DNA from: Patescibacteria group bacterium
Lineage (GTDB): Bacteria; Patescibacteriota; Patescibacteriia; Patescibacteriales; UBA12465
Direction of reading: 5' to 3'
Length of the DNA stretch: 64,000 nt
Assembly: GCA_041656935.1 (NCBI GenBank)
Contig: JBBACQ010000005.1
Location: 1-64,000 of the forward strand
Of this stretch, positions 1-64,000 are shown piece after piece. The position numbers were made by a program, and so were the translations under genes. Numbering within the stretch: position 1 is the stretch's first letter; each line of letters opens with the position of its first letter. A model generated the notes under the pieces. The model saw only the letters and a list, made by a program, of their open reading frames with translations, was not told the DNA's origin and made no database searches.

Positions 1-795
1 GATAATCCCATTAAAGTCTATGATTTAGCGGTTAATAATCATAAGTCTTTTATTAATTTAATAAAAGAAGCTTGTGAAAGTAAATATGGAAAGATAAAAA
101 ATAAGTTATGGCGGTCAGGTTTCAGAAGTATAATTTATATTTTTTTAACCAAGTCAATTTTTGTTTTTTTATTAGAAATTCCAGCTATTAAATGGTTTGG
201 TGAGGAAATTAATACTTTTTCTTTAGCGGTTAACGTTTCTTTCCCGGCCTTTTTGTTGTTTATAATGATTTTGTTTACTTGGAGCCCCGCTCAGGAAAAT
301 ACTAAAAAAATAATAGCCGGAGTAGAAGAAATCGTTTATACTGAAAAACGGCGAAAACACCAAATTTTACTACGAAAACCAATAAAGAGAAGCTTAGCCA
401 TGGATATTATCTTTAATCTATTATATTTAGGAGGTTTCTTTATTACTATTTATGTGGTGATAAGAGTCCTAACTCTCATTCATTTTAATTGGGTTAATAT
501 AACAATCTTTTTATTCTTCTTAATGTTTGTTTCCTTTTTTAGTTTTAGAATTAAGCGAGAAATTAAGAAATTTATAATTATTGAACCGAAAGAGGGGTTT
601 ATTGGATTTTTATTTGACTTCTTTTATACTCCTATTGTAGCTATGGGTAAGTTTTTATCCGATAATGCTTCTAAAATAAATATTTTTATCTTTGTTTTAG
701 ATTTTATTATTGAAGCTCCTTTCAAGGTCTTTATAGAAATATTTGATGATTGGTTGAAATATATGAAAGAAAGAAAAGAAGATTTAGTTAATTAA
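1..795 (+). CDS. Hypothetical multi-pass membrane protein, 5'-truncated by the window edge
   Basis: Frame 1 stays open from base 1 into tracked ORF 253..795. My hand translation of 1-252 (DNPIKVYDLAVNNHKSF...) has no stop. Hydrophobic segments include IIYIFLTKSIFVFLL and ITIFLFFLMFVSFFSF. No family recognised. Confidence 0.5.
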   Translation, partial: DNPIKVYDLAVNNHKSFINLIKEACESKYGKIKNKLWRSGFRSIIYIFLTKSIFVFLLEIPAIKWFGEEINTFSLAVNVSFPAFLLFIMILFTWSPAQENTKKIIAGVEEIVYTEKRRKHQILLRKPIKRSLAMDIIFNLLYLGGFFITIYVVIRVLTLIHFNWVNITIFLFFLMFVSFFSFRIKREIKKFIIIEPKEGFIGFLFDFFYTPIVAMGKFLSDNASKINIFIFVLDFIIEAPFKVFIEIFDDWLKYMKERKEDLVN

Positions 796-801
796 GTCGA
801 T

Positions 802-1470
802 ATGATTTTATATATAATAGCTAGTCCGATTGGGAATTTAAAAGATATTAGCTTTAGGGCCATTGAAGTTTTAAAAGAAGTTGACTTAGTTTTAAGTGAA
901 GACACTCGGGTAACTCAAAAGTTATTACAACATTATAAAATAAAAAAACCGTTATTATCCTTTCATCATCATTCTAATGAAAAGAAATACGAAACAATTT
1001 TAAGGAAATTAGAGGAAGGGAAGTCCTTGGCTTTTCTTAGTGATGCCGGTACTCCTAATATTTCCGATCCGGGAGGCGAATTAGTTGATTTTATTAGAAA
1101 GAGTAATCCCCAAATAAAAATTGAACCTTTACCGGGGCCCTCAGCTTTAACGACGGCTTTATCGGTTTCTGGAATTAAGGCTGATAAATTTGTTTTTTTT
1201 GGTTTTTTGCCTCATAAAAAGGGTCGATTAAGTATGATAAAAGAGATATTGTCGTTTAAATATCCGGTTATTTTTTATGAATCTAAATACCGGATTTTGA
1301 AGTTATTAAAAGAATTACAGGAACTTCAATTTGATAAAAAAATAATGATTTTTAGGGAATTAACCAAAATGTATTACACTTTTTATAAAGAAGATATCGA
1401 TGAATTGTGCAAAATATTTGAACAGGATGAAGAAGCTAAAAAAGGTGAGTTTACAGTTATTATTTATTAA
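802..1470 (+). CDS. rsmI: 16S rRNA (cytidine1402-2'-O)-methyltransferase, tetrapyrrole-methylase fold
   Basis: The N-terminus LYIIASPIGNLKDISFRAIEVLKEVDLVLSEDTR and the segments DAGTPNISDPG and LPGPSALTTAL are typical RsmI motifs. The ~220 aa size fits. Confidence 0.85.
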   Translation: MILYIIASPIGNLKDISFRAIEVLKEVDLVLSEDTRVTQKLLQHYKIKKPLLSFHHHSNEKKYETILRKLEEGKSLAFLSDAGTPNISDPGGELVDFIRKSNPQIKIEPLPGPSALTTALSVSGIKADKFVFFGFLPHKKGRLSMIKEILSFKYPVIFYESKYRILKLLKELQELQFDKKIMIFRELTKMYYTFYKEDIDELCKIFEQDEEAKKGEFTVIIY

Positions 1471-1475
1471 TTTTT

Positions 1476-2936
1476 ATGGAAAATTTTTTCATCACTACAA
1501 CCCTACCTTATATTAATTCCGAACCTCATTTAGGTTTCGCTAAGGAAATAATAAACGCTGATATCATAGCTCGTTATAAACGACAATTAGGGTTTAATGT
1601 CTTTTTTAATACTGGAACCGATGAACATGGTAAAAAAATATATCAGAAAGCTCTAGAGGCAAATATGGAAATCTCAAAATATTGCGATAAGTATTCAAAA
1701 AAATTTTTAGAATTAAAAGAGGTTTTAAACCTGAGTTTCGATAATTTTATCCGAACAACCGATGAAGATCATATTAAGGCGGTACAGAATTTTTGGGAAA
1801 GATGTCGAGCTAACGGTGATATTTATAAAAAGAAATATAGTGTTAAATATTGTGTTGGTTGTGAAATGGAGAAAACCGATTCAGAGTTAGAAAATGGGGT
1901 TTGTCCTTTTCATCCTAATCAAGAAATAGAAAATATTGACGAAGAGAATTATTTCTTTAAATTTTCTAAATATCAAAACCAGTTGTTAGATTTTTATAAA
2001 AAAAACCCTGATTTTGTCCAATCATCTGGCCGATTTAAAGAGATAATAAGCTTTGTCCAAAGTGGCTTGAAAGATTTTTCAGTTTCTCGTTTAAAGGAAA
2101 AAATGCCTTGGGGGGTGCCAGTTCCAGAAGATGATACTCAAGTAATGTATGTTTGGTTTGATGCTTTGGTAAATTATATCTCCTGTTTAGGTTGGCCAGA
2201 TAATTTAGAAAATTTTGATCTTTTTTGGCCTGGTTTACAGGTTTGTGGAAAAGATAACCTTAGGCCCCAAACAGCCATGTGGCCGGCTTTTCTAATGTCA
2301 GCTGGCATAACTCCTCCTCAGAAAGTATTAGTTTTTGGTTTCTTAACTGTTAATAATCAAAAAATTAGTAAAAGTTTAGGAAATTCAGTTGATTTATTCC
2401 AATTAATAAAGAAATATGGGTCGGATGTTATACGATATTATTTAAGTAAAGAAATTTCGACTTTTGAGGACGGTGATTTTTCTTATGAGAAATTAGAAAA
2501 ACTTTATCTTTCAGATTTGTCTAATGGTTTGGGAAATTTAGTAGCTCGGGTTTCTAATTTAATTGAAAAAAATAATTTAGATATTAAACTAAGGAAGCCA
2601 GAATTTCAAGGATCTACTCCGATGATTCCAAAAGAGGAAAATAGCTTTTTTAACGAATTAGATAAAAAAATGAAGGAGTATAAGTTAAATGAAGCTTTAA
2701 ACTTGATAGCCCTTAAAACAAAAAAGACGGATGAGTTTTTAAGTCATAAAGCCCCTTGGAAAATGACTGATAAAAAAGAAATGACCGAGGTCTTACAAAT
2801 AGCTTCAGCCGATATTTTAGATATTGCTCTTTCGATTTTTCCTTTTATTCCAGAGACGGCTGATAAGATAATAAAACAATTTACAGCTAAAGAAATAGTA
2901 AAAGGGGAATCGCTTTTTCCTAAATTAATAAATTAA
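1476..2936 (+). CDS. metG: Methionyl-tRNA synthetase
   Basis: Class I aaRS. It has a HIGH-like PYINSEPHLGF, a zinc knuckle CVGCEMEK...CPFH, a KMSKS-like KISKSLGN and the WFDAL motif. Confidence 0.9.
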   Translation: MENFFITTTLPYINSEPHLGFAKEIINADIIARYKRQLGFNVFFNTGTDEHGKKIYQKALEANMEISKYCDKYSKKFLELKEVLNLSFDNFIRTTDEDHIKAVQNFWERCRANGDIYKKKYSVKYCVGCEMEKTDSELENGVCPFHPNQEIENIDEENYFFKFSKYQNQLLDFYKKNPDFVQSSGRFKEIISFVQSGLKDFSVSRLKEKMPWGVPVPEDDTQVMYVWFDALVNYISCLGWPDNLENFDLFWPGLQVCGKDNLRPQTAMWPAFLMSAGITPPQKVLVFGFLTVNNQKISKSLGNSVDLFQLIKKYGSDVIRYYLSKEISTFEDGDFSYEKLEKLYLSDLSNGLGNLVARVSNLIEKNNLDIKLRKPEFQGSTPMIPKEENSFFNELDKKMKEYKLNEALNLIALKTKKTDEFLSHKAPWKMTDKKEMTEVLQIASADILDIALSIFPFIPETADKIIKQFTAKEIVKGESLFPKLIN

Positions 2937-2945
2937 TCTAAAAAT

Positions 2946-3470
2946 ATGATAACGCTTGATTTAATTTTAATGATTTTTCTAGGGGCCTTTATTTTGTATG
3001 GATTTTACATGGGTTTTGTAAAAATGATTTTAAATTTGGCTTCTACGGTGGTAGCTATTATAATATCCATTAATCTTTACCTCTATTTTTATGATCTAGT
3101 GCCTTTTATTGGTTTCGGTTCAGAAAGTTTTGGTAAAATGTTGTCATTTTTGATAGTTTTAATCATAAGCAATTATTTATTAAGTTTGGTTTTCCAATTT
3201 ATTGCTAAACTATTAAAAATAATAACTTCTTTGCCCTTGGTTTCTTTTGTTAATCGTCTTTTAGGCGGAGGGCTAGGATTTCTTCAAGGAGCTTTAATCC
3301 TCGGGGTTATTATTTTTATGATGTCTCGCTATGCTATCACTAGTGCTTTATTAAACTCACTTATTTCTAAATCAGATTTAGCCCCAATTTTTGTTAAAGC
3401 TGTTAGTTGGTTAACTCCCTTGATTCCAGAGGGATTAAAAATGTTGGAATCTATTATTTTAATAGATTAA
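2946..3470 (+). CDS. CvpA-family membrane protein
   Basis: 174 aa with 4-5 TM helices. The N-terminus LDLILMIFLGAFILYGFYMGFVKMILNLAS resembles CvpA (colicin V production) family proteins. Confidence 0.55.
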   Translation: MITLDLILMIFLGAFILYGFYMGFVKMILNLASTVVAIIISINLYLYFYDLVPFIGFGSESFGKMLSFLIVLIISNYLLSLVFQFIAKLLKIITSLPLVSFVNRLLGGGLGFLQGALILGVIIFMMSRYAITSALLNSLISKSDLAPIFVKAVSWLTPLIPEGLKMLESIILID

Positions 3471-3531
3471 AAGTTGCTAAGAATTTGTTTTTAGATTAAA
3501 ATAAAGAGGTTATTTATTTAAAATAGAATTT

Positions 3532-4779
3532 ATGAATATAAAAATAGGGAAGGGTCTAGGTATTTTTTTAAAAACAGTTGTTATTTTATTAACAGCTGGC
3601 CTTATTTTTATTAGTGGAGCTTCGTTGTCTACTAGGAGTGTTGTTGTCCAGAAAATGTCCGAAAAAAGCATCTTATATTTAGGAAAAATAACTGGTAAAT
3701 ATAGTAGAAATAATAATCAATGGTCACAAAATGTTAGTTTTGATCTATATTGGGATGTTTGGAATATTTTAAAAGAGGGTTATGTTGATCAAGAGTTGGT
3801 CAATGATAAAAAGATGTTTTATGGTTCGTTAAAGGGCTTGGTTATGTCTTTAGACGACCCCTATTCTGAGTTTATGGATCCACAGGAAAATAAGGAATTT
3901 AATGATGATATGTCTGGCACCTTTGAGGGTATTGGAGCCGAGATTGGCATTAGAGACGATATTTTAACCATTATTTCGCCCCTAGAGGGTACTCCAGCTC
4001 AAAAAGCCGGATTAATGGCCGGTGATAAGATTTTAGAGATAAATGGTGAAATAACCAAGAATATGAATATTAATGAAGCGGTCAGTAAGATAAAAGGGCC
4101 CAAAGGAACTGAGGTGGTTTTAAGTGTTTTTAAAGTTGGTCTGGAGGATATTCAGGAAATTAAAATTATCAGAGATACTATTATTATTAAAAGTGTTTCT
4201 TTTGAAAAGATAAATGAAAATATTTTCTTAATTAAAATAAATTCTTTTAATAATGATACTGATTTTCTTTTTTCGCAAGCTATTAAAGAAATGATTTCTT
4301 CCCGTTGCGACAAAGTAATTATAGATTTAAGAAATAATCCCGGAGGTTACTTAGAAACTTCAGTTTTATTATTAGGCGAATGGATAAATGGGCAAACAGC
4401 GGTGATTGAAAAATTTGGTGATGGTCAAGTTGTTAATTATCCCGCCGAAGGATTAAATCGATTAACTGATTATCCAACAGTTATTTTAATTAATAACGGG
4501 AGTGCTTCAGCTTCAGAAATTTTAGCTGGGGCTTTAAAAGATTATAGTAAGGCCACGATTATTGGAGAAAAGAGTTATGGTAAAGGATCTGTCCAAATGA
4601 TTAAAACATTAGAGGATGGTTCAGCTCTTAAAATGACTGTCGCTGAATGGTTAACTCCTCAAGGGAGAAATATAAATGAGGAAGGAATTTTACCGGATAT
4701 TGAAGTGGTTCTAAGTTTCGCTGATTTAGAGAATGATCGTGACCCCCAACTCCAAAAAGCAATTGAATTTTTAAAATAA
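3532..4779 (+). CDS. Carboxyl-terminal processing protease (S41 peptidase with PDZ domain)
   Basis: N-terminal TM anchor. PDZ-like GIGAEIG...SPLEGTPAQKAGLMAGDKILEING. S41 catalytic region NNGSASASEILAGALKD...GEKSYGKGSVQ. Confidence 0.85.
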   Translation: MNIKIGKGLGIFLKTVVILLTAGLIFISGASLSTRSVVVQKMSEKSILYLGKITGKYSRNNNQWSQNVSFDLYWDVWNILKEGYVDQELVNDKKMFYGSLKGLVMSLDDPYSEFMDPQENKEFNDDMSGTFEGIGAEIGIRDDILTIISPLEGTPAQKAGLMAGDKILEINGEITKNMNINEAVSKIKGPKGTEVVLSVFKVGLEDIQEIKIIRDTIIIKSVSFEKINENIFLIKINSFNNDTDFLFSQAIKEMISSRCDKVIIDLRNNPGGYLETSVLLLGEWINGQTAVIEKFGDGQVVNYPAEGLNRLTDYPTVILINNGSASASEILAGALKDYSKATIIGEKSYGKGSVQMIKTLEDGSALKMTVAEWLTPQGRNINEEGILPDIEVVLSFADLENDRDPQLQKAIEFLK

Positions 4780-4801
4780 AAAAAGCTACTTGGAGTAGCT
4801 T
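4776..4801 (-). terminator. Rho-independent terminator between convergent genes
   Basis: AAGCTACT-TGG-AGTAGCTT hairpin (4783-4801) flanked by an A-run on the plus strand. This gives a T7 run on the minus strand after gene 4827..5108. Confidence 0.65.
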
Positions 4802-4826
4802 GTAGGATTTTCAGGAATTAATAATT

Positions 4827-5108
4827 TTATAACACCAATCTTTTGATGTCATTGATAATGGTATTTAATTCAATGTCACTAATTCTTCCTGTAACTGTGA
4901 AGCCCGCTTCTTTCTTAATCGCTTCTTCGTTTTCGGGGCTAATTTCATTGGTGAAGCCTTCAATGTCGTCACAATGATCATTGGCTAAGAAGCGCACCAT
5001 TTTTGAATCGTCATCAAAACGCCTTAATTGTTTAAAGTCTTCAATAAAAACGCAGTATCTTTCCAACTGGCCGTTTCCGTTAGTTCCTTTGAATATAATC
5101 AGAACCAT
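4827..5108 (-). CDS. Hypothetical small acidic protein (93 aa)
   Basis: The ORF is preceded by a strong SD (AAAGGAGGATTT-ATG on the minus strand). It has its own TTGACA-17-TACTAT promoter and a terminator. No family recognised. Confidence 0.5.
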   Translation of the reverse strand: MVLIIFKGTNGNGQLERYCVFIEDFKQLRRFDDDSKMVRFLANDHCDDIEGFTNEISPENEEAIKKEAGFTVTGRISDIELNTIINDIKRLVL

Positions 5109-5151
5109 AAATCCTCCTTTTTAATTGTTATTGTTAAAAGAACAACTATAA

Positions 5152-5180
5152 ATAGTAATATAAATAAAATTAATTGTCAA
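5152..5180 (-). promoter_or_regulatory. Sigma70-like promoter for 4827..5108
   Basis: Minus strand TTGACA (5180-5175), 17-nt spacer, TACTAT (5157-5152). Confidence 0.45.
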
Positions 5181-5183
5181 GCT

Positions 5184-6842
5184 ATGAAAAAAAAGATTTC
5201 GCCTAAATTTATCTTTGTTGTTGGTGGAGTTATGTCGGGGGTTGGTAAAGGTATAACCACGGCCTCAGTAGCTCAAATCTTATCAAATAAAGGGTTCGAT
5301 GTTAGTGCTATAAAGGTTGATCCCTATATAAATATTGATGCTGGAACCATGAATCCGATTGAACACGGAGAAGTTTTTGTTACTGAAGATGGCGATGAAA
5401 CTGATCAAGATGTTGGTAATTATGAAAGATTCTTAAATAAAAATATTTTCCGGGAAAATTATATGACTACTGGTCGAGTTTATCAATCAGTTATTAATAA
5501 GGAAAGAAATTTAGAGTATGAAGGTAAGTGTGTTCAAGTGGTCCCACATATTCCTATGGAGATTAGGGAGAGAATCTATAAGGCTTTAAAAAAATCATCG
5601 GCCGAAATTATGGTGATTGAAGTTGGGGGAACGGTGGGTGAATATGAAAACTTATTATTTTTAGAGGCGGCTAGAATCATGAAATTAAAAAATCCCAAAG
5701 ATGTTCTCTTTATAATGGTTTCTTATTTACCAATTCCTAATAAGATTGGAGAGATGAAAACCAAGCCAACTCAGCATGCTGTTAGAACTCTAAATACGGC
5801 TGGTATTCAACCTAATTTTATAGTAGCTCGGGCGGAAAAGGAAATAGATGATGTTCGGAGAAAAAAAATAGCTATTCATTGTAATGTTTCATCAGAAGAT
5901 GTTATTTCGGCACCAGACATTGATTCCATTTATGAGGTTCCAATTAATTTTGAAAAAAATAATTTAGGGAATAAAATTTTAAAGAAATTATTTTTAAAAG
6001 CAAAAAGTACTGTTAAATCTAGAGACGATGCTAAAAAATGGACCGAAATGTTGGCCAATATTAAAAATTCGAAAAAAAGAGTTAAGATTGGGATTGTTGG
6101 TAAATATTTTTCTACCGGAGATTTTTCCTTGAGCGATTCTTATATCTCAGTTATAGAAGCTATTAAACATGCTGGCGCTTATAATAAAATTAAACCCGTT
6201 TTAGAATGGATTAATGCCGAAGAAATAGAGAAAAAGGGTGAAGCCCGATTAAAGGGGTTGGATGGGATAATTGTTCCTCAGGGGTGGGGAAGTCGTGGCT
6301 CCGAGGGCAAAATAAAAACTATTAAATATTGCCGAGAAAAAAAGATTCCGTATTTAGGTTTGTGTTATGGGATGCAGATGGCTGTTATTGAATTTGCCCG
6401 TAATGTTTGTGGTTTAAAAGATGCTACTTCGGAGGAAATAAAATCCAATAGCAAAAATAAAGTTATTCATATTATGCCGGAGCAAGAAGAGCTTATCGAA
6501 AAGAGAGGTTATGGTGGGACTATAAGATTAGGGGCTTGGCCTTGTAAAATTAAGCCAAAAACTAAATTAGATCAAGCTTATACTAAAATGGGTTTTGGCG
6601 ATTTAATAAATGAGAGACATCGCCACCGTTATGAATTTAATAATGAGTATCGTCAATTATTCCAGAAAAATGGTTTGATCATTTCGGGAACATCGCCCGA
6701 TGATAAAATAGTGGAAGCGATCGAAATAAAAAATCATCCTTTTTTCGTGGGGGTTCAATTCCATCCCGAATATATTTCTCGACCCTTAGCTCCGCATCCG
6801 TTATTTGTGGAATTTATTAAAGTTCTAAAAGCAAGAAAGTAG
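5184..6842 (+). CDS. pyrG: CTP synthase
   Basis: The start is trimmed to the ATG at 5184 (MKKKISPKFIFVVGGVMSGVGKGITTAS, the canonical PyrG N-terminus). The tracked ORF start at 5028 overlaps the divergent gene and promoter. The glutamine amidotransferase part contains LGLCYGMQ and HRHRYEFN. Confidence 0.95.
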   Translation: MKKKISPKFIFVVGGVMSGVGKGITTASVAQILSNKGFDVSAIKVDPYINIDAGTMNPIEHGEVFVTEDGDETDQDVGNYERFLNKNIFRENYMTTGRVYQSVINKERNLEYEGKCVQVVPHIPMEIRERIYKALKKSSAEIMVIEVGGTVGEYENLLFLEAARIMKLKNPKDVLFIMVSYLPIPNKIGEMKTKPTQHAVRTLNTAGIQPNFIVARAEKEIDDVRRKKIAIHCNVSSEDVISAPDIDSIYEVPINFEKNNLGNKILKKLFLKAKSTVKSRDDAKKWTEMLANIKNSKKRVKIGIVGKYFSTGDFSLSDSYISVIEAIKHAGAYNKIKPVLEWINAEEIEKKGEARLKGLDGIIVPQGWGSRGSEGKIKTIKYCREKKIPYLGLCYGMQMAVIEFARNVCGLKDATSEEIKSNSKNKVIHIMPEQEELIEKRGYGGTIRLGAWPCKIKPKTKLDQAYTKMGFGDLINERHRHRYEFNNEYRQLFQKNGLIISGTSPDDKIVEAIEIKNHPFFVGVQFHPEYISRPLAPHPLFVEFIKVLKARK

Positions 6843-6876
6843 TTTATTTGATTTACAATATTCTTCATAATTTTTA

Positions 6877-6905
6877 AAGCATCAATTTTAAATTGGTGCT
6901 TTTTG
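6877..6905 (+). terminator. Rho-independent terminator of pyrG
   Basis: AGCATCAATT-tta-AATTGGTGCT (10 bp with one G-U pair) followed by TTTTTG. Confidence 0.65.
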
Positions 6906-6912
6906 AATCAAA

Positions 6913-6938
6913 TAAAAAAGAGTCGCGAGCGACTCTTT
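6913..6938 (-). terminator. Rho-independent terminator of lipoprotein gene 6961..7506
   Basis: AAAGAGTCG-CGAG-CGACTCTTT. The minus strand reads the hairpin followed by TTTTTT. Confidence 0.7.
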
Positions 6939-6960
6939 AAGCTTTTTAGTTCCACTTCCA

Positions 6961-7506
6961 TTAGTAGGTCGTGAAACTTATCATGTTATTAATCCCATCA
7001 TCATGCGATAATCCGTGTTTTAGAAACCAATCCCCAGGAATTGCCCCAGGCATCTTTGAAATATTGTATTTCAAAGTATGGCCAGATTCGCTTCGGATGG
7101 TATAGTAAACCCATCCATTTTGAATCTTGTTTATCGTGTAGGTGGCATCATTATCAACATTGTTGTAAATAGTGATCCCGTTAGGTCCTACGTGAGGAAT
7201 TGAAAATGAACTCAAGGAAAGGGGATTAGGGTCTACTGAACTTCCATCCAGACTAATCCTGAAAGAATAATCGAACACGTTTGACCATCCTTCTGCTTTG
7301 ATTTTTCCTAAGCTTTCTATCGGGCGAGGATTGCATCCTTGCCAGTTAAAAGTTTCGGAATAATAATTGTTATTATTATCCGGCAGTGGAGCGTACGGTC
7401 CACCAAATTCCATTTTTTTGCAACTTGTCGTTCCTAGAACGATTGCAATTGCCAAACAAATAGCAAAGGCTATTTTGGCACGAATACTTACATTCAACTT
7501 TTTCAT
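6961..7506 (-). CDS. Hypothetical lipoprotein
   Basis: Signal peptide plus lipobox (AIAIVLGTTSC). The mature part is rich in G/N/P/W/Y. The gene is noticeably more GC-rich than its neighbours. Confidence 0.6.
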   Translation of the reverse strand: MKKLNVSIRAKIAFAICLAIAIVLGTTSCKKMEFGGPYAPLPDNNNNYYSETFNWQGCNPRPIESLGKIKAEGWSNVFDYSFRISLDGSSVDPNPLSLSSFSIPHVGPNGITIYNNVDNDATYTINKIQNGWVYYTIRSESGHTLKYNISKMPGAIPGDWFLKHGLSHDDGINNMISFTTY

Positions 7507-7605
7507 CTTTCTTACTTTTTGTGTTTCATTAAAATTTACCTATTATTTTTATTAACAAAAAAATTTATTAACATAAAAAATAGGTAAATCTGATTGTAAA
7601 GGAGC

Positions 7606-8697
7606 TTAATATAGGTTAATAGTACTTTTTATAATATTATCCCAATTATATTCAGACATTATCTTATTATACACATTTTTAATATTTTTGTCAAGGGCTT
7701 CAGCGTTTTCACCATTTAGAAACATCCCGAGCTTTTTTTCTAGGTCCTCGACGTTTTTATTCTTAAAAGAAAAGCTATCTTCACCCATTACTTCCAAGTT
7801 GGCTTCGATATCACTAATTAAAACTGGTAATTGATAAGAAACAGCTTCTAACAGGGAAATGGAAAGACCTTCGGCTTCCGATGGCTGAATAAACAATCGA
7901 GCATTAGAAAAAAGCTCGTTTAAGGTTTCACCACTTTGGCGACCAGTAAAAATAATATTAGGATTGTTTTCAGCTAGGGCTATTAATTTATCAGAAAAAT
8001 CACCATCACCGACAATCACTAATTTTTTATCAGTCTTTATTTTTTTATAAGCTTCAATTAAATATTCTAAACCTTTGTTTTTTACTATTCTAGAAACCGA
8101 TAGAATATAAGAATCTTTTTCTAAGTTCCATTTCTCGGTGATAATTTTAGCTGGAGAGGGTTTTGGTAAATTTACTCCATTAGGAATATAGTTGACTGCT
8201 CGATTATATTTCTCTTCTACATATTTTTTTAAAGTTTTAGAAACAACAATAACCTCATCGGCTAAGCGACAACCAACTCTTTCACCTATGGCTAAGTAGA
8301 TTTTAGCTAATCCGCCCCATTTAGTATTATAATAACATTGACTGTGAAAAGTAAAAACGACTTTCATTTTAGGACGAAATAATTTTACTAACCAAATTAG
8401 AGAAGCTGGACCAATAGAATGAAAATGAATAACATCAGCCTTTCTTCGGAAAACAAAATCTAAGCAGGCCAAAAAAGTATGACTGATAGCGTCTAAATTT
8501 TTGGTTTTAATGCTTGGTAGAGAAATAAGCTTTACTCCTTGATATTCTTTTATCTTTCGATCAGAATAATTATGACGAGTATAAGCAAAAACCTCATAGC
8601 CTAATTTAGCTAATTTTACAGCTAAATTATCGACATGAGTTTCCACTCCACCACCAACGGCAGGTATTCCTTTTTGTCCAATTATGTATATTTTCAT
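7606..8697 (-). CDS. Glycosyltransferase family 4 (GT-B)
   Basis: N-terminus GIPAVGGGVETHVDNLA. The C-terminal EX7E region reads FIQPSEAEGLSISLLEAVSYQLPVLISD. Confidence 0.8.
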   Translation of the reverse strand: MKIYIIGQKGIPAVGGGVETHVDNLAVKLAKLGYEVFAYTRHNYSDRKIKEYQGVKLISLPSIKTKNLDAISHTFLACLDFVFRRKADVIHFHSIGPASLIWLVKLFRPKMKVVFTFHSQCYYNTKWGGLAKIYLAIGERVGCRLADEVIVVSKTLKKYVEEKYNRAVNYIPNGVNLPKPSPAKIITEKWNLEKDSYILSVSRIVKNKGLEYLIEAYKKIKTDKKLVIVGDGDFSDKLIALAENNPNIIFTGRQSGETLNELFSNARLFIQPSEAEGLSISLLEAVSYQLPVLISDIEANLEVMGEDSFSFKNKNVEDLEKKLGMFLNGENAEALDKNIKNVYNKIMSEYNWDNIIKSTINLY

Positions 8698-8716
8698 ATA
8701 TTTATCTTAATGTCCT

Positions 8717-8745
8717 ATTATATCATATTTATAAAATAATGTCAA
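8717..8745 (-). promoter_or_regulatory. Sigma70-like promoter for the GT4 gene 7606..8697
   Basis: Minus strand TTGACA (8745-8740), 17-nt spacer, TATAAT (8722-8717). It lies about 20 nt upstream of the ATG. Confidence 0.6.
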
Positions 8746-8761
8746 GGTTTAGCGGTTTTTC

Positions 8762-8790
8762 AAAAAAGCACCTTTTTAGGGTGCTTTTTA
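8762..8790 (-). terminator. Rho-independent terminator of corA (bidirectional shape)
   Basis: AGCACC-tttttag-GGTGCT with an A-run before and a T-run after. Confidence 0.65.
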
Positions 8791-8816
8791 AGGGGTTTAT
8801 TCTTTTATGAGAGATT

Positions 8817-9785
8817 CTATAACCACTTCTTTTTCTTGAAGAAAATTAACATTACAGAAGCCAGAAAGAGCATTATTATAACAACATAGATTAAATAAAG
8901 TAAACCACTATTAGTTTTTAGGGGATTCGGTTCCATATTCATACCTAACATTGAAGCAATTAAATTCAAAGGCATTAAAATAACCGAAACAACTGTTAGA
9001 GTTTTCATGATATTATTTATTCGATAACTCATAATCGATTCGCTGGTATCATGTAATGATTCAATAATTTCTTTTTGAATTTCAGAAAATTCCCAAATTC
9101 TTTGGCTGTGTTCAGCTAAGAGATCGTAATAACTTATAATTTTTTTAGTTGGAACTAAACTGCTTTTCATCTCAGTTAATTTTTTCATTATATTTTTATG
9201 ATTCTGTACGGTACGACGAATATTAATAATATTGCTTTTTAAGAGTAGTAGTTGAGAAGTGATAATTTTTTGTTTTTGAGAAAAGATTATTTTCTCAACC
9301 TTATTTATTTCTATATTATTTTTATCTAACAACTCGTAGGAGTCTTGGATTAATTTCTCTAAAATTTCATATAGCAATATGGCTGAGGATTCTAATTGGT
9401 ATGATTCTAAAAAAATAGATTCTTTCTGGCAATAATCAAAAAAATTATCTAAAGATTTAGTTTTGCCATCGTGTAAGGTTATTAAAAAACCGTGCCCAAT
9501 AAAAAATTCTATTTCTCCAGGGCTTATTCGGCCATTAATTAAAACTGGGAAGTGCATGATTAAGAATAAATAATTTTTTCCTTGATAAATCATGGGACGT
9601 TGAGCTGATACTTTAGTTAAAGATGATTTTAAATGTTTATCATCAAAGGAAAATTTCTTCTTTAGATAATCTATTTCTTTTTTTTCTGGATTAAAAATAT
9701 TATACCATTCTATTTTTCCAGCCCCTTTCGGATTGTCGATAGTTATAACCCGAATTTTTTTTGATAATTGCTTTATTTTTTTCAT
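8817..9785 (-). CDS. corA: CorA-family magnesium/cobalt transporter
   Basis: Two C-terminal TM helices with the signature MLGMNMEP (GMN motif). The ~320 aa size fits. Confidence 0.8.
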   Translation of the reverse strand: MKKIKQLSKKIRVITIDNPKGAGKIEWYNIFNPEKKEIDYLKKKFSFDDKHLKSSLTKVSAQRPMIYQGKNYLFLIMHFPVLINGRISPGEIEFFIGHGFLITLHDGKTKSLDNFFDYCQKESIFLESYQLESSAILLYEILEKLIQDSYELLDKNNIEINKVEKIIFSQKQKIITSQLLLLKSNIINIRRTVQNHKNIMKKLTEMKSSLVPTKKIISYYDLLAEHSQRIWEFSEIQKEIIESLHDTSESIMSYRINNIMKTLTVVSVILMPLNLIASMLGMNMEPNPLKTNSGLLYLIYVVIIMLFLASVMLIFFKKKKWL

Positions 9786-9854
9786 AATTATCTTTTTAAA
9801 TATTATACTAGTATTTTATCAAAAATAATATATAAAGTAAAATATTTAGGAAAT

Positions 9855-9882
9855 AAAAAAACCTCTCGTAAGAGGTTTTTAT
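9855..9882 (-). terminator. Rho-independent terminator of lipoprotein gene 9900..11018
   Basis: AACCTCT-CGTA-AGAGGTT flanked by A7 and T5 runs. Confidence 0.7.
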
Positions 9883-9899
9883 TTTTGTTTTCGGTTGGG

Positions 9900-11018
9900 C
9901 TACAAATATATTACTATGGCTCCGGTTGGAGTGTAATACATAGAGCTTTCCTTAACAAATTTGTTTTGGACAAAAGTTGATGTTCCGGTTCCCCAATCGT
10001 AGATATAATAATCATTCGCTGGGTTAAGAGGAAGGGTGGTGTGCCAATAGCCACTGCCAATATAAGTGGCGGTGGTTACTTGGTTCCAGGTACCAGATAA
10101 AGTATCCGTCCAGCGGAAAGTTGGGCTGGCGTCTAAAGAATAAAACCAAACATTCAAGATCCCACTACTAGGGTTAATTGAAAGCAGATTTACTTGGAAT
10201 TGTTCCTTATAATCTCCCATGGTAGTACTGGCTCCACTTGGCAAGGAAAATGTGCCACTTGGAGTTAGTGCTTGTCCGTTTTTCAAGTTGGCCTGTAAAA
10301 TATCAGTTAGCGCGGGAGGCGCATCCTGACACTTGTAAGGATCAGCTGGGTCGGCATTAAACCAAACTGGTTTTCCGGCTTTCATTATTCCGGCAATAAA
10401 CTTAACTGATAGTGGACCGGAATTGGGGGCATAACTGAAAGTGATATCAATTGAATCACCGCCAGTGGTTATTGCTATTCCGGAAAATTTTGGTAGGTAA
10501 GTAGCTGAAATATCATCAGCTCTTTCTGATATCCGGAACAGGGTATCGGCTGTCGTTACATAAATTGGTTTATTTATTCTAAATGTATAGTAGAACAAAT
10601 TTGACGAATCTACGAACGTTGAACCTAAAAAGCGAGCTCCAACCTGGGATATCCCCGGTGTGGTGCCAACCACGATAGTAATATCCCAATCAACTCCAAA
10701 ACTCTTAATGTTTAGATTATAGGTTCCGGTGTAAGTGAATAGTAGACTTATTTGGTCGGCTGAAGTAAAAGTATCCACTATTGGACCACTTAAAATCCAT
10801 TGGACGTTAGTCAATGGATCGGTCCAAAAAAGTGCTGTGATCATCGAATCCGGTATAAATACCGTTTGCTTATCAGCTACCGCCAAGCGGGCTGACATTT
10901 GTGGCGTTTTCACGAACACCTCAAAATCACCTCCTTTGTCGAAATTAAAATCTTTTTGACAAGAACTAAATCCTGCCACTAGGCCAATTATTAGGGCCAA
11001 AAATAACAACTTTTTCAT
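9900..11018 (-). CDS. Hypothetical lipoprotein (372 aa)
   Basis: Signal peptide plus lipobox (LVAGFSSC). Strong SD (AGGAGG). Composition is rich in G/T/S/P/W. One line (10021-10080) is 31/60 G+C by hand count, well above background. Confidence 0.6.
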   Translation of the reverse strand: MKKLLFLALIIGLVAGFSSCQKDFNFDKGGDFEVFVKTPQMSARLAVADKQTVFIPDSMITALFWTDPLTNVQWILSGPIVDTFTSADQISLLFTYTGTYNLNIKSFGVDWDITIVVGTTPGISQVGARFLGSTFVDSSNLFYYTFRINKPIYVTTADTLFRISERADDISATYLPKFSGIAITTGGDSIDITFSYAPNSGPLSVKFIAGIMKAGKPVWFNADPADPYKCQDAPPALTDILQANLKNGQALTPSGTFSLPSGASTTMGDYKEQFQVNLLSINPSSGILNVWFYSLDASPTFRWTDTLSGTWNQVTTATYIGSGYWHTTLPLNPANDYYIYDWGTGTSTFVQNKFVKESSMYYTPTGAIVIYL

Positions 11019-11169
11019 GATATATCCTCCTATTTTTAAGGGTTTAAAAAGAACTATTAATAGGCTACTTTAATATAAATAAAAATATTTGTCAAGACTT
11101 CTAAAAGGGCTGTATTTAGCCTTAAATCAAGTTTTTTATATTCCTTTTATATTTTTTCTAAAAAATATG

Positions 11170-11198
11170 TTTACTAAAAGCTATAATTAAGATATAAT
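11170..11198 (+). promoter_or_regulatory. Sigma70-like promoter for 11220..12551
   Basis: TTTACT (11170-75), 17-nt spacer, TATAAT (11193-98). Confidence 0.5.
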
Positions 11199-11219
11199 AA
11201 AACTATAATTTTTTTAGGT

Positions 11220-12551
11220 ATGGTTAATATTTTAGGAGTAGATATAGATAATAAATTAAATTTAGAAAACTTTTCTTCTAAGGTTAAGGGTTTTTTTATT
11301 TCTAATGAACAGCATTATATAACCACCCCTAATCCAGAAATAATTTTAAAAGCTCAAGAAGATGAAGAGCTTTTTTATATTTTAAATAAATCTAGCCTAG
11401 CTATAGCGGATGGTTTCGGATTAAAATTAGCCGGGTTATTAAGTGGTAAATGGGTAAGGCGATTAACAGGAGTTACGGCTTTATTGGAAATTTTAAAAAT
11501 AGCCGAAGAAAAAGAAAAAAAAGTTTTAATCGTAAATAATAAAAATGGTTTGTCTTCAAGTGAGGAGATTGAATCAGCTTTATCTAAAAAGTATCCCAAA
11601 TTAAATTTTTTAATAGAGAATTGTTCTTTTGATTTTTCAGTTAATGCTAAAAAAGAATTAATTTCCTTTGATTTTTTAAAAGATAATATTTTTACTAAAA
11701 TTGCTAAAAAAATAGAGAAAAAAATTAATGACAAGTTAGAATTTTTAGTACCAGACAAACTATTAGATTATTCACCAGATGTTTTAATCTGTAATTTTGG
11801 GGCACCTTATCAAGAAAAATTTATTTTTCATAATTTAGGTAAATTGCCAACCGTTAAGGCAGCTATTGGAATCGGTGGGGCCTTAGATTTTTTAACTGGA
11901 AAAATTAAACGGGCTCCTAAAATATTACGTTATCTAGGATTAGAATGGTTGTGGCGGTTAGTTAAACAACCCCAACGTTATAAAAGAATATTTAGAGCTA
12001 TTTTTGTTTTTCCAATAAAATTTTTTCAATGGCGGTTTATTAATCCCTTGTTTTATAGAAGAAATGTAATTTGTTTGTTGTATAGAAAAAAGGAGATTCC
12101 CTATACAGCCTTAGAAAACAAAAAAAGAAGCCCGCTAGAACATTATCAAGTTTTATTAGTAGAAAGAAGTGAGGAGGCTGGGCATTGGCAATTACCTCAA
12201 GGGGGAATAGAAAGTAATACCATTAAACGAGCCGGTAGTAGGGAATTATATGAGGAATTAGGTATCGAAAGTTTTTTACCAAAAAAGATATATAGGAATC
12301 TTTTTAAATATAAAACTAATCATCAAGGACGTTATGGTTTTAAAGGTCAAAAACAAAGCTTATTAATTGCCGAATATAAAGGAAGTGACGCTGATATAAA
12401 GTTAAATTTTTGGGATCATTCTGCTTGGAAATGGATTAAAGCGACTGATTTAGTAGATGAGGTTTACCCCCTAAGAAAAGAGGGTGCTAAAATATTTTTG
12501 AAGAAATTAGAAAACTATATCGAGACAAATTTAAATAAAAAATATGAATAA
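11220..12551 (+). CDS. Fusion protein: WecG/TagA/CpsF-family (GT26) glycosyltransferase plus C-terminal NUDIX hydrolase
   Basis: The N-terminal ~265 aa contain ILGVDID...TTPNPEIILKAQED...IADGFGL...FGAPYQEKFI...GIGGALDFLTGKIKRAPKILRYLGLEWLWRLVKQPQRYKR, which is the GT26 signature. The C-terminus has the NUDIX box GGIESNTIKRAGSRELYEELGI. Confidence 0.75.
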   Translation: MVNILGVDIDNKLNLENFSSKVKGFFISNEQHYITTPNPEIILKAQEDEELFYILNKSSLAIADGFGLKLAGLLSGKWVRRLTGVTALLEILKIAEEKEKKVLIVNNKNGLSSSEEIESALSKKYPKLNFLIENCSFDFSVNAKKELISFDFLKDNIFTKIAKKIEKKINDKLEFLVPDKLLDYSPDVLICNFGAPYQEKFIFHNLGKLPTVKAAIGIGGALDFLTGKIKRAPKILRYLGLEWLWRLVKQPQRYKRIFRAIFVFPIKFFQWRFINPLFYRRNVICLLYRKKEIPYTALENKKRSPLEHYQVLLVERSEEAGHWQLPQGGIESNTIKRAGSRELYEELGIESFLPKKIYRNLFKYKTNHQGRYGFKGQKQSLLIAEYKGSDADIKLNFWDHSAWKWIKATDLVDEVYPLRKEGAKIFLKKLENYIETNLNKKYE

Positions 12552-13998
12552 TAAAATTCGTTTACGTTTTGCACCATCACCAACTGGCTTTTTACATATC
12601 GGAAATTTACGTTCGGCTTTGTTTGGTTATCTACTAGCTAAAAATTTAAAAGGTGATTTTATTTTGCGAATTGAAGATACTGATCAGAAAAGGGAAGTAA
12701 GTGGAGCTGTCCAAAGTTTATTAGATATTTTATCCTGGTCAGGTATAACATTTGACGAGGGACCACACCTTGGTGGTGATTTTGGCCCCTATATTCAAAC
12801 TCAGCGTTTGGAAATTTATCAAAAATATATCAATGAATTATTAGCTAAAGATGGAGCCTATCATTGTTTCTGTTCAGAAAAAAGATTAGAGGAGATGCGA
12901 GCTGATCAACAAAAAAATAAACAAGCCCCTAAATATGATGGCTATTGTCGAAATTTGAAGAAGGAAGAAGTATTGGAAAAGATAAAAAATGGTGAAAGTT
13001 ATATTATTAGACAGAAAATACCAGCCGACACTTCCATTGAGGTTCAAGATGAACTTCGAGGAAAGATAACTTTTAAAACCAGTGATTTAGATGATCATGT
13101 TTTAATTAAATCAAATGGTATTCCAACTTATCAATTCGCTAATATTATTGACGACCATTTAATGGAAATAAGTCATGTAACTCGGGGGGATGAATGGATA
13201 GCTAGCTTTCCTAAAAATGCTTTACTATATCAGGCCTTCGGTTGGGAAATGCCAAAATTTATTCATTTACCTTTAATTTTAAATAAGGGCGGTGGAAAAC
13301 TAAGTAAAAGACAGGGCGATGTTTTTGTAGAAGATTATCGAACGGCTGGATACTTACCTGAAGCCATAATTAATTTTTGTGCTTTATTGGGCTGGCATCC
13401 TCAAGATGATCAAGAAATTTTAACTCTAGATGAAATTATTGAAAAGTTTTCTATTACTGAAATGGGAACCTCGCCGGCAGTTTTTGATGTAGAAAAATTG
13501 GATTATTTAAATGGTTATTATATTCGTCAAAAAAGCGTAGAAGAATTAGGAGAACTTTGCCGACCTTATTTAATAAAAGATGGGCTAATAACTCCAGAGA
13601 CCGATCCAGAACTTCTTAACCGAGCTATTTCGGTGTCGCAAGAAAGATTAAAAAAATTAAAAGATATAAATGAGTTAAGTTTTTATTTATTTAGGGATGA
13701 CATTGTTTATGATGAAGGTTTATTAATTTGGAAAAATTTAAGTTTGGTTGAGGTTAAAAATAATTTAAGAGAAGTTTATGATTTCTTAGATAAGATTAAA
13801 GAAGGGGATTGGAAGGAAAAATTTTTGGAGAAAGAGGTACTAGATTATTTAAAAAATAACGATAAAAAAAATGGCGATTATTTATGGCCATTAAGAGTAT
13901 CTTTATCAGGGCAGAAAAATAGTCCGAGTCCTTTTCAATTAGCTTGGGTTTTAGGTAAAAAGAAGAGTTTAGACAGAATAAAAAAAGCATCTTTATAA
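12544..13998 (+). CDS. gltX: Glutamyl-tRNA synthetase
   Basis: RFAPSPTGFLHIGNLRSALF (HIGH) and KLSKRQG (KMSKS). Its start overlaps the previous gene by 8 nt. Confidence 0.9.
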   Translation: MNNKIRLRFAPSPTGFLHIGNLRSALFGYLLAKNLKGDFILRIEDTDQKREVSGAVQSLLDILSWSGITFDEGPHLGGDFGPYIQTQRLEIYQKYINELLAKDGAYHCFCSEKRLEEMRADQQKNKQAPKYDGYCRNLKKEEVLEKIKNGESYIIRQKIPADTSIEVQDELRGKITFKTSDLDDHVLIKSNGIPTYQFANIIDDHLMEISHVTRGDEWIASFPKNALLYQAFGWEMPKFIHLPLILNKGGGKLSKRQGDVFVEDYRTAGYLPEAIINFCALLGWHPQDDQEILTLDEIIEKFSITEMGTSPAVFDVEKLDYLNGYYIRQKSVEELGELCRPYLIKDGLITPETDPELLNRAISVSQERLKKLKDINELSFYLFRDDIVYDEGLLIWKNLSLVEVKNNLREVYDFLDKIKEGDWKEKFLEKEVLDYLKNNDKKNGDYLWPLRVSLSGQKNSPSPFQLAWVLGKKKSLDRIKKASL

Positions 13999-14002
13999 AC
14001 TA

Positions 14003-14635
14003 TTAGAGCTTAGCGATTTTATTAGCCGGAATTGAAAAAGGGGCAAAGCTTAAACGATGAATTGGACAAGGCCCATATAAACTTATCATTTCCATATGTA
14101 GTTTAGTTCCATATCCTTTGTGTTTGTCAAAACGATATAAAGGATATTTTTTATGAAATTCTTCCATTAAGAAGTCACGACTCACTTTAGCAATAATTGA
14201 CGCCATGGCAATGCTAAAAATTAAATTATCGCCAGAGACAATAGCCTCTTGAGGAATATTTACTTTTGGTATTTTAAATTTACCATCAACTAAAATAATA
14301 TCTGGTTCTAAATTAGTTTTTTTTAAAGCCTTTCTCATTGATAAAAAACTAGCTTGTAAAATATTTACTTTATCAACAACATTATTATCACAAATACCAA
14401 TTTCTACCGCTTTAACACTTTTTTTAATAATTGGAAATAATAGTTGACGTTGTTTACTATTCAATTTTTTAGAATCCCTAATTTTTTCTAATTCCGGAGT
14501 AATTTTGAAACTTGAATCAATAATAACACAAGCGCTAACCACTGGTCCCGCCAATGGTCCTCGTCCAACTTCATCTAATGAGGCAATCAATTTATGTCCC
14601 TGATTGAATAATTCTTGTTCTTTATTTAAATTCAT
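14003..14635 (-). CDS. rnhB: Ribonuclease HII
   Basis: DEVGRGPLAGPVV and DSKKL motifs. The ~210 aa size fits. Confidence 0.9.
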   Translation of the reverse strand: MNLNKEQELFNQGHKLIASLDEVGRGPLAGPVVSACVIIDSSFKITPELEKIRDSKKLNSKQRQLLFPIIKKSVKAVEIGICDNNVVDKVNILQASFLSMRKALKKTNLEPDIILVDGKFKIPKVNIPQEAIVSGDNLIFSIAMASIIAKVSRDFLMEEFHKKYPLYRFDKHKGYGTKLHMEMISLYGPCPIHRLSFAPFSIPANKIAKL

Positions 14636-14702
14636 AAAAAAATGTTATAATACTATTTTAACATATAAAAACCTCTCTTACAAAAAAATAAAAAGATTAA
14701 TT

Positions 14703-17168
14703 ATGAAATTTAATCCCGAACAACAGAATATCATAACTAGCCTGTGGGGAGCTTATTTAATAAATGCTCCAGTAGGAACAGGTAAAACCACGGTTCTAAC
14801 CGAGCGTATTATTGAAGCTATGAAAGAAGGCGTCTGCCCCGATGAGATTTTAGCCCTTACTTTTACTAATCGAGCAGCTGATGAAATGAAGAATAGGATT
14901 AAGGAAAGAATCGATGAAAAAAATGATTTCGATCTTTTAACTATTAATACCTTCCATGGTTTTTGCGCCCACTTTATTAAAACTGAGGCTAAAAATATCG
15001 GAGTATCACCTGACTTCGTAATTCTAGATGAAAATGAACAAATAGAAATAGCTCGAGATATTTTCGTTAAAGCTAAAATATCCTTTCCTGAAAAAAATAG
15101 AGAAGTTTTAAATATTTTAGAGAACTTCTATAAATATCGCTTATCATTATTCCAACAGGAAATGGGCCACAAAATACCAATCAAAAAAATACCACCGGAC
15201 TTAATTGTTTTTGGAGAGGAATATTTAAACAAACTAACTGAACAAAATTCCTTAGATTTTAACGAACTGGTTTTTTTAACCTTAAAGACCTTAATGACTA
15301 ACAAAGAGGTTAATGAAAAATGGTCTAAAAGATTTCGCTTTATTCAATTAGATGAATTTCAAGATACCCATATTTCTGAATATTTAGTTATTAAAGAGTT
15401 GGCTAAAAATCATAAAAATGTGGCTTTGATTGGTGATATTGATCAAACAATTTATAGCTTTAGAGATTCTCAGCCAGTATTTATTGCTGAATTATTTAAA
15501 GATCATTTTTCTCCAGTTAAGGAATTTAATTTAAAAATTAACTATCGATCTAATCCATCTTTGATAAAAGCTTTTATGTCCGTCTTGAAAAATATGGAAG
15601 CTCCACAAACCAAAATATTGAATAGTGGCCTGTTAGAAGATGCTAATGATTCCACTCAGATTATAAACTTATTTAGAGGGTATAATTTTAAAGAAGAGGT
15701 TCTCTGGACAATTGATAATATAAAAAAAATAAAAGCGCAAAATCCTCAAGCTAAAATTGCCGTTTTACATCGGGCTAATTATTTAATAAATAAAACTGCT
15801 CAAGTTTTTTCAGAAAATAATATTTCTTTTTTAACCGTAGACCAGTACGACTTCTTTAAACGTCAAGAAATAAAAGATATTTTTAGTTATTTAAAAATAT
15901 TATTTAATAAAAATGATCTTTTCTCTGCTAGAAGAATTATCGAGCGTCCCGCTAAAAATATTGGTGAAGAAACATTTAAAAAAATATATTTGGAAGGGAA
16001 GTCTTGCGGTCTTAATTTATCCGATTTTCTGGATTTTAAAAATTATAGTTTTTTAGAACCATTGGGTGAATTTATTAAATATGAAAAAGAAGGAAGAATT
16101 ATAGTCTTAGATACAGAAACTACCGGCATTAATCCGGTTAATGATGAAATTGTTCAAATTTATGCTCGTGAAATTAAGAACGGAAAATTAGGTGAAGAAT
16201 TTCATTTTTATCTTAAAAATAAAAAACCAGTAGGCTCTTCTTATTTTGTTCATAAGATTAGTGATGAATTTTTGGCTCAAAAAGGAGACGACCCTAAGAA
16301 AGTATTGGGCGACTTAAAAAAATTTATTGGAGATTCGGCGGTAGCCGGACACAATGTTCTATTTGATCTAAACATGATTAAAGAAAATTCTAAAAGACAC
16401 CATATTAATATTGAGTTTAATAATTATTATGATACCTTAGATTTAGCTAGAAGATTTTTAAATTTAACTAGTTATAAATTAAATAATATCTCGCAACATT
16501 TAAATTTTAAAACAGCCACTCATAGTGCTGACGATGATGTTGGAGCTACTATTGAATTGATGTTTTATTTGATGGCTCAAGCTAAAAAGAAAAAAGAAGA
16601 ACGAATTGTTTTGTGGAATAAGTTTAAGGCTAAATTTTTGAATATTAGTTTGGCGATAAATAATTGGCAAAAGCAAATAGACAAAAAAAGACCAGTAGAA
16701 TTATTAGATTATTTATGGACAGAGTCGGGCCTAGGTGAGTTTTATAAAAATGATAAAAACCACGAACAGAGATCTAAATCTTTTACTACTTTAAAAACTT
16801 TTTTTGAACAAAAAGATGATAAAAATTTAGATACCAAATCGTCTCTGCATAATTTAATTCATTTTGCCGGACTGGTAAAAAATATAGACTTTCTGGGGCT
16901 AGAGCAAGGGAAGGTGCCTATTGTAACCATTCATCAAGTTAAGGGGCTGGAATTTGATTATGTTTTCTTATTAGGTTTAAACGAAGGGACTTTTCCTCTC
17001 TTTAAGTCAGACAATCTTGAAGAGGAGAAACGTTTATTCTACGTGGCCTTAACCCGGGCTAAGGAGGGGGTATTCTTGTCTTACAGTAGTTTTAATGACT
17101 ATAATTATCCACTAGCTAAAAGTCGCTTAATTAGCTTGATAGACCCTTCATTCTTTCTAGAAAAATAG
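14703..17168 (+). CDS. UvrD/PcrA-type superfamily 1 DNA helicase with an internal DnaQ-like DEDDh 3'-5' exonuclease domain
   Basis: The start is trimmed to the ATG at 14703 (MKFNPEQQNIITS). Helicase motifs: NAPVGTGKTT (I), QLDEFQDT (II), VTIHQVKGLEFDYVFL and RLFYVALTRAK (V/VI). Nested between them, at about nt 16090-16580, are Exo I VLDTETTG, Exo II GHNVLFDLNMI and Exo III HSADDDVGAT. Confidence 0.85.
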   Translation: MKFNPEQQNIITSLWGAYLINAPVGTGKTTVLTERIIEAMKEGVCPDEILALTFTNRAADEMKNRIKERIDEKNDFDLLTINTFHGFCAHFIKTEAKNIGVSPDFVILDENEQIEIARDIFVKAKISFPEKNREVLNILENFYKYRLSLFQQEMGHKIPIKKIPPDLIVFGEEYLNKLTEQNSLDFNELVFLTLKTLMTNKEVNEKWSKRFRFIQLDEFQDTHISEYLVIKELAKNHKNVALIGDIDQTIYSFRDSQPVFIAELFKDHFSPVKEFNLKINYRSNPSLIKAFMSVLKNMEAPQTKILNSGLLEDANDSTQIINLFRGYNFKEEVLWTIDNIKKIKAQNPQAKIAVLHRANYLINKTAQVFSENNISFLTVDQYDFFKRQEIKDIFSYLKILFNKNDLFSARRIIERPAKNIGEETFKKIYLEGKSCGLNLSDFLDFKNYSFLEPLGEFIKYEKEGRIIVLDTETTGINPVNDEIVQIYAREIKNGKLGEEFHFYLKNKKPVGSSYFVHKISDEFLAQKGDDPKKVLGDLKKFIGDSAVAGHNVLFDLNMIKENSKRHHINIEFNNYYDTLDLARRFLNLTSYKLNNISQHLNFKTATHSADDDVGATIELMFYLMAQAKKKKEERIVLWNKFKAKFLNISLAINNWQKQIDKKRPVELLDYLWTESGLGEFYKNDKNHEQRSKSFTTLKTFFEQKDDKNLDTKSSLHNLIHFAGLVKNIDFLGLEQGKVPIVTIHQVKGLEFDYVFLLGLNEGTFPLFKSDNLEEEKRLFYVALTRAKEGVFLSYSSFNDYNYPLAKSRLISLIDPSFFLEK

Positions 17169-17264
17169 GGTAAAATAGAAATAAAATTAATCTTTCATAG
17201 CTATAATTTTAGCTTTTGGGGAATAAATATTGCTTTTTTTTGTAAAATATGATATATTGTTTTT

Positions 17265-18509
17265 ATGAATAAAAACACCAACAAATTTAATTTAATTTTA
17301 ATAGCTATTTTATTAATATCTGGTATTTTTTTACTTAGATCAACTACCGCTATTTCTCAATATGAAGATGAGCTAGATCAGGAGATTGGAGAGCTAAATG
17401 AACAGATTCAAGGACAAAAGAAACAATTAGAGAATCTACAAAAAAGACAAGAAGAATACAGTAGACTGATAAAAAGTAAGGAACAAGAAAAAAATACCCT
17501 ACAGAATCAATTAGAAATATTAGATAATCGTTTTAAAAAAGCCGAATTAGAAATAGAAGAGGCTATTTTAGAAATTAGTAAAAATAATTTAGAAATTAAA
17601 AAGATAGAGATTGATATTGAAAATAAAAATGATTCAATTGAACAAGATAAAAATCATATCTCTAATTTATTAAAAATAATGTATAAGCAAGGGCAAGCTA
17701 CTCCCTTAGAAATTATTTTATTAAACGATTCTTTGTCTGATTTTATAGATCAATTAACCTATCTAGAAAATACCAATAAAGAAATAGGGAAGAGCTTAGC
17801 TCTTTTAAAAGATAATAAAGAAAAGCTAGACGAACAGAAAAAAGTATTAGAAGAAAAAAAGATAAAATTAGATGAATTAAAAAAAGAGTTAGAAAACAAA
17901 AAAAATATATTAGAAGGAGAGATGGCCAATAAAGAATTTATTTTAACTGAAACTAAAAAATCAGAAAAAGAATATCAGAAACTTTTAGAAATGGCCAAAA
18001 AAGAAAATGATCGAGCCATGGCCGACATCGCTTCTCTAGAAAAAACTGTTAGAGAAAAATTAGCCCAAAAATCTAATAGTGGCCTAGAAGACAAAGTAGA
18101 TGGATTTTCTTGGCCCGTAGCTAAAAATACTGTAACTGCTTATTTTCATGACCCTTCTTATCCTTTCAGGAAGACCATTGGGGAACACTCAGGAATAGAT
18201 ATTAGAGCCTCACAGGGCACAACCCTAAGGGCATCAGCTGATGGTTATGTGGCCCGAGTAAAATTCAATGGAAGCACTAGTTATGCTTATATTATGATAA
18301 TTCATGGAGATAACTTTTCTACTGTTTATGGGCATGTTTCTTCCGTCAGTGTTGGGGAAGATGAATATGTAACTGGAGGACAAATTATTGGTCGAACTGG
18401 AGGAGCACCACGAACTCCCGGGGCTGGACCTTTTTCTACCGGACCGCATCTTCATTTTGAAATCAGAAAGAATGGAATCCCAGTAAATCCTTTAAATTAT
18501 TTACCATAA
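17265..18509 (+). CDS. M23-family peptidoglycan metalloendopeptidase with N-terminal coiled coil (EnvC-like)
   Basis: TM anchor followed by a long E/K/L/Q heptad-rich region. The C-terminal M23 motifs are HSGIDIRA and GPHLHFEIRKNG. Confidence 0.85.
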   Translation: MNKNTNKFNLILIAILLISGIFLLRSTTAISQYEDELDQEIGELNEQIQGQKKQLENLQKRQEEYSRLIKSKEQEKNTLQNQLEILDNRFKKAELEIEEAILEISKNNLEIKKIEIDIENKNDSIEQDKNHISNLLKIMYKQGQATPLEIILLNDSLSDFIDQLTYLENTNKEIGKSLALLKDNKEKLDEQKKVLEEKKIKLDELKKELENKKNILEGEMANKEFILTETKKSEKEYQKLLEMAKKENDRAMADIASLEKTVREKLAQKSNSGLEDKVDGFSWPVAKNTVTAYFHDPSYPFRKTIGEHSGIDIRASQGTTLRASADGYVARVKFNGSTSYAYIMIIHGDNFSTVYGHVSSVSVGEDEYVTGGQIIGRTGGAPRTPGAGPFSTGPHLHFEIRKNGIPVNPLNYLP

Positions 18510-18539
18510 AAATTTATATAAAAACAAAGGAGGAAAAAA

Positions 18540-18884
18540 ATGATAGATTTTTTTTATATGACTTTAATGTTTTTCTCTCTTATTTTCCTAATATTTTTAA
18601 TAATCTTAACTTATTTAGCTCATCCTTGGACTTCAGCTAAAAAGGTTAAGAAAATATTAGGGAGTCAGAAAAGCTGGGTCATTGAAAACAAAAAAGTTCC
18701 ATTATCATTTCGGAGCTTGCAGAGAATAAAAGAGCAGAATAGAAAAAACCGAAGACGAAACAGTGAATTTCGTTGGATTGTTTCTAACATCCAAAAATCT
18801 GGGATATTAGAAAAGTCAAAAAAAATAAATCTTAATAAAGATAATTTCTATCTTTATTATATAAAAACACACTACTTAAAGTAG
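18540..18884 (+). CDS. Hypothetical small membrane protein with a basic tail
   Basis: Very strong SD (AAAGGAGG, 7 nt before the ATG). One N-terminal TM helix, then a Lys/Arg-rich region (KEQNRKNRRRNSEFR). A terminator follows. Confidence 0.4.
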   Translation: MIDFFYMTLMFFSLIFLIFLIILTYLAHPWTSAKKVKKILGSQKSWVIENKKVPLSFRSLQRIKEQNRKNRRRNSEFRWIVSNIQKSGILEKSKKINLNKDNFYLYYIKTHYLK

Positions 18885-18892
18885 GCCAAAAA

Positions 18893-18922
18893 TAAAATCG
18901 GACAACACTTCCGATTTTTTTA
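18893..18922. terminator. Bidirectional rho-independent terminator between 18540..18884 (+) and the recombinase gene (-)
   Basis: AAATCGGA-caacact-TCCGATTT followed by a T-run. An A/T-rich run on the other side gives a T-rich tail on the minus strand. Confidence 0.7.
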
Positions 18923-18938
18923 TTTTCCTAAATTTTTA

Positions 18939-19910
18939 TTAATCCTTTAATCTATTAGAAGAATGGATCTTCTTATGAATATCACGCAATTGTTTTTTGG
19001 TTACATGAGTATATATTTGAGTAGTAGCAATGTTGCGATGACCTAAAAATTCTTGAACTAAGCGTAAATCAACCCCTTGAGATAAAAGATCAGTAGCAAA
19101 AGAGTGTCTTAAAGTATGCGGAGTAGTGATAATTGGTAACCCCGCTATTTTTACATATTTTTTTACTATCTCATCAATACTTTTAACAGTTAATCTTCTA
19201 GACTGGCCGTTTTTTTGAGCTGGTTTCCAATAGTTTATAAATAAAGCTTCATCTAAATCAGTTCTCAAGTCTAAATATTTTTTTAACCAATGAACAGCTC
19301 TTTGCGAAAAATAAACAGTTCTTATTTTTTTACCTTTTCCAACTATAACTACTTCCAAGTCCTTAGTGTCATTATTAATCCTAAATTGTTCTCGATTTAG
19401 ATTAACTAATTCTTGAACCCGTAATCCAGTAGAGAAGAGGGTTTCTAACATTGCCCGATCTCTTAGTCCGGCTTTAGTTTTTATATCGGGAGACATTAAC
19501 AAATTTTCTACTTGAGTAATATTTAAAAAATTAACCTCTTTATCTCCAGTTACTTTAGCTAATTTTATTTTATTGGGTGGCAGGGAAGGGATATTTTTCT
19601 CAATAAAATACTCTAACATTGACCTTAGGGCTATTAAATAGAGGTTTTGGGTGACCTTTTTTAGCTCTGTTTTGGTCCTTAGGCTCTTATTTCTTGATAA
19701 ATACAGTCGATAACGCCAAATATGCTCATCTGATAGGGCGGAGGGGGTTAAATGCTCTAATTTATTAGATTTTAACCAAGCAAAAAAATCACCCAGAAAA
19801 CGAGAATAATTTTCCTGAGTTTTACTAGACAATCCTTTTTCAATTTCACAATAATTTATGAAATCAATCAGATGTTTAATTATTGGTTTAGTTTTAGAGG
19901 GAAGAGACAT
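18939..19910 (-). CDS. Tyrosine site-specific recombinase, XerC/XerD type
   Basis: The catalytic region contains GLRVQELVNL (Arg I), HTLRHSFATDLL (H-x-x-R) and LGHRNIATTQIYTHV (the Tyr nucleophile). Confidence 0.85.
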   Translation of the reverse strand: MSLPSKTKPIIKHLIDFINYCEIEKGLSSKTQENYSRFLGDFFAWLKSNKLEHLTPSALSDEHIWRYRLYLSRNKSLRTKTELKKVTQNLYLIALRSMLEYFIEKNIPSLPPNKIKLAKVTGDKEVNFLNITQVENLLMSPDIKTKAGLRDRAMLETLFSTGLRVQELVNLNREQFRINNDTKDLEVVIVGKGKKIRTVYFSQRAVHWLKKYLDLRTDLDEALFINYWKPAQKNGQSRRLTVKSIDEIVKKYVKIAGLPIITTPHTLRHSFATDLLSQGVDLRLVQEFLGHRNIATTQIYTHVTKKQLRDIHKKIHSSNRLKD

Positions 19911-20003
19911 AAAGAATAGAAGTTATTTGTTTTTTATAGGAATAGCGATGAATTAAGTTATATATCTTACTTCTTATTATGTATATTAATTAACCTACTA
20001 TCT

Positions 20004-20032
20004 ATAATAAATCATATTAGAGCTATTGTCAA
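20004..20032 (-). promoter_or_regulatory. Sigma70-like promoter for xerC/D-type recombinase gene
   Basis: Minus strand TTGACA (20032-20027), 17-nt spacer, TATTAT (20009-20004). Confidence 0.5.
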
Positions 20033-20446
20033 ACCTATAATATTAGTCTTCCTAAGGAGACCACCGTAGTTTAGCTTTAAGGCAGAAAGGGTCTCTCTTA
20101 TATCTAAGAGTTTTAAAATTTATAATAAGAGAGACTAAAAAGATATCTAAAAGGATTTAAATTTAGGACGGAAAGGGTCTAAACATACCCGAAAGGATTT
20201 AAATTTTATATAAAAAAGTCCAATAAAGACATCCTAAAGAGATATAATTTTAAGTTTCCGAAAACAAAAACAAAAAGTTAAAATTAGCTGATTAATAGAT
20301 AGTCAACCCCATGATACTTAATTCTGGAGTGAATAATAAAACAATTTTCAAAACTATTAAGAATATTCCGATGATTACTAAACAAAAAAGTAAAATAGCA
20401 ATAATAAATATAAATTTAAAAGCACCTTCTCCCATATTATATAAAA

Positions 20447-21379
20447 TTAATAATAAAATATTTTATCTTCATAACGTAAATCAATGTATTTCTTATCCTC
20501 TAATTTAGCGCCCAGTTCCCTTTTTAAGGTAAAAAATCTGGTAACCTGGTCTAAATAGTCGTTTTTTAGGTTAAAATAGAGCTCCAGGTCGTTTATAAGC
20601 TTAACTTTGATAGTATTATAGTCTTCATCTAGAACGATGTTCTTAAAGCCAAAACTAGTATTTTCACTAAGATCATTGTATAACTTAAGACCAAAGTTAA
20701 TATATTCAGGATCTAGTTTAATATTTTTTTTATCATCACTAACCCGAGCTAGACCGTTGTTTTCAAAAATTGGATAAAAATTTTCTTTTTTAAATTCTTC
20801 GTTTATATCTAAGCATTCTAAAATGGGTTCTTCTATAAAATCATCAGTGGTACTAGCCCCTTCTTCTGTTTCTGGGACAGCAGAACAATTCCATTTATAG
20901 TCTACCACATTTCCTAGATTATCAACCATATAATAAAAATTAGCTTCCGAGAAAATAAATGAAGTTTGACGTTCTTCAACGGTTATTATTAAAGATCTTT
21001 TAATTATCTTCTTATCAACCGAAATATTCATAAAATTTAACTCTGCCAAGGACTTAAGAAGCTTCTTTTCATTAAAAATAAAGACATTTTCCGAAGAAAA
21101 TAGAAGAAAAGAGTTGCTTTTTTGTTTTAAAACAATATTTTCTACAATTTCATAATTAGGAGAGCTTATCTGATTAATCTCAATTTTTTGAATATTAAAA
21201 AAGTTGGAAAAAAACAGAAAAATTAATACAAAAATTAAAAACGAAAGAAAAACTATACTAATCAAAACAAATTTAAAAGATCTCTTTCTTGGTGAGGTTT
21301 CAAAAGAGCTGGAAAAAGATTTTTTATTGCGTTGTAAAAAGGAATTATTTTTTATTTCATTTCTCATATAATTAAACAA
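20447..21379 (-). CDS. FtsQ/DivIB-like cell-division protein (POTRA-containing), tentative
   Basis: Single TM helix followed by FFNIQKIEINQISSPNYEIVENIV, which looks like a POTRA start. It overlaps alr by 8 nt. Confidence 0.5.
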   Translation of the reverse strand: MFNYMRNEIKNNSFLQRNKKSFSSSFETSPRKRSFKFVLISIVFLSFLIFVLIFLFFSNFFNIQKIEINQISSPNYEIVENIVLKQKSNSFLLFSSENVFIFNEKKLLKSLAELNFMNISVDKKIIKRSLIITVEERQTSFIFSEANFYYMVDNLGNVVDYKWNCSAVPETEEGASTTDDFIEEPILECLDINEEFKKENFYPIFENNGLARVSDDKKNIKLDPEYINFGLKLYNDLSENTSFGFKNIVLDEDYNTIKVKLINDLELYFNLKNDYLDQVTRFFTLKRELGAKLEDKKYIDLRYEDKIFYY

Positions 21380-22514
21380 TAACTCGTCTAATATTAGAAT
21401 TAAGTCCCGTTAAAATTTCATAGTTAATAATACCTGCAACTTGGCTCAAATTATCAATTGAATTTTCGAAATCCTTTATCTCTGATATAATTTTAACCTG
21501 GTCCCCTATTTTAATCTCATTATTTTGACAATCTAAACAACAAAGATTCATACAAACATTTCCGGCAATCTTGGCCCAAAAGATTTCCTTTTCTTTGCTG
21601 AACAAAAGTTTTGCACAGTTAGAAAACCTCCTATCTAAGCCTTCAAAATATCCAAAAGGAATTACGGCGATATTAGCACTTTTTTCAGCTATAAAACTAT
21701 GGGAGTAAGAAACTCTTTCTCCAGGGTTAATTTTATGGGTTTTAACAATAGTAGAAGAAACCCTAAGGGCTGGCTTTAAAGAGCTCGAAAAGGCCTCATA
21801 ATCACAACCGAAAGGATTGTAGCCATAAAAGGCTATTCCTGGTCTAAAAGCGTTGAAAACCTTATTTTTTAGCTTTAAAACACCATTAGAGTTGCCTAAA
21901 TGAATCCATTTAGGATAAATCTTGTTTTTATGTAATATCTCTAATCCCTCTAGAAAAAGTCTTTCTTGTTTTTGGGTAAAATCAGTTGAAATTTCACTAG
22001 TTTCAACTAGATGAGAACAAAAACCGGTGATCTGAACCTTATCTAAATACTTTTTATTATCTTTTATAAACTCTTCTAAATTATCAATTCCCTCTCGGTT
22101 CATTCCGGTATTTAAAAATAAATGAATTTTTATTTTTTGGCCAAATCTACTTAAAAATTTTAAAGTTTCTTGATTATAAACAATAAACTCACTTCTTTTT
22201 AATTTACAATATTTATAAACATCTTTGGGTAGTTCACTCAAAAATAATACTTCTCCCCGAAAGTTTTTATAAACTATTTGAGCCTCAGGGAAAGAATCAA
22301 TAGCTACCATTTTGACCGGAGTATAATTCAAAATTCGACTAACCTCTTTTAAACCATGTCCGTAAGCATTGGATTTTAAAACGGGAAACATTTCAGCTTG
22401 TTCCTGTAAAGAATAAAGATAATTTAAATTACTAATTAAATTATCTTTTATTATCTCAATAGTGTTTAACGATTGATATTTGGGTTTTATTATTTTTCTA
22501 ACCAAATCAAGCAT
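21372..22514 (-). CDS. alr: Alanine racemase
   Basis: PLP-lysine motif PVLKSNAYGHG. The ~380 aa size and the C-terminal beta-domain pattern (YEILTGL...R) fit. Confidence 0.85.
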   Translation of the reverse strand: MLDLVRKIIKPKYQSLNTIEIIKDNLISNLNYLYSLQEQAEMFPVLKSNAYGHGLKEVSRILNYTPVKMVAIDSFPEAQIVYKNFRGEVLFLSELPKDVYKYCKLKRSEFIVYNQETLKFLSRFGQKIKIHLFLNTGMNREGIDNLEEFIKDNKKYLDKVQITGFCSHLVETSEISTDFTQKQERLFLEGLEILHKNKIYPKWIHLGNSNGVLKLKNKVFNAFRPGIAFYGYNPFGCDYEAFSSSLKPALRVSSTIVKTHKINPGERVSYSHSFIAEKSANIAVIPFGYFEGLDRRFSNCAKLLFSKEKEIFWAKIAGNVCMNLCCLDCQNNEIKIGDQVKIISEIKDFENSIDNLSQVAGIINYEILTGLNSNIRRVIV

Positions 22515-22520
22515 AGATTA

Positions 22521-24389
22521 TTATCTAATATTTATAACCTTTCCCTTACCACTAGAAAGTTTATCGTTTATTAAATTAGTATTTATGTTTTCTAAACTTC
22601 CAGCTATTTCTTTATCAATAAAAATATCTTTAACAGTGAATTTTATATTTTCCAATAAATTAGGCATGGTTCCTAAATCTTTTTCATCGGGAATTAGAGT
22701 TATTTCAAAGTTAGCTCGATATTTATTACTGCCACCAGTGATAAGAGGAACCTCCCAGACTAGACGCTTCCCTATTTCTCCGTAAATAAGCTTTCCGTCT
22801 AAGACCCTTTTATTGTCAGAGAAATAAACATTTTCTGGCAATTCAGCTGTTAAAACAAAATTTTCTAAATTATTACCTAGATTATTAAACTCTAAAAACA
22901 CCCAATAATTAGTCGCCATATCAACGGCTGGTGGTAATGGCCCAACCCCTAATTGATCTCCTTGAGGGCTATAATAATAAGCTCCAGCAATAGTTGAAAC
23001 CTGAGAGATAACCTTATTCTTAGAGGAATTAAGAGTATATTTAGCAACTTGACCATCAATCTCATATTCTAAATCAATTCGTAAAGAGACCTCTTGATTG
23101 GGTAATAATTGCTTTCGAGAAAAAGAAGTTTCTACTGAAAAAGTTCCACTCTCATCTTCTAAGAGATCGTAAATAATTAAAGAATTATCTTGATGTTGGC
23201 TATTTTTTAAATTATCTAAAGTTGACCAAGAGTTTAAAGAAAAATTAGGATTAGCGGAGCTAATAGAAAATTTTAGATTTTTTATACTTTTGGCTTCTTG
23301 GTTATGATAATCAAAAGTGTAAATAATTTTTTCATTTTCGTTAATATCTTTTTTATCATTAGAAACATTTAAATTAAAATTTAATTTCCTAACATTATAA
23401 AAAAATTTTTCACCAAAAAAAGAGAAAATATTGTTGTGGAAATTTATAGCAAATTTAGGGGCTATTTCTATTTCTCCCTCTTTTTCAACTAGTGCTTTAA
23501 AATTAATCTCTTTATCGGTTCGACCATCTATTTTAGATAAAATTATTTCACCGTCTTTAATAGGAAGATCACTTCTTAGAATTTCAATATTTGGTCCTAA
23601 ATTTATCTGCACATCTGAAAAGGAAGAATTAGAATTATTCTTTACTATTAATTTGCCACTAAATTCCGATCCCAAGTAGATATTTTCATCAATCTGAGTA
23701 GCTATGTCTAGGGCTGATTTTTCGATATTATAATATAAGGAATTAGCTAAACCGTTTCGACCACATTGTTCACAATCGAAAACGAAGGCAATCATTTGGC
23801 TGTCATTTCTGTTTCCCCAAACGAAACCATTTATTTTTATCTTGCCAGTAGTTCCAGCTTCTAGGTCTCCTAAATTAAAAATCCCTAAATTAGAATCGAA
23901 TAAATTATTAGGAGATACTGACTCAATAATAAAATCTTCTGGTAAAGAAACTTTAACTGAACTTCCATCAACACTAGCATTGAGACGGTATTCTAACTCA
24001 AAAGAATTTAGAGAGCCCGAATAAATTTCTTGATTAACGCTATAAGCTGTTAAAAATATATCTTTTTTAATCTTGTCATTTGAAAATAAAAATATTAATA
24101 AGGCTAAAATTAAGATCAACAAAAAAGCATCAGCTACTAAGTGCCAAATATTTTTTTTGTAATATTCTTCATTTCTTCTTTTAAGCGGATTCAATAGCAA
24201 GTTAACATTCCCGACCACTAAGTTACCACTCTTTCTAACATTAACTCTTTCATGATCAATACTAACAGCATTGTCGTCGTTAGTATTTTCTACCACTAAC
24301 TGAGCCTCATTAGATTGACTTTTGACAGGATAAATATTTTCTAAGCTATTTTCTTCTTTGGAACAGAAGTCTTTTTTGTCTTTTTTCAT
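22521..24389 (-). CDS. Hypothetical membrane-anchored surface protein (622 aa)
   Basis: One TM helix (WHLVADAFLLILILALLIFLF), then a long beta-rich extracytoplasmic region with repeated Ig-like/DUF11-like segments. No catalytic motif recognised. Confidence 0.45.
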   Translation of the reverse strand: MKKDKKDFCSKEENSLENIYPVKSQSNEAQLVVENTNDDNAVSIDHERVNVRKSGNLVVGNVNLLLNPLKRRNEEYYKKNIWHLVADAFLLILILALLIFLFSNDKIKKDIFLTAYSVNQEIYSGSLNSFELEYRLNASVDGSSVKVSLPEDFIIESVSPNNLFDSNLGIFNLGDLEAGTTGKIKINGFVWGNRNDSQMIAFVFDCEQCGRNGLANSLYYNIEKSALDIATQIDENIYLGSEFSGKLIVKNNSNSSFSDVQINLGPNIEILRSDLPIKDGEIILSKIDGRTDKEINFKALVEKEGEIEIAPKFAINFHNNIFSFFGEKFFYNVRKLNFNLNVSNDKKDINENEKIIYTFDYHNQEAKSIKNLKFSISSANPNFSLNSWSTLDNLKNSQHQDNSLIIYDLLEDESGTFSVETSFSRKQLLPNQEVSLRIDLEYEIDGQVAKYTLNSSKNKVISQVSTIAGAYYYSPQGDQLGVGPLPPAVDMATNYWVFLEFNNLGNNLENFVLTAELPENVYFSDNKRVLDGKLIYGEIGKRLVWEVPLITGGSNKYRANFEITLIPDEKDLGTMPNLLENIKFTVKDIFIDKEIAGSLENINTNLINDKLSSGKGKVINIR

Positions 24390-24445
24390 ATTATTAATAT
24401 TATTTATATTATACTAGATTTAATGATAAAAATCAATTTAAAAAA

Positions 24446-26500
24446 CTAGAAACCAATTGTTCCGACTAAAATTTCACTAATGCCATTTCCATCAAGATCG
24501 TCAGTCATTACTCTTAAATTAGAAGAAAGAGTTGATTCGTAGGACATAAATGAATTCATAAAAACTCCATCTTTATTAAATATCTTAACCTCAGAAGATG
24601 ATCCGGAATTGGGAGAAGTAATTATTTCTTTTTGCCCATTTCCATTTATATCGCCAATAGTTAACGACACTCCCCCTCTAAAATTTTTATCATAGGCAAA
24701 AAAACCACCAATTAAAGGACGACCATCCTTATCAAAAACTCTAATATGAGGACCTCCACCAATACCAGCCCCAGTAATTATTTCTTGCGTTCCATCGCCA
24801 TTTAAATCCATAACTGCTACCTTAACACCGCCCCGAAAATTTTTGTCATAAGCGAAAAAACCACCAATCAAGGGTTTACCATCTTTATTAAAAACTCGAA
24901 CATGGGGACCACCACCCTGACCAGCTCCCGTAATAATCTCCTTACTGCCATCTCCGTCTAAGTCAGCTATAGCCATAGTAATTTCTCCGATAAAATAACC
25001 ATCATAGGGTTTAAATTCTTTTATTTTAGAGCCATCTTTATATATAGATATTATTCCCCTACTATTAACTAGAGTTTCCTCTTCGTTATCGTTATTAATA
25101 TCACTAATTATAATTTGAGAGTTGGCTGGATAACTATCAATGTAAGCGAAAAAACCGGAACGAACCTGTTTACCCGAATAATCAAAAATTCTAACGAAAT
25201 CACCATTATTAAAACTACTATTTTTTATAACACCATAACTAGAAGTACGTTTAAATAATATAATTCCATCATTAGGTTTAATTTTAATGTAATTAATAAT
25301 ACTACCATTATTAACACTCCGATCTTGAGTTCCGTTTATTTTTTCAAATTCTTCTTTATTGAAAATATATAGTTGTTCTTTGTTAGTAGAGTTTACAATA
25401 ACTATTCCTCTTTCAAAATCTCTTCGCCATAAACCACTCTTATAATTATAATTATTTCTATCTAATAAATTATAGGCACCGGATTGGGCCTTACCTAAAG
25501 AAACGTCATATTCATCATACCACCAAATCTGCCCATGATCAGAAACATCAAAGTCAAAAGAAAAATAACCATGATTTTCTAAAAGAGTGCTGGCTAAACC
25601 AAAACGCATTTTTTGATAATTTTGTCGATTGCTATTATAAGAATTAATAATACTAACATTGGGACTATTATTAGAATTTCTGATTCTAGAATAGGTTGAT
25701 ATAATTCCACCCCAATCGCCACTGCTTTCCCAGTCAGATGGGAACCCTTCAAACATAACGCCGTTTAAAAGACCTTGGTAGCCATCATAAACCTTGCCAT
25801 TGCCTAATATTATATAATTATTGCCTAATAATTCCCTGGTTTTTCTCAACATTTTTTTATTTCCTTCCGACCATTTATTATTAGTTTCAGAAATAGATTC
25901 AACCTCTCCATCATTATCAATATCAAAATCGCCTCGAACCCAACAAACATCTCCCCAAATATTATCATAAAAAACTCCGTCCCATAAACCGGTGGAGATA
26001 ATTTCATTTTTTATAAAATAAGGTAAATAATCATTCCATCTTTGACCGCTAGAATTTGTTTTGGCACCATCACTTAAATTTAATAAATAAGTTCCCGGCC
26101 AAAAACTAACCCGATTTCCATTTTTATCCTTTAACCACCAACCGCTATCAATATTATTAATTAATCTTTTTCTAAGAGTCGCATTTTGACTCCACTGACT
26201 AGAATAGATATCGGCATTGGCCTCTTGAGCAGTGATGTAGGCTAAAATTATAATATCAGGATTTAGTTCTTTAATTTTTCTTAGATTAGCCCGACTATTT
26301 TCTTGAACCTCCATATCTAAAACCAATAAATCCCATTTAGCTAATTCAGAAACTTCATAGTCAGCAATAGTCCACTTTAAAAAATAGTTCGCTACTTTAG
26401 GATAGGTGTTTTTCACGGTAAGCGAAGAACTTCTTTGAGGAAGAATAAAAAACAGAGATAAAATCAATAGTATTGTTATTTTTTTAGAGAGATTAATCAT
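24446..26500 (-). CDS. Secreted protein: N-terminal TIM-barrel glycoside-hydrolase-like domain plus C-terminal FG-GAP/VCBS repeats
   Basis: Signal peptide. The C-terminus has repeated units DLDGDGSKEIITGAGQGGGPHVRVFNKDGKPLIGGFFAYDKNFRGGV and DLNGDGTQEIITGAGIGGGPHIRVFDKDGRPLIGGFFAYDKNFRGGV (FG-GAP-like). The N-terminal hydrolase assignment is weak. Confidence 0.55.
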   Translation of the reverse strand: MINLSKKITILLILSLFFILPQRSSSLTVKNTYPKVANYFLKWTIADYEVSELAKWDLLVLDMEVQENSRANLRKIKELNPDIIILAYITAQEANADIYSSQWSQNATLRKRLINNIDSGWWLKDKNGNRVSFWPGTYLLNLSDGAKTNSSGQRWNDYLPYFIKNEIISTGLWDGVFYDNIWGDVCWVRGDFDIDNDGEVESISETNNKWSEGNKKMLRKTRELLGNNYIILGNGKVYDGYQGLLNGVMFEGFPSDWESSGDWGGIISTYSRIRNSNNSPNVSIINSYNSNRQNYQKMRFGLASTLLENHGYFSFDFDVSDHGQIWWYDEYDVSLGKAQSGAYNLLDRNNYNYKSGLWRRDFERGIVIVNSTNKEQLYIFNKEEFEKINGTQDRSVNNGSIINYIKIKPNDGIILFKRTSSYGVIKNSSFNNGDFVRIFDYSGKQVRSGFFAYIDSYPANSQIIISDINNDNEEETLVNSRGIISIYKDGSKIKEFKPYDGYFIGEITMAIADLDGDGSKEIITGAGQGGGPHVRVFNKDGKPLIGGFFAYDKNFRGGVKVAVMDLNGDGTQEIITGAGIGGGPHIRVFDKDGRPLIGGFFAYDKNFRGGVSLTIGDINGNGQKEIITSPNSGSSSEVKIFNKDGVFMNSFMSYESTLSSNLRVMTDDLDGNGISEILVGTIGF

Positions 26501-26561
26501 TTATTTAAATAATTTATTCTAATTATTTACAATAACATAAAAAGCTTAATTTGGCAATAGC

Positions 26562-27488
26562 TTAATATTTGATGTCTAAAACGCTTATTTCTGGAAAATT
26601 AAACAATCGTAAAGGTAAACCGACGGTTCCTATTCCTGGGGTTATGAATAGATCTATGTCAGCAATTTTATAGAATCCTTTATCAAAATTATGCTTAGTG
26701 GGAATGATATATTTATATAAAAAAGGAATTCGAATTTGACCAGCGTGAGTGTGCCCCGAAATCATTAAGTCTATTTTTTTATATTCATCTGCGGAAAAAT
26801 CTTTTATTTCATAAAGAGAGTCGGGATTATGAGTAATAAAAAATCTAAAATCAATCTCAGCACTAGAGTTATCTTTTTTCAAAATACTATAATCAGGGTT
26901 CCCTACCCAAATATCTTCAACCCCAATTAATTCTACTAAAGAATCATTGATGCTCACTATTTTAGTTTTATTATCAATCATTAAAATCCCTAGAGATTCT
27001 AAAACTGAAGATAAGTTTCGAGAAAAATGAGTTCCCTTCTTGCTGTAATCATGATTACCTAAAACAGCAACTTTAATAGCCCTAATATCTTTTAAAGCCT
27101 TGAAATTATTTTCTATCTCCTTTTCATCTATAAAATAAACAAAGTCTCCTGGAATTATAACTAAATCGGGTTCTAAATTATTAATTTTGGTTACTAATTT
27201 TTCAACCACTAAACTATTATTATAAACTCCTAAATGTAAATCAGAAAAAACAACAACCTTCAAGGTTTTACTATAATTTTTATTCTGCTCAAAATTATAA
27301 TTTTTTATTTTAAGATAATTTATTTCTACAAATCTAGCCCAAATTAAAAAAATAATTATTAAAATTAAAATAATTATTTCAATTAAACTTTTTTTGTTTT
27401 TAAATAATTGCCAAACCAAAAAAATTAGAATTGGAAAAAGTAAATAAAAACAATAATAGATTAGATAAAGTAAAATCTTTAAAAACAT
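26562..27488 (-). CDS. Membrane-anchored metallophosphoesterase (calcineurin-like)
   Basis: Motifs VVFSDLHLG, PGDFV, LGNHD and SGHTHAGQ. The start codon overlaps the serS stop by 1 nt (TAATG). Confidence 0.8.
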   Translation of the reverse strand: MFLKILLYLIYYCFYLLFPILIFLVWQLFKNKKSLIEIIILILIIIFLIWARFVEINYLKIKNYNFEQNKNYSKTLKVVVFSDLHLGVYNNSLVVEKLVTKINNLEPDLVIIPGDFVYFIDEKEIENNFKALKDIRAIKVAVLGNHDYSKKGTHFSRNLSSVLESLGILMIDNKTKIVSINDSLVELIGVEDIWVGNPDYSILKKDNSSAEIDFRFFITHNPDSLYEIKDFSADEYKKIDLMISGHTHAGQIRIPFLYKYIIPTKHNFDKGFYKIADIDLFITPGIGTVGLPLRLFNFPEISVLDIKY

Positions 27489-28741
27489 TATTTTCTTTTA
27501 ATTATAGATAAATCTGATGGTAAAAATTTTCGTAACGCCTCCGGAATTAAAACACTACCATCGGCCTGTTGGTTTTGCTCTAAAATAGCTGGAATTAAAC
27601 GAGAAGTCGCCAAGCCAGAAGCATTAAGTGTGTGCGGAAAATTAATTTTATTTTCCGAATCTTTAAAGCGAGTATTACTTCGACGAGTTTGATAATCTAA
27701 AGCATTAGAAACTGAACTAACCTCTTTATAAACATTCATACTTGGTAGCCAAACTTCCAAATCAGAAGTTTTAGCCATAGCCGAAGAACAATCGCCAGCC
27801 GATAAATCACTAATTTGAAAATGTAAATTTAAACCTTCTAGCAATTTCTTAATTTGTTCTAACATCTCTTTAAAAGTATCCCAAGAATTTTCTGGTTTGG
27901 TATATTGAAAAATTTCAATTTTATTAAATTGGTGTCCGCGAATCATTCCCCGCTCTTCTTGTCGATAGCTTCCAGCCTCCCTTCTAAAAGATGGAGCATA
28001 AGAAAAATATTTACAAGGAAGATCTTCCTCTTTAATAATTTCCTCACGATGATAATTGCCTAACATCATTTCGGCCGTAGCGTTTAAACATAATTTCTCT
28101 TTAGTCCAAAAAAGATCATCAGCGAATTTTGGTAAATGACCCGAGGCATAGGCTGAGGCCTCATTTAACAAAAACGGCATTAATAAAAAAGTGTAATTAT
28201 TTTTAATATGAAAATCAACAAAGTAATTGAGTAAGGCCCATTCTAAAAGAGCTCCCGCCCCCTTATAAATCCAAAAACCAGACCCTGACATCTTAACCGC
28301 TCTTTTATAATCAACTATATCTAAGCTTTCGGCTAATTCTACATGGTCCTTGCTCGCAAAATTAAAAACTGGTTTCTCGCCAAAAGTATAAACAACCTTA
28401 TTATTTTCTTTTCCACCAGCCAAAACTTCTTCCGCCACTATATTTGGTAGAGCTGAAATTAAATCTTTTAATTCTTCCTCTACTTTAGTTAATTTCTCTT
28501 CTAGCGATTTAATATTAGAGTCATTCTTTTTAATCTTTTCAATGGTGGCTTTATCTGGTTTAACTTTTGATAATTTATTTTTTTCGGCTTTTAACCCCTC
28601 TAATTCGGGAATAATTTTCTTTCTATTATCATCTAGTTTTATTATTTCGTCTAATTTTAAATCAGCCTTATCTCCTAAGCGTTTCTTTAAAGATTTTTCT
28701 ACCCAATCTTTTTCTTCTCTAATTTTTTTTATGTCTAACAT
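27488..28741 (-). CDS. serS: Seryl-tRNA synthetase
   Basis: N-terminal coiled-coil arm (MLDIKKIREE...). Class II core contains FRREAGS, RGHQFNKIE and the SGLATSR pattern. Confidence 0.9.
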   Translation of the reverse strand: MLDIKKIREEKDWVEKSLKKRLGDKADLKLDEIIKLDDNRKKIIPELEGLKAEKNKLSKVKPDKATIEKIKKNDSNIKSLEEKLTKVEEELKDLISALPNIVAEEVLAGGKENNKVVYTFGEKPVFNFASKDHVELAESLDIVDYKRAVKMSGSGFWIYKGAGALLEWALLNYFVDFHIKNNYTFLLMPFLLNEASAYASGHLPKFADDLFWTKEKLCLNATAEMMLGNYHREEIIKEEDLPCKYFSYAPSFRREAGSYRQEERGMIRGHQFNKIEIFQYTKPENSWDTFKEMLEQIKKLLEGLNLHFQISDLSAGDCSSAMAKTSDLEVWLPSMNVYKEVSSVSNALDYQTRRSNTRFKDSENKINFPHTLNASGLATSRLIPAILEQNQQADGSVLIPEALRKFLPSDLSIIKRK

Positions 28742-28754
28742 ATTTTTAAATTTA

Positions 28755-30308
28755 TTAATTAATCACTTGACCACCAAAGGTCTTTAATAAATCGTTTATT
28801 AAATCATTATTTTTATTATTAAGATTTATTTCCATATTTTCATCAACCCCCGTATCGATTATTAAATCAGCTTTAAAAACATCTTTTAGAACCTGCGCAA
28901 CCATTGATCTTATTTCTGGCTTATCTAAACGATCTTTATGAAACTTATATTTGAAATTCAAACAAATTTTATTACCATTAATGCTATCTATTTTACAAGA
29001 TTGTAAGACAAACGATAAGGAGTGATTAAATGGTTTTAATTTAGTAATAACTTCGGGCCAATTTTTATCTAATTCTTCTTTAGTAATTATCGGATCTAAA
29101 TTATTCTGAGATTTAGGATTATTGTTTATGGGGGGGGTCTCCTTGGTTTTTCTAATTGGAGTTTGGCTATTAGTGGAGGCAAAAGATGAATTAGTATTAT
29201 CAATATTATTAGCTGATGGCTGGCAAATATTTATTATAGCTAACTCTAAAAGCATCTGCGGAATTAAAGAACCAGACAAATTTTTTAAAACTCCCATAAA
29301 TTCTTCGGTAATTTGGACCAAAGAGTTTAAGGAGAAGTTGCTATTCAACTCACTTATTTTAATCTCTAATTTTTCGCTCAAATCTAACCCCAAGCTACTA
29401 GACAAGGAATCACTAACCTTACTAAGAATCATTTTTCTAAGCAATTCTATTAAATCATTTAAAAAATTCTTTAAATTTATACCGGAATCAACTAAATTAT
29501 TAACTGTTTGAATAGCTGATTGAATATCTTTTTTTCCAAGGCTTTCTAATAAAAAAATGTTTTCTTCAATACTATTATAAGGGATAACTAAATTAGCACT
29601 GGCTAAATCAATTTTTTTATCACTAATCGCTATTATTTGACTAAGTAAGCTCTCCGCATCACGTAAGTGCCCATCAGATTTTAAGGAAATTAAATTTAGA
29701 ACCTCTCTATCTACATCTAACCCCTCGTTTTTAACAATAACTTCTAATTTAGCCACCATGTCGTTAAAACTAATTCTCTTAAAATCAAACCGTTCACAAC
29801 GAGAAATTATAGTAGTGGGGACTTTATATATTTCAGTAGTACATAATATAAAAATTACATTTTGCGGAGGTTCTTCTAAAGTTTTAAGTAAGGCATTAAA
29901 GGCTGACAAAGATAACATGTGAACTTCATCAATAATAAAAACTTTAAATTTATTATTAGAAGACTTAACTCGACTCAAGGAAATAATATTGTCCCTAACA
30001 TTGTCTACTCCGGTATTGCTCGCAGCGTCAACTTCGATAACATCAAGATTATTAAAATTAATTATACTAGAGCAACTACTACACTTATTACAAGGTTCAA
30101 AGTCTTTAGGATTTCGCTCTTCGCAGTTAACGGCCTTAGCTAAAACTCGAGCCAAAGTTGTTTTACCAACAGCTCGCGGTCCACAAAATAAATAAGCGTG
30201 CGAAACTTTATTATTTAAAATTTCATTTTGCAAAGTAGTTTTGATATGATTTTGTCCAAAAATTTGAGAAAAATTTTGCGGACGATATTTTTGATATAAA
30301 ACAGCCAT
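28755..30308 (-). CDS. dnaX: DNA polymerase III subunit gamma/tau
   Basis: YRPQNFSQIFGQ, Walker A GPRAVGKTT, zinc module CNKCSSC, and the DEVHMLS and SRCERFDF motifs. Confidence 0.9.
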   Translation of the reverse strand: MAVLYQKYRPQNFSQIFGQNHIKTTLQNEILNNKVSHAYLFCGPRAVGKTTLARVLAKAVNCEERNPKDFEPCNKCSSCSSIINFNNLDVIEVDAASNTGVDNVRDNIISLSRVKSSNNKFKVFIIDEVHMLSLSAFNALLKTLEEPPQNVIFILCTTEIYKVPTTIISRCERFDFKRISFNDMVAKLEVIVKNEGLDVDREVLNLISLKSDGHLRDAESLLSQIIAISDKKIDLASANLVIPYNSIEENIFLLESLGKKDIQSAIQTVNNLVDSGINLKNFLNDLIELLRKMILSKVSDSLSSSLGLDLSEKLEIKISELNSNFSLNSLVQITEEFMGVLKNLSGSLIPQMLLELAIINICQPSANNIDNTNSSFASTNSQTPIRKTKETPPINNNPKSQNNLDPIITKEELDKNWPEVITKLKPFNHSLSFVLQSCKIDSINGNKICLNFKYKFHKDRLDKPEIRSMVAQVLKDVFKADLIIDTGVDENMEINLNNKNNDLINDLLKTFGGQVIN

Positions 30309-30403
30309 ATTTTATAATATTTAGAAAACAAAAAAACAATTTATAGTAGAAATAAAATAAATCGAAATCTTTATATATCTTATCATTTAATCTTTAAAAA
30401 GTA

Positions 30404-30432
30404 AATAAAAAAGCCATCTGGTTTGATGGCTT
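30404..30432 (-). terminator. Rho-independent terminator of purA
   Basis: AAGCCATC-tggttt-GATGGCTT. The minus strand reads the hairpin followed by TTTTTTATTT. Confidence 0.7.
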
Positions 30433-30458
30433 GAGCGTTTAAGCGATAGTAATGAATA

Positions 30459-31982
30459 CTAGACAATGATTGTTTGTTCGGGTTTAGGTCCGACCGAGAT
30501 TACTTTATTCTTTGCACCGGTTTCCTCGGTTAAATAATCGAGGATTTTCCTTAGATTTAACGGTAAACCTTGGTAATCTCTTATTCCAGAAATATCTTCT
30601 TCCCAACCAGGAAAAACCTTGTAAAGAGGTTCACAATCCTTTAAAAAGTTAGCGTCTGAAATAGCTGTTCTTAAAACATCACCTTTTTGGATTCTTTTCT
30701 CTCCAAAACGGTAAATTACCCCTTTATACCGGTAAGCGTAGCAAATCTTGATTTTTTTTACCCCACTTAAAATATCTAATTTAGTTAGAATCAGATTTTT
30801 GTGAGATGTTTTGAAAGCATGACGAAGAAGAGGCAAATCTAACCAGCCAATTCTTCTGGGGCGCCCGGTAGTAGATCCATATTCCTCTCCTATAACTCGG
30901 ATGGCAATTCCTTGAAGAAATGGATCTGGAGAATTAATATCGGCTCTCCCAGATGAAAATAATTGCCTTTCAAGCGCTTTCCTTCCTGATTTTCGGCACC
31001 ACTCTTCCGACTTTTTACCTCCATGTTCAGTTGGAAAAGGCCCTTCTCCAACCTTGCTCATACAGAATCCCTTGATAATCCCCAACTCTAAATCAACACA
31101 GCTTTCTTTTAAACCAACCCCCTTAGCTAAACCTGAAATCGTGCAATCTGATGAGGTTACGTAAGGGTAGGTGCCGTAATCAATACTCAAAAGATGCCCC
31201 TGAGCTCCCTCTAACAGGATATTCTTTTTTCCAGCCATTGACCGGAGAAAAGAATCAGTATCCCTAATAAAAGGATCTAACTCATTCGCGTATTTTAAAT
31301 ATTGACTAATAAGAGCATCTTCGTTAATTATGTCGGTCTCACTAAAATAGATACCATTCTTTAAATGGTCGTGATTTAAAATTTCACGAATCAATTGAAG
31401 ATCATATCCTTTTAATAAAACCCGGACATTTTTCAAATGTTTTTTTATCTTTTCGATAAAAACATTTGTGTTCAGCAAATCATTCATAATTAACCCTGAG
31501 CGACCGACATGGTCTAGGTAAGTCGGAGTAATTCCCTTTCCAGTTGTTCCGATTTTTTCTCCTCCCTCTTTTCCGGCCAAACTCTCTTTTAACCGATCTT
31601 GTAATATGTGGGTTGGTAGAATCAACTTGGCCCGGAGAGATATTTGCAAATTATTAAGAGAAAACCCTTTTTTTAGCAAGAGCCTCATCTCGTCACATAA
31701 CGTTTTGGGATAAATTACTACCCCCGAACCGATTATATTAATCTTCCCATCTTTATCATGCAAGGAAGATGAAGGCAAGAGATGAAAAACATGTGTCTCA
31801 TTATTAAAATCAAATTTAATAGTGTGACCAGCATTATCTCCACCTGTACCACGGGCAATAATATCAGCCCAATATTGGGCGATATAGTCAACAAATTTAC
31901 CTTTACCGGTATCTCCCCATTGATTACAAACCACAGCTATGGTTTTCATCTCGGGTGTTATAAGGTCATTAAAAGTCTTCAT
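30459..31982 (-). CDS. purA: Adenylosuccinate synthetase (unusually long, 507 aa)
   Basis: P-loop QWGDTGKGKFVD, plus GTTGKGITPTY and GSTTGRPRRIGWLD. Strong SD (AAGGAG). Confidence 0.9.
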   Translation of the reverse strand: MKTFNDLITPEMKTIAVVCNQWGDTGKGKFVDYIAQYWADIIARGTGGDNAGHTIKFDFNNETHVFHLLPSSSLHDKDGKINIIGSGVVIYPKTLCDEMRLLLKKGFSLNNLQISLRAKLILPTHILQDRLKESLAGKEGGEKIGTTGKGITPTYLDHVGRSGLIMNDLLNTNVFIEKIKKHLKNVRVLLKGYDLQLIREILNHDHLKNGIYFSETDIINEDALISQYLKYANELDPFIRDTDSFLRSMAGKKNILLEGAQGHLLSIDYGTYPYVTSSDCTISGLAKGVGLKESCVDLELGIIKGFCMSKVGEGPFPTEHGGKKSEEWCRKSGRKALERQLFSSGRADINSPDPFLQGIAIRVIGEEYGSTTGRPRRIGWLDLPLLRHAFKTSHKNLILTKLDILSGVKKIKICYAYRYKGVIYRFGEKRIQKGDVLRTAISDANFLKDCEPLYKVFPGWEEDISGIRDYQGLPLNLRKILDYLTEETGAKNKVISVGPKPEQTIIV

Positions 31983-32060
31983 TTTTTTCTCCTTTTTAGT
32001 TTATTTTATTGTTAAAGAAAAGACCCTTAATTTTAATCTATTATTATAAATAAGTCAAAT

Positions 32061-32085
32061 AAAAAAACCAGATTTTTTCTGGTTT
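32061..32085 (-). terminator. Rho-independent terminator of 32123..32509
   Basis: AAACCAGA-ttttt-TCTGGTTT with an A7 run upstream on the plus strand (T7 on the minus strand). Confidence 0.7.
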
Positions 32086-32122
32086 GTTCTTGCTGTCTTG
32101 CCTTAAGCTGAAAATTATTTTT

Positions 32123-32509
32123 TTAAGTTAACACCTCCTCTTCTTTTGATAAAACCTTTTTTATTAGAGCCATTTCATACTTGGGAGTTCCACTCAGAGA
32201 CGTGGATTTGATGTCATTTTTCTTTAACACTATCGGAACGGCTTCAACTATAACTCTAACAGCTAGACCTTCTTTGAAAATCTTCTTCAGAGTTTTCTCT
32301 ATCTTCTCTTCAGCAAAAATAGCTTCTTTTTTAACATCAGCTATCTCGACAAAAGATCCTCCTTTTTTCTGAGCGATTGCCCCTAAGAGAACCGAACCAA
32401 AATGCCAGTTTCCGTTTTTTCTAATTTTTGCTTTTCCAAAAACCATGTCTAAAGTGAAATCAGGAGTTACTCCTGTGATAAGGAAAATTTCCCGTGCTTG
32501 AGAATCCAT
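32123..32509 (-). CDS. Hypothetical protein (128 aa)
   Basis: The ORF has its own TTGACA-17-TATATT promoter and a terminator. No family recognised. Confidence 0.45.
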   Translation of the reverse strand: MDSQAREIFLITGVTPDFTLDMVFGKAKIRKNGNWHFGSVLLGAIAQKKGGSFVEIADVKKEAIFAEEKIEKTLKKIFKEGLAVRVIVEAVPIVLKKNDIKSTSLSGTPKYEMALIKKVLSKEEEVLT

Positions 32510-32575
32510 TAGCTAAAATTTTAAAGTTATTAAAAAAATAAGTTAAAAAATAAAAAGAACTAAAATTATATTAAT

Positions 32576-32604
32576 AATATAAATATAAAAATCAATAATG
32601 TCAA
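32576..32604 (-). promoter_or_regulatory. Sigma70-like promoter for 32123..32509
   Basis: Minus strand TTGACA (32604-32599), 17-nt spacer, TATATT (32581-32576). Confidence 0.5.
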
Positions 32605-32619
32605 CCCCAAAGAAGTGGC

Positions 32620-35043
32620 CTAAAAAATAAAATTAATAATCTTGTTTTTGACCCAAACAACCTTTTTATAATCATTGAGGAAATACTTTTGTAGCTTCTC
32701 GTCACCAGAGACTATTCGACAAACTTCCTCTTCCGATAAATCAGGTGCTATTTTTATAACCCCCTTAGTTTTGCCATTTATTTGAACCGCTAAAGAAATT
32801 TGAGTTGAACTTAATAAATTTTCGTCATAAGTTGGCCAGTTTTGTTGATGTACCGAAAACTGATTGCCAATTCTGTCCCACAACTCTTCAGCTATAAAGG
32901 GGGCAAATGGGGCTAGAATTAAGATTAATTTTTGAAAATATTCTTTAGGAATAACCTCAAATTGAGAAAAATTATTAACTAGAATCATTAATTGAGAAAT
33001 AGCGGTATTAAACTTAAGTTCTTCAATATCTTCTCCTACCTTTTTGATACTCTTATTTAATTCTAAAATTAAATCTTGATATTTATTAGAGTCAAACTTT
33101 TCTAGAAAAACTCTTGAAGAAATTTCTTCTATTTTATCTAAAAATCTTTTTACTCCTAAAATATTTTTAGTATTCCAAGGCTTAGGATCTTCTAAGGGCC
33201 CCATAAACATTTCGTATAAGCGCAAAGTATCAGCTCCGTATTCGGCTATTACATCATTAGGATTAACTACACTACCCTTAGATTTGCTCATTTTACTACC
33301 ATCTTCAGCTAAAATCATTCCCTGATGACGTAATTTTTGGAAGGGCTCATTTACATCACTATAACCATATTTTTCGAGAACTTTAGCTATAAAACGAGCA
33401 TAAAGTAAGTGCATAACGCTATGATCAGCTCCACCGATATATAAATCTACTGGCATAGATTGAGAAATATTGGCTTTTTCGGCAAAAATTTGGCTGTTTT
33501 GAGAATCTAAATATCTAAAATAATACCAAGAAGAACAGACAAAGGTATCCATAGTATCATTTTCCCGACGCGCTGGTTTTCCACAAACCGGACAATTGAC
33601 CTTATGAAAGGATTTAGAGTGTTTTAAGGGTGATTCACCGGTTGGTAGAAAATTAACATCCTCTGGTAAAACTACTGGCAGGTCTTTTTCTGGTACTGGC
33701 ACTTCCCCACACTTGTCACAATAAATAATCGGAATCGGGGCTCCCCAATATCTCTGCCGAGATATTAACCAATCACGCAGGCGATAATTAATATCGGCCT
33801 GACCAATTTTATTGTTCAGTAAATATTTTATAATTTTCTCTTGGGCCTCCTTAACTTCTAAGCCATTAATAATATCGGAATTTATTAAACGACCATCACC
33901 GGTATAAGCTTCCTGAGAAATATCTCCCCCGCTAATAACTTCAATTATTTCTAAATTATATTTTTTAGCAAACAGATAATCTCTTTCATCATGAGCCGGA
34001 ACCGCCATAATTGCTCCAGAACCATAACCAGATAAAACATAATCGGCGACAAATATTTTTATTTCTTTATTATTTAATGGATTAATAGCAAAAATCCCTT
34101 CTAGCTCAACCCCAGTTTTTTCTTTAATAGCCATCATTTTTTCCATTTCCGTTTTCTTTTTGGCCTCAGCTATATATTTAGAAACTTCCGCTAAGTTTTT
34201 TATTTTACTAGAAAATTTTTGAATTAATTCATGTTCAGGATTAATGGCCATATAAGTGCAACCATACAAAGTGTCTGGTCTAGTAGTAAAAACTTCTAAA
34301 TTATAATTTTCTTGACCATCACTAACAACAAAATTAACTCTAGCTCCAATACTTTTTCCAATCCAGTTCTTTTGCGCAGTTTTGGTGGGCTGGGGCCAAT
34401 CAATATCATCTAGACCCGATAAAAGACCTTTTATTTTTTTCTTTTGGAACTCCTGATCTTCTATAAAATCAACAATCTTAAAAAACCATTGTTCTAAGTC
34501 TTTTTGTATTACCTGATCTCCACAGCGCTCACAAAAACCAGTTTCCGCTTGTTCGTTGGCTAAAACGGTAGAGCATTTTTCACACCAATTAACCTTAGCT
34601 TTCTTTTTGTAAGCTAAACCATTTTTGTATAAAAGTAAAAATAACCATTGGGTCCATTTATAATACTCTGGACTAGAGGTCTTAACCTCTCTGTCCCAAT
34701 CGTATTCTAGGCCTAAGTTTTCCATTTGAGAACTAAAATTGGCAATAGCCGAAGCAACGGTTTTAGAGGGATGAACCCCTGTTTTTATAGCATAATTTTC
34801 AGCTGGCAAACCAAAAGAATCCCAGCCCATGGGATGGATAACTTGATATCCGGTCATTCTTTTAAAACGACTCAAAATATCGGAAGCGGTATAACCCTCA
34901 ACGTGGCCGACATGAAGACCCGACCCGGAAGGATAAGGAAACATATCTAAACAATAAAATTTCTCCCCTTTTACGGCTGAATTTTTGTATAGTTTAGCCT
35001 TTTGCCACTTTAGAGACCATTTTTTTTCAATATCTTTATTCAT
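32620..35043 (-). CDS. leuS: Leucyl-tRNA synthetase
   Basis: The start is trimmed to the ATG at 35043 (MNKDIEKKWS...). PYPSGSGLHVGHVEGY (HIGH), KMSKSKGS (KMSKS), and a CP1/editing region. Confidence 0.95.
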   Translation of the reverse strand: MNKDIEKKWSLKWQKAKLYKNSAVKGEKFYCLDMFPYPSGSGLHVGHVEGYTASDILSRFKRMTGYQVIHPMGWDSFGLPAENYAIKTGVHPSKTVASAIANFSSQMENLGLEYDWDREVKTSSPEYYKWTQWLFLLLYKNGLAYKKKAKVNWCEKCSTVLANEQAETGFCERCGDQVIQKDLEQWFFKIVDFIEDQEFQKKKIKGLLSGLDDIDWPQPTKTAQKNWIGKSIGARVNFVVSDGQENYNLEVFTTRPDTLYGCTYMAINPEHELIQKFSSKIKNLAEVSKYIAEAKKKTEMEKMMAIKEKTGVELEGIFAINPLNNKEIKIFVADYVLSGYGSGAIMAVPAHDERDYLFAKKYNLEIIEVISGGDISQEAYTGDGRLINSDIINGLEVKEAQEKIIKYLLNNKIGQADINYRLRDWLISRQRYWGAPIPIIYCDKCGEVPVPEKDLPVVLPEDVNFLPTGESPLKHSKSFHKVNCPVCGKPARRENDTMDTFVCSSWYYFRYLDSQNSQIFAEKANISQSMPVDLYIGGADHSVMHLLYARFIAKVLEKYGYSDVNEPFQKLRHQGMILAEDGSKMSKSKGSVVNPNDVIAEYGADTLRLYEMFMGPLEDPKPWNTKNILGVKRFLDKIEEISSRVFLEKFDSNKYQDLILELNKSIKKVGEDIEELKFNTAISQLMILVNNFSQFEVIPKEYFQKLILILAPFAPFIAEELWDRIGNQFSVHQQNWPTYDENLLSSTQISLAVQINGKTKGVIKIAPDLSEEEVCRIVSGDEKLQKYFLNDYKKVVWVKNKIINFIF

Positions 35044-35113
35044 AATAAAATTTAAATAATAAAACTCCAACAAAAATATCTTATATTATAGCTTAATAAT
35101 TTTAAAAAATCAA

Positions 35114-35141
35114 TAAAAAATCTCGTGTTGGTCACGAGATT
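35114..35141 (-). terminator. Rho-independent terminator of 35156..35809
   Basis: ATCTCGTG-ttggt-CACGAGAT. The minus strand has TTTTTT after the hairpin. Confidence 0.7.
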
Positions 35142-35155
35142 AAGAACTTAATTTC

Positions 35156-35809
35156 TTAGATTTTAATTCCCAGAAAAGAATAGCGAACAAACCACATACT
35201 ATTGTAGTTTTCCAAAATAATTTCTTTTCGGTTTCTTTCCAAGGTTAATCCGCAGGCTACCTTTTTGTTACCGTATTTTTCAAAATCAGATTCTAAAGCT
35301 ACAACTGATAACTCCTCAACCACATTTTTAGAAAAAACCATGAAAGAAGCCAGTTCGAAAAGATTAGCCGGACGAAAACCAGCTCTTTTCATTTTTATAA
35401 TAATAATGTCACTGCTAGAAACTTTATCAATATAAAAAAGTTTTGCCACTGGGAATTTCGGTTTTGGTTTAAAAGAAAAATTTTCAGAATTAATATCTTC
35501 CCCGATAAAAGAATAAGGTACTTGATCAATTACCTCTTCTAAGCTCAATGAATAATCAACCAGGAAAAAGAACTCTTTCTTTAAAAAAGAACTTAATTTG
35601 TCTTTTTGTTTTTGGATGCTCGCTCTAACTCCGCGGTTTGGTTTGGAATCAAGCTGTTCTAGCCTCTCTTCCCAAGCCAAAATTATTTTATCGTGATCTT
35701 TAGGAATACTTGTATTCCTAATTAATCTAGCCATATCAACCAACCCAGCCCTTGAACAATTCTTTATGGCCGGAATAATTGCCTCATGAAACGGTTTCCA
35801 AGGATCCAT
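35156..35809 (-). CDS. Hypothetical protein (217 aa)
   Basis: Strong SD (AGGAGG) and a terminator downstream. No family recognised. Confidence 0.5.
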   Translation of the reverse strand: MDPWKPFHEAIIPAIKNCSRAGLVDMARLIRNTSIPKDHDKIILAWEERLEQLDSKPNRGVRASIQKQKDKLSSFLKKEFFFLVDYSLSLEEVIDQVPYSFIGEDINSENFSFKPKPKFPVAKLFYIDKVSSSDIIIIKMKRAGFRPANLFELASFMVFSKNVVEELSVVALESDFEKYGNKKVACGLTLERNRKEIILENYNSMWFVRYSFLGIKI

Positions 35810-35892
35810 TATTACCTCCTACTTTTAATTTATTTTATTGTTAATGTGAATTTATTAAAATAACACATATTATTTGAAAAGTCAACGATTAG

Positions 35893-36777
35893 TCACCTTA
35901 CACGCATTAAAATATTTATACGATCAAAAAATCCTTGTTTCATGCCTTTAATTTTTTTTGATATAATTTTGAAAGCAAGGTTCTTCTCAATTTCCTTGAT
36001 AATATCTTTTCTAGAAGCCGGAGGCACCCCTTTCCCATTGTTTTTATACATAACTTCAAAATAAGAATACCAAAAAATTAAGCCATTAACTTTTAATTTT
36101 TTAGAGACACTTTTAATCGTTAAACTGAGAATTCTGACTAAATCACCATCCGCAACATTCGCTGTTAAATAATTTAAAACATTGGAAATATTAATTATAT
36201 CAAACGTTTTATTTATTTTTTTATTAATTTCATTAATATCCGAAACAACGAATTCAATTTTTTTGTCAGCCATAATGTTCCGACACTTTAAATATTCTTT
36301 TTCGTTTTTTAAATAAGCATTAACCTGAAAAATTGAGGCACTTAGCATATCTCTCTTTCTAAAATAATCAGAATCAACAAGCCGTCTTCCATTATAATTA
36401 AATTCTTTATAAACTTTATCAAAAAATCTTTTAGTTTTATCTAATAGACTGCTTCTTATTTTTTGATAATTACTAAAAGAAAATTTGGCATTTCCATAAC
36501 CACTACCAAAAAAGTCCAAAAATTCTTCGTAATCTAAAATTTTCAAAGCTTTTAGCTTTAAATCTAAAATAAACTCAGCCCTTATATTTATATCAAAGGC
36601 AAAAACTTTTTTTGCTCCAAAAAAATAAGCATTTATGACTTGATCTCCTGAACCACAAATGCTTAGGACTGATTTATCTTTTAAATCTAAGCACTTATAA
36701 TAAGCAGAGACCATTTCGGTAGCGTAAATATAAATTGGAGATCTTGAAGTCATTTTGTGATGGGCTGGCTTTTTCAT
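35893..36777 (-). CDS. Putative SAM-dependent enzyme, BtaA/DUF3419-like (tentative)
   Basis: VLSICGSGDQVINAYFFGAKKVFAFDINIRAEFILDLKLKALKILDYEEFLDFFG resembles the Rossmann G-x-G plus helix region of DUF3419/BtaA-type proteins, from memory. Ends in TGA. Confidence 0.4.
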   Translation of the reverse strand: MKKPAHHKMTSRSPIYIYATEMVSAYYKCLDLKDKSVLSICGSGDQVINAYFFGAKKVFAFDINIRAEFILDLKLKALKILDYEEFLDFFGSGYGNAKFSFSNYQKIRSSLLDKTKRFFDKVYKEFNYNGRRLVDSDYFRKRDMLSASIFQVNAYLKNEKEYLKCRNIMADKKIEFVVSDINEINKKINKTFDIINISNVLNYLTANVADGDLVRILSLTIKSVSKKLKVNGLIFWYSYFEVMYKNNGKGVPPASRKDIIKEIEKNLAFKIISKKIKGMKQGFFDRINILMRVR

Positions 36778-36810
36778 TTTTTAATTTAATTTTAATAAAG
36801 TTTCAATTAT

Positions 36811-37554
36811 TTATTTTAAAAATTCTACATTATTAAACCACTCTAAACTCGATGTAGCTGGCAAATCACCCATTATTAATGAATATTGACCAATGCTAAA
36901 ATAAAAATACGAATCTGGATGGTTTTTATAATACACAAAATAGGCTAAGCCATTAGTTCGACTATATCCAGCTGGACAAACATTGCAGGCAAAAAAAGGT
37001 TCACCGTCGGGGCAAGGATTATCTGGATAACTAATTACAGCTTTCTGATATTCAGTGGTATCTTCAATGATTTCAACAAAACATTTATCTCTGTCTATAT
37101 TTTGTAAAAAATTATTTTCAATAGCGCTTTGTAAACTAGCATCGGTTTCTTTAGTAAATTTTTCTAAATACTGGCCTAATTTATAATCACTAATACTTGC
37201 TGGTCCGTTCATGTAAAAATAAATTCTATTATCTTCTACTTTTGCCCCAGTTTTATTTTCGGGATCTGAATAATATGATACTTTTATACCTAATTTTTCA
37301 GAAGAGATACTATCATTAACCTCAAGTTTGTCCTCTTCACATTTTTCTTCCCAAACTCTAAGGCATTTTTGTTTTGCTTCACACCAACTATACCCCGCAG
37401 AACCAATACAACCATGTTCATCACGATCACCGCCAACAATGTTTAGTTGATTTATTTGTTCTGACCTGTCCGCTTCGCTATTATTGTTTCTTAAACTACA
37501 AGCTGATAAAGATAAAAAAACTAAAACTAAAGATAAAATTAATATTTTTTTCAT
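36811..37554 (-). CDS. Hypothetical lipoprotein with a Cys-rich N-terminal module
   Basis: Signal peptide plus lipobox (FLSLSAC). The Cys-rich module is DEHGCIGSAGYSWCEAKQKCLRVWEEKC. Confidence 0.6.
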   Translation of the reverse strand: MKKILILSLVLVFLSLSACSLRNNNSEADRSEQINQLNIVGGDRDEHGCIGSAGYSWCEAKQKCLRVWEEKCEEDKLEVNDSISSEKLGIKVSYYSDPENKTGAKVEDNRIYFYMNGPASISDYKLGQYLEKFTKETDASLQSAIENNFLQNIDRDKCFVEIIEDTTEYQKAVISYPDNPCPDGEPFFACNVCPAGYSRTNGLAYFVYYKNHPDSYFYFSIGQYSLIMGDLPATSSLEWFNNVEFLK

Positions 37555-37715
37555 ATTGTTTAAATTATACTTATAATCTTTATATAATAATTATACTTTA
37601 TATTAATACAAAAGCTATTTTAATTCTTTGTTTGTTTTTACTATAATATTTATATTATACCATAATTTTAATTGAATAAAAAATAAGTTCTAATTCCCGT
37701 CGATAAATAATAATC

Positions 37716-38630
37716 CTAAGATTTCGGTAGCCTACCCCCACTACTTAAGCAATCCGCTATAGAGTTATAAGAAATAAAATTTTTAGTTCTATCATAATAA
37801 GTAGTCCCTTTTTCATGGCATATCCCAGTAGAACTTTTCTTAACCTGAGGGCTATCTAATATTTGAGTACCTTCGCTTATTGGAGGCTCTTGGCTATCAA
37901 CGCTCGCCTGAGAATCATTATTTATGCTCTCTAAAACATCACCACTCTCGACGCAGGCATTATCAGCCCAAAGACCCAATTTGTTTTCCCTAGCATACTT
38001 TTCTGCCTTTTGAAATTCAGTTTGATATTTATATGGAATATTATAAGTATATTCATGACCATAACCATTTTCAATCATCCATTTATTAAACAACACCCCG
38101 TTTTCTAAATAAACATATAATAAAAGACGACCGTATTTATCTCGCTCTCCTTGGCTCTCGTCTTTCTTGAGTATTACATTTTTACCACTTAACATTTCCT
38201 TGGCCTTATTAGAAGCTTCAACTCCAAAACATTGAACCTCCTTACGCGGATCAACTGTTTCTGGAGTATCCAGCCCAATCAGACGAATCGATTCTAAATT
38301 GTTGTTAATATACACTTTTATAGTATCGCCATCAACAACATTATAAACTTCATATAATTCTTCGTTTTCTAAATTTTCTTCTTGAATATTATTATTGTTT
38401 AAATTACCATATTCATTATTATCCTCTGGTTCGAAATTGTCAGAATTAATAGAATTAAAATTTTGATTAATATAATTTTTAATTTCAGTAGCTTTACTTT
38501 GCTCTAAAATATTATGGAAAATATTACTAAAATTAATATTGCCATCAGCAGAACCAAATAGAAATAATAAAAGAATAAAAAATACTGAAATTAAAATATA
38601 ATTAATTATTTTAAAATTTTTATTCGTCAT
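37716..38630 (-). CDS. Membrane-anchored staphylococcal-type thermonuclease (SNase) homolog
   Basis: N-terminal TM helix and an Asn/Glu low-complexity linker. The SNase core reads VVDGDTIKV...IRLIGLDTPE...GERDKYGRLLLYVY...NKWMIENGYG. There is a C-terminal Cys-containing tail. Confidence 0.85.
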   Translation of the reverse strand: MTNKNFKIINYILISVFFILLLFLFGSADGNINFSNIFHNILEQSKATEIKNYINQNFNSINSDNFEPEDNNEYGNLNNNNIQEENLENEELYEVYNVVDGDTIKVYINNNLESIRLIGLDTPETVDPRKEVQCFGVEASNKAKEMLSGKNVILKKDESQGERDKYGRLLLYVYLENGVLFNKWMIENGYGHEYTYNIPYKYQTEFQKAEKYARENKLGLWADNACVESGDVLESINNDSQASVDSQEPPISEGTQILDSPQVKKSSTGICHEKGTTYYDRTKNFISYNSIADCLSSGGRLPKS

Positions 38631-38775
38631 ACATTGAATTTAGATAGATTATATTTTAAATTTAACACAAATTTAGATTAAAATAAAGAAAAACTTATCA
38701 ACTTATCATTCACCGCCCTGCATAGGGCTGTTAGCTATACGGCTCACCTAAAATTATGCGGTTGCACCACCTAAA

Positions 38776-38806
38776 ATAAAAAACGGCTGATTTTTTATCA
38801 ACCGTT
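38776..38806 (-). terminator. Rho-independent terminator of repeat-protein gene
   Basis: AACGGCTGAT-ttttt-ATCAACCGTT (one G-U pair). The minus strand is followed by TTTTTATTTT. Confidence 0.65.
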
Positions 38807-38824
38807 AAAATGTTTTAAAAAAGG

Positions 38825-39868
38825 CTACATGTCTTTAACTTTGGCCATAATCATTTTCCAAGCTTCAGCCTTTTCCGGGCTGTCTAAAGGAGCATTACGC
38901 CAAACAAACTCACATTGCTCAAAAGTTTCGGCTTTAGCTTTCAACAATTGCCAAACTTCAGCTTCTTGCAGGGTATCTGGGGAAGCGCTTTCCCAAAGTT
39001 CCTGATATTGCTCAAAGGTTTCGGCTTTAGCTTTCAATAATTGCCAAGCCTCAGCTTCTTGCGGGCTATCTAAGGGGGTGTTTTCCCAAAGCTCCTGACA
39101 TTGCTCAAAGGTTTCGGCTTTAGCTTTCACTAACTGCCAGACCTTAGCTTTTTCCGAGCTATCCGAGGAAACACTTTTCCAAAGCTCCTGACATTGCTCA
39201 AAAGTTTCGGCTTTAGCTTTCAACAATTGCCAAGTCTCAGCTTCTTCCGAACTATCTAAGGAAAAACTTTCCCGAAGCTCCCGACATTGCTCAAAAGTTT
39301 CAGCTTTAGCTTTTACTAATTGCCAAGCTTCAGCTTTTTTCAATCTGTCTGAAGAAATATCTTCCCAAAGTTCCTGACATTGCTCAAAAGTTTCGGCTTT
39401 AACTTTCAATAATTGCCAAACATCAGCTTCTTCCGAGTTGTCCGAGAAAACACTTTCCCAAAGCTCCTGACATTGCTTAAAGGTTTCGACTTTAGCTTTT
39501 ACTAACTGCCAGGCTTCAACTTTTTCTAAGCTGTCTGAAGGAGTATTATGCCAAACCCACTTACATTGTAAAAAAGCTTTAGCTTCGGCCTTTACCTTTT
39601 TCCAAAATTCATCTTTTTCCGGACCACATAAAAGGATGTTTAACCAAACCCATCTACACTGTTCGAAGGTCACAGCTTTTATCTTTATTAATTGCCAAGC
39701 TTCAGCTTTTTCCGAACCGTTGGAAGGCATCTCTTTCCAGATATTCTGACATTGCTCAAATGACAATTCTTCTTTTTCCTCCTGAGATAATAATTTCCAG
39801 GATAAAAGAATTGCTATTTCAATATCAACCCCTAATTTTTGCAACTTTAACACGTTTTCATTTTTCAT
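38825..39868 (-). CDS. Tandem-repeat protein with about ten 31-aa helical repeats, function unknown
   Basis: The consensus unit AEAWQLVKAKAETFEQCQELWEsxssDSxeE is iterated with a 93-bp DNA period. SD GGAG. It has its own promoter and terminator. Confidence 0.7.
   Translation of the reverse strand: MKNENVLKLQKLGVDIEIAILLSWKLLSQEEKEELSFEQCQNIWKEMPSNGSEKAEAWQLIKIKAVTFEQCRWVWLNILLCGPEKDEFWKKVKAEAKAFLQCKWVWHNTPSDSLEKVEAWQLVKAKVETFKQCQELWESVFSDNSEEADVWQLLKVKAETFEQCQELWEDISSDRLKKAEAWQLVKAKAETFEQCRELRESFSLDSSEEAETWQLLKAKAETFEQCQELWKSVSSDSSEKAKVWQLVKAKAETFEQCQELWENTPLDSPQEAEAWQLLKAKAETFEQYQELWESASPDTLQEAEVWQLLKAKAETFEQCEFVWRNAPLDSPEKAEAWKMIMAKVKDM
38880..39790 (-). repeat. 93-bp coding tandem repeat array (about 10 units) inside CDS 38825..39868
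   Basis: The motif attgctcaaa(a/g)gtttcggctttagctttca recurs at 38914, 39007, 39100, 39193, 39286, 39379 and 39472 with an exact 93-bp spacing. Diverged units occur at 39565, 39658 and 39751. Confidence 0.85.
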
Positions 39869-40075
39869 AATAATCTCCTGTTTTGATTTAATATTTTAAA
39901 GATCAATAGAAAAATATATCATAATTAATCTATTTTTGTCAATAATTTTAAATTGGGTTCTAATCCCCCTGGAGAAACAAAAAAGAACTAATGGATATTA
40001 GTCTTTTTTTGTTTATCAAGTAAAGTGTCTTTCGGACACATGTAGCTCTATGGTTGATATATGGTCAAAATGATT

Positions 40076-40633
40076 TTAACTTAAAAGAATCATAGCAGCT
40101 TCATATTTAGGCTTAACCAGTTTTTTTGAATTTTCGAATTGAAGTTGATTCCATTTATTTATTAATTTTTGTCTTACCGAATCTTTTGCTTCTCCTTGAT
40201 TTTTATTTTCATACACAAAAGCAGCCTTAAAAATTCCAGGAATATTATCAAAATTACTTAAAGTATCAGCATCAACTAAAATTTTTTCTTCTAAACTTTG
40301 TAAAACATTATTTTTAGAACCACGGTGATTTAAAATACATTTTTTAACTTTCTCAATTTTTTCTTCTTCATAACCCAATTCTCTTAATTTTTCTTCAGCA
40401 ACTTTAGCGCCTGTAATATGATGATCTTCTCGACCATAAATTATAGAACCAATATCATGCAACCAAGCGGCCAAACAAATAATTTCTTTATCCCCTCCTA
40501 ATTCATCAGCTAAGACTTCGGCATATTTTGCTATCGACACAAAATGAAAAATAAAAGGCTCATAACCATACTTACTAGTAGGTTTTAAACATTCGGCTTC
40601 AACAAAGTTTTTTATTTCATTAATAATATCCAT
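40076..40633 (-). CDS. HD-domain phosphohydrolase
   Basis: The start is trimmed to the ATG at 40633 (MDIINEIKNF...). The tracked N-terminal extension runs through the upstream repeat/terminator. H...HD motif LAAWLHDIGS plus a downstream DADTL. Confidence 0.75.
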   Translation of the reverse strand: MDIINEIKNFVEAECLKPTSKYGYEPFIFHFVSIAKYAEVLADELGGDKEIICLAAWLHDIGSIIYGREDHHITGAKVAEEKLRELGYEEEKIEKVKKCILNHRGSKNNVLQSLEEKILVDADTLSNFDNIPGIFKAAFVYENKNQGEAKDSVRQKLINKWNQLQFENSKKLVKPKYEAAMILLS

Positions 40634-40640
40634 ATATAGC

Positions 40641-40705
40641 AAAAATAGCACTTTTGGTGCTATTTTGCAATTGCTCGGAGTCGCGGACGATGTTCGAAAC
40701 AAAAT
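40641..40705 (-). repeat. GC-box plus hairpin intergenic repeat, copy A
   Basis: Plus-strand sequence aaaatagcac-ttttg-gtgctatttt (perfect 10-bp hairpin, 40642-40666) followed by GCTCGGAGTCGCGGACGATGTTCGAAAC (40673-40700). It aligns to copy B at about 85% identity by eye. On the minus strand the hairpin is followed by a T-run, so it terminates gene 40717..41268. Confidence 0.7.
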
Positions 40706-40716
40706 AACTCTCACGA

Positions 40717-41268
40717 TTAAATATGACAATCTAAAATCAGAGAAAAACTATCATTAGAATATTTTTTAAGCGCTTTCTTAAGATCTTTTTTCCAATCAAG
40801 AAATTTCTGGTAATCATTACTTGTTTCATTAATATTCATGAATGCTTTTGGTGCCCTAATTAACTTAAAATCCGGCATTATAATAGTATCCGGAAATCTA
40901 TCATATTGATCAATATTTATTATTAAATTGTCAGTCATTTGCAAATCAAAAATATCATAATAATCAAAAAAATTAAGCTTTCCTAACGGCTTATCAATTT
41001 TTTTCTTGCATTGTTCAATTAAGGCATTCTTAAAAACGAATGAAAATTCATAAATTCCTTCTTCGTCAAATCCAGTTTCAGTTTTGTTTATTTCAAAAAG
41101 TTTTTCAGCTATAGCTTTGTTGTCCAATAAATCAATATCAAACAAGGAGCTAATATTGTTCTTCATTGCTTCAGATAAATATGCTTTCGATTTCTCATTA
41201 ATATTTTTTCTAATATTATCTAACGTTTTATTATCTGATTTTATAATAACTACGGCAGTAAATTTCAT
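40717..41268 (-). CDS. Hypothetical protein (183 aa)
   Basis: The ORF is bracketed by the two GC-box/hairpin repeats. No family recognised. Confidence 0.5.
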   Translation of the reverse strand: MKFTAVVIIKSDNKTLDNIRKNINEKSKAYLSEAMKNNISSLFDIDLLDNKAIAEKLFEINKTETGFDEEGIYEFSFVFKNALIEQCKKKIDKPLGKLNFFDYYDIFDLQMTDNLIINIDQYDRFPDTIIMPDFKLIRAPKAFMNINETSNDYQKFLDWKKDLKKALKKYSNDSFSLILDCHI

Positions 41269-41302
41269 AAATTATTTTTATTTATAAAAACATTATAAAA
41301 AC

Positions 41303-41368
41303 AAAATATCACTTTTAATGCCATTTTGTCAACTTGCTCGGGGTCGCGGACGATGTTCGAACCAAAAT
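41303..41368 (-). repeat. GC-box plus degenerate hairpin intergenic repeat, copy B
   Basis: Plus-strand sequence aaaatatcacttttaatgccatttt followed by GCTCGGGGTCGCGGACGATGTTCGAACC (41336-41363). On the minus strand a TTGACA hexamer (41327-41332) directly follows the box. Confidence 0.7.
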
Positions 41369-41381
41369 TATTTTTAGCAAT

Positions 41382-41412
41382 AAAAAAGGACTCACTAATT
41401 ATAAGTAAGTCC
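41382..41412 (-). terminator. Rho-independent terminator of lipoprotein gene 41439..41822
   Basis: GGACTCACT...AGTAAGTCC (one mismatch). The minus strand is followed by TTTTTT. Confidence 0.6.
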
Positions 41413-41438
41413 AATTATATTTAAAAATTTTTTCAGCT

Positions 41439-41822
41439 TTAATCTTCTTTCTTTGCAACAACAGCTATGCTAACGGTTGTCTTTCTGCTAATCCAGTCAT
41501 TTTGGTCTTTGCTAGGAGTTTCTCCACCATAATGCCAAACAACTATCGCTCTACCAAAATTTTTGGTTTTTCTATTCCAATCATCAATACTAATCAAGCC
41601 GCGATGTACATTATCATTTACATTTTTAGAATCGAAATTTATTGTTTCCCAAATAAAAATCGTATCTCCGTAATTTGCACCAATGGTGTTAATAAAATAC
41701 CCATCCCCACCAAGACCATTAAATTCTAAATTGTCTACCCACACGTTCTTAGGAGCGCATGAGGATAAAAATAATCCAAGTCCTAAGACAACGATCATAA
41801 AAAATTTTGTTTTCATTTTCAT
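41439..41822 (-). CDS. Hypothetical small lipoprotein
   Basis: Signal peptide plus lipobox (LFLSSC). A perfect TTGACA-17-TATAAT promoter lies upstream and a terminator lies downstream. Confidence 0.6.
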   Translation of the reverse strand: MKMKTKFFMIVVLGLGLFLSSCAPKNVWVDNLEFNGLGGDGYFINTIGANYGDTIFIWETINFDSKNVNDNVHRGLISIDDWNRKTKNFGRAIVVWHYGGETPSKDQNDWISRKTTVSIAVVAKKED

Positions 41823-41930
41823 ATTATTTAAAGTTAAACATTAGATTAATTATTAAATCTACTAAATTATAATAAACTTAATAATTAACCTAATTCTAAC
41901 CTCTTTGTAAAAGTACTACTTATAATTAAA

Positions 41931-41959
41931 ATTATATCATGAATATTAAAATATGTCAA
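41931..41959 (-). promoter_or_regulatory. Consensus sigma70 promoter for lipoprotein gene 41439..41822
   Basis: Minus strand is a perfect TTGACA (41959-41954), 17-nt spacer, TATAAT (41936-41931). Confidence 0.6.
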
Positions 41960-41967
41960 TAGCATAA

Positions 41968-41997
41968 CAAAAATAGGATTATATTGTCCTATTTTTT
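41968..41997 (-). terminator. Rho-independent terminator immediately 3' of the tRNA-like element
   Basis: Minus strand AAAAATAGGA-CAATATAA-TCCTATTTTT. It has the same position and shape as the terminator after the genuine tRNA-Gln. Confidence 0.6.
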
Positions 41998-42004
41998 CAC
42001 TCGC

Positions 42005-42168
42005 TCGGGGACTAGGATTCGGCCACACGTCGCTAAGTCTCGCTTGCCCGCCCAAGGCGGACTGCGCTCACTAAGCGCTCTGGCCCGGCCTCGCGGTGTT
42101 CGCTACGCTCACACATCGCTCCGGCTTTCGAATCCTAGACGCGAAGTGCGCAGGCACTTCGCTTCCCC
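42005..42168 (-). ncRNA. Unclassified GC-rich tRNA-like structured element (candidate ncRNA, or a tRNA-derived scar)
   Basis: Positions 42005-42021 are identical to the tRNA-Gln 3' acceptor and T region at 42215-42231. With the trailer, 41992-42021 matches 42202-42231 at 28/30. GGGGA (42007-11) pairs with TCCCC (42164-68). CTAGGATTCG (42012-21) pairs with CGAATCCTAG (42129-38). There is a perfect 9-bp hairpin GCGAAGTGC-GCAG-GCACTTCGC (42141-62). The 107-nt core is about 67% G+C. Strand is assigned from the shared orientation with the tRNA and the terminator at 41968-41997. Confidence 0.4.
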
Positions 42169-42177
42169 TCACTCATT

Positions 42178-42208
42178 CAAAAAATCCAGCTCACGCTGGA
42201 TTTTTTTC
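42178..42208 (-). terminator. Rho-independent terminator of tRNA-Gln
   Basis: AATCCAGC-TCAC-GCTGGATT (42183-42202) flanked by A6 and T7 runs. It starts 6 nt after the tRNA 3' end. Confidence 0.75.
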
Positions 42209-42213
42209 ATTCG

Positions 42214-42284
42214 TTCGGGGACTAGGATTCGAACCCAGATAGCCAGGACCAGAACCTGGAGCCCTACCATTAGACGATCCCCGA
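42214..42284 (-). tRNA. tRNA-Gln (anticodon CUG), CCA not encoded
   Basis: Hand-folded 71-nt cloverleaf: TCGGGGA-TC-GTCT-AATGGTA-GGGC-T-CCAGG-TTCTGGT-CCTGG-CTAT-CTGGG-TTCGAAT-CCTAG-TCCCCGA-A. It has a 7-bp acceptor stem with U1-A72 (typical of bacterial tRNA-Gln), a 5-bp anticodon stem, a canonical T-loop, and anticodon CTG at positions 34-36. Confidence 0.85.
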
Positions 42285-42372
42285 CTGTGGTTCGCCGTAA
42301 CTTTAGCGTAGGCGACCTCCAACCGCCGTAGCTTTAACATAGACAATCTGTGTCCGCTTTATAAACAAAAAA

Positions 42373-42834
42373 CTACTTAACATCAATAATCTTGTATTTA
42401 ACTTCCCCTCTAGGAGTATCAACCAAAACCTCATCTCCCTTTTTCTTACCCAAAAATGACATCCCCAAAGGAGATTCATTAGAAATTTTTCCATTTATCG
42501 GATCAGCCTCATTAAAACTAACAATCACATATTCCTTTTCATTGCCATTTATCAACACCTTAACTGAAGATCCCATATCTATTTTCCCCTTTCCTACCCC
42601 CATGCTATCAACTACCGTTACATTTTTTAAAATACTACTCAACTCAATAATGCGCCCTTCATTTAAAGCTTGAGCGTCCTTAGCTTCACTATATTCAGCA
42701 TTTTCACTTAGATCACCCAATTCCTTGGCTCGCTCAATTCTCTCAGCTATCTCTTTTCTTTTAACATTACTTAGATAAGTTAACTCATCTTTTAATTTTT
42801 TATACCCTTCATGGGTCATAATTTGTTCATTCAT
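42373..42834 (-). CDS. greA: Transcription elongation factor GreA
   Basis: The N-terminal coiled coil contains RERIERAKELGDLSENAEYSEAKD-type sequence (IAERIERAKELGDLSENAEYSEAKDAQ). The C-terminus has SPLGMSFLGKKKGDEV. Confidence 0.9.
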   Translation of the reverse strand: MNEQIMTHEGYKKLKDELTYLSNVKRKEIAERIERAKELGDLSENAEYSEAKDAQALNEGRIIELSSILKNVTVVDSMGVGKGKIDMGSSVKVLINGNEKEYVIVSFNEADPINGKISNESPLGMSFLGKKKGDEVLVDTPRGEVKYKIIDVK

Positions 42835-42974
42835 ATTTTTTAAAATAATTTTTTTAGCCTAATTGGCTATTTTTAAAAATCATTTTTTATAAATTTTACT
42901 TTTTAATCTTTATAATAATACACTAATATCTAGAAATAAGCAAGGTTTTTTAGTCTCCAAAGAGACAAAAATCC

Positions 42975-43601
42975 TCAATAAAAGTTTTTAAATATATAAA
43001 TTAAATAAATTATTAAGAGATGAACTGGATAAAAAAGATATTGAACGGCTCGGTTTATTCTAAAGTCATATTTTTTAAAATAATAGGCTAAAAAGAAAGC
43101 TGGCAAGGCAAAAATACTTAAGAATCTAGCATAATCTAATAGCACATAAGAAAAAACCAATAATGCTTGAAAAATTAATAACCAAGGATTATTTCTAAAA
43201 ATATAAAAAAACAAAATCATTAAAACTCCATAAATACCATATTCAACCTTTAAAAAATAAGCTAGAAATAATAAAACACCAATTCCTAAAATTTTCCAAA
43301 TATATTTTTTAACCTTATCATAAGTATAAATTGCCAATAACCCCAATAACAACGAAAAACAAATATTAATATAATCGCTCTTAAATAATAAATAAAAAAT
43401 CGGCTGAGAGATTAATCCTAAAACTAAAATTCTTTGACTGTAATTAGAAAAATTTCTGGTTCTAGAATATCCCTGAGCCACTCCATAAGCAAACAAAGGA
43501 AAAGCTAGACGACCAATAATTCTAAAAATTAAAAACTGGGGGAAAAAAATTGCCCCGATATGATCAATAGCCATGGTAGCGAAAGCAATAACTCTTAACA
43601 T
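42975..43601 (-). CDS. TraX-family membrane protein
   Basis: The N-terminus LRVIAFATMAIDHIGAIF is typical of the TraX family. Polytopic. Ends in TGA. Confidence 0.6.
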   Translation of the reverse strand: MLRVIAFATMAIDHIGAIFFPQFLIFRIIGRLAFPLFAYGVAQGYSRTRNFSNYSQRILVLGLISQPIFYLLFKSDYINICFSLLLGLLAIYTYDKVKKYIWKILGIGVLLFLAYFLKVEYGIYGVLMILFFYIFRNNPWLLIFQALLVFSYVLLDYARFLSIFALPAFFLAYYFKKYDFRINRAVQYLFYPVHLLIIYLIYIFKNFY

Positions 43602-45109
43602 AAAGATCTGTCAAATTTTTGATATAGAAATAAATTAGATAAAATTAAAAATCCAATTCCCAAGGGATGATTTAAATAAGGGGTAAAGAAATTTACAACC
43701 GCCAAAGAAATAATAGCCAGCCCTAATCCTACCAAATAAATTTTGTCATTGTCCCTAAAATTAACCCAACAATATTTTAAAATATTAAAAATTAAAAGAA
43801 GATAAACTAATACTCCAAAAAGACCTAACTTCAACCAAATATCAATCCAGCCCCATTCAAAAGCATAAGTAGAATGGATTCCGTCGGTAGTTCTTTCTAA
43901 AACTCGAGGATCATTAGACTTATATTCCAATCTCGCCCCAAACCCTCGACCTAAGACAAAATTATTCTTTATGTCCCCTTGCATAACGTCTAATAAGGCC
44001 CACCGAGAAGATATAGCCGACTCCGAAGATATAATTTTAGCTCGATTAGAGAGAGAATCCAAGCTAAAATCAGCCTGGCTTTGTGGCCAAGGAAATTTAA
44101 CGACTACTAAAACAAATAAGAAGCCAATCACTAACGATAAGGAAAGAAGAGACAAATATTTTAAGGCCGTCTTAATATTAAATTTTCGGATTAAAAAAAC
44201 TACGGCCACAATTATGGCTATAATTCCTCCCATCCAGAAACTACGAGAAAAACTCAAAATTAATCCAGAGGCCAATAATGATAAAAATAATATTAAACCA
44301 CCGAGTCTTTTTTTATTTTTTATAAAGACCAAATAAACTGAACTAAACAGAAAAGCTAATAAAATAAAAATCTGCGCCTGCAAAAATACTCGATGAAAGC
44401 CAGACCCCATATTAGTGATTTCACCTAAAGCATAGCTTCTGGTCCAAGAATAAAGATCAAAAATTAAACCCGGTAAACTATGCGAAAATAAAAACAAAAA
44501 TAAAAGAGATTTAAAAACTAAAAATGATACAGCTCCAACGAAAATTAAAATAACTTTTTGCCAAAAATTATTAGCATCAGCTTTTTTGTCCACAAAGATA
44601 ACCTGCCATAAAGGAAAAATTAAAGAAAAATACAGCCAAGCATTAAAATCAAAAAAAGCATCGCTAAAACCATTATTTATCAGTCCATAAATTAAACCTA
44701 AAAAGATAAATAAAAATAGATAAGCCAAAATCTTAATATTGGGCAAAAACAAATATTTTTGGAGAAAAACTTTTTTTTCTTTAATATATCCTAGAATAAA
44801 CTTAGCTAGGAAAACAGACATAAGGATCAACCATAAGGCTATCCGAAGAGAAATTTTTAGAGAACCAAGCTCTAGAAAAAAAAGATAACCCATAGAGTTA
44901 ACAAATAACTCCGCCAATAAAACATACAGGGCTAATTCTAATCTATAAAAAGCTAGGAAAAAAAAGACTAAAACTATTATCAAAAAAAATAATAAATTAA
45001 TTTTTGGGAAATAATAAGATAAAAACGAGAAAAATTCAAAGAAAAATAAAAGGGCAAAAATTACTAATATTTTCTTTTTTTCCTGTAAAATAAAATCTAA
45101 TTTCATCAT
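43595..45109 (-). CDS. O-antigen ligase/polymerase-like (Wzy_C) membrane protein
   Basis: At least 10 TM helices with a periplasmic loop. SFSRSFWMGGIIAIIV resembles the Wzy_C core. It sits within the glycan cluster. Confidence 0.6.
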   Translation of the reverse strand: MMKLDFILQEKKKILVIFALLFFFEFFSFLSYYFPKINLLFFLIIVLVFFFLAFYRLELALYVLLAELFVNSMGYLFFLELGSLKISLRIALWLILMSVFLAKFILGYIKEKKVFLQKYLFLPNIKILAYLFLFIFLGLIYGLINNGFSDAFFDFNAWLYFSLIFPLWQVIFVDKKADANNFWQKVILIFVGAVSFLVFKSLLFLFLFSHSLPGLIFDLYSWTRSYALGEITNMGSGFHRVFLQAQIFILLAFLFSSVYLVFIKNKKRLGGLILFLSLLASGLILSFSRSFWMGGIIAIIVAVVFLIRKFNIKTALKYLSLLSLSLVIGFLFVLVVVKFPWPQSQADFSLDSLSNRAKIISSESAISSRWALLDVMQGDIKNNFVLGRGFGARLEYKSNDPRVLERTTDGIHSTYAFEWGWIDIWLKLGLFGVLVYLLLIFNILKYCWVNFRDNDKIYLVGLGLAIISLAVVNFFTPYLNHPLGIGFLILSNLFLYQKFDRSLC

Positions 45110-45807
45110 ACTAACTTATGCTTATTTTTAATAATTAACGAAGCTTTTTTATACCTTTTAACTGCTGGCAAAAACGGTAAAAAATTATATGACCAGGCTG
45201 GTAACCAGGAGCTAATATCACCCCCCGGCCTTATTTTAAAAAGTGGCTCATTAATAAAAATACCTGTTTGACCGTTGGCTAACATCGTTAACCATAAATC
45301 CCAATCTTGCATCTTTTTTATCTTTTCATCCCAACCACTAGCCGGAAAAGCTTCTCGCCTCATAAGAGACATAGTATGAATATATGGCATCTTTTTAAGT
45401 TTTTCGGGATTGAAGGGCCATAATTTAAATAATTTTTTACCCCAATAAAAAGAAGAATAGGCATAAGCACTCGTGGGATTATTTTTTAAAGCTAAAATCA
45501 TTTTTTCTAAAGCCTCCGGTTGCAAAACAGCATCATCATCACAAAAAAATAAAAAATCACCCTGAGCTTTTTTTACTCCTTGATTTCTAGCATTAGGCGC
45601 CCCCTTATTACTTTGAGTTATAAAATAATAATTCCTTTCCAATTTATTAACTTTAGAAAAAGATTCAAAAACAGAAGCGATGTTATCCTTAGATCCGTCA
45701 TTAACAATTATAACCTCAAAATTTTGATAACTCTGCTTTTCGATACTTTGCAAGGTTTTCAATATTGTTTTAGCCCCATTATAAACAGGAATTATTATAG
45801 AAATCAT
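45106..45807 (-). CDS. Glycosyltransferase family 2
   Basis: ISIIIPVYNGAKTILKTLQSIEKQSYQNFEVIIVNDGSKD and the DxD FCDDDA. Confidence 0.8.
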   Translation of the reverse strand: MISIIIPVYNGAKTILKTLQSIEKQSYQNFEVIIVNDGSKDNIASVFESFSKVNKLERNYYFITQSNKGAPNARNQGVKKAQGDFLFFCDDDAVLQPEALEKMILALKNNPTSAYAYSSFYWGKKLFKLWPFNPEKLKKMPYIHTMSLMRREAFPASGWDEKIKKMQDWDLWLTMLANGQTGIFINEPLFKIRPGGDISSWLPAWSYNFLPFLPAVKRYKKASLIIKNKHKLV

Positions 45808-45815
45808 AGAAAATT

Positions 45816-46907
45816 TTAATTACTTAAAAAATTATAAATATCAGCTACCTTATCCTTCCAGGAAAATTCACTTAAAGCTCGAAGACGACCCCGCTCACCT
45901 AATTTATCCCTTAAACCAGCATCACCTAATAATTTTAAAATTGCTTCGGAAATTTCAGCTATATCATTGGAATTAACCAATAAGCCAGTAACTCCATTTT
46001 TAACAGCATCAGCTACTCCCCCGCTATTTCCAGCAATAATTGGTTTTTTAGATAAGCTAGCCTCTAAATAAACGATGCCAAAGCCTTCGAAATCGCCATC
46101 GATATCCCGAGCGGGCATTATAAAGATATCACATAAAGATAATAAAACCCACTTTTCTTGTTCACTAATTTCACCAATAAACTTAACTTGATCATCCCAC
46201 TTTTCTCCTAGCTCCAATAAAGCCAAATCTTTTAAATATTTCTCATCGGGACCTTTCCCAGCAATTAAATAAATAAAATTATCACCAAACTCATCTAGGA
46301 CTCTTCTCAAAGATTTAATAGTATTATCAAAACCTTTTCTTTTAACTAATCGACCTAAACTAAATAAAATTTTATGATTATTTAAATTATTTTTCTCTCT
46401 TACTTTATCAATATCAACTCTTTCTAAGGCTGAGAAATCTTTAACTCCCGGATTAACTACTTTTATTTTTTGGCCTGATTTTAAAAAGTTTGCGCATAAA
46501 ATGGCCACATAGGAATTAGCTGAAATTATTTTATCAGCTTTATTAAAAATAATTCTACTAATAAATCTCTTCCAAGGTCTTTTAATAGCATAAGCAAAAT
46601 CCATGCCGTGCAAAACGATAGAATATTTAAAAGGTAAAATTCTACTCAATAAATAAACTGCTATCCCTAAAGGCAAAATATGACCAACAATAATATGATT
46701 AATTCTATTTTTTTTAATATAATGATATAATTTAAATATTGTTTTTCTCCATTTAAAAATCCCTCGCTGACTCAAAAGCTCATTACTATTATTATTTAAA
46801 ATAAAAAGCTTCTTATCTTTGGGCCAATAATAAACCAGATTAGTATAATAATTAGCTACTCCACCCTTGAAAGGAAAAAATTCTAATGTGATTAATAAAA
46901 AATTCAT
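45816..46907 (-). CDS. Glycosyltransferase family 4
   Basis: C-terminal GT-B signature IMPARDIDGDFEGFGIVYLEASLSKKPIIAGNSGGVADAV. Confidence 0.8.
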   Translation of the reverse strand: MNFLLITLEFFPFKGGVANYYTNLVYYWPKDKKLFILNNNSNELLSQRGIFKWRKTIFKLYHYIKKNRINHIIVGHILPLGIAVYLLSRILPFKYSIVLHGMDFAYAIKRPWKRFISRIIFNKADKIISANSYVAILCANFLKSGQKIKVVNPGVKDFSALERVDIDKVREKNNLNNHKILFSLGRLVKRKGFDNTIKSLRRVLDEFGDNFIYLIAGKGPDEKYLKDLALLELGEKWDDQVKFIGEISEQEKWVLLSLCDIFIMPARDIDGDFEGFGIVYLEASLSKKPIIAGNSGGVADAVKNGVTGLLVNSNDIAEISEAILKLLGDAGLRDKLGERGRLRALSEFSWKDKVADIYNFLSN

Positions 46908-46922
46908 CTCTAAAAATTAATT

Positions 46923-48383
46923 TTAGACTAAGTCGTTCTTAGTTTTAAACGACGCTTTAATATAATTAATATCAGCCTTCTTAATTGCGCCAAATAATAA
47001 TAAAAAGGAAAAATAAATTATCATAGCAATAAAAGACAATATAAAAATATTTAATAACGATTTAAAGACGAAAATAAAAATTGCCATAAAAAGAGTAGCC
47101 ATTAATATTTTTGCCAAGCTCATCAAATTACTTTTAAACCGATAAGAACTAATCTTGCGACATTCTATTATTCCTAAAATAAACATTAAAAAATTACTCA
47201 ACACCACAACAATTGAGGCTCCGATAGCTTGAAACCGAGGAATTAAAATTATATTTAAAATAACAGCAAAAATCAAACTTATCAACATATTTTGAGTATT
47301 TTTAGATTGACGATCACAAGCATTTAATAAAGAACCGATAGGAAAATTAAGGAAGATAAAAATTAAAGCTAAAATCGATATCTTTAGCGGCCAATTAGCC
47401 GAGGAATAATCGTTTTTAAAAATTAATAAAATTTTATCAGATAATAAAAAGACAGCCGTAGAAATAGGAATGGATATTAATAATAAATAATCAATCGCTC
47501 GTTTAAAAGCAATTAATAATTGTTCTCGATTATTAAGCCAATAATAACTCATAGCTGGATAAAGTGAGGCAATAAAAGCCATCGGTAAAAACTGTAAGGC
47601 AAAAATGATCTTGAAAGAAATTTGATAAATACCAACGTAATAATCGCCAGAAAAAAAAGATAATAAAACCGAATCTAAATAAGTATAAAGTCTCTGAAAA
47701 ACACCAAATAAGGCAAAGGGCAAACTAAAAATTAAAATATTTTTGATAAACGGAAAATCAAAAGAAATTTTAATCGGCATTTTAATCTTAAAGCGCAATA
47801 TTGAGGCGGAATAAAAGAAATTAAATAAACTAGCTAAAACCAAGGATAACATTATTATCCTTAAATCAAACTTTAAAATTAAAAAAAGCCAACCACAGGC
47901 CAAAACAATAACCTGAAAAATAACCGAAGCGATACTTTCAAATTTTAAATTATGAAATCCTCGCGCCGAACCAAAAAAAGTTAAGGTAAAAGAGTCTAAA
48001 ACCATACAAATAGCTGAAATATAAACCAGCTCGCGACTCAAACTATCATAACCGCCTAAAATATTGATAAAAACAAAAACCGCTAAAAGAGAGACCAAAC
48101 TAGTAATAGTTTTAAGCCCCAAGATATTGGCCAATAATTTAGGCGACTTCTCTTTCGTTTTAGCTGTTTCTCGGGTTAAATAATTAACTAAGCCCAAATC
48201 AATAAAAACAGCAAAAATAGTAGTAAAAGAAATAGCAAAATAATATTTTCCTAAACTTTCTGGACCTAAATTTCGCGCCAACAAAACAAAATAAGAAAAA
48301 GATAGAACTTTTTGTAAAATTAAAGCCATGGTTAGATAAGAGGTATTTTTAGCAATGTTTTCTATTTTCTTATTATCATTCAT
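46923..48383 (-). CDS. Wzx-type polysaccharide flippase (MOP superfamily)
   Basis: 486 aa with about 12-14 TM helices. The N-terminus NIAKNTSYLTMALILQKVLSFSYFVLLARNLGPESLGKY is typical of Wzx/polysaccharide biosynthesis proteins. Confidence 0.75.
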   Translation of the reverse strand: MNDNKKIENIAKNTSYLTMALILQKVLSFSYFVLLARNLGPESLGKYYFAISFTTIFAVFIDLGLVNYLTRETAKTKEKSPKLLANILGLKTITSLVSLLAVFVFINILGGYDSLSRELVYISAICMVLDSFTLTFFGSARGFHNLKFESIASVIFQVIVLACGWLFLILKFDLRIIMLSLVLASLFNFFYSASILRFKIKMPIKISFDFPFIKNILIFSLPFALFGVFQRLYTYLDSVLLSFFSGDYYVGIYQISFKIIFALQFLPMAFIASLYPAMSYYWLNNREQLLIAFKRAIDYLLLISIPISTAVFLLSDKILLIFKNDYSSANWPLKISILALIFIFLNFPIGSLLNACDRQSKNTQNMLISLIFAVILNIILIPRFQAIGASIVVVLSNFLMFILGIIECRKISSYRFKSNLMSLAKILMATLFMAIFIFVFKSLLNIFILSFIAMIIYFSFLLLFGAIKKADINYIKASFKTKNDLV

Positions 48384-48537
48384 ATTTCTAGATTATAACA
48401 CATTATTTATGTTAAATAATAGTTTATATTAAGTTTATCTATACTTTATAATAACTTTATGAAGATTATTGTAAAATAAAAATAAATAATAATTAATAAA
48501 ATAAAATTCCTCTTAAGGATTATTTTATTTCTAAACT

Positions 48538-49218
48538 ATGAAAATATTATTAATCGAAGACGATCAAGAAATCGTAAAGATTTTAAAAGACTATTTAAAG
48601 AAAGAACTTTGGACTGTAGATTCGGCCATGGACGGTGATCGCGGACTTTTTCTATTTAAAACGAATCACTATGACTTAATAATAGTTGACTATAACCTAC
48701 CAAAGAAGAATGGTCGAGAAGTGGTCAGGGAAATCCGGTCAGAAAACAAAAACATTAAAATAATTATATTAACCATAGACGCTAGCCAAGAAACTAAAAA
48801 CGAATTTTTCAACCTAGAAATCGATGATTATATAACTAAGCCCTTCGTTTTTTCTGAATTATTATCAAGAATCAAAGCGGTCGTTCGCCGACCAAATAAA
48901 GTTGAAAAGGCCATTTACCGAATTGACGACCTAATAGTTGATATTGAAAAACACTTGGTGGTTCGCGATAAAAAAAATATCTATTTAACCTTTAAAGAAC
49001 TAATGATACTAGAATTTCTTTTTAAAAATAAGGGCAAGGTGATTTCTCGTAATATTTTAATGGAAAATGTCTGGGATTTTAATGCTGATCCTTTTTCCAA
49101 CACCGTAGAAACTCATATTTTAAAACTACGACGAAAATTAAATCCTACCGGAAAAAAACGAGAATTAATTCATACTATTAAAGGACGGGGCTATAAACTA
49201 GACCTGAAAAAATGGTAA
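48538..49218 (+). CDS. OmpR/PhoB-family response regulator
   Basis: Receiver domain KILLIEDD...DLIIVDYNLPKKNG...KPF. The winged helix contains LTFKELMILEFL and TVETHILKLRRKL...IHTIKGRGYKL. Confidence 0.85.
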   Translation: MKILLIEDDQEIVKILKDYLKKELWTVDSAMDGDRGLFLFKTNHYDLIIVDYNLPKKNGREVVREIRSENKNIKIIILTIDASQETKNEFFNLEIDDYITKPFVFSELLSRIKAVVRRPNKVEKAIYRIDDLIVDIEKHLVVRDKKNIYLTFKELMILEFLFKNKGKVISRNILMENVWDFNADPFSNTVETHILKLRRKLNPTGKKRELIHTIKGRGYKLDLKKW

Positions 49219-50025
49219 TTATAAAATTATTTTTTCCACCTTATCAATTTTCTTGCCTAAAAAAATACTTCCCAAGGTTTTAAAACCAACGGGATTGTCG
49301 GTCACATAAAAAAAACAGTTAATATCTTTTTGTTTTTTTAATTTTAATTCGGGGTGGTTTTCTAAATATTTGCCTAAACTATCACTAACCACTTTGCCGG
49401 GGTCAAAGACCAAACACTTCTTCCCCATTATCTTTTTGATATCATCTAATAAGAAAGGATAATGAGTACAAGCTAAAACTAAAACCTGAATTTGTTTCAT
49501 CTTCAATTCTCTTAAATACTTTTTCAAAATTATTTTGGTCTCTGGTTTTTTAAACCAAGACTCCTCAATTAAAGGAACTAGTAACGGAGCCGACTGGCTT
49601 AATATTTGAATATTGGGATTTAAAAGTTTTATTTCATCATCATAAACACCAGACGCAACTGTTGCTCGAGTACCAATTATTCCTATTTTTTGTAAATTAT
49701 GAAGAGAGGAAATTTTCTCAGCAATCGGTCTAATCACCCCCAAAACCTTTAAGTCAGGGTATTTACTAGGTAAATATTCTTGTTGTATCTTTCTTAAAGC
49801 CTGGGCTGAAGCGCTATTGCAAGCAAAAATTATTAAACGGCAACCTTGGGAATATAAAAAATCTACGGCTTTTTTGCTGTAGCCGTAAATTATTTCTGAT
49901 GATTTATTACCATAAGGAACATTGGCATTATCACCTAAATATATGTAATTATAATCCGGATGATCAGCTAAAAAATGACTTAAAACTGTTAACCCACCAA
50001 CACCGGAATCAAAAACTCCAATCAT
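49219..50025 (-). CDS. murI: Glutamate racemase
   Basis: IGVFDSGVGGLTV, the two catalytic Cys motifs ACNSASA and ACTHYP, and YLGDNANVPYG. Confidence 0.9.
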   Translation of the reverse strand: MIGVFDSGVGGLTVLSHFLADHPDYNYIYLGDNANVPYGNKSSEIIYGYSKKAVDFLYSQGCRLIIFACNSASAQALRKIQQEYLPSKYPDLKVLGVIRPIAEKISSLHNLQKIGIIGTRATVASGVYDDEIKLLNPNIQILSQSAPLLVPLIEESWFKKPETKIILKKYLRELKMKQIQVLVLACTHYPFLLDDIKKIMGKKCLVFDPGKVVSDSLGKYLENHPELKLKKQKDINCFFYVTDNPVGFKTLGSIFLGKKIDKVEKIIL

Positions 50026-50030
50026 AGTTC

Positions 50031-50696
50031 TTAAGATAATTTAAAATTATTAATAACTAAAACAAAATTAAGGTTCAAAAATTCGGCTGCTTGTCGACAA
50101 AGAATCATGCGCTCGTTAAATATTTCAAAATATTCCATAACCCCAGTAACCTTAGTATCAATTTTTAACCGCAAAATAATTTCTTTCTTGTTATTATTAA
50201 ATTTAAAAGTAGAATCAATTACCGAATAATTAACTCGATCATGAATATCGTTCTTTATATTTTCTGGACTTTTATCTTTCACTCGACTACGATGCACATC
50301 AGATTTATCAGCTAAAATCAAAACAGCCCCAATTTTATTAATAATTTCAAATTTATGTTCATCGTGATTAGCAATCGCCTGCATAATTTCCAACACTCCA
50401 GCAACATCTTCGGTTTTATCCATAAAAAACTGAGAAAAAAGCAGTGCTCCAGTATAACAATGATCGGTTCTTTGTAAAAAATTTCCCATATCATGGCAAT
50501 ATCCAGCAATCGCACAAAGCTCTTGCTCTCTTAAACTTAAACCAATATGTTTAGCTAAGCTCTTAGCCCGATCAGAAACCATATTAACATGACGTGACCC
50601 ATGATCGGTATAGCCTAAAAGATCTAAATATTTTTCCGATTTTTTAATACATTCTTTAACGCCTAAATTTTTCTTAACCTCATTTAAACTTAACAT
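50031..50696 (-). CDS. HD-domain protein
   Basis: HGSRHVNMV...GYCHDMGN...ANHDEH gives an H/HD/D metal-ligand pattern. Confidence 0.65.
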   Translation of the reverse strand: MLSLNEVKKNLGVKECIKKSEKYLDLLGYTDHGSRHVNMVSDRAKSLAKHIGLSLREQELCAIAGYCHDMGNFLQRTDHCYTGALLFSQFFMDKTEDVAGVLEIMQAIANHDEHKFEIINKIGAVLILADKSDVHRSRVKDKSPENIKNDIHDRVNYSVIDSTFKFNNNKKEIILRLKIDTKVTGVMEYFEIFNERMILCRQAAEFLNLNFVLVINNFKLS

Positions 50697-50720
50697 AGAA
50701 AAAATAAAATTAATTTTAAA

Positions 50721-51293
50721 TTATTTAATAACCATTTTTTGGATAATATTATGATACTTATCTAACTTCTCGGCCTTTAATTCTCCACTAATAGAACCCA
50801 GAAGAATTTTTCTCCTAACTTTTATCCCACAAAAATTTAAAGTATTTTTCAAAATCTTCGCCCCGGAATTACCCCCCTTAATAAAATAATAAATTTTAGG
50901 AGCTCCCGAGGTACAAATAATATCAGCCGTTTTACCGGTTAATAATTTATCAGGTATCGAAGAATTATTTTCAAATTTAAAAGCAAACCCCGGAAGAAAA
51001 ACCCTATCAATAAACCCTTTAAATACTGCTGGGAGATTATACCACCAAATTGGAAAAACAAAAACTAAATGATCAGCCCATAAAATATCTTCTTGGGCCT
51101 TTTTCAAATCAGGCTCAAGCTCTTGGACTTCGTTATATCCTTCTTTTAAATTAAGATTAAAATTTATTTCTCCGAGAAAGATTTTTCTAACCTCATGTCC
51201 CCTTTTTAGAGCTGACTGATAATATGACTCTAATAAGTCTCTATTTAAAGAATTCGTATTAGGATGACCCAATACTAACAGAATCTTTTTCAT
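50721..51293 (-). CDS. Flavodoxin-like-fold NAD(P)H dehydrogenase (quinone) family protein
   Basis: KILLVLGHPNTNSLNRDL...WADHLVFVFPIWWYNLPAVFKGFIDRVF is characteristic of the Flavodoxin_2/MdaB/KefF-like family. Confidence 0.7.
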   Translation of the reverse strand: MKKILLVLGHPNTNSLNRDLLESYYQSALKRGHEVRKIFLGEINFNLNLKEGYNEVQELEPDLKKAQEDILWADHLVFVFPIWWYNLPAVFKGFIDRVFLPGFAFKFENNSSIPDKLLTGKTADIICTSGAPKIYYFIKGGNSGAKILKNTLNFCGIKVRRKILLGSISGELKAEKLDKYHNIIQKMVIK

Positions 51294-51297
51294 AATC

Positions 51298-51771
51298 TTA
51301 ATTTAATAAATAAATTATATAGGCCAAATAAGTAGCAAATCCTACCCACAAAAAATAAGGCCAAAATAAAATAGAAGAAACCTTATTATTTTTCCAAAGT
51401 AATAAAATTAAAGTTAAATTGGTTAAATTTAAAACAATCATCTCTAGAATTGACCAAAAAATTAAACCACCACCAAAAAACAAGACACTCCAAAAAATAT
51501 TTAAGATACCATTAAGAATGAAAAAGAAAATAATAATACCAAAATAAAGCTCTTTTTTAGCCTTATTTTTATGTAAAAAAAGCAGAATTGAGAATAAACT
51601 TAAAAGGAAGATAATTGACCAAACTATACCAATAAAAAAACCTGGGGGAGTAAAACTTGGCAGATTTAATGTTTCATACCAATCCATTCCCCTATTAGTA
51701 ACCAAGCTTCCTAAGAAAGAAACCAAAAAAACAGCTATAACGGTGATAATGTAAGACAATTTATTTTTCAT
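51298..51771 (-). CDS. tspO: TspO/MBR-family tryptophan-rich sensory protein
   Basis: Five TM helices in ~157 aa. Contains GMDWYETLNLPSFTPPGFFIGIVWSIIF and Trp-rich TM segments. Confidence 0.7.
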   Translation of the reverse strand: MKNKLSYIITVIAVFLVSFLGSLVTNRGMDWYETLNLPSFTPPGFFIGIVWSIIFLLSLFSILLFLHKNKAKKELYFGIIIFFFILNGILNIFWSVLFFGGGLIFWSILEMIVLNLTNLTLILLLWKNNKVSSILFWPYFLWVGFATYLAYIIYLLN

Positions 51772-51821
51772 ATTATTAGGATTAAAAATTAAAAATAACT
51801 AGTTATATTATATCATTTTTT

Positions 51822-51845
51822 AAAAAAATCCTCAAATTGAGGATT
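51822..51845 (-). terminator. Rho-independent terminator of 51864..52163
   Basis: AATCCTCA-AAT-TGAGGATT with an A7 run on the plus strand (a T-run on the minus strand). Confidence 0.6.
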
Positions 51846-51863
51846 GTTTTCTTTAGGAATTAA

Positions 51864-52163
51864 TTATTTTTTCTTGGGGGCTTTTTTCCGAGCAACGAAT
51901 TGCCATTCATTAATTTGCCCATTTTTCCCCCTTTTATAAAAAACTCTAAACTTTATGTTTGAAAGATTGCCCATAGAGTTTTTTAATTTAGTCACATAAG
52001 TATATTTCACTCCATAGGCGCTATGTTCGTTCCCCTTAGAGTCCTTAATAATAGTGTTCTCTTCTAGAGCACCGTTTTTAAGAAGCTCTCTAGAAATGAC
52101 TTCATTCGTAAACGAATTTAAGGGCTCTAGAAACCATTGAACAAGAGAATTTTTATCTTCCAT
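51864..52163 (-). CDS. Hypothetical protein (99 aa, basic C-terminus)
   Basis: The ORF has a TTGACA-17-TATATT promoter and a terminator. No family recognised. Confidence 0.4.
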   Translation of the reverse strand: MEDKNSLVQWFLEPLNSFTNEVISRELLKNGALEENTIIKDSKGNEHSAYGVKYTYVTKLKNSMGNLSNIKFRVFYKRGKNGQINEWQFVARKKAPKKK

Positions 52164-52203
52164 TTTTTACTTTTTTAGACAGATTAAAGAACTAATTAAA
52201 AAA

Positions 52204-52232
52204 AATATAACATATAATTTATTTTTTGTCAA
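52204..52232 (-). promoter_or_regulatory. Sigma70-like promoter for 51864..52163
   Basis: Minus strand TTGACA (52232-52227), 17-nt spacer, TATATT (52209-52204). Confidence 0.5.
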
Positions 52233-52243
52233 AGAGGACGAAA

Positions 52244-53005
52244 TTATCTAAAATCATCCATAAAAAATTCATATCCCCCTATCAAGGCGGGAGTTGATAA
52301 AAAATACCAAATAATTATATCATCGAGAGGAAAAATTTCACCCCAAATAATTACCGGTAATAAATACTCCCCTGGCCAAAACCAACTACCGACCTTAAGT
52401 GAAACTAATTCATAAACAAAAAATACCACGGCAAAAAATAAAGTTGGCAGAATAGTTTTTTTAAGTAATTTTAAATTCTTCTTAAAAATAATGCCAGCCG
52501 GAATTATTAAAGACAAAAAAGCGATAGCAAAGTAATTGGCGGCGACTAAGTTTCTTTGATAAAAAAACAAGGAGAAAACAATTATTGAAAATATAACAAA
52601 AATAAAAACTAAATACTTGAACCGTTTGTTTATCCGACTAACTAAATCCTTGTCAATAAAATACTCGTAGAAAGATAGAACCCAGAAAAAATTTAAAAAG
52701 GCGAACAGCATATTTTCTAAAGGAATTAAACCAAAAGGTCGAGGAAAAGATGAGGTCACGTCCCAAACATCTTTGAGGCGAGCCATTAACTCTATGGGAG
52801 GAGCAAAAATAAGGGCGGCCACTAGAGAAAATAACAAAACTTTGTATTTTGAGCTTTTTAACCAAAAGAAATTAACAACACTAGGGGGCACTAAAACTAT
52901 AAGAATAGACCAAATATATAGTGGTTTTAAGAAATAAACCCCGACGCTGGCTATTAATACATAAATTAATAACGCTAAGATTTTCATTTTCTTATTTTTA
53001 GCCAT
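52244..53005 (-). CDS. Polytopic membrane protein, possibly containing a lycopene-cyclase domain (weak)
   Basis: About 7 TM helices. Two PLE(N)/PLDD-type motifs (IPLENMLFAF and FPLDDIIIWYF) are reminiscent of the paired PxEE motifs of CrtYc/d-type domains. The assignment is from memory only. Confidence 0.35.
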   Translation of the reverse strand: MAKNKKMKILALLIYVLIASVGVYFLKPLYIWSILIVLVPPSVVNFFWLKSSKYKVLLFSLVAALIFAPPIELMARLKDVWDVTSSFPRPFGLIPLENMLFAFLNFFWVLSFYEYFIDKDLVSRINKRFKYLVFIFVIFSIIVFSLFFYQRNLVAANYFAIAFLSLIIPAGIIFKKNLKLLKKTILPTLFFAVVFFVYELVSLKVGSWFWPGEYLLPVIIWGEIFPLDDIIIWYFLSTPALIGGYEFFMDDFR

Positions 53006-53182
53006 TTCTATGCTTTTTAATATTAAACTAAGTTATTTTTAGGAATTTAAATTAATTTAAAAATTAACAACTTACTTTAATATTATCATTAAAAAATAAT
53101 AAGAGCAATAGAAAAAACAACTATTGTTGACCTTCTTTTATATTTAAACTATAATTAAAATAATAAAACTAATATACTTTTT

Positions 53183-54304
53183 ATGATAAAAATAAAACCA
53201 CTCTTCTTAATAATATTTATTCTTATTTTTTCTTTTCTACCGAGTCTTGCTCGAGCCGAAGAAAAAGAAGAGAGTAAATTAATTGAAATAAATTTTTTTG
53301 GTAGTCCCACCTGCCCGCATTGCTTAGAAGAAAAAAAGTTTTTAGAAGAATTAAAAAAAACTTATCCACAAATAGAAATTAATGAATATGAATTTTCAAA
53401 AAATATAGATTTAATAAATAATTTTTACGAAGACTACCAAGTACCTAAAAATCAACAAGGACTAGTCCCAGCTACCTTTATCGGCGACTCCTTTTATATT
53501 GGTTTTGATGATTCTGTCTCAAAAAATATTGAAAATAAGGTTATTAATTCTGAAGAAAAAGAAGAAAAAACCATAAAAATACCTTTTATGGGTGAAATTG
53601 ATATTTATAAATATTCCCTACCAGCTTTAGCTGTCGTTTTAGGAATAGTTGACGGTTTTAATGTTTGTTCATTAGGAGCCTTAATTATTATATTAGGATT
53701 AGTAATGGTATTAGGTTCTAGAAAAAGAATACTATTATTAGGCGGATTCTTCTTGCTAATCACCGGTTTAACATATGGATTATTAATCTTTGCTTGGCAT
53801 CAATTCTTCTCAGTTATATCACCTTATATAAAAAGCATGGAACTTGTTATTGGGTTATTATCAATAGCTGGAGGTATTTATTTACTTAGAGAATTTATCA
53901 AATCACTAAAACAAGGAGCAACCTGTAATTCCGGCGGAATACTTGCTAAATTATCACCTAAGGTTGAAAAAATATTTGCCAAAAAGAAAAACATCATAAT
54001 TTTACTAGGCGTTGTCCTTCTGTTCGCCGGTGCAGTAACAATAGTAGAATTCCCTTGCTCAGCTTTCTTGCCAGTTTTATTCGCTAGTATTTTAGTAGAA
54101 GCTAATCTTTCCCTGCCCGTCACCATCTCTTACATGGTGCTATTCATACTATTTTATATGTTAGACGAAATAATAATTTTTCTTATTGCCTTTTCTACTA
54201 TGAAAATAAAAATAGTTTCGCCTAAATTCATAAACATATTTAATTTAATAGCCGCTCTAATATTTTTGTTTTTAGGAAGCTTCTATCTTCTCCGTATTTT
54301 TTAG
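53183..54304 (+). CDS. Fusion of an exported thioredoxin-fold CxxC domain with a CcdA/DsbD-like membrane thiol-disulfide transporter
   Basis: Signal peptide, then FGSPTCPHCLEEKKFLEEL (CPHC). Six TM helices follow, with intramembrane Cys motifs DGFNVCSLGAL and EFPCSAFLP. Confidence 0.6.
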   Translation: MIKIKPLFLIIFILIFSFLPSLARAEEKEESKLIEINFFGSPTCPHCLEEKKFLEELKKTYPQIEINEYEFSKNIDLINNFYEDYQVPKNQQGLVPATFIGDSFYIGFDDSVSKNIENKVINSEEKEEKTIKIPFMGEIDIYKYSLPALAVVLGIVDGFNVCSLGALIIILGLVMVLGSRKRILLLGGFFLLITGLTYGLLIFAWHQFFSVISPYIKSMELVIGLLSIAGGIYLLREFIKSLKQGATCNSGGILAKLSPKVEKIFAKKKNIIILLGVVLLFAGAVTIVEFPCSAFLPVLFASILVEANLSLPVTISYMVLFILFYMLDEIIIFLIAFSTMKIKIVSPKFINIFNLIAALIFLFLGSFYLLRIF

Positions 54305-54322
54305 AAAAAAATTTCATCTAAT

Positions 54323-54358
54323 AAAAAAGCCGATTAACTCAATCGGTTTTATTTTTTA
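54323..54358. terminator. Bidirectional terminator between convergent genes 53183..54304 (+) and 54387..54971 (-)
   Basis: AGCCGATT-aactc-AATCGGTT (one G-U pair) with an A-run before and TTTTATTTTTT after. Confidence 0.65.
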
Positions 54359-54386
54359 ATTAATAATAATTAAAATATATCTAAAA

Positions 54387-54971
54387 TTACAGCAAAGAAA
54401 AAAGATAAGCTGAAATAAATGGTAAGAATAAATTATCTAAACCAAAAAATAAAGAAAACTCTAATAAGGTTAAAATTAAGGCCACAATAAAATATTTATC
54501 AAAATTTAATAAGGCGAAATCTCCTTTAAAAAATATCGATAAAATAATAGTGGTTAATAAAAAAACCAATGACCCCTCTAAACTTTTAGCTCCACCAAAA
54601 ATCTTTATCTTATAAGTCCCAAATAATCCACCAAAAATATTAGCCAAAGCATCAGAAAAACCTAAAACTAAAACTCCGAATTGAAAGGCTAAAATATCAT
54701 CGGGAAGGAAGAAAATAGCTGAAATCATAATACCTAAAGGATAAAAAACCTCCCCTAAAGATAAACGTCTAACTTTGTTTATAATTGGTAAGAAATCGAA
54801 AAAACGAGCCAAGGCAAAGAGAAAAGAGAAAAGCAAACAAACGAATATTATCAATTCTAAAGATAGAAAATAAGGGAAAAATAAAATAATAATAGCCGAT
54901 AAAATATGAATTATTTTTCGACTAAAATTATCAACTTTTCGCCATAAAAATAAATTTCTCCAACTAAACAT
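54387..54971 (-). CDS. Polyprenol/dolichol-kinase-like (CdsA-superfamily) membrane protein
   Basis: Polytopic. VLGFSDALANIFGGLFG resembles the cytidylyltransferase/phytol-dolichol kinase signature. Confidence 0.5.
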   Translation of the reverse strand: MFSWRNLFLWRKVDNFSRKIIHILSAIIILFFPYFLSLELIIFVCLLFSFLFALARFFDFLPIINKVRRLSLGEVFYPLGIMISAIFFLPDDILAFQFGVLVLGFSDALANIFGGLFGTYKIKIFGGAKSLEGSLVFLLTTIILSIFFKGDFALLNFDKYFIVALILTLLEFSLFFGLDNLFLPFISAYLFSLL

Positions 54972-54993
54972 AATGATATTTAAAAAATGATAA

Positions 54994-55698
54994 TTATTTA
55001 TTCAACATTAAGGCTCTTTTTTGTTCAGCCATTTTTTCAATAGCATAGCGAAGCATAACTCGAGGCATCTTTTTCCCCTCTTTTAGTAAAAAAGACTCTA
55101 GCCTCTCTTGATCTTTTTTGCCAGCTTCTCTTAACATCCAACCAACCGCCTTATGAATTAAATCGTTTTCATCTCTAATTAAAATTTTGGCCAAACTAAA
55201 GATATCTTTTAAATCATGTTTTTTTATGAAATAAAGGGTTGCTACCACGGCCATTCTCCTGGCCCAAAGATTTTTAGATCTAACTAACTTGTAAATTATT
55301 TTTCTATCTTTATCAAATAAATAATGACCTAAAATTTTATAAACGCTAACATCAACTAAATCCCAATTATTAATATTTCTTATATTCTTCAAATAAAAAC
55401 GAACAATTTTTTTCTTTTCTTTTTCATCAGCTAATTGATATTTTTGGATTAAAATTAACAGAGCTGACAAACGAAATTCATGAAATTTTGAGTTTAAAAG
55501 ATCTTGCAATTCTAACAGCGATAAATTCAAAAACTCTTTAATAATTTTTCTCTGATCAACAACACTAATGCCTAAAAAAATATCTCCCTCTCCATATTCG
55601 CCTTTACCGGTTTTGAAGTAGCGAGACAATATCTTGGATTTATTATTGTTTTTTTTCTTTAATAATTTATTTTTAAAAATTACTAAACGATTACTCAT
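54994..55698 (-). CDS. DNA alkylation repair protein (AlkD-like HEAT-repeat glycosylase family)
   Basis: RYFKTGKGEYGEGDIFLGISVVDQRKI, NWDLVD and AVGWMLREAG match the DNA_alkylation family pattern. Confidence 0.7.
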   Translation of the reverse strand: MSNRLVIFKNKLLKKKNNNKSKILSRYFKTGKGEYGEGDIFLGISVVDQRKIIKEFLNLSLLELQDLLNSKFHEFRLSALLILIQKYQLADEKEKKKIVRFYLKNIRNINNWDLVDVSVYKILGHYLFDKDRKIIYKLVRSKNLWARRMAVVATLYFIKKHDLKDIFSLAKILIRDENDLIHKAVGWMLREAGKKDQERLESFLLKEGKKMPRVMLRYAIEKMAEQKRALMLNK

Positions 55699-55781
55699 AA
55701 AAAATTATTTAAAAAAATACCAAAATTTTTTAACTAAAAAACACCTAAAACAAAAAAACAACTATAGTTGTAAAAGATATT

Positions 55782-56249
55782 TTATGATAATTGAAAGCTC
55801 GTTTCTTCGACTAGAGCATCAATCAACTCCCCGGCTTTAAAATTATCTAATATCTTATTTTTATTAATCTTTTTTACTAAATTATTTATTTCCTTAAAAT
55901 CAGAAAAATTATCAGGATCAGCCATTATTATTTCCCGAGCCTCGGCAACTAATAAATCAAAATAAGTTTTCTCTAAGTTCTCATAGAGAGATAAGCTTCC
56001 GCCCAAATCTTGAGAGATTCTTTCTAAAGCAAACTTCAAAATCTTATCGAATAAAAGATTTTTATTATCCTCTAAATTTGTTAAATTATGTTTATTAATA
56101 ATCTCTAAAACTGCTTTATTAATCTTATTTTGAACTTCAGGACTTGCTACTCGATAGCCAGCATCTTTAATGAGACCGGCTATTGAGCCAGCTTTAGAAG
56201 AACAAAAACCATCAAAATCAGGCGAGATATAGTTTTCAAAATTTTTCAT
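55782..56249 (-). CDS. Hypothetical protein (155 aa)
   Basis: An ORF of coding-like composition. No family recognised. Confidence 0.4.
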   Translation of the reverse strand: MKNFENYISPDFDGFCSSKAGSIAGLIKDAGYRVASPEVQNKINKAVLEIINKHNLTNLEDNKNLLFDKILKFALERISQDLGGSLSLYENLEKTYFDLLVAEAREIIMADPDNFSDFKEINNLVKKINKNKILDNFKAGELIDALVEETSFQLS

Positions 56250-56282
56250 ACTTTAAACAATTAAGAAAACAGAACAAAAAAT

Positions 56283-57680
56283 TTATTTGTATTCAACAGT
56301 AATTCTATCGAGCAACATTGGAGCTCTCTTTATTAAACGAGGGCGGAAAATAAGTTCATAAGATTCTAATTCATCAATATTGTCTAGATAGGCCCTAATT
56401 TGTTTTTCATTTAAATTAACTAAATGCTTTTTATTAATCGCCCCATCTTCTCCTCCCGGAGTTGTTTTTACAGAAAAATCAACCCTAATTTCAGCTAAAG
56501 ATTTGGCCGAGTTAAAATTCAACAAAGTATATTTGAAACTATCTAAATCAATTTCTGACAAATTAGCATCAAAATCTAAAACAGCTAGTCTTTGTTCAAC
56601 GATTTTTTCAACATCTTCTTTATTCACGACCACAATATTAACTACGCCCTTAATTTTAACCTCGAAAGAATCGCTTTCATCCCCCACTTCTTTATCTATT
56701 TCTATTTTAATATCATTAGCTTCTATCCCAAAAATCTTATTTTGTGAATCACTAATTCCTCCACCACTATTTTCGGCCTGTTTTAATATTTTATCATTTA
56801 AAACACTAATAGCTCCATCAATATCTTCTTGGGCTATATACTTTTTAACTTCTTGTTTAAATTCAAACTTCTCATAACTCTCAGCATAAATCTTATCTTG
56901 TAAGCCCGCCCATAGACCAGGGATCGTGAACTTGCTCGGAGAGATGGCCATTTCAGCGGAAGGGTTATCAGCATAAACCTCTACTTCAACTGACCCCCCG
57001 GCTGGGACATTGACGGTATTTTTTAATCTAAATAATTTATCATCCGAACTAAGAATTCTAGTGGTAGCCACTAACGGCTGATTTTTTGAATAGGAATTAA
57101 TAATTTTAACCTTTCCGACCACCTGGCCACCCAAATTCTTCTCTCCGGTGCTATAAAATATATCACCAACCTCTAACTCCACTCTATTAACAGAAGCTTT
57201 AATAGCTCTATCTAAATTAATTTGGTTATCGCTGCTAGAATAAGCATAAAAATTTAAGGATTCATCTAAAGATTCTTTGTTTACGTTTACTACGACAGAT
57301 AATTTAAAGAAGGAAAAATAAGCTACAGCTAAAACTAAAATTAAGGCTAAAAATAAAAATCTTAAAAAAAGTTTTTTATAATAAAATGATCCCCCGCTTA
57401 AAATAGATTCCGAACTATTAGGAGAGTCGTTTTTTTCTAAAACATTTAATGATCTTTTTTCAGCTACAATATCTCTTTTAATTTCAGCCCCACCATTTGA
57501 TTCTTCTTTAATTTTTTCAGCCATTAACCGGAAAAATTCTTTCTTAGAATCAAACTCATCATTAGGGAAAGTCTTCTCGTCTCTTCCAATCGTGCTTTTA
57601 GGTAAATCTTTTTTTGAAATTTTTTCTTTTTTAGGATGAATAGGATGTTCTTTTAAAGGCATAAAGTTATAACTTATCAT
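56283..57680 (-). CDS. Hypothetical membrane-anchored protein (465 aa)
   Basis: Central TM helix (FLFLALILVLAVAYFSFF) followed by a beta-rich extracytoplasmic region. No family recognised. Confidence 0.45.
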   Translation of the reverse strand: MISYNFMPLKEHPIHPKKEKISKKDLPKSTIGRDEKTFPNDEFDSKKEFFRLMAEKIKEESNGGAEIKRDIVAEKRSLNVLEKNDSPNSSESILSGGSFYYKKLFLRFLFLALILVLAVAYFSFFKLSVVVNVNKESLDESLNFYAYSSSDNQINLDRAIKASVNRVELEVGDIFYSTGEKNLGGQVVGKVKIINSYSKNQPLVATTRILSSDDKLFRLKNTVNVPAGGSVEVEVYADNPSAEMAISPSKFTIPGLWAGLQDKIYAESYEKFEFKQEVKKYIAQEDIDGAISVLNDKILKQAENSGGGISDSQNKIFGIEANDIKIEIDKEVGDESDSFEVKIKGVVNIVVVNKEDVEKIVEQRLAVLDFDANLSEIDLDSFKYTLLNFNSAKSLAEIRVDFSVKTTPGGEDGAINKKHLVNLNEKQIRAYLDNIDELESYELIFRPRLIKRAPMLLDRITVEYK

Positions 57681-57751
57681 TAGAAATAATTCTATGATAA
57701 ATATTAGTTAAATATATTATTTCTTATCTAATAATAACATTTTTTGATAAA

Positions 57752-60700
57752 TTAGACAACCTCAAGGGAATCTCCGCCAATTTCTTTTAATTTATTTTTT
57801 AAATCAGGGCAATTATTAACCTTAAAATTTGTTTTTATTAACTTTTCCCCCTCGGAAGCCAGGACTTTAAAATAAACATTACTCTTCCCGGGATAGTTTT
57901 CTAAGACCTTTTTAATTTCATCAGATTTACTGCCTGAAATTTTATCTAGAAAAGAAATCCCTAAAGATTTTGGCAAAGACGAGCTAGTATCTGGTATTTT
58001 ATTATTAAAATTATGACCAAAATTATTATTAAATTTCTTAAAAACTTTGAAATTTTTAATTTCGGCTAAATCCCCCTCTAAAGTATCTAAAGACAAAGAG
58101 ACCGCCTTATTAACCAATAATTTAGTTTCCCCATCTTTATCAGAAACATTAGCATTTACTAAAATGACCTGACCATCTTGCCAAATATCAATAGTTTGCT
58201 TTAAGACTTTAGGAAAAACTATTAATTCAGTGAAAGAAGATCCGTCCTCTACTTTTACGAAAATCATATTATCATTTTTTCTAGTAACAATTTTTTTAAT
58301 AGAGGAAACCACCCCAGCTACTAAAATATCTTGATTTTTAAAATTGTTTAAGTTGGCGATAGGAATAACTGACTCGCCCAATTTACCCTTGAAAGAATCA
58401 AAGGGATGTTCCGAAATATATAAACCTAATAATTCTTTCTCCCACCTTAACTTATCAAAATTATCTATTTTTACTTCCTGGTCTAATTGAGGAAAATTAA
58501 AAACCATTGATTTAGGTGAATCAACAAATAGACTAACCTGCGGACTATTTTTTATCTTATTTTTTTCTTTATTAAATTCCAATAATTTTTCTAAACCACC
58601 TAATAAAATTCCTCGATCCTCAAACTGATCAAAAGCTCCCGCCTTTATTAAACTCTCTAAAGATTTTTTATTTAAATCTTTATCAGTTACTCTCTCTAAA
58701 AAATTAAAGATATTTTGATATTTTCCATTGGCTTTTCGTTCTTTTATAATCTCCTCAACTATATGAGTACCAACATTTTTAACGGCATTCAAACCAAAGC
58801 GAATGGTTTGAACCTTCTCTGATCCTGAAACTGACTTATTATCAACTGTTCCACTAGTTACAACCGTGAAAGAAGCAAAAGACTCATTAACATCCGGAGG
58901 CATTATTTGTATTCCCATTTTACGACACTCCTCTATCTCGATAGAAATTCGATCAGTATCATTTTGGTCAGAACTTAATAAAGAGGCCATAAATTCAACT
59001 GGATATTGAGACTTTAAATAAGCTGTTTGATAACCAATTAAAGCATAGCAAGCGGCGTGAGAGCGATTAAAACCATAACCAGCGAAAGGTTCGATATAAG
59101 AAAATATTTTTTCGGCTAAAGCTTTTTTTATTCCATTTTTTACACAACCATCAATAAATTTTTCTTTTTGTTCGGCTAAAAGCTCGGGAATTTTTTTACC
59201 CATCGCCTTTCTTAAAGTATCGGCCTCACCTCGAGTAAAGCCAGCTAATTCTCGAGAAATTTGCATAATCTGTTCTTGATAAACAGCCACTCCATAAGTT
59301 TTATTTAAAATTGGTTCTAATTTAGGATGGAGATAGTTCATTCTAACACCATGTTTCCCGGAAATAAAATCTGGTATCCACTCTATAGGACCGGGACGAT
59401 ATAGAGCTACCATGGCAACGATGTCTTCAAACTCACTCGGCTGTAACTCTTTTAGATAACGTTTCATTCCCCCAGATTCAAATTGAAAAACTCCCGTGGT
59501 CTCACCTTTTTGAAAAAGTCCAAAAGTTTTTTTATCATCTAGAGGAATTTTGTCAATATCTATTTCTCTTTCTCGAGTATTTTTAATAATTTTTATGGCT
59601 GATTCAATGATGGTTAAATTTTTTAAACCTAAAAAATCAATCTTCAAAAGACCTAAATCATCAATAGTATGGAGTGAGTACTGGGAAACAATACTTTTAT
59701 CCGAAGAAGAGGCATACTGCAAAGGAACATAATTAGTTAAGGGTTCCTTAGTGATTAAAACACCGCAAGCATGAGTAGAAGCATGACGAGACACCCCTTC
59801 TAGCTTTTGGGCAAAATCAAAAATTCTTTTAGCAGCGGGATCTTTTTTATAAATATCTTTAACTTCGGCTAAATTACTTACAGCTTCTTTTATTTTAAAA
59901 TTCATCGGAACCATTTTGGCTAATTTATCACAGAAATCATACGGTTCATCTAAAACTCGGCCAACATCACGAATCGCCGCTCGAGCAGCCATAGTTCCAA
60001 AGGTTATAATTTGAGCAACATTATCTTTCCCATATTTTTTTTCTACATAAGAAATAACCTCATCTCGACGATTATCAGCAAAATCTAAATCAATATCAGG
60101 CATGGAAACACGATCGGGATTTAAAAATCTCTCAAATAATAATTCATATTTTATAGGATCAAGATTGGTTATCCCGGTTAAATAACAAACTAAAGAACCG
60201 GCGGCACTTCCTCTACCCGGACCAACGACAATTTTCTGTTCTTTAGCCCAATTAACAAAATCAGCGACAATCAAAAAATAAGACGGCCAACCCATTTTAT
60301 TAATAACTTCCAACTCATAATTCATCCTTTCTTTAATTTCTTTAAGCTCTTGACCCTGAGCGTTAGGAAATCTTTTTTTTATGCCGTCGATACACCATTT
60401 CGATAAATAAGAAGCTTGATCATACCCTTCCGGAACAGCAAAATATGGTAAATGAATTTCGTTTAACTCGATTTCGACATTACAACTCTCCGCTATTTTA
60501 ACTGTATTGGTAATGGCTGTAGGAACGTCTTTAAAGGCTTCAATAATTTCCTTGGGATCACGGCAAGAATAATCTCCGTACCCCATCATTTTCATTCGAT
60601 CCTCATCTTCCCTTTTCTTTTTGTTTTGTAAGCACAATAAAATATCTTGGGCCTCATCATCACCCCTTTCTAAATAATGAATATCATTAGTCGCTACTAA

Positions 60701-61306
60701 GGGAACATTTAATTCTTGAGAAAATTTAATTAATTGTTTATTATTATTTTCCTGACCTTCTAACTCCGGATGATCTTGAATCTCTAAATAAAAATTATCT
60801 TGCCCAAAAAGATTATTATATTTGATTATTTTTTTACGAGCTTGATCTAATTTTCCGGCTCTTATTAAAAAAGGTATTTCCCCACCTAAGCAAGCCGTTG
60901 AAGCTATTATTCCTTCATGATATTTTTCTAATAATTCCCAATCAACCCTAGGTTTATAATAAAACCCTTCTAAATGAGCTAGGGAAACTAATTTTATTAA
61001 ATTTTGATAACCGATATTATTCTTGGCCAATAATAATAAGTGAAAATTCTTAGCATCTTCTCTAGTATTTTTATCAAAGCGAGAATTAGGCGCAACATAT
61101 ATCTCAACTCCGATAATTGGTTTTATTCCAGCTTTTTTACATTTTTTATAAAACTCAACTGCTCCATACATTACCCCATGATCCGTAATAGCTAAGGCTG
61201 GGCATCCTTGTTCTTTAGCTCGAGAAATAAAATCATCCAGCTTGGTTAAGCCGTCTAATAAAGAATAATGGGTGTGATTATGTAGGTGGACAAAAAACAT
61301 AAACAA
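57752..61306 (-). CDS. dnaE: DNA polymerase III alpha subunit
   Basis: PHP domain FVHLHNHTHYSLLDG. The palm and fingers contain MPDIDLDF and GLLKIDFLGL. HhH and an OB-fold tail are present. 1184 aa. Confidence 0.95.
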   Translation of the reverse strand: MFMFFVHLHNHTHYSLLDGLTKLDDFISRAKEQGCPALAITDHGVMYGAVEFYKKCKKAGIKPIIGVEIYVAPNSRFDKNTREDAKNFHLLLLAKNNIGYQNLIKLVSLAHLEGFYYKPRVDWELLEKYHEGIIASTACLGGEIPFLIRAGKLDQARKKIIKYNNLFGQDNFYLEIQDHPELEGQENNNKQLIKFSQELNVPLVATNDIHYLERGDDEAQDILLCLQNKKKREDEDRMKMMGYGDYSCRDPKEIIEAFKDVPTAITNTVKIAESCNVEIELNEIHLPYFAVPEGYDQASYLSKWCIDGIKKRFPNAQGQELKEIKERMNYELEVINKMGWPSYFLIVADFVNWAKEQKIVVGPGRGSAAGSLVCYLTGITNLDPIKYELLFERFLNPDRVSMPDIDLDFADNRRDEVISYVEKKYGKDNVAQIITFGTMAARAAIRDVGRVLDEPYDFCDKLAKMVPMNFKIKEAVSNLAEVKDIYKKDPAAKRIFDFAQKLEGVSRHASTHACGVLITKEPLTNYVPLQYASSSDKSIVSQYSLHTIDDLGLLKIDFLGLKNLTIIESAIKIIKNTREREIDIDKIPLDDKKTFGLFQKGETTGVFQFESGGMKRYLKELQPSEFEDIVAMVALYRPGPIEWIPDFISGKHGVRMNYLHPKLEPILNKTYGVAVYQEQIMQISRELAGFTRGEADTLRKAMGKKIPELLAEQKEKFIDGCVKNGIKKALAEKIFSYIEPFAGYGFNRSHAACYALIGYQTAYLKSQYPVEFMASLLSSDQNDTDRISIEIEECRKMGIQIMPPDVNESFASFTVVTSGTVDNKSVSGSEKVQTIRFGLNAVKNVGTHIVEEIIKERKANGKYQNIFNFLERVTDKDLNKKSLESLIKAGAFDQFEDRGILLGGLEKLLEFNKEKNKIKNSPQVSLFVDSPKSMVFNFPQLDQEVKIDNFDKLRWEKELLGLYISEHPFDSFKGKLGESVIPIANLNNFKNQDILVAGVVSSIKKIVTRKNDNMIFVKVEDGSSFTELIVFPKVLKQTIDIWQDGQVILVNANVSDKDGETKLLVNKAVSLSLDTLEGDLAEIKNFKVFKKFNNNFGHNFNNKIPDTSSSLPKSLGISFLDKISGSKSDEIKKVLENYPGKSNVYFKVLASEGEKLIKTNFKVNNCPDLKNKLKEIGGDSLEVV

Positions 61307-61331
61307 AAAAATAAATCTTTATCTACAAAAA

Positions 61332-62327
61332 CTAATTCATTATACAACGAACTGGAATAGCATAACTAGTTTTGGAAAAATTTAGTCGACCGGTGCCACT
61401 GCTATTATAATAAAATTCTCGATACCAAGCTCTAGTCGTATTATCAACGTTTTCTGTAGAGGTCCACCACATCCCAAGCCAACTAGCAGCATTAAAGGCT
61501 CCATTAAAATAACCAGATGAAACTCCTCTGAAACCATAAATATCGCTTCCGTTCCAATCATATCTCCAACTAAAAGTTGCTCTCAATTTTGTTCCAGCCT
61601 CCGGAGATGCATAATCAATTAACTCTTGCCATTCGTCATCAGATGGAATATGCCAACCATCTGGGCAAAGTCCTTGGGCCATTTCAGTTGTCGATCCATC
61701 CATTGCAACATCCCATTTATACATTGCCCCATAAGTATCGCAGGAACTATATAAACAATAGCGTGTAATACTTGAACCATCTTTTGATGCTAAATTTAAA
61801 TTTTTACCGAACCAACATTGGTCTCCAATTTCAACGGTTGTATAATCATAGCCCTCATAGCTCAAAACATCTCCGCAAGCAAAACAATCAGTATTTAAAA
61901 TTCCTATAGGAGTAGCACATTTATCTCCGGCATTTAAACTTCCAGTTTGAAAACCAACACAAAAAGAAATAGTATAAGAACCATTATCTTCTCCGGCCTC
62001 TGTATAAATATATTGATTAGTCCCTTCATCACAATTACCATCGGGTGGGTTAGGAGCTTGAGGAAATATTTCCATATAAACTCTATCTCCTGAGCGAATA
62101 GAAGAAGTAACTGAAGTTGAAACCGGATAAGCCCCATTATCATTAAAATATAATTCTAAAGCTGTTTGTATTTGCCTGACATCAGCTATTCTTTTAGCAT
62201 CTCGAGCTCGAGATCGCGCATTCTGCAAAGATACTATGGCTAAAGTAGCTAAAATACCAATAATAGCGATCACCACCAATAATTCTACTAAGGTAAAGGC
62301 TGATTTATTAGATTTAAACATTTCCAT
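61332..62327 (-). CDS. Type IV pilin-like protein (prepilin N-terminus) fused to a FISUMP (Fibrobacter succinogenes major paralogous) domain
   Basis: Class III signal/N-methylation site KSAFTLVELLVVIAIIGILA. The C-terminus CPDGWHIPSDDEWQELIDY...GFRGVSSGYF...WWTSTE...VRCI matches the FISUMP pattern. Confidence 0.75.
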   Translation of the reverse strand: MEMFKSNKSAFTLVELLVVIAIIGILATLAIVSLQNARSRARDAKRIADVRQIQTALELYFNDNGAYPVSTSVTSSIRSGDRVYMEIFPQAPNPPDGNCDEGTNQYIYTEAGEDNGSYTISFCVGFQTGSLNAGDKCATPIGILNTDCFACGDVLSYEGYDYTTVEIGDQCWFGKNLNLASKDGSSITRYCLYSSCDTYGAMYKWDVAMDGSTTEMAQGLCPDGWHIPSDDEWQELIDYASPEAGTKLRATFSWRYDWNGSDIYGFRGVSSGYFNGAFNAASWLGMWWTSTENVDNTTRAWYREFYYNSSGTGRLNFSKTSYAIPVRCIMN

Positions 62328-62404
62328 TTTTCTTAATTATTAACAAAAAATAAAAACTTAAATTTAAAATTTATCAGAAATGAAAAAATATATAAATTTA
62401 TAAT

Positions 62405-63286
62405 TTACGCTGTTATTTTACGAACCAAGTTTTCTAAATCTTCATCATCATAAAAAAGTATTTCAACTTTGCCTCCCTTAACTCCTCGCCGAACATAAAC
62501 TCTGGTATTTAAATATTTTTCTAATCGGCCTAACTGTTTAGAATCGTTCTCATTAATAATAATTTTAGCTTTTCTGGTTCCACCACTTTTTTTAATTAAT
62601 CTATCCGTTTCTCTAACTGATAAATTATTAAAAATAATTTTTCTGAAAACGGAAAGTTGTTTTACTTCATTTTCTAACCCTAATATATATTTAGCGTGAG
62701 CCTCGGTGATTTGTTTTTTTATTAGAGCTATTTGAATTTCTTCTGGCAAAGTTAGAAATCTTAAAACATTAGTGATAGAAGATCGGGGCTGACCTATTTT
62801 TTTCGATAATTCTTCTTGAGTTAAATTAAATTCGTTCAATAATTGACTATAGGCAATGGCTGATTCAATTGGATTGAGGTCTTCTCTCTGTAGGTTTTCA
62901 ATTAAAGCTAACTCTAATTTCTTCTGTTTATCAGCCTGTCTAATAATTACTGGGACTTCCTTTAGCCCTAATTCTAAAGCACTACGCAATCTTCTTTCTC
63001 CAGATATTAATTCATAAGAATCACCCTGCCGGCTAACAATTAATGGTTGAATTATTCCGTGTTCTTTAATTGAGCTGATTAAATCATTAAGAGCTACCGG
63101 ATCAAAATTTTTACGAGGCTGATAAGGATTAGCTTCTATTTTTTGAGGATTAATTTTCTTAATTTGGTCTTCATCGTTAAGCGATAAAGAATCATCTTTA
63201 TTTAAATCAAAATCAGAATATTTTTGAATATTTATTTTCTTGGGGATAAGAGATCCCAAACCCCGTCCTAAACCTTTATTAACCAT
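62405..63286 (-). CDS. parB: Chromosome partitioning protein ParB/Spo0J
   Basis: GLGRGLGSLIP, ParB box IQPLIVSR...YELISGERRLRA-like (YELISGERRLRSAL), and HTH LTQEELSKKIGQPRSSITN. Confidence 0.9.
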   Translation of the reverse strand: MVNKGLGRGLGSLIPKKINIQKYSDFDLNKDDSLSLNDEDQIKKINPQKIEANPYQPRKNFDPVALNDLISSIKEHGIIQPLIVSRQGDSYELISGERRLRSALELGLKEVPVIIRQADKQKKLELALIENLQREDLNPIESAIAYSQLLNEFNLTQEELSKKIGQPRSSITNVLRFLTLPEEIQIALIKKQITEAHAKYILGLENEVKQLSVFRKIIFNNLSVRETDRLIKKSGGTRKAKIIINENDSKQLGRLEKYLNTRVYVRRGVKGGKVEILFYDDEDLENLVRKITA

Positions 63287-63392
63287 ATTTTTTATTTATT
63301 ATGCTATAACCAAATAAATAGTGGCGAAGCAAATTTATATAATAAGTTATTGATTGCTAAAAAATAATAAATCTATAAAAAACAAGAAAAAA

Positions 63393-64000
63393 TTAATTCA
63401 AATTAATTATTTCTTTAGCCAATTCCTCGTAAGCTCGAGCCCCAACGGATCGAGGATCATAATCTAAAATACTGAGACCATGACTAGGAGCCTCGGCTAA
63501 ACGAACAGTACGAGGAATAATTGATTTAAAAATTTTATTAGGAAAAAATTTATACAACTCATCTTTGACCAAAGATGATAAGCGATTTCTTTTATCAAAC
63601 ATAGTTATAACCACCCCTAAAATACCTAATTCCGCTTTTAAATTATTCTGAATCAAGGAAATTGTTTCTAATAATTGTCCTAAACCTTCTAAGGCATAAT
63701 ATTCGCTTTGAATAGGGATTAAAACCTTGTCGGAGGCTACTAAACTATTAATAGTTAAAAGACCTAAAGAGGGTGGACCATCAATTATTATATAATCAAA
63801 TTGATCTTTTATGGAATTTAGGGCGGTCAATAAAAGAAACTCGCGATTATCTAATCCGACCAATTCTACTGAAGCCCCGGATAAGGCAATCGTAGCTGGT
63901 ACAATAAAAAAATTTTCCTGTTTAGTTCTAAAAATAACATCAGAAATAGGACTATCACCTAGCAAGACATCGTAAATTCCTTTTTCCGTCTGACGATGAT
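63393..64000 (-). CDS. parA: ParA/Soj ATPase, 5'-truncated by the window edge
   Basis: IIIDGPPSLGLLTINSLVASDKVLIPIQSEYYALEGLGQLL is typical Soj. The reading frame stays open to base 64000, so the Walker A motif lies outside the window. Confidence 0.9.
   Translation of the reverse strand, partial: HRQTEKGIYDVLLGDSPISDVIFRTKQENFFIVPATIALSGASVELVGLDNREFLLLTALNSIKDQFDYIIIDGPPSLGLLTINSLVASDKVLIPIQSEYYALEGLGQLLETISLIQNNLKAELGILGVVITMFDKRNRLSSLVKDELYKFFPNKIFKSIIPRTVRLAEAPSHGLSILDYDPRSVGARAYEELAKEIINLN

What the first reader, a model, noticed from the sequence alone, without database searches (positions are those of the whole stretch)
14703..17168. UvrD/PcrA-type helicase with a DnaQ-like DEDDh exonuclease nested inside the helicase core
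The N-terminal helicase motifs are GTGKTT, DEFQDT and the motif IV region AVLHRANY. The C-terminal motifs are VTIHQVKGLEFDYVFL and RLFYVALTRAK. Between them lies a ~160-aa insert carrying all three exonuclease motifs: VLDTETTG, GHNVLFDLNMI and HSADDDVGAT (H-x4-D, the DEDDh subtype). It spans about nt 16090-16580.

The insert occupies the position where SF1A helicases carry the accessory 2B domain. This is a domain-in-domain architecture rather than an end-to-end fusion. Established examples of helicase-exonuclease coupling put the nuclease at a terminus, as in WRN and Firmicute DinG. A single polypeptide combining 3'-5' unwinding and 3'-5' degradation could compensate for missing repair or recombination nucleases in a reduced genome.
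Basis: partly seen in the sequence, partly recalled or inferred. Interest (0 to 1): 0.55.

Follow-up and report, generated by a model that had tools for sequence, protein, structure and literature searches.

The report
UvrD-like helicase with embedded proofreading-type exonuclease
This gene encodes one protein in which a DnaQ-type 3'-5' exonuclease is built into the regulatory 2B domain of a UvrD/PcrA-like DNA helicase; it is real and conserved in at least five bacterial phyla, but apparently never studied, and it is not special to small genomes.

Summary
Window 14703-17168 (+) is one uninterrupted 821-aa ORF. It has a UvrD-helicase N domain, a UvrD_C match that spans residues 276-796, and an RNase_T/DnaQ DEDDh domain (467-619) inside that span.

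All helicase motifs and the DEDDh pentad (D470, E472, D555, H607, D612) are invariant in the family. AlphaFold models are confident. The exonuclease part matches DnaQ, Pol III epsilon and PolC exonuclease structures.

The interpretation needs three corrections:
- The insert does not replace 2B. It splits 2B just after the duplex-binding GIG-like motif, and both 2B halves remain.
- The architecture is not an adaptation to a reduced genome. The same insertion site occurs in Acidobacteriota (9.5 Mb), Nostoc (8.6 Mb), Prevotella/Segatella, Negativicutes and Chlorobi-like bacteria, consistent with a single origin.
- It is already in databases under generic names, though I found no characterisation.

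In this CPR genome the gene lies in stable core-chromosome synteny. It is most likely a housekeeping unwind-and-digest repair enzyme.

Some relatives lie in defence loci, next to a UG35 reverse transcriptase or a Tiamat-like ATPase.

The parts
14703..17168 (+). Complete gene (821 codons plus stop) for the UvrD-like helicase with nested DEDDh exonuclease
   Evidence: Continuous ORF. The start at ATG 14703 is supported by the alignment of 51 homologs.
14712..15503 (+). Helicase N-terminal region (subdomains 1A/1B; PF00580, residues 4-267)
   Evidence: E 1.3e-63. It aligns to PcrA 12 onward.
14766..14792 (+). Motif I / Walker A, 'APVGTGKTT' (residues 22-30)
   Evidence: A22, P23, V24, G25, G27, K28 and T29 are invariant in 51 sequences. 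A22, G25, G27, K28 and T29 are invariant in the 18-sequence cross-phylum set.
15351..15365 (+). Motif II, 'DEFQD' (residues 217-221)
   Evidence: All five residues are invariant in the 51-sequence family alignment. D217, E218, Q220 and D221 remain invariant in the 18-sequence cross-phylum set.
15828..15995 (+). N-terminal half of subdomain 2B (residues 376-431, four helices), ending just after the GIG-like duplex-binding motif N419-I420-G421 (nt 15957-15965)
   Evidence: It aligns to PcrA up to residue about 430-433, including 'PKRGIG' against 'PAKNIG'. Helices are from the AF2 model. Mean column conservation is 0.74.
15996..16094 (+). Helical linker 1 (residues 432-464) leading from 2B into the exonuclease
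   Evidence: AF2 helices 439-443, 445-449 and 455-459. The conserved 'GL.L.DF...EPF' pattern is shared across phyla.
16095..16589 (+). DnaQ-type DEDDh 3'-5' exonuclease domain (residues 465-629). ExoI is D470/E472 (nt 16110-16118), ExoII is D555 (nt 16350-16367) and ExoIII is H607-x4-D612 (nt 16521-16538).
   Evidence: PF00929 at 1.6e-24. The five catalytic residues are invariant. Sequence matches: PolC exonuclease 2p1j at 3.7e-18, then DnaQ, Cas2-DEDDh and DinG exonuclease. Foldseek gives TM 0.77-0.84 to DnaQ, epsilon and PolC exonuclease.
16590..16655 (+). Linker 2 (residues 630-651), part of a long helix (631-658) returning to 2B
   Evidence: AF2 secondary structure.
16656..16907 (+). C-terminal half of subdomain 2B (residues 652-735)
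   Evidence: It aligns to PcrA from residue 467/468 onward. The region is all-helical in the model.
16908..17165 (+). C-terminal part of motor subdomain 2A (residues 736-821), with motif V ('VTIHQVKGLEF') and motif VI ('RLFYVALTRAK'). There is no Tudor-like C-terminal extension.
   Evidence: T742, H744, K747, G748, E750, F751, V781, T784 and R785 are invariant. The PcrA alignment ends at PcrA 619 = residue 794, leaving only 27 residues.

Best explanation
The gene encodes a bifunctional DNA-repair enzyme. It is an SF1A (UvrD/PcrA/Rep-like) ATP-driven motor that translocates 3'-5' on DNA. Its accessory 2B domain carries, as a rigidly attached module, a proofreader-type (DnaQ/PolC-like) DEDDh 3'-5' exonuclease.

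The motor opens duplex DNA from a nick, gap or 3' tail, and the embedded exonuclease digests a 3'-ended strand that the unwinding exposes. One polypeptide therefore does the unwind-and-digest step that E. coli splits between UvrD and ExoI/ExoX.

Because the nuclease rides on 2B, the domain that swivels and gates SF1A helicase activity, nuclease engagement and helicase activation are probably coupled.

In this CPR genome it is a vertically inherited housekeeping gene.

**Shown here:**
- the architecture
- the integrity and conservation of both active sites
- the fold
- retention of 2B
- the core-genome context
- the wide distribution, consistent with a single origin

**Inferred, not shown:**
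- polarity
- substrate
- coupling between the two activities
- the repair pathway
For: **Architecture and active sites**
- One ORF, with the three Pfam domains in nested order.
- Helicase motifs I-VI and the DEDDh pentad are invariant in 51 CPR relatives. The DEDDh pentad and the core helicase catalytic residues are also invariant in 18 cross-phylum relatives down to 24% identity.
- The exonuclease is as conserved as the motor (0.71 against 0.74-0.79), and the insert length is fixed at 219-221 aa.

**Structure**
- The full-length AF2 model has pLDDT 87.8 and pTM 0.79. Its best structural matches are UvrD, PcrA and Rep at TM 0.65-0.72.
- The 2B-plus-exonuclease module alone has pLDDT 91 and pTM 0.87, which indicates a confidently fixed mutual orientation. 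Its exonuclease part matches DNA proofreaders: DnaQ domain 8h2f and epsilon 2ido at TM 0.83-0.84, and PolC exonuclease 2p1j at rmsd 1.5.
- The 2B halves and the GIG-like motif are retained.

**Context**
- The window is core chromosome: gltX, rnhB, serS, dnaX, purA, leuS and dnaE, with no defence genes.
- The full local synteny is kept in relatives of 71-78% identity.
- More distant CPR copies also sit among housekeeping genes.
- The nested architecture is absent from the phage collection.

**Evolution**
- In the helicase-core tree the 29 nested sequences are separated from the 52 insert-less ones by one branch with 78-79% bootstrap. Subclades follow phyla, consistent with mainly vertical descent.
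Against: - There is no biochemical evidence for either activity, for polarity or for coupling.
- The geometry between the exonuclease active site and the DNA path could not be measured, because the tools return no coordinates.
- The protein's best defence-library match is the 'RT-associated helicase' model (466 bits).
- Some relatives clearly sit in defence loci, so a defence role cannot be excluded for the family.
- The protein lacks the C-terminal Tudor-like domain that canonical PcrA/UvrD have, and it fails the PcrA, UvrD and Rep equivalog cut-offs. It is therefore not simply the PcrA of this organism.
- Whether this genome has a second UvrD-like gene, UvrABC or MutSL is unknown. Only 64 kb is available.
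Confidence: 0.6

Rival explanations
1. It is an anti-phage or anti-plasmid defence effector. The helicase-nuclease would thread and degrade foreign DNA, alone or with a partner, as proposed for RT-associated helicases, Gabija GajB and similar systems.
For: - PADLOC's top hit is RTasHel (DRT) at 466 bits.
- The Nostoc family member scores 954 bits on that model and lies 17 bp downstream of a UG35 reverse transcriptase. Mestre et al. 2022 (PMC9226505) list a UvrD-like helicase as the UG35 partner.
- The Chryseobacterium plasmid copy closes a cluster of a type III restriction-modification system and a TmtA/MkoA-like ATPase.
- The P. vulgatus plasmid copy sits among Fic, RhuM and recombinase genes.
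- The Dolichospermum copy is next to a HindVP restriction-modification system.
Against: - The window has no RT (tblastn). In the parts scanned, it also has no restriction-modification system or defence ATPase and no mobile-element signature other than a Xer-like recombinase.
- An RT is adjacent in only 1 of the 15 verified nested genes (14 fetched loci plus the window).
- CPR copies are 49-80% identical, of fixed length, and syntenic with gltX and rnhB in close relatives. That is the opposite of the patchy, fast-evolving pattern of defence genes.
- Mestre et al. rated the defence prediction for UG35 'inconclusive'.
- PADLOC models have no curated cut-offs, and any UvrD-like protein hits them.
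Confidence: 0.15
2. It is a PcrA-like resolver of replication-transcription conflicts and R-loops. The helicase would unwind RNA:DNA hybrids and the DEDDh domain would act as an exo(ribo)nuclease on the released RNA 3' end, as reported for B. subtilis DinG.
For: - The gene is divergently paired with rnhB (RNase HII), 67 bp apart, in the window and in relatives of 71-78% identity.
- PcrA-rnhB and PcrA-dinG genetic interactions, and a DinG exo(ribo)nuclease activity, are described in the abstracts of PMC8074105 and PMC12525004.
- The S. aureus DinG exonuclease is among the closest structures.
Against: - The rnhB neighbour is lost at about 52% identity and outside CPR.
- The protein lacks the Tudor-like C-terminal domain. 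That domain is what tethers PcrA/UvrD to RNA polymerase, according to the titles and abstracts listed.
- The nearest sequence and structure relatives of the exonuclease are DNA proofreaders (PolC exonuclease, DnaQ, epsilon) rather than RNase T.
Confidence: 0.15
3. The embedded DnaQ-like domain serves mainly as a proofreader or 3'-end editor for the replicase, substituting for epsilon. The helicase would be a delivery scaffold at the fork.
For: - The exonuclease is most similar to PolC and DnaQ proofreading domains.
- The window encodes DnaE and DnaX but no other DnaQ-like gene.
Against: - Only 64 kb of the genome was searched.
- The same fusion occurs in bacteria with 8.6-9.5 Mb genomes, which are unlikely to need a replacement proofreader.
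- Nothing found here links the protein to the polymerase or the clamp.
Confidence: 0.04
4. It is an artefact: two genes joined by a frameshift, a mis-assembly or a chimeric contig.
For: None found.
Against: - The ORF is continuous.
- The helicase resumes in register after the insert.
- More than 120 independently assembled homolog clusters, and complete genomes of cultured strains, show the same architecture.
Confidence: 0.01

Closest known systems
PcrA / UvrD / Rep (SF1A helicases; PDB 1pjr/3pjr, 2is1-2is6, 1uaa)
   Same: - All helicase motifs are present.
- The 1A/1B/2A/2B layout is shared, including a GIG-like motif in 2B.
- These are the best sequence matches (1pjr at 3e-67) and the best structural matches (TM 0.65-0.72).
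   Different: - About 185 extra residues inside 2B form a DEDDh exonuclease.
- There is no C-terminal Tudor-like extension.
- Scores are far below the NCBIfam equivalog cut-offs (PcrA 350 against 911, Rep 300 against 951, UvrD 264 against 1144).
Firmicute ExoDinG (DEDDh exonuclease plus SF2 DinG helicase; PDB 8zef) and human WRN
   Same: - One polypeptide combines a helicase with a DEDD-family 3'-5' exonuclease.
- The DinG exonuclease domain is a close sequence and structure match.
   Different: - Those helicases are SF2 enzymes (DinG translocates 5'-3'; WRN is a RecQ helicase) and carry the nuclease at the N-terminus.
- Here the helicase is SF1A and the nuclease is nested in an accessory domain.
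AddA / RecB (SF1A helicase-nuclease subunits; PDB 3u44, 1w36)
   Same: - An SF1A 3'-5' motor is joined to a nuclease that acts on the 3'-ended strand.
- They are detected as homologs of the motor.
   Different: - Their nuclease is a C-terminal PD-(D/E)XK endonuclease, not a DEDDh exonuclease.
- They work in hetero-oligomers.
PolC (Gram-positive replicase)
   Same: - PolC supplies the closest relatives of the exonuclease domain: T. maritima PolC exonuclease 2p1j at 3.7e-18 and rmsd 1.5 A, and TIGR01405 at 1e-28.
- From my own knowledge of PolC structures, not tested here: its DEDDh domain is also an insertion inside another domain (PHP). This exonuclease type therefore has a precedent as an insertable module.
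   Different: The host domain is a polymerase PHP domain, not a helicase 2B domain.
UG35-associated 'UvrD-like helicase' (cluster 22 of Mestre et al. 2022, PMC9226505; PADLOC model RTasHel)
   Same: - The Nostoc member of this nested family is exactly such a partner: 954 bits on RTasHel, 17 bp downstream of an RT_UG35 gene.
- The window protein's best PADLOC hit is the same model.
   Different: - The window has no RT.
- The window protein scores about half as high (466 bits).
- The paper does not mention the exonuclease domain (0 occurrences of 'exonuclease').
B. subtilis MrfA/MrfB (helicase plus DEDDh exonuclease repair pair)
   Same: A helicase and a DnaQ-superfamily DEDDh exonuclease cooperate in DNA repair (abstract of 10.1101/2024.02.15.580553).
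   Different: - They are two separate proteins.
- From my own knowledge, MrfA is not an SF1A UvrD-like helicase.

Membership tests
SF1A UvrD/Rep/PcrA-like helicase superfamily | Helicase motifs I (GxGKT), II (DExx), III, IV, V and VI | tested here: met
   G25/G27/K28/T29, D217-D221, G244/D245/Q248, Y281/R282, T742/H744/K747/G748 and V781/T784/R785 are invariant in 51 homologs. The core subset is also invariant across phyla.
SF1A UvrD/Rep/PcrA-like helicase superfamily | Pfam UvrD-helicase (PF00580) and UvrD_C (PF13361) above their gathering scores | tested here: met
   215.7 bits against 23, and 269.3 bits against 25.6.
SF1A UvrD/Rep/PcrA-like helicase superfamily | Four-subdomain fold 1A/1B/2A/2B | tested here: met
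   AF2 model with pLDDT 87.8. Foldseek TM 0.65-0.72 (normalised to target) to PcrA, UvrD and Rep. Both 2B halves align to PcrA once the insert is deleted.
SF1A UvrD/Rep/PcrA-like helicase superfamily | ATP-dependent 3'-5' translocation and unwinding | not testable with these tools
   Needs biochemistry.
PcrA / UvrD / Rep orthologs (NCBIfam equivalogs) | Score above the curated equivalog cut-off | tested here: not met
   TIGR01073 PcrA 350.4 against 911.2; TIGR01074 Rep 300 against 951.45; TIGR01075 UvrD 263.8 against 1144.45.
PcrA / UvrD / Rep orthologs (NCBIfam equivalogs) | C-terminal Tudor-like, RNA-polymerase-binding extension (PcrA and UvrD) | tested here: not met
   The alignment ends at PcrA 619 = residue 794 of 821, whereas PcrA has 724 residues. 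No extra C-terminal domain appears in Pfam.
DEDDh (DnaQ-like) 3'-5' exonucleases | ExoI D-x-E, ExoII D and ExoIII H-x4-D catalytic residues | tested here: met
   D470, E472, D555, H607 and D612 are present and invariant in 51 and 18 sequences.
DEDDh (DnaQ-like) 3'-5' exonucleases | PF00929 above its gathering score, and a DnaQ fold | tested here: met
   87.7 bits against 24. Foldseek TM 0.77-0.84 to the DnaQ domain 8h2f, epsilon 2ido and PolC exonuclease 2p1j.
DEDDh (DnaQ-like) 3'-5' exonucleases | Metal-dependent 3'-5' exonuclease activity, and DNA versus RNA preference | not testable with these tools
   Needs biochemistry. The nearest relatives are DNA proofreaders.
UG35 DRT-type system (RT plus RT-associated helicase) | Adjacent UG35 reverse transcriptase gene | tested here: not met
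   tblastn with the Nostoc UG35 RT finds nothing in the 64-kb window, and finds it in only 1 of the 15 verified nested genes (14 fetched loci plus the window).
UG35 DRT-type system (RT plus RT-associated helicase) | Helicase matches the PADLOC RTasHel model | tested here: inconclusive
   It is the best PADLOC hit at 466 bits, against 954 bits for the genuine Nostoc partner. The model has no curated cut-off, and the insert is not part of its 675 positions.
Gabija (GajA + GajB) | Adjacent GajA (OLD-family ATPase/TOPRIM nuclease) | tested here: not met
   The neighbours are gltX, rnhB and an M23 peptidase. The GajB hits (255 bits or less) are generic UvrD similarity.
Terminal helicase-nuclease fusions (WRN, ExoDinG, AddA/RecB) | Nuclease domain at the N- or C-terminus of the helicase | tested here: not met
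   The exonuclease (467-619) lies inside the UvrD_C span (276-796), between the two halves of 2B.

The most novel reading that the evidence does not exclude
An ancient, single-origin insertion of a proofreader-type exonuclease into the swivelling 2B regulatory domain created a self-contained unwind-and-digest strand-excision machine. Its nuclease is mechanically gated by 2B rotation. It serves as the housekeeping excision enzyme in Parcubacteria-type CPR bacteria, and it has been repeatedly co-opted as the DNA-degrading effector of defence systems (the UG35 reverse-transcriptase system and Tiamat/Mokosh-like loci).
Probability: 0.25. Interest if true: 0.65.

Novelty: new variant of a known kind. 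Interest (0 to 1): 0.45.

Why it matters
**Helicase mechanism**
- The role of the 2B domain in SF1A helicases (autoinhibition, duplex binding, partner activation) is a long-running question.
- A natural family that mounts a second catalytic domain rigidly on 2B offers a built-in reporter of 2B movement. It would also be a new way of coupling a helicase to a nuclease.

**Repair in CPR bacteria**
- The protein may show how strand excision is done by bacteria with minimal repair toolkits.

**Defence systems**
- The partner helicase of UG35 reverse transcriptases has been described only as "UvrD-like". It carries an intact exonuclease, which suggests an effector mechanism for that uncharacterised system.

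**Tractability**
- Cultured carriers exist (Segatella paludivivens, Pectinatus haikarae, Paludibaculum fermentans, Nostoc, Phocaeicola vulgatus), so the questions can be tested experimentally.

Tried and rejected
- **Literature.** Eight full-text searches and three targeted reads found no description of a UvrD-like helicase with a nested DEDDh domain. The only related statement is the "UvrD-like helicase" partner of UG35. The library omits most subscription-journal papers, so this is absence of evidence only.
- **PADLOC GajB hits.** Rejected as generic UvrD similarity.
- **Promoter and terminator scan.** Uninformative: 15 sites against 13.6 expected. A 'TGTTATAAT' extended -10-like string at 14643-14651 was seen by eye only.
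- **Genome-contig scan.** It cannot give frequencies, and it returned no Parcubacteria.
- **Alignment and bootstrap runs.** The first MAFFT run timed out. The first bootstrap had NaN distances and was replaced.
- **Locus for P0044.** No DNA was available; only its gene list was used.
- **rnhB linkage.** Tested and found to be lineage-specific, not family-wide.
- **Phage origin.** No phage record carries the architecture.
- **Geometry.** I could not measure the distance between the exonuclease site and the DNA path, because model coordinates are not exposed.
Full report
**1. The observation**

The ORF listing gives one uninterrupted ORF at 14604..17168 on the + strand.
- All 51 aligned homologs begin with the methionine encoded at 14703 ('MxFNxEQ', M1 invariant). 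The TTG at 14604 would overlap the start of the divergent rnhB gene (14003..14635, minus strand).
- The gene is therefore 14703-17168 and encodes 821 aa.
- Pfam places UvrD-helicase at residues 4-267 (E 1.3e-63). UvrD_C is a single stretch spanning 276-796 (8e-80). RNase_T is at 467-619 (1.6e-24; 87.7 bits against a gathering score of 24). RNase_T therefore lies inside the UvrD_C span.
- This is not a chance pattern or an assembly artefact. The identical protein is recorded by NCBI, JGI and Logan. The best 120 homolog clusters (49-100% identity, 791-861 aa) all carry PF00580, PF13361 and PF00929.

**2. Anatomy**

*Position of the insert relative to PcrA.*
- phmmer against PDB sequences aligns residues 3-431 to PcrA 12-433, and residues 652-794 to PcrA 468-619.
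- When residues 432-651 are deleted in silico, the remainder still aligns to PcrA 12-430 and 467-619.
- So 220 residues stand where PcrA has about 36, and both flanks of 2B are kept.
- The upstream flank ends with 'RPAKNIGEET', which aligns to the PcrA 'VPKRGIGAST' GIG motif. From general knowledge of UvrD/PcrA-DNA complexes, that motif contacts the duplex.

*Full-length model.*
- The AlphaFold2 model, built with 51 homologs, has mean pLDDT 87.8 and pTM 0.79.
- Its secondary structure reads as follows: four 2B helices (379-435), three short linker helices, a beta1-beta2-beta3-alpha-beta4-alpha-beta5-alpha DnaQ-type unit (465-629), a long return helix (631-658), further 2B helices up to about 726, and then the 2A strand at 738.
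- Foldseek against the PDB returns PcrA, UvrD and Rep first. TM normalised to the target is 0.70-0.72 for DNA-bound forms and 0.65 for apo 1pjr and 3lfu.

*The 2B-plus-insert module.*
- A separate model of residues 376-735 has pLDDT 91.0 and pTM 0.87. That is high for a two-part module and suggests the exonuclease is held in a fixed orientation on 2B.
- Its best structural matches are a S. thermophilus DnaQ domain (8h2f, TM 0.84), E. coli epsilon (2ido, 0.83), T. maritima PolC exonuclease (2p1j, rmsd 1.5 A) and the S. aureus DinG exonuclease. ExoX, RNase T and TREX rank lower.
- By sequence, the exonuclease is closest to the PolC exonuclease (3.7e-18), then DnaQ, Cas2-DEDDh and DinG.

*C-terminus.*
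- The protein ends 27 residues after the position equivalent to PcrA 619, so it has no Tudor-like C-terminal domain.
- It scores far below the NCBIfam equivalog cut-offs for PcrA, Rep and UvrD.

**3. Conservation**

- In 51 CPR relatives, the DEDDh residues D470, E472, D555, H607 and D612 and the key residues of helicase motifs I-VI are invariant.
- The inserted segment is 219-221 aa in all 51. Mean column conservation of the exonuclease (0.71) matches that of the motor subdomains (0.74-0.79).
- In an 18-sequence set reaching 24% identity, the DEDDh pentad, Walker A, DExx, R282 and motifs V and VI remain invariant.
- In that set the insert sits at the same site with 219-229 aa, flanked by shared linker patterns.
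- Both activities are therefore under purifying selection throughout the family.

**4. Distribution**

- An exhaustive HMMER search of 1.84 billion cluster representatives with residues 404-706 found 95 clusters at E<=1e-30. Most of the 150 listed hits are 780-940 aa, with one stretch spanning both junctions.
- Named CPR members are labelled Patescibacteria group, Parcubacteria, Falkowbacteria and Komeilibacteria.
- Named non-CPR members include Chloroherpetonaceae, Ignavibacteriaceae, Paludibaculum fermentans (9.5-Mb contig), Solibacter, Bryobacteraceae, Nostoc sp. UHCC 0702 (8.6 Mb), Dolichospermum, Nodularia, Sphaerospermopsis and Halothece.
- A tblastn check with the separated N-helicase, exonuclease and C-helicase parts confirmed the colinear nested order in 14 fetched loci and the window, 15 genes in all.
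- An NJ tree of the helicase core with the insert columns removed (81 sequences, 550 columns) separates all 29 nested sequences from 52 insert-less UvrD-like helicases by one branch. Bootstrap support is 79/100 (Kimura distance) and 78/100 (p-distance).
- Within the nested group the subclades follow phyla.
- Together with the identical insertion site, this points to one ancient insertion and mostly vertical descent.
- A Saccharibacteria genome in the sample has an insert-less UvrD-like gene (L065), so the fusion is not universal in CPR.
- The architecture is therefore not an adaptation to genome reduction.

**5. Context**

- The window is core chromosome. It holds glycosyltransferases, CorA, a WecG-NUDIX fusion, gltX, rnhB, the helicase-exonuclease, an M23 peptidase, a Xer-like recombinase, alanine racemase, serS, dnaX, purA, leuS and dnaE.
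- It has no second UvrD-like or DnaQ-like gene and no RT.
- Relatives of 71-78% identity keep the whole local order, from WecG-NUDIX to the Xer-like gene.
- At 51-53% identity the neighbours differ but are still housekeeping genes.
- No phage record carries the architecture.

**6. Defence-linked relatives (found in passing)**

- In Nostoc the family member lies 17 bp downstream of a 1139-aa RT that matches PADLOC RT_UG35 (1089 bits). The helicase itself matches the PADLOC 'RTasHel' model end to end (954 bits).
- Mestre et al. 2022 report UG35 RTs as associated with a 'putative UvrD-like helicase'. They do not mention an exonuclease, and they rate the defence prediction as inconclusive.
- On Chryseobacterium plasmid pA2BH1 the nested gene is the last of a tight cluster: DNA methyltransferase, a small REase-like protein, a type III REase, and a 1612-aa TmtA/MkoA-like ATPase.
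- On a Phocaeicola vulgatus plasmid it sits among Fic, RhuM and recombinase genes.
- The window protein's best PADLOC hit is also RTasHel, at about half the Nostoc score (466 bits).
- An RT is adjacent in only 1 of the 15 verified nested genes.

**7. Mechanism**

*Shown:*
- one polypeptide
- an intact and conserved SF1A motor
- an intact and conserved proofreader-type DEDDh site
- the exonuclease nested in a retained 2B domain, just after the duplex-binding motif
- a confidently predicted 2B-exonuclease unit

*Inferred from established SF1A and DnaQ-family properties:*
- The motor moves 3'-5' and the exonuclease digests 3'-5'.
- The nuclease could follow the motor along the same strand from its trailing 3' end. 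Alternatively it could trim the 3' end of the strand in the duplex that 2B holds.
- Either way, the protein would unite the UvrD step and the ExoI/ExoX step of strand excision at nicks, gaps or stalled forks.
- Because 2B rotation governs SF1A helicase activity, nuclease engagement may be coupled to the 2B state.

I put 0.6 on the housekeeping repair helicase-exonuclease reading for this CPR gene. I put 0.15 on a defence effector, 0.15 on an R-loop or conflict resolver with exo(ribo)nuclease activity, and little on a surrogate proofreader or an artefact.

**8. Novelty and score**

- Helicase-nuclease fusions are a known kind (WRN, ExoDinG, AddA/RecB).
- A DEDDh exonuclease nested in the 2B domain of an SF1A helicase appears to be an undescribed variant, although databases already hold hundreds of members under generic names ('3'-5' exonuclease', 'UvrD-helicase domain-containing protein').
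- It is a solid lead of moderate interest for helicase mechanism and CPR repair, with an unexpected link to defence-associated reverse transcriptases.
- It is not a categorically new system. Interest: 0.45.

Noticed in passing
L002 2565-5984 and 6001-8460 (Nostoc sp. UHCC 0702, CP071065.1): A 1139-aa UG35-class reverse transcriptase (PADLOC RT_UG35, 1089 bits) lies 17 bp upstream of a nested helicase-exonuclease that matches PADLOC RTasHel at 954 bits. The published description of the UG35 partner (PMC9226505) calls it only a 'UvrD-like helicase' and does not mention the intact DEDDh exonuclease.
   Followed up: partly
L089 1-11843 (Chryseobacterium sp. ANT_H2B plasmid pA2BH1, NZ_MN657149.1): A tight same-strand cluster: DNA methyltransferase, a 145-aa REase_II-like protein, a type III REase (424 bits), a 1612-aa ATPase matching TmtA (Tiamat) in its N-terminal part and MkoA (Mokosh) in its C-terminal part, then, 12 bp later, an 859-aa nested helicase-exonuclease. 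It may be an undescribed defence module that pairs a Tiamat-like ATPase with this helicase-nuclease.
   Followed up: partly
L087 4471-7209 (Phocaeicola vulgatus BFG-201 plasmid, NZ_CP103198.1): A 912-aa nested helicase-exonuclease, annotated '3'-5' exonuclease', on a 76-kb plasmid. It is flanked by Fic, RhuM, HTH-regulator and recombinase genes, a context that looks mobile or defence-like.
   Followed up: partly
L005 3138-5203 (Dolichospermum sp. WA123): A HindVP-type restriction endonuclease and a DNA methylase lie just upstream of the cyanobacterial nested helicase-exonuclease (6001-8472). No RT is present there.
   Followed up: no
Proteins P0163 (1173 aa) and P0258 (1114 aa): Two distant nested members carry C-terminal extensions of 320 and 216 aa. 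By eye, the first looks like Sel1/TPR-type repeats and the second like HEAT-type helical repeats. No domain scan was run on them.
   Followed up: no
Alignment A2; loci L009, L010, L015, L018, L019, L021; proteins P0233, P0251, P0268: The Bacteroidota subclade of the nested family has lost the GIG-like motif upstream of the insert and has 30-44-aa insertions in subdomain 1B (after reference residues 120, 134 and 141). This suggests a different mode of DNA engagement.
   Followed up: no
window 11220-12551 (+): A single ORF fuses a WecG/TagA-family glycosyltransferase domain to a NUDIX hydrolase domain. The same fusion is kept at the same position in relatives L090 and L091.
   Followed up: no
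window 18939-19910 (-); L091 8310-10357: A Xer-like tyrosine recombinase lies about 1.8 kb downstream of the helicase gene and is syntenic in close relatives. In L091 there is an extra, truncated copy that has only the N-terminal SAM-like domain.
   Followed up: no
window 17265-18509 (+): A 414-aa protein with a long, lysine- and glutamate-rich N-terminal region that looks like a coiled coil, plus a C-terminal M23 peptidase domain (EnvC-like). It lies immediately downstream on the same strand, and this arrangement is conserved in L090 and L091.
   Followed up: no
window 22521-24389 (-), 56283-57680 (-), 9900-11018 (-), 20447-21379 (-): Four sizeable ORFs (621, 464, 371 and 309 aa) have no Pfam match at the thresholds used.
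   Followed up: no
L065 8001-9923 (uncultured Saccharibacteria MAG): This CPR lineage has an insert-less UvrD-like helicase, so the nested form is not universal in the radiation. One close CPR-type member (P0066, on a 3-kb contig) is labelled Xanthomonadaceae, which is probably a binning error.
   Followed up: no
H16, NZ_CP154629.1 1997652-1998455 (Acetoanaerobium noterae): A Clostridia record, filed as a 2.6-Mb 'plasmid', matches 87% of the junction-exonuclease-junction query at 34% identity. It is probably another nested member in a further class, but this was not verified.
   Followed up: no

Follow-up and report, generated by a model that had tools for sequence, protein, structure and literature searches.

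A family of small non-coding cassettes with a conserved fold at tRNA 3' ends in Patescibacteria, described from a copy downstream of tRNA-Gln

The GC-rich element lying directly downstream of tRNA-Gln in a Patescibacteria genome is one copy of a family of small non-coding cassettes that is widespread in Patescibacteria and seems not to have been described. With a probability of roughly 60%, we consider it to be a non-autonomous integrative cassette of tRNA 3' ends, the RNA of which would be co-transcribed with the tRNA and matured by tRNA-processing enzymes. The whole stretch of DNA analysed, called the window here, comprises 64,000 nt (Patescibacteria group bacterium, UBA12465; assembly GCA_041656935.1, contig JBBACQ010000005.1, positions 1 to 64,000, forward strand). 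The element and its neighbours are described on the minus strand in window coordinates, and L-numbers denote related loci that were compared with the window. The features discussed are:

42213..42284, minus strand: intact tRNA-Gln(CTG) (ARAGORN; Rfam tRNA model, 52.7 bits)
42178..42206, minus strand: T1, terminator-like hairpin AAAAAAATCCAGC-GTGA-GCTGGATTTTTT (sequence)
42002..42173, minus strand: type A structured RNA element (matches the family covariance model R1 over its full length, cmsearch)
42164..42168, minus strand: P1 5' strand GGGGA, paired with 42007-42011 (TCCCC/GGGGA; MFE fold and sequence)
42141..42162, minus strand: P2 side hairpin, perfect 9-bp stem with the 4-nt loop CUGC (MFE fold and sequence)
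42129..42138, minus strand: P3 5' strand CUAGGAUUCG (MFE fold and sequence)
42022..42128, minus strand: GC-rich core, two arms and two variable hairpins (alignment A1, RNAalifold, helices 3-7)
42001..42021, minus strand: right end CGAAUCCUAGUCCCCGAGC, copy of tRNA-Gln positions 56-74 (sequence comparison)
41968..41997, minus strand: T2, terminator ending the element (sequence)
41931..41959, minus strand: predicted sigma-70 promoter, TTGACA, 17 nt, TG-TATAAT (12/12 consensus matches)
41336..41363, minus strand: pseudo-tRNA-tail motif of 28 nt, GGTTCGAACATCGTCCGCGACCCCGAGC (sequence)
40673..40698, minus strand: second pseudo-tRNA-tail copy, TTCGAACATCGTCCGCGACTCCGAGC (sequence)

The sequence observations of the original prediction were all recomputed with exact agreement, and the observation is real. 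Positions 42001-42170 contain 110 G+C out of 170, compared with 11/60 at 41881-41940, the same figures as counted by hand. The repeat reported between 41992-42021 and 42202-42231 was recovered with 28 matches in 30 (tRNA tail and trailer), and its 17 identical nucleotides, TCGGGGACTAGGATTCG, are found at two places only, 42005 and 42215. The last 17-19 nt of tRNA-Gln (42213/42215-42231) make up the left copy of the direct repeat; the right copy is the right end of the element, which at the same time forms the 3' strand of P3 and P1. The 5-bp, 10-bp and 9-bp helices that had been paired by hand hold on recomputation, and all three are present in the MFE fold of the minus strand (-86.7 kcal/mol, z = -4.45; 0/200 shuffles as good). 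In P1 the partner strand at 42007-42011 is a copy of the tRNA acceptor 3' strand, and in P3 CTAGGATTCG (42012-21) pairs with CGAATCCTAG (42129-38), this 5' strand being the reverse complement of the 3' part of the tRNA T-loop and of the T-stem 3' strand. P2 is placed at, or at most 1 nt from, the junction of the acceptor-like and T-stem-like helices. Against model R1 the element (42002..42173) scores 170.5 bits with E = 1e-44 (cmsearch).

The element is not a one-off, since blastn and covariance-model searches gave 64 matches in metagenome loci, with homologues after tRNA-Gln in L004, L009, L062 and L048. The family counts at least 60 distinct members on low-GC Patescibacteria (CPR) contigs and is multi-copy across at least 14 adjoining tRNA species (Gln, Leu, Ala, Asn, Pro, Ser, Asp, Gly, Tyr, Glu, Met, His, Cys, Val), which was beyond what the original prediction could see. 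A tRNA is found directly upstream on the same strand in 34 of 51 members. Most tRNA-adjacent members have the last 15-21 nt of the tRNA in common with the element end, low-scoring ones show shorter or no tRNA-tail identity, and the repeat ranges from 15 to 57 nt across the family. Members are laid out as T1 (usually), a 5' arm, the two-armed GC-rich core, an exact copy of the tRNA 3' end and the native terminator. The cassettes measure about 170-200 nt, and the inserted unit of about 215 bp holds no ORF.

The 5' arm is complementary to the T-loop, T-stem and acceptor 3' strand of the neighbouring tRNA and is often split by the conserved hairpin. It follows the T-loop bases of the tRNA (TTCAATT of Pro is answered by AATTGAA, TTCAAGT of Leu by ACTTGAA), and the P3 arm matches the T-loop/T-stem of its own neighbour in Pro, Leu, Asp, Asn and Ser members. 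P1 also varies with tRNA type in other members (GAGGG/CCCTC, GCGGG/CCCGC, GTGCGGATG/CGTCCGCAC, GTGGAGGAGA/TCTCCTCCGC). Because of its G/C composition, P1 is barely longer than chance (5.8 against 4.6 bp in composition-matched shuffles), so that its support comes from the change with tRNA type and not from its length. Both P1 and P2 are missing in several members, for instance of the Ala and Ser types. The core contains the invariant blocks GAAAGCCGGAGC, GAGGCC, CUUAG, AAGCGAG and UUAGCGAC, and is 75-91% identical to copies at other tRNAs, including those on contigs of different G+C content. Its motifs are of RNA type, with GNRA-like loops and long invariant single-stranded blocks, and in the P3 extension members have tandem G-A pairs in place of Watson-Crick pairs. 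The same arm logic is combined with other cores (type B, the L017 type and a 71-nt mini version in L036), and partial or degenerate versions are present in L043, L017, L036 and the second unit of L095.

The sense-strand fold covaries strongly, and its closing stem is made from the repeat. Among 60 distinct members 95.3% of the alignment cells are paired, compared with 77% in shuffles, and double changes occur in 34 of the 36 modelled pairs, these pair counts favouring structure because the alignment was fitted to the covariance model. The covariation score is 0.346 (0.03-0.05 for slid controls). In P2 (helix 1) 99% of the cells are paired, and each of the 7 modelled pairs has changed in a compensatory manner; in P3 (helix 2) 92% are paired, with double changes in 7/7 pairs. 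G-U and U-G pairs exceed A-C and C-A pairs (85 against 32), which points to the tRNA-sense strand, and members are always oriented with the tRNA-sense strand. The features of the element are thus not due to chance, since the architecture recurs in more than 60 homologues with covarying helices.

The unit has been inserted, and the tRNA tail is directly repeated on its two sides. An intact tRNA with a direct repeat of its own 3' segment is as expected of an integrative element that targets tRNA genes, as are the occupied and empty versions of the site: in the filled locus L048 the sequence behind the right end is the orthologue of what directly follows the tRNA in the empty locus L069, native terminators included. 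The empty locus L047 has the same layout, a terminator and then a TTGACA promoter. Across 44 GreA-syntenic loci the cassette occupies 12, and 32 are empty. The original prediction had named related tRNA-Gln loci lacking both the element and covarying helices as a point against it; empty sites do exist, but the helices are supported by covariation. It had also offered an att-type scar as an explanation, and here the tRNA-tail repeat is of attachment-site type and filled and empty sites are found, but it is not a scar, since it closes a structure that is conserved and under selection. Its second option, a tRNA gene invaded by an insertion, is not supported, as the upstream tRNA is intact and the side hairpin and core are conserved at different tRNAs; hairpin and core are therefore parts of the element itself rather than of a decayed copy of the tRNA.

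Within genomes the cassette becomes duplicated, it is found in tandem arrays, and pseudo-tRNA-tail sites are occupied as well. In L139 two copies 1.16 kb apart share 98.8% identity over 247 nt, two in L181 differ by 4 mismatches and one hairpin indel, and L162 carries a type A and a type B unit in tandem after tRNA-Ala. Assemblies break inside the element in L001 and L010. A circular cassette junction was not seen among the loci, the tandem units of L162 and L009 being the nearest proxy. In the window, the 28-nt motif at 41336..41363 is a putative empty secondary attachment site; in L181 a type A element lies immediately 3' of an identical motif. The two pseudo-tail copies bracket an orphan ORF of 183 aa (41268..40717), and a further orphan ORF of 127 aa (41822..41439) is located between the element and the first copy. 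Neither ORF had a Pfam hit or a homologue in about 200 related loci, which speaks against their travelling with the element. Cassettes are arrayed with ORF cassettes ending in a related motif. Filled and empty sites, near-identical copies, tandems and pseudo-tail copies together indicate an inserted, duplicating cassette at a tRNA-seeded hotspot.

The arms are heritable and specific for one tRNA species, and copies that reside together exchange their cores. At the 28-nt motif the copies (L181b, L092, L141, L139) retain tRNA-type arms, which suggests a crossover in the shared ...GAGC end and led us to reject the idea that the arms are copied from the target at each insertion. Over 48 conserved columns the cores of L004 (Gln) and L156 (Asn) are 100% identical, as are those of L179 (Gln), L162 (Ala) and L118 (Ser). 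Since identical cores stand under different arms, modules have been exchanged, and an ancient separate lineage for each tRNA type is weakened.

Judging from the sequence, T1 now probably ends the tRNA-Gln transcript, and it is part of the inserted cassette. An identical T1 accompanies elements in L009, L062, L097 and L010, and a second T1 type is common to elements at different tRNAs, in L004 (Gln), L156 (Asn) and L092 (no adjacent tRNA). T2 is, by analogy with orthologous empty sites, the presumed native terminator of tRNA-Gln. As the original prediction had described, hairpins after the element (41968-97) and after the tRNA (42178-42206) are visible in the sequence. A simple terminator scan reported neither of them, probably because the A-tract/T-tract extends the stem into the T run, and the T2 stem has only 2 G-C pairs. 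The predicted promoter at 41931..41959 would serve the next gene and mark the end of the tRNA/element transcription unit. Because T1 looks like an efficient terminator and the promoter scan of the window found no promoter between T1 and the element, transcription of the window copy is something that we infer. In L084, L117 and L155 the elements are located within tRNA operons and no terminator precedes them.

The inserted unit consists of a replacement trailer with the terminator T1, an arm complementary to roughly the last 15 nt of the tRNA, the core and a copy of positions 56-74. Such a cassette might circularise and re-integrate by recombination in the last 4-8 nt of the tRNA tail, with a recombinase presumably supplied in trans; islands with large serine recombinases use the same sites. 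The RNA would arise from the tRNA promoter by read-through or co-transcription, and the closing helix, which resembles the acceptor and T-stem, may allow tRNA-processing enzymes to set the RNA ends. The unit itself contains no ORF for an integrase, and a recombinase gene was present in no cassette. Genes for large serine recombinases lie antisense at the tRNA tail in L203-205, L052, L050, L060 and L031, and at the right end of the element in L118 and L139; there is none in the window, and elsewhere they occur only in separate neighbouring islands. Clustering of the ORFs neighbouring the elements, which is not an exhaustive domain scan, gave large serine recombinases as the only recurrent type and no integron-type or Xer-type recombinase. 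Since these genes overlap the tRNA tail in antisense, the right end of the element is complementary to the 3' end of their mRNA. The cassette junctions are unlike the island half-sites reconstructed from L205, and the spacing of the right end resembles that of attB (the chromosomal site) and not that of the island's own site, so that mobilisation of the cassette by the island enzyme is no more than a possibility. Nor is the element simply the end of such an island, as the islands in L203-205 lack the element, and in L205 the pseudo-tail motif and T1 stand between island and cassette.

The inability of the original prediction to place the element among tmRNA, SRP RNA, RNase P, 6S RNA or riboswitches agrees with the database searches. 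With Rfam 15 the element went unmatched both at the gathering threshold and at the permissive E<=10, as did nine other members at E<=1, and only tRNAs were matched in the window and members; the element thus belongs to no Rfam family. ARAGORN, run for tRNA and tmRNA, found only tRNA-Gln, and no remnant of a D-arm or anticodon arm was detected in the element by ARAGORN or Rfam. A tRNA (RF00005) or pseudo-tRNA was rejected, 42001-42173 having no Rfam tRNA match even at E<=10, as was a standard or permuted tmRNA, for which both programs were negative; a tmRNA has a tRNA-like domain whose T-arm is intact, a tag reading frame and pseudoknots, whereas in the element the core takes the place of the T-loop. 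Look-alikes of hammerhead, RNase P P4 and SRP seen by eye had no Rfam support. A group I intron, which would interrupt a tRNA between flanking exons and have a core recognised by Rfam, was likewise dismissed, because tRNA-Gln is uninterrupted and Intron_gpI was not matched; in Patescibacteria tRNAs such introns are located in the anticodon loop at position 35/36 (PMC13011429). A match of the core to a fragment of a known gene, IS element or vector would have refuted the original prediction. Blastn in distant mode gave no match to phage or plasmid records. In viral contigs three patterns produced GC-rich chance matches only, none confirmed by the covariance model. In the literature searched, no paper was found for the core sequence block and nothing on the element among Parcubacteria RNA motifs, and work on Patescibacteria tRNAs dealt only with the anticodon-loop group I introns, the remainder being general studies of integrative elements.

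The cassette resembles tRNA-targeting integrative elements and tycheposons, for which serial integration and tRNA-seeded island growth have been proposed (bioRxiv 10.1101/2020.12.28.424599). Common to them are the direct repeat of the tRNA tail flanking the insert, the position of newer inserts nearest to the tRNA, the accumulation of partial tRNA copies and cargo-only units downstream, the integrase-bearing islands at the same site and the replacement tail supplied by the element, by which the tRNA stays intact. Unlike them, the cassette measures only about 215 bp without an ORF and has a conserved structured RNA as its sole cargo, its repeated tail is base-paired with an element-encoded complement and closes the structure, and one core is shared across at least 14 tRNA species. 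K. P. Williams reportedly noted in 2002 that elements targeting tRNA gene 3' ends carry identity blocks from the T-loop to the 3' end. CIMEs of streptococcal ICEs are cis-mobilisable, integrase-less derivatives of integrative elements, and MITEs have an inverted repeat at either terminus and a target-site duplication whose length is constant. Like CIMEs and MITE-like elements, the cassette is small, non-coding and multi-copy, has attachment-site repeats and presumably depends on a recombinase in trans. In contrast to these elements, it did not arise by deletion from any autonomous element among the loci compared, and its inverted repeat (5' arm and right end) is at one end only; a MITE was rejected, as the arms flank only the core with T1 outside them, and the repeat of 15 to 57 nt is not of fixed length.

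Several known RNAs carry tRNA-like handles or mimic tRNAs, for example tmRNA, viral tRNA-like structures, the MALAT1 mascRNA and the bacterial Y-RNA-like YrlA. The element shares with them an acceptor-like helix stacked on a T-stem-like helix, with the rest emerging at the junction, and a place next to or within tRNA transcription units. Unlike them, it has a 107-nt core where the T-loop would be and no D or anticodon arms, its acceptor mimic is usually only 5 bp and absent in some members, and neither ARAGORN nor any Rfam model matches it. The original proposal of a tRNA-like ncRNA is accordingly borne out with respect to covarying helices, constant tRNA-sense orientation and the presence of some copies in operons, but not with respect to the missing D arm, anticodon arm and T-loop. 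The family might alternatively consist of host-encoded tRNA-mimicking ncRNA genes, the acceptor/T-stem mimic of which must match the neighbouring tRNA and the copies of which arise by local duplication, serving as a decoy, sponge or regulator of an enzyme, toxin or recombinase that recognises the tRNA 3' half, or as an antisense partner of the recombinase mRNA overlapping the tRNA tail. We regard this as possible but rather improbable. Strong purifying selection on core and arms with covariation, the constant scaffold with tRNA-specific arms, the side hairpin within 1 nt of the acceptor/T-stem junction as in a real tRNA body, the copies inside tRNA operons and the complementarity of the right end to the antisense recombinase mRNA would all suit such a gene. 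It accords poorly, however, with the sporadic occurrence in close relatives (12/44 loci) at clean filled and empty sites, the near-identical copies with tRNA-type arms at non-tRNA sites, the T1 that accompanies the element from one tRNA to another, the lack of P1 and P2 in several members such as those of the Ala and Ser types, and the decay of tRNA identity in diverged members, which suggests that identity was set at insertion and not maintained afterwards.

Folded single-strand recombination sites such as integron attC and CTX phage attP(+) show a further likeness, with inverted arms about 110 nt apart, a stem that reproduces a recombination target, a variable centre and cassette-like arrays. 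That the fold acts as single-stranded DNA, its stem imitating the tRNA-tail duplex for a recombinase and its core being a variable terminal structure without RNA function, appears quite improbable to us. A stem that is a duplex copy of the target, different cores under the same arm logic (A, B, the L017 type and the L036 71-nt mini), the arrays with ORF cassettes ending in a related motif and the tolerance of folded DNA for G-T wobble are in line with this view, but the core is conserved with invariant single-stranded blocks and GNRA-like loops, tandem G-A pairs occur in the core/P3 extension, the orientation is always that of the tRNA, terminators lie on the flanks, some elements are embedded in tRNA operons where transcription is obligatory, and no integron-type or Xer-type recombinase was seen among the clustered neighbouring ORFs. 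Integron cassettes carry the boxes RYYYAAC and GTTRRRY and go together with an IntI integrase; an attC site was rejected because the arms are tRNA-derived and without consensus boxes (R'/R''), and no IntI-type gene was seen in the clustering of neighbouring ORFs. Bridge RNAs and omega/reRNAs are encoded next to an IS110, TnpB or IscB gene and have single-stranded guide segments; such a scaffold was rejected, as no such gene family recurs nearby and the arms are paired together. An RNA-guided targeting module, with a scaffold binding a recombinase or nuclease and arms pairing with both strands of the tRNA-tail DNA, is very improbable. A constant core with exchangeable target-matched arms and a position exactly at its own target would fit, but the arms are fully complementary to each other and hence sequestered in a stable helix, they are not re-derived at new sites, no protein gene is conserved in cis in about 58 loci, and a guide matching the resident tRNA gene would target the host chromosome. 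Hardly credible is a decaying remnant, either a pseudo-tRNA with junk in the T-loop or the scar of a deleted larger island. The direct repeat of the tRNA tail and the partial or degenerate versions could be read in this way, but compensatory changes preserve the fold in more than 60 members, by which this explanation is largely refuted, the core is 75-91% identical at different tRNAs in contigs of different G+C, and ARAGORN and Rfam found no D-arm or anticodon-arm remnant. We favour the integrative cassette, from the account of which a function is nevertheless missing, since a purely selfish cassette needs no conserved core of 107 nt.

A better knowledge of this family may be of value for the biology of Patescibacteria, which to our knowledge have tiny genomes with few recognised mobile elements or regulatory RNAs. 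The family is abundant, strongly structured and absent from Rfam and from the literature searched, and it joins three topics that are usually separate: tRNA genes as sites of integration, non-autonomous elements of miniature size, and RNAs that mimic tRNA. Even if the cassettes are merely selfish, they explain why CPR metagenome-assembled genomes break at tRNA genes, mark integration hotspots where orphan genes gather and provide a covariance model ready for use in annotation. A bolder and improbable reading is that the cassettes encode programmable tRNA-specific RNAs, in which a constant scaffold with interchangeable arms matching the 3' half of a chosen tRNA might act in trans on this tRNA or its gene; if true, they might direct or block recombinase integration at tRNA tails, act as decoys for enzymes or toxins that bind the acceptor/T-arm, or swap strands with the tRNA. 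Should the RNA act in trans in a way that depends on the match of its arms to the tRNA, the reduced genomes of Patescibacteria would contain an RNA-based specificity module of a new class.

The GC-rich unit on the minus strand at 42002-42173 of the window belongs to a large family, of which it was the first to be noticed, and is not an isolated case. The locus is arranged as follows.

Features of the window locus
42834..42373, minus strand: greA
42285-42350, minus strand: GC-ish leader between greA and tRNA-Gln
42284..42213, minus strand: tRNA-Gln(CTG)
42206..42178, minus strand: T1, terminator between tRNA and element, hairpin and T-run
42173..42002, minus strand: element
41997..41968, minus strand: T2, terminator after the element, hairpin and T-run
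41959..41931, minus strand: perfect promoter TTGACA-17-TATAAT
41439-41822, minus strand: 127-aa ORF downstream of the promoter, no Pfam match
41363..41336, minus strand: pseudo-tRNA-tail motif, empty copy 1
40717-41268, minus strand: 183-aa ORF, no Pfam match
40698..40673, minus strand: pseudo-tRNA-tail motif, empty copy 2

The observations of the original prediction were reproduced on recomputation. G+C amounts to 110/170 at 42001-42170 against 11/60 at 41881-41940, 41992-42021 repeats 42202-42231 at 28/30, and the 17-mer TCGGGGACTAGGATTCG occurs at positions 42005 and 42215 and nowhere else. The pairing of GGGGA with TCCCC and that between the two 10-nt arms hold, the 9-bp hairpin with its 4-nt loop is exact, and all three proposed helices reappear in the minimum-free-energy fold of the sense strand (-86.7 kcal/mol, z = -4.45). 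The antisense strand folds about equally well, so that folding alone cannot decide the strand. A simple terminator scan listed neither T1 (42178-42206) nor T2 (41968-41997), probably because each stem can be lengthened by pairing of its preceding A-tract with the T-run, and because the G-C pairs of T2 number only two; a negative from such a scan is therefore uninformative here. The leader upstream of tRNA-Gln contains a hairpin (GGTCGCCTACGC) resembling the side hairpin P2 of the family, and a P2-like hairpin (ACAAGTCGCCTGCGCTACTTTGT) lies about 100 nt upstream of tRNA-Gln in the related locus L004. Other loci have a plain promoter in place of this leader, whose hairpin may be a relic of the 5' module of an older element. 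GreA places the window in Patescibacteria, near Falkowbacteria. Many clear Patescibacteria contigs (L002-L010 and others; GreA 70-85% identical, about 30% G+C) are titled 'uncultured Gammaproteobacteria bacterium', probably a default or wrong label from the assembly project.

The element does not belong to the tRNAs, the tmRNAs or any Rfam family. Rfam 15 returned tRNA-Gln alone, both for the whole window at the gathering threshold and for 41900-42400 at E<=10, ARAGORN reported neither a second tRNA nor a tmRNA, and nine other family members matched no Rfam family at E<=1. The finding is real and larger than the original prediction took it to be. The phage and plasmid collections contained no similar DNA, and the core block GAAAGCCGGAGC did not occur in the literature text searched. 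The group I introns described in tRNAs of Patescibacteria reside in the anticodon loop at position 35/36 (PMC13011429) and are a different thing.

When metagenome contigs were scanned with a single conserved block of the core, many genuine homologues emerged and were confirmed by blastn, ARAGORN and a covariance model of 18 members; there are 64 matches at E<1e-3. A tRNA lies immediately upstream on the same strand in 34 of the 51 full or nearly full matches, the species being Gln, Leu, Ala, Asn, Pro, Ser, Asp, Gly, Tyr, Glu, Met, His, Cys and Val. Most of these elements end in a copy of the last 15-21 nt of their tRNA, running from T-loop position 56 to one base past the discriminator. The T-loop and T-stem 3' sequence specific to that tRNA recurs, as its reverse complement, in the 5' arm (Pro, TTCAATTCCCA to TGGGAATTGAA; Leu, TTCAAGTCTCTC to GAGAGACTTGAA; Asp, CGAG to CTCG). 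In many members the acceptor 3' strand takes part in a 5-10-bp helix, P1, and the conserved hairpin P2 separates P1 from the T-stem-side helix P3. The sequence of P1 varies with the tRNA type, but its length exceeds that in composition-matched shuffles only slightly.

The fold of the sense strand is under selection. Its conservation was evaluated in an alignment of 60 distinct sequences that was fitted to the model and hence favours the structure; here standard pairs fill 95.3% of the cells against 77% after shuffling, 34/36 pairs show two-sided changes, and the covariation score is 0.346 against 0.03-0.05 with partners slid by 1-3 columns. None of 500 shuffles reached the observed pairing and covariation values. 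A plain MAFFT alignment analyzed with RNAalifold gave the same helices, with 19/36 pairs compensated. G-U/U-G pairs outnumber A-C/C-A pairs (85 vs 32), one pair being G-U in 35 sequences, and this excess points to folding of the tRNA-sense strand. Wherever a tRNA is present upstream, the element has its orientation. Several lineages carry the element inside tRNA operons with no preceding terminator, as in Tyr-element-Gly-Thr (L084), Cys-element-Leu (L117) and Met-element-Asp-Thr (L155), which implies that there it must be transcribed together with the tRNAs. Long stretches of invariant single-stranded sequence and GNRA-like loops occur in the core, and some members carry a tandem G-A motif instead of Watson-Crick pairs in the P3 extension; judged from sequence, these would be features of RNA type.

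Loci encoding close GreA relatives were collected (80 in all), and most of them have tRNA-Gln downstream on the same strand. Clear homologues of the window's core (type A) follow right after tRNA-Gln in L004 (90.6% over 149 nt), L062, L009 and L048. Another GC-rich core (type B) occupies the same position with the same end repeat in L022, L026, L071, L080 and L055, and L043, L017 and L036 harbor hybrid, third-type or miniature cassettes (L017 a third core type, L036 a 71-nt miniature). Among the 44 loci whose sequence extends 250 nt or more past the tRNA, some cassette is present in 12 and absent from 32. Without exception, the T-stem variant of the neighboring tRNA (CCTAG, CCCTG or CCCTA) reappears at the 3' end of the element and is matched by a complementary 5' arm. 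Type B follows the same logic as type A, with a tRNA-derived closing stem and an end repeat; its core starts with GGGATTCGAACAGG, includes GGACAAGTGAGC, has its own covarying fold (alignment A3), and also occurs in L205 (about 3.4-3.65 kb after tRNA-Ser) and in L162 at 4300-4480. L097 (421-700, minus strand) is chimeric or nested: a first A-type element stops in the second variable hairpin and is followed by the start of a second, divergent element (TTTAGGACGAGAAAGCCGGAGCC), which bears the shared right end.

The flank after the end repeat of L048 is orthologous to the flank directly after tRNA-Gln in the element-less L069. This orthology implies that the inserted unit comprises T1, the 5' arm, the core and one tRNA-tail copy, and that T2 is the native terminator of the tRNA. 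T1 goes with the element, since the same T1 was found beside elements in L004 (tRNA-Gln), L156 (tRNA-Asn) and L092 (a non-tRNA site). The unit also duplicates: two copies are present in L139 (98.8% identical over 247 nt, 1.16 kb apart) and in L181 (four mismatches and one inserted hairpin apart), L162 has A and then B in tandem after tRNA-Ala with three tRNA-tail copies, and L009 contains the beginning of a second unit. Two independent assemblies, L001 (a Logan assembly of the window's locus) and L010, end inside T1 or at the element start, and such breaks are consistent with an element that is repeated or variable in the population. Over the 48 best-conserved columns the core of L004 (Gln) equals that of L156 (Asn), and those of L179 (Gln), L162 (Ala) and L118 (Ser) are equal as well; L156 and L092 have T1, P1, P2 and arms in common but different cores. 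This is most simply read as persistence of tRNA-specific arm modules, with cores being exchanged or homogenized between co-resident copies via the invariant blocks.

Copies without an upstream tRNA stand directly after a 28-nt motif, GGTTCGAAC(A/T)TCGTCC(G/A)CGACCCCGAGC or a variant, which starts like a T-loop and ends like a tRNA tail; either a TTGACA box or a hairpin comes after each motif copy. The motif, written out as GGTTCGAAC(A/T)TCGTCC(G/A)CGAC(C/T)CCGAGC, was seen in the window, L030, L076, L181, L092, L141 and L139. Elements at such sites keep ordinary tRNA-type arms (Gln in L181b, Asn in L092 at a ...CCCCGAGC site). The arms are thus carried by the element, which rules out that they are re-derived from the target, and the last 4-8 nt must contain the crossover. 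The two motif copies of the window bracket the 183-aa ORF, and the 127-aa ORF, with a lipoprotein-like N-terminus (...LSSCAP...), lies between the element and copy 1. For neither ORF did Pfam or about 200 related loci yield a match or homologue; both have the look of strain-specific hotspot cargo, and the arrangement is reminiscent of a tRNA-Gln-seeded cassette array.

Large serine recombinases form a large family in Patescibacteria. In several loci their genes run antisense, with 3' ends that overlap the tRNA tail or the right end of an A-type element.

Serine recombinase genes
L203 6001-7567, L204 6001-7563, L205 5858-7419; antisense; at tRNA-Ser
L052, L050, L060, L031; antisense; at or just downstream of tRNA-Gln
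L118 127-1668, also L139; antisense; at the A-type right end
L116 3122-4468; same family

This suggests that tRNA tails are the chromosomal attachment site for serine-recombinase islands in Patescibacteria. In L205 a 3.4-kb island is bounded on its distal side by a pseudo-tail motif, beyond which come T1, a B-type cassette, the true tail repeat and then the native flank; given this layout, the simplest view of the pseudo-tail motifs is that they are distal junctions of islands of this kind. The motif exceeds its tRNA equivalent by exactly 5 nt, and by analogy this excess would match the known 5-bp offset between phage-side and bacterial-side half-sites of large serine recombinases, reportedly described by Rutherford and Van Duyne. 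The arrangement resembles that of tycheposons, which are tRNA-seeded, serially accreted islands (bioRxiv 10.1101/2020.12.28.424599). The tRNA-Ser island of L204 also contains a reverse-transcriptase (RVT_1) gene at 2461-3714, flanked on both sides by duplicated PLD-like and ABC-type genes.

These facts fit most likely a non-autonomous integrative cassette of miniature size that carries a structured RNA as its sole cargo. No copy contains a recombinase, the spacing at the right end is that of the chromosomal site, and the cassette junctions are unlike the island half-sites reconstructed from L205. Neither a circular form nor a phage or plasmid copy was found in the records searched. We propose with moderate confidence that the cassette circularizes by recombination between the two tail copies and re-integrates at tRNA tails or pseudo-tails. 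With less confidence, the RNA would be made by read-through or co-transcription with the tRNA, and tRNA-processing enzymes might trim its ends via the acceptor/T-like closing helix. A trans-acting, tRNA-specific function of the RNA is a possibility that we retain mainly because the 107-nt core is so strongly conserved. The element is best classed among the tRNA-targeted integrative elements, as a variant that bears a new structured RNA.
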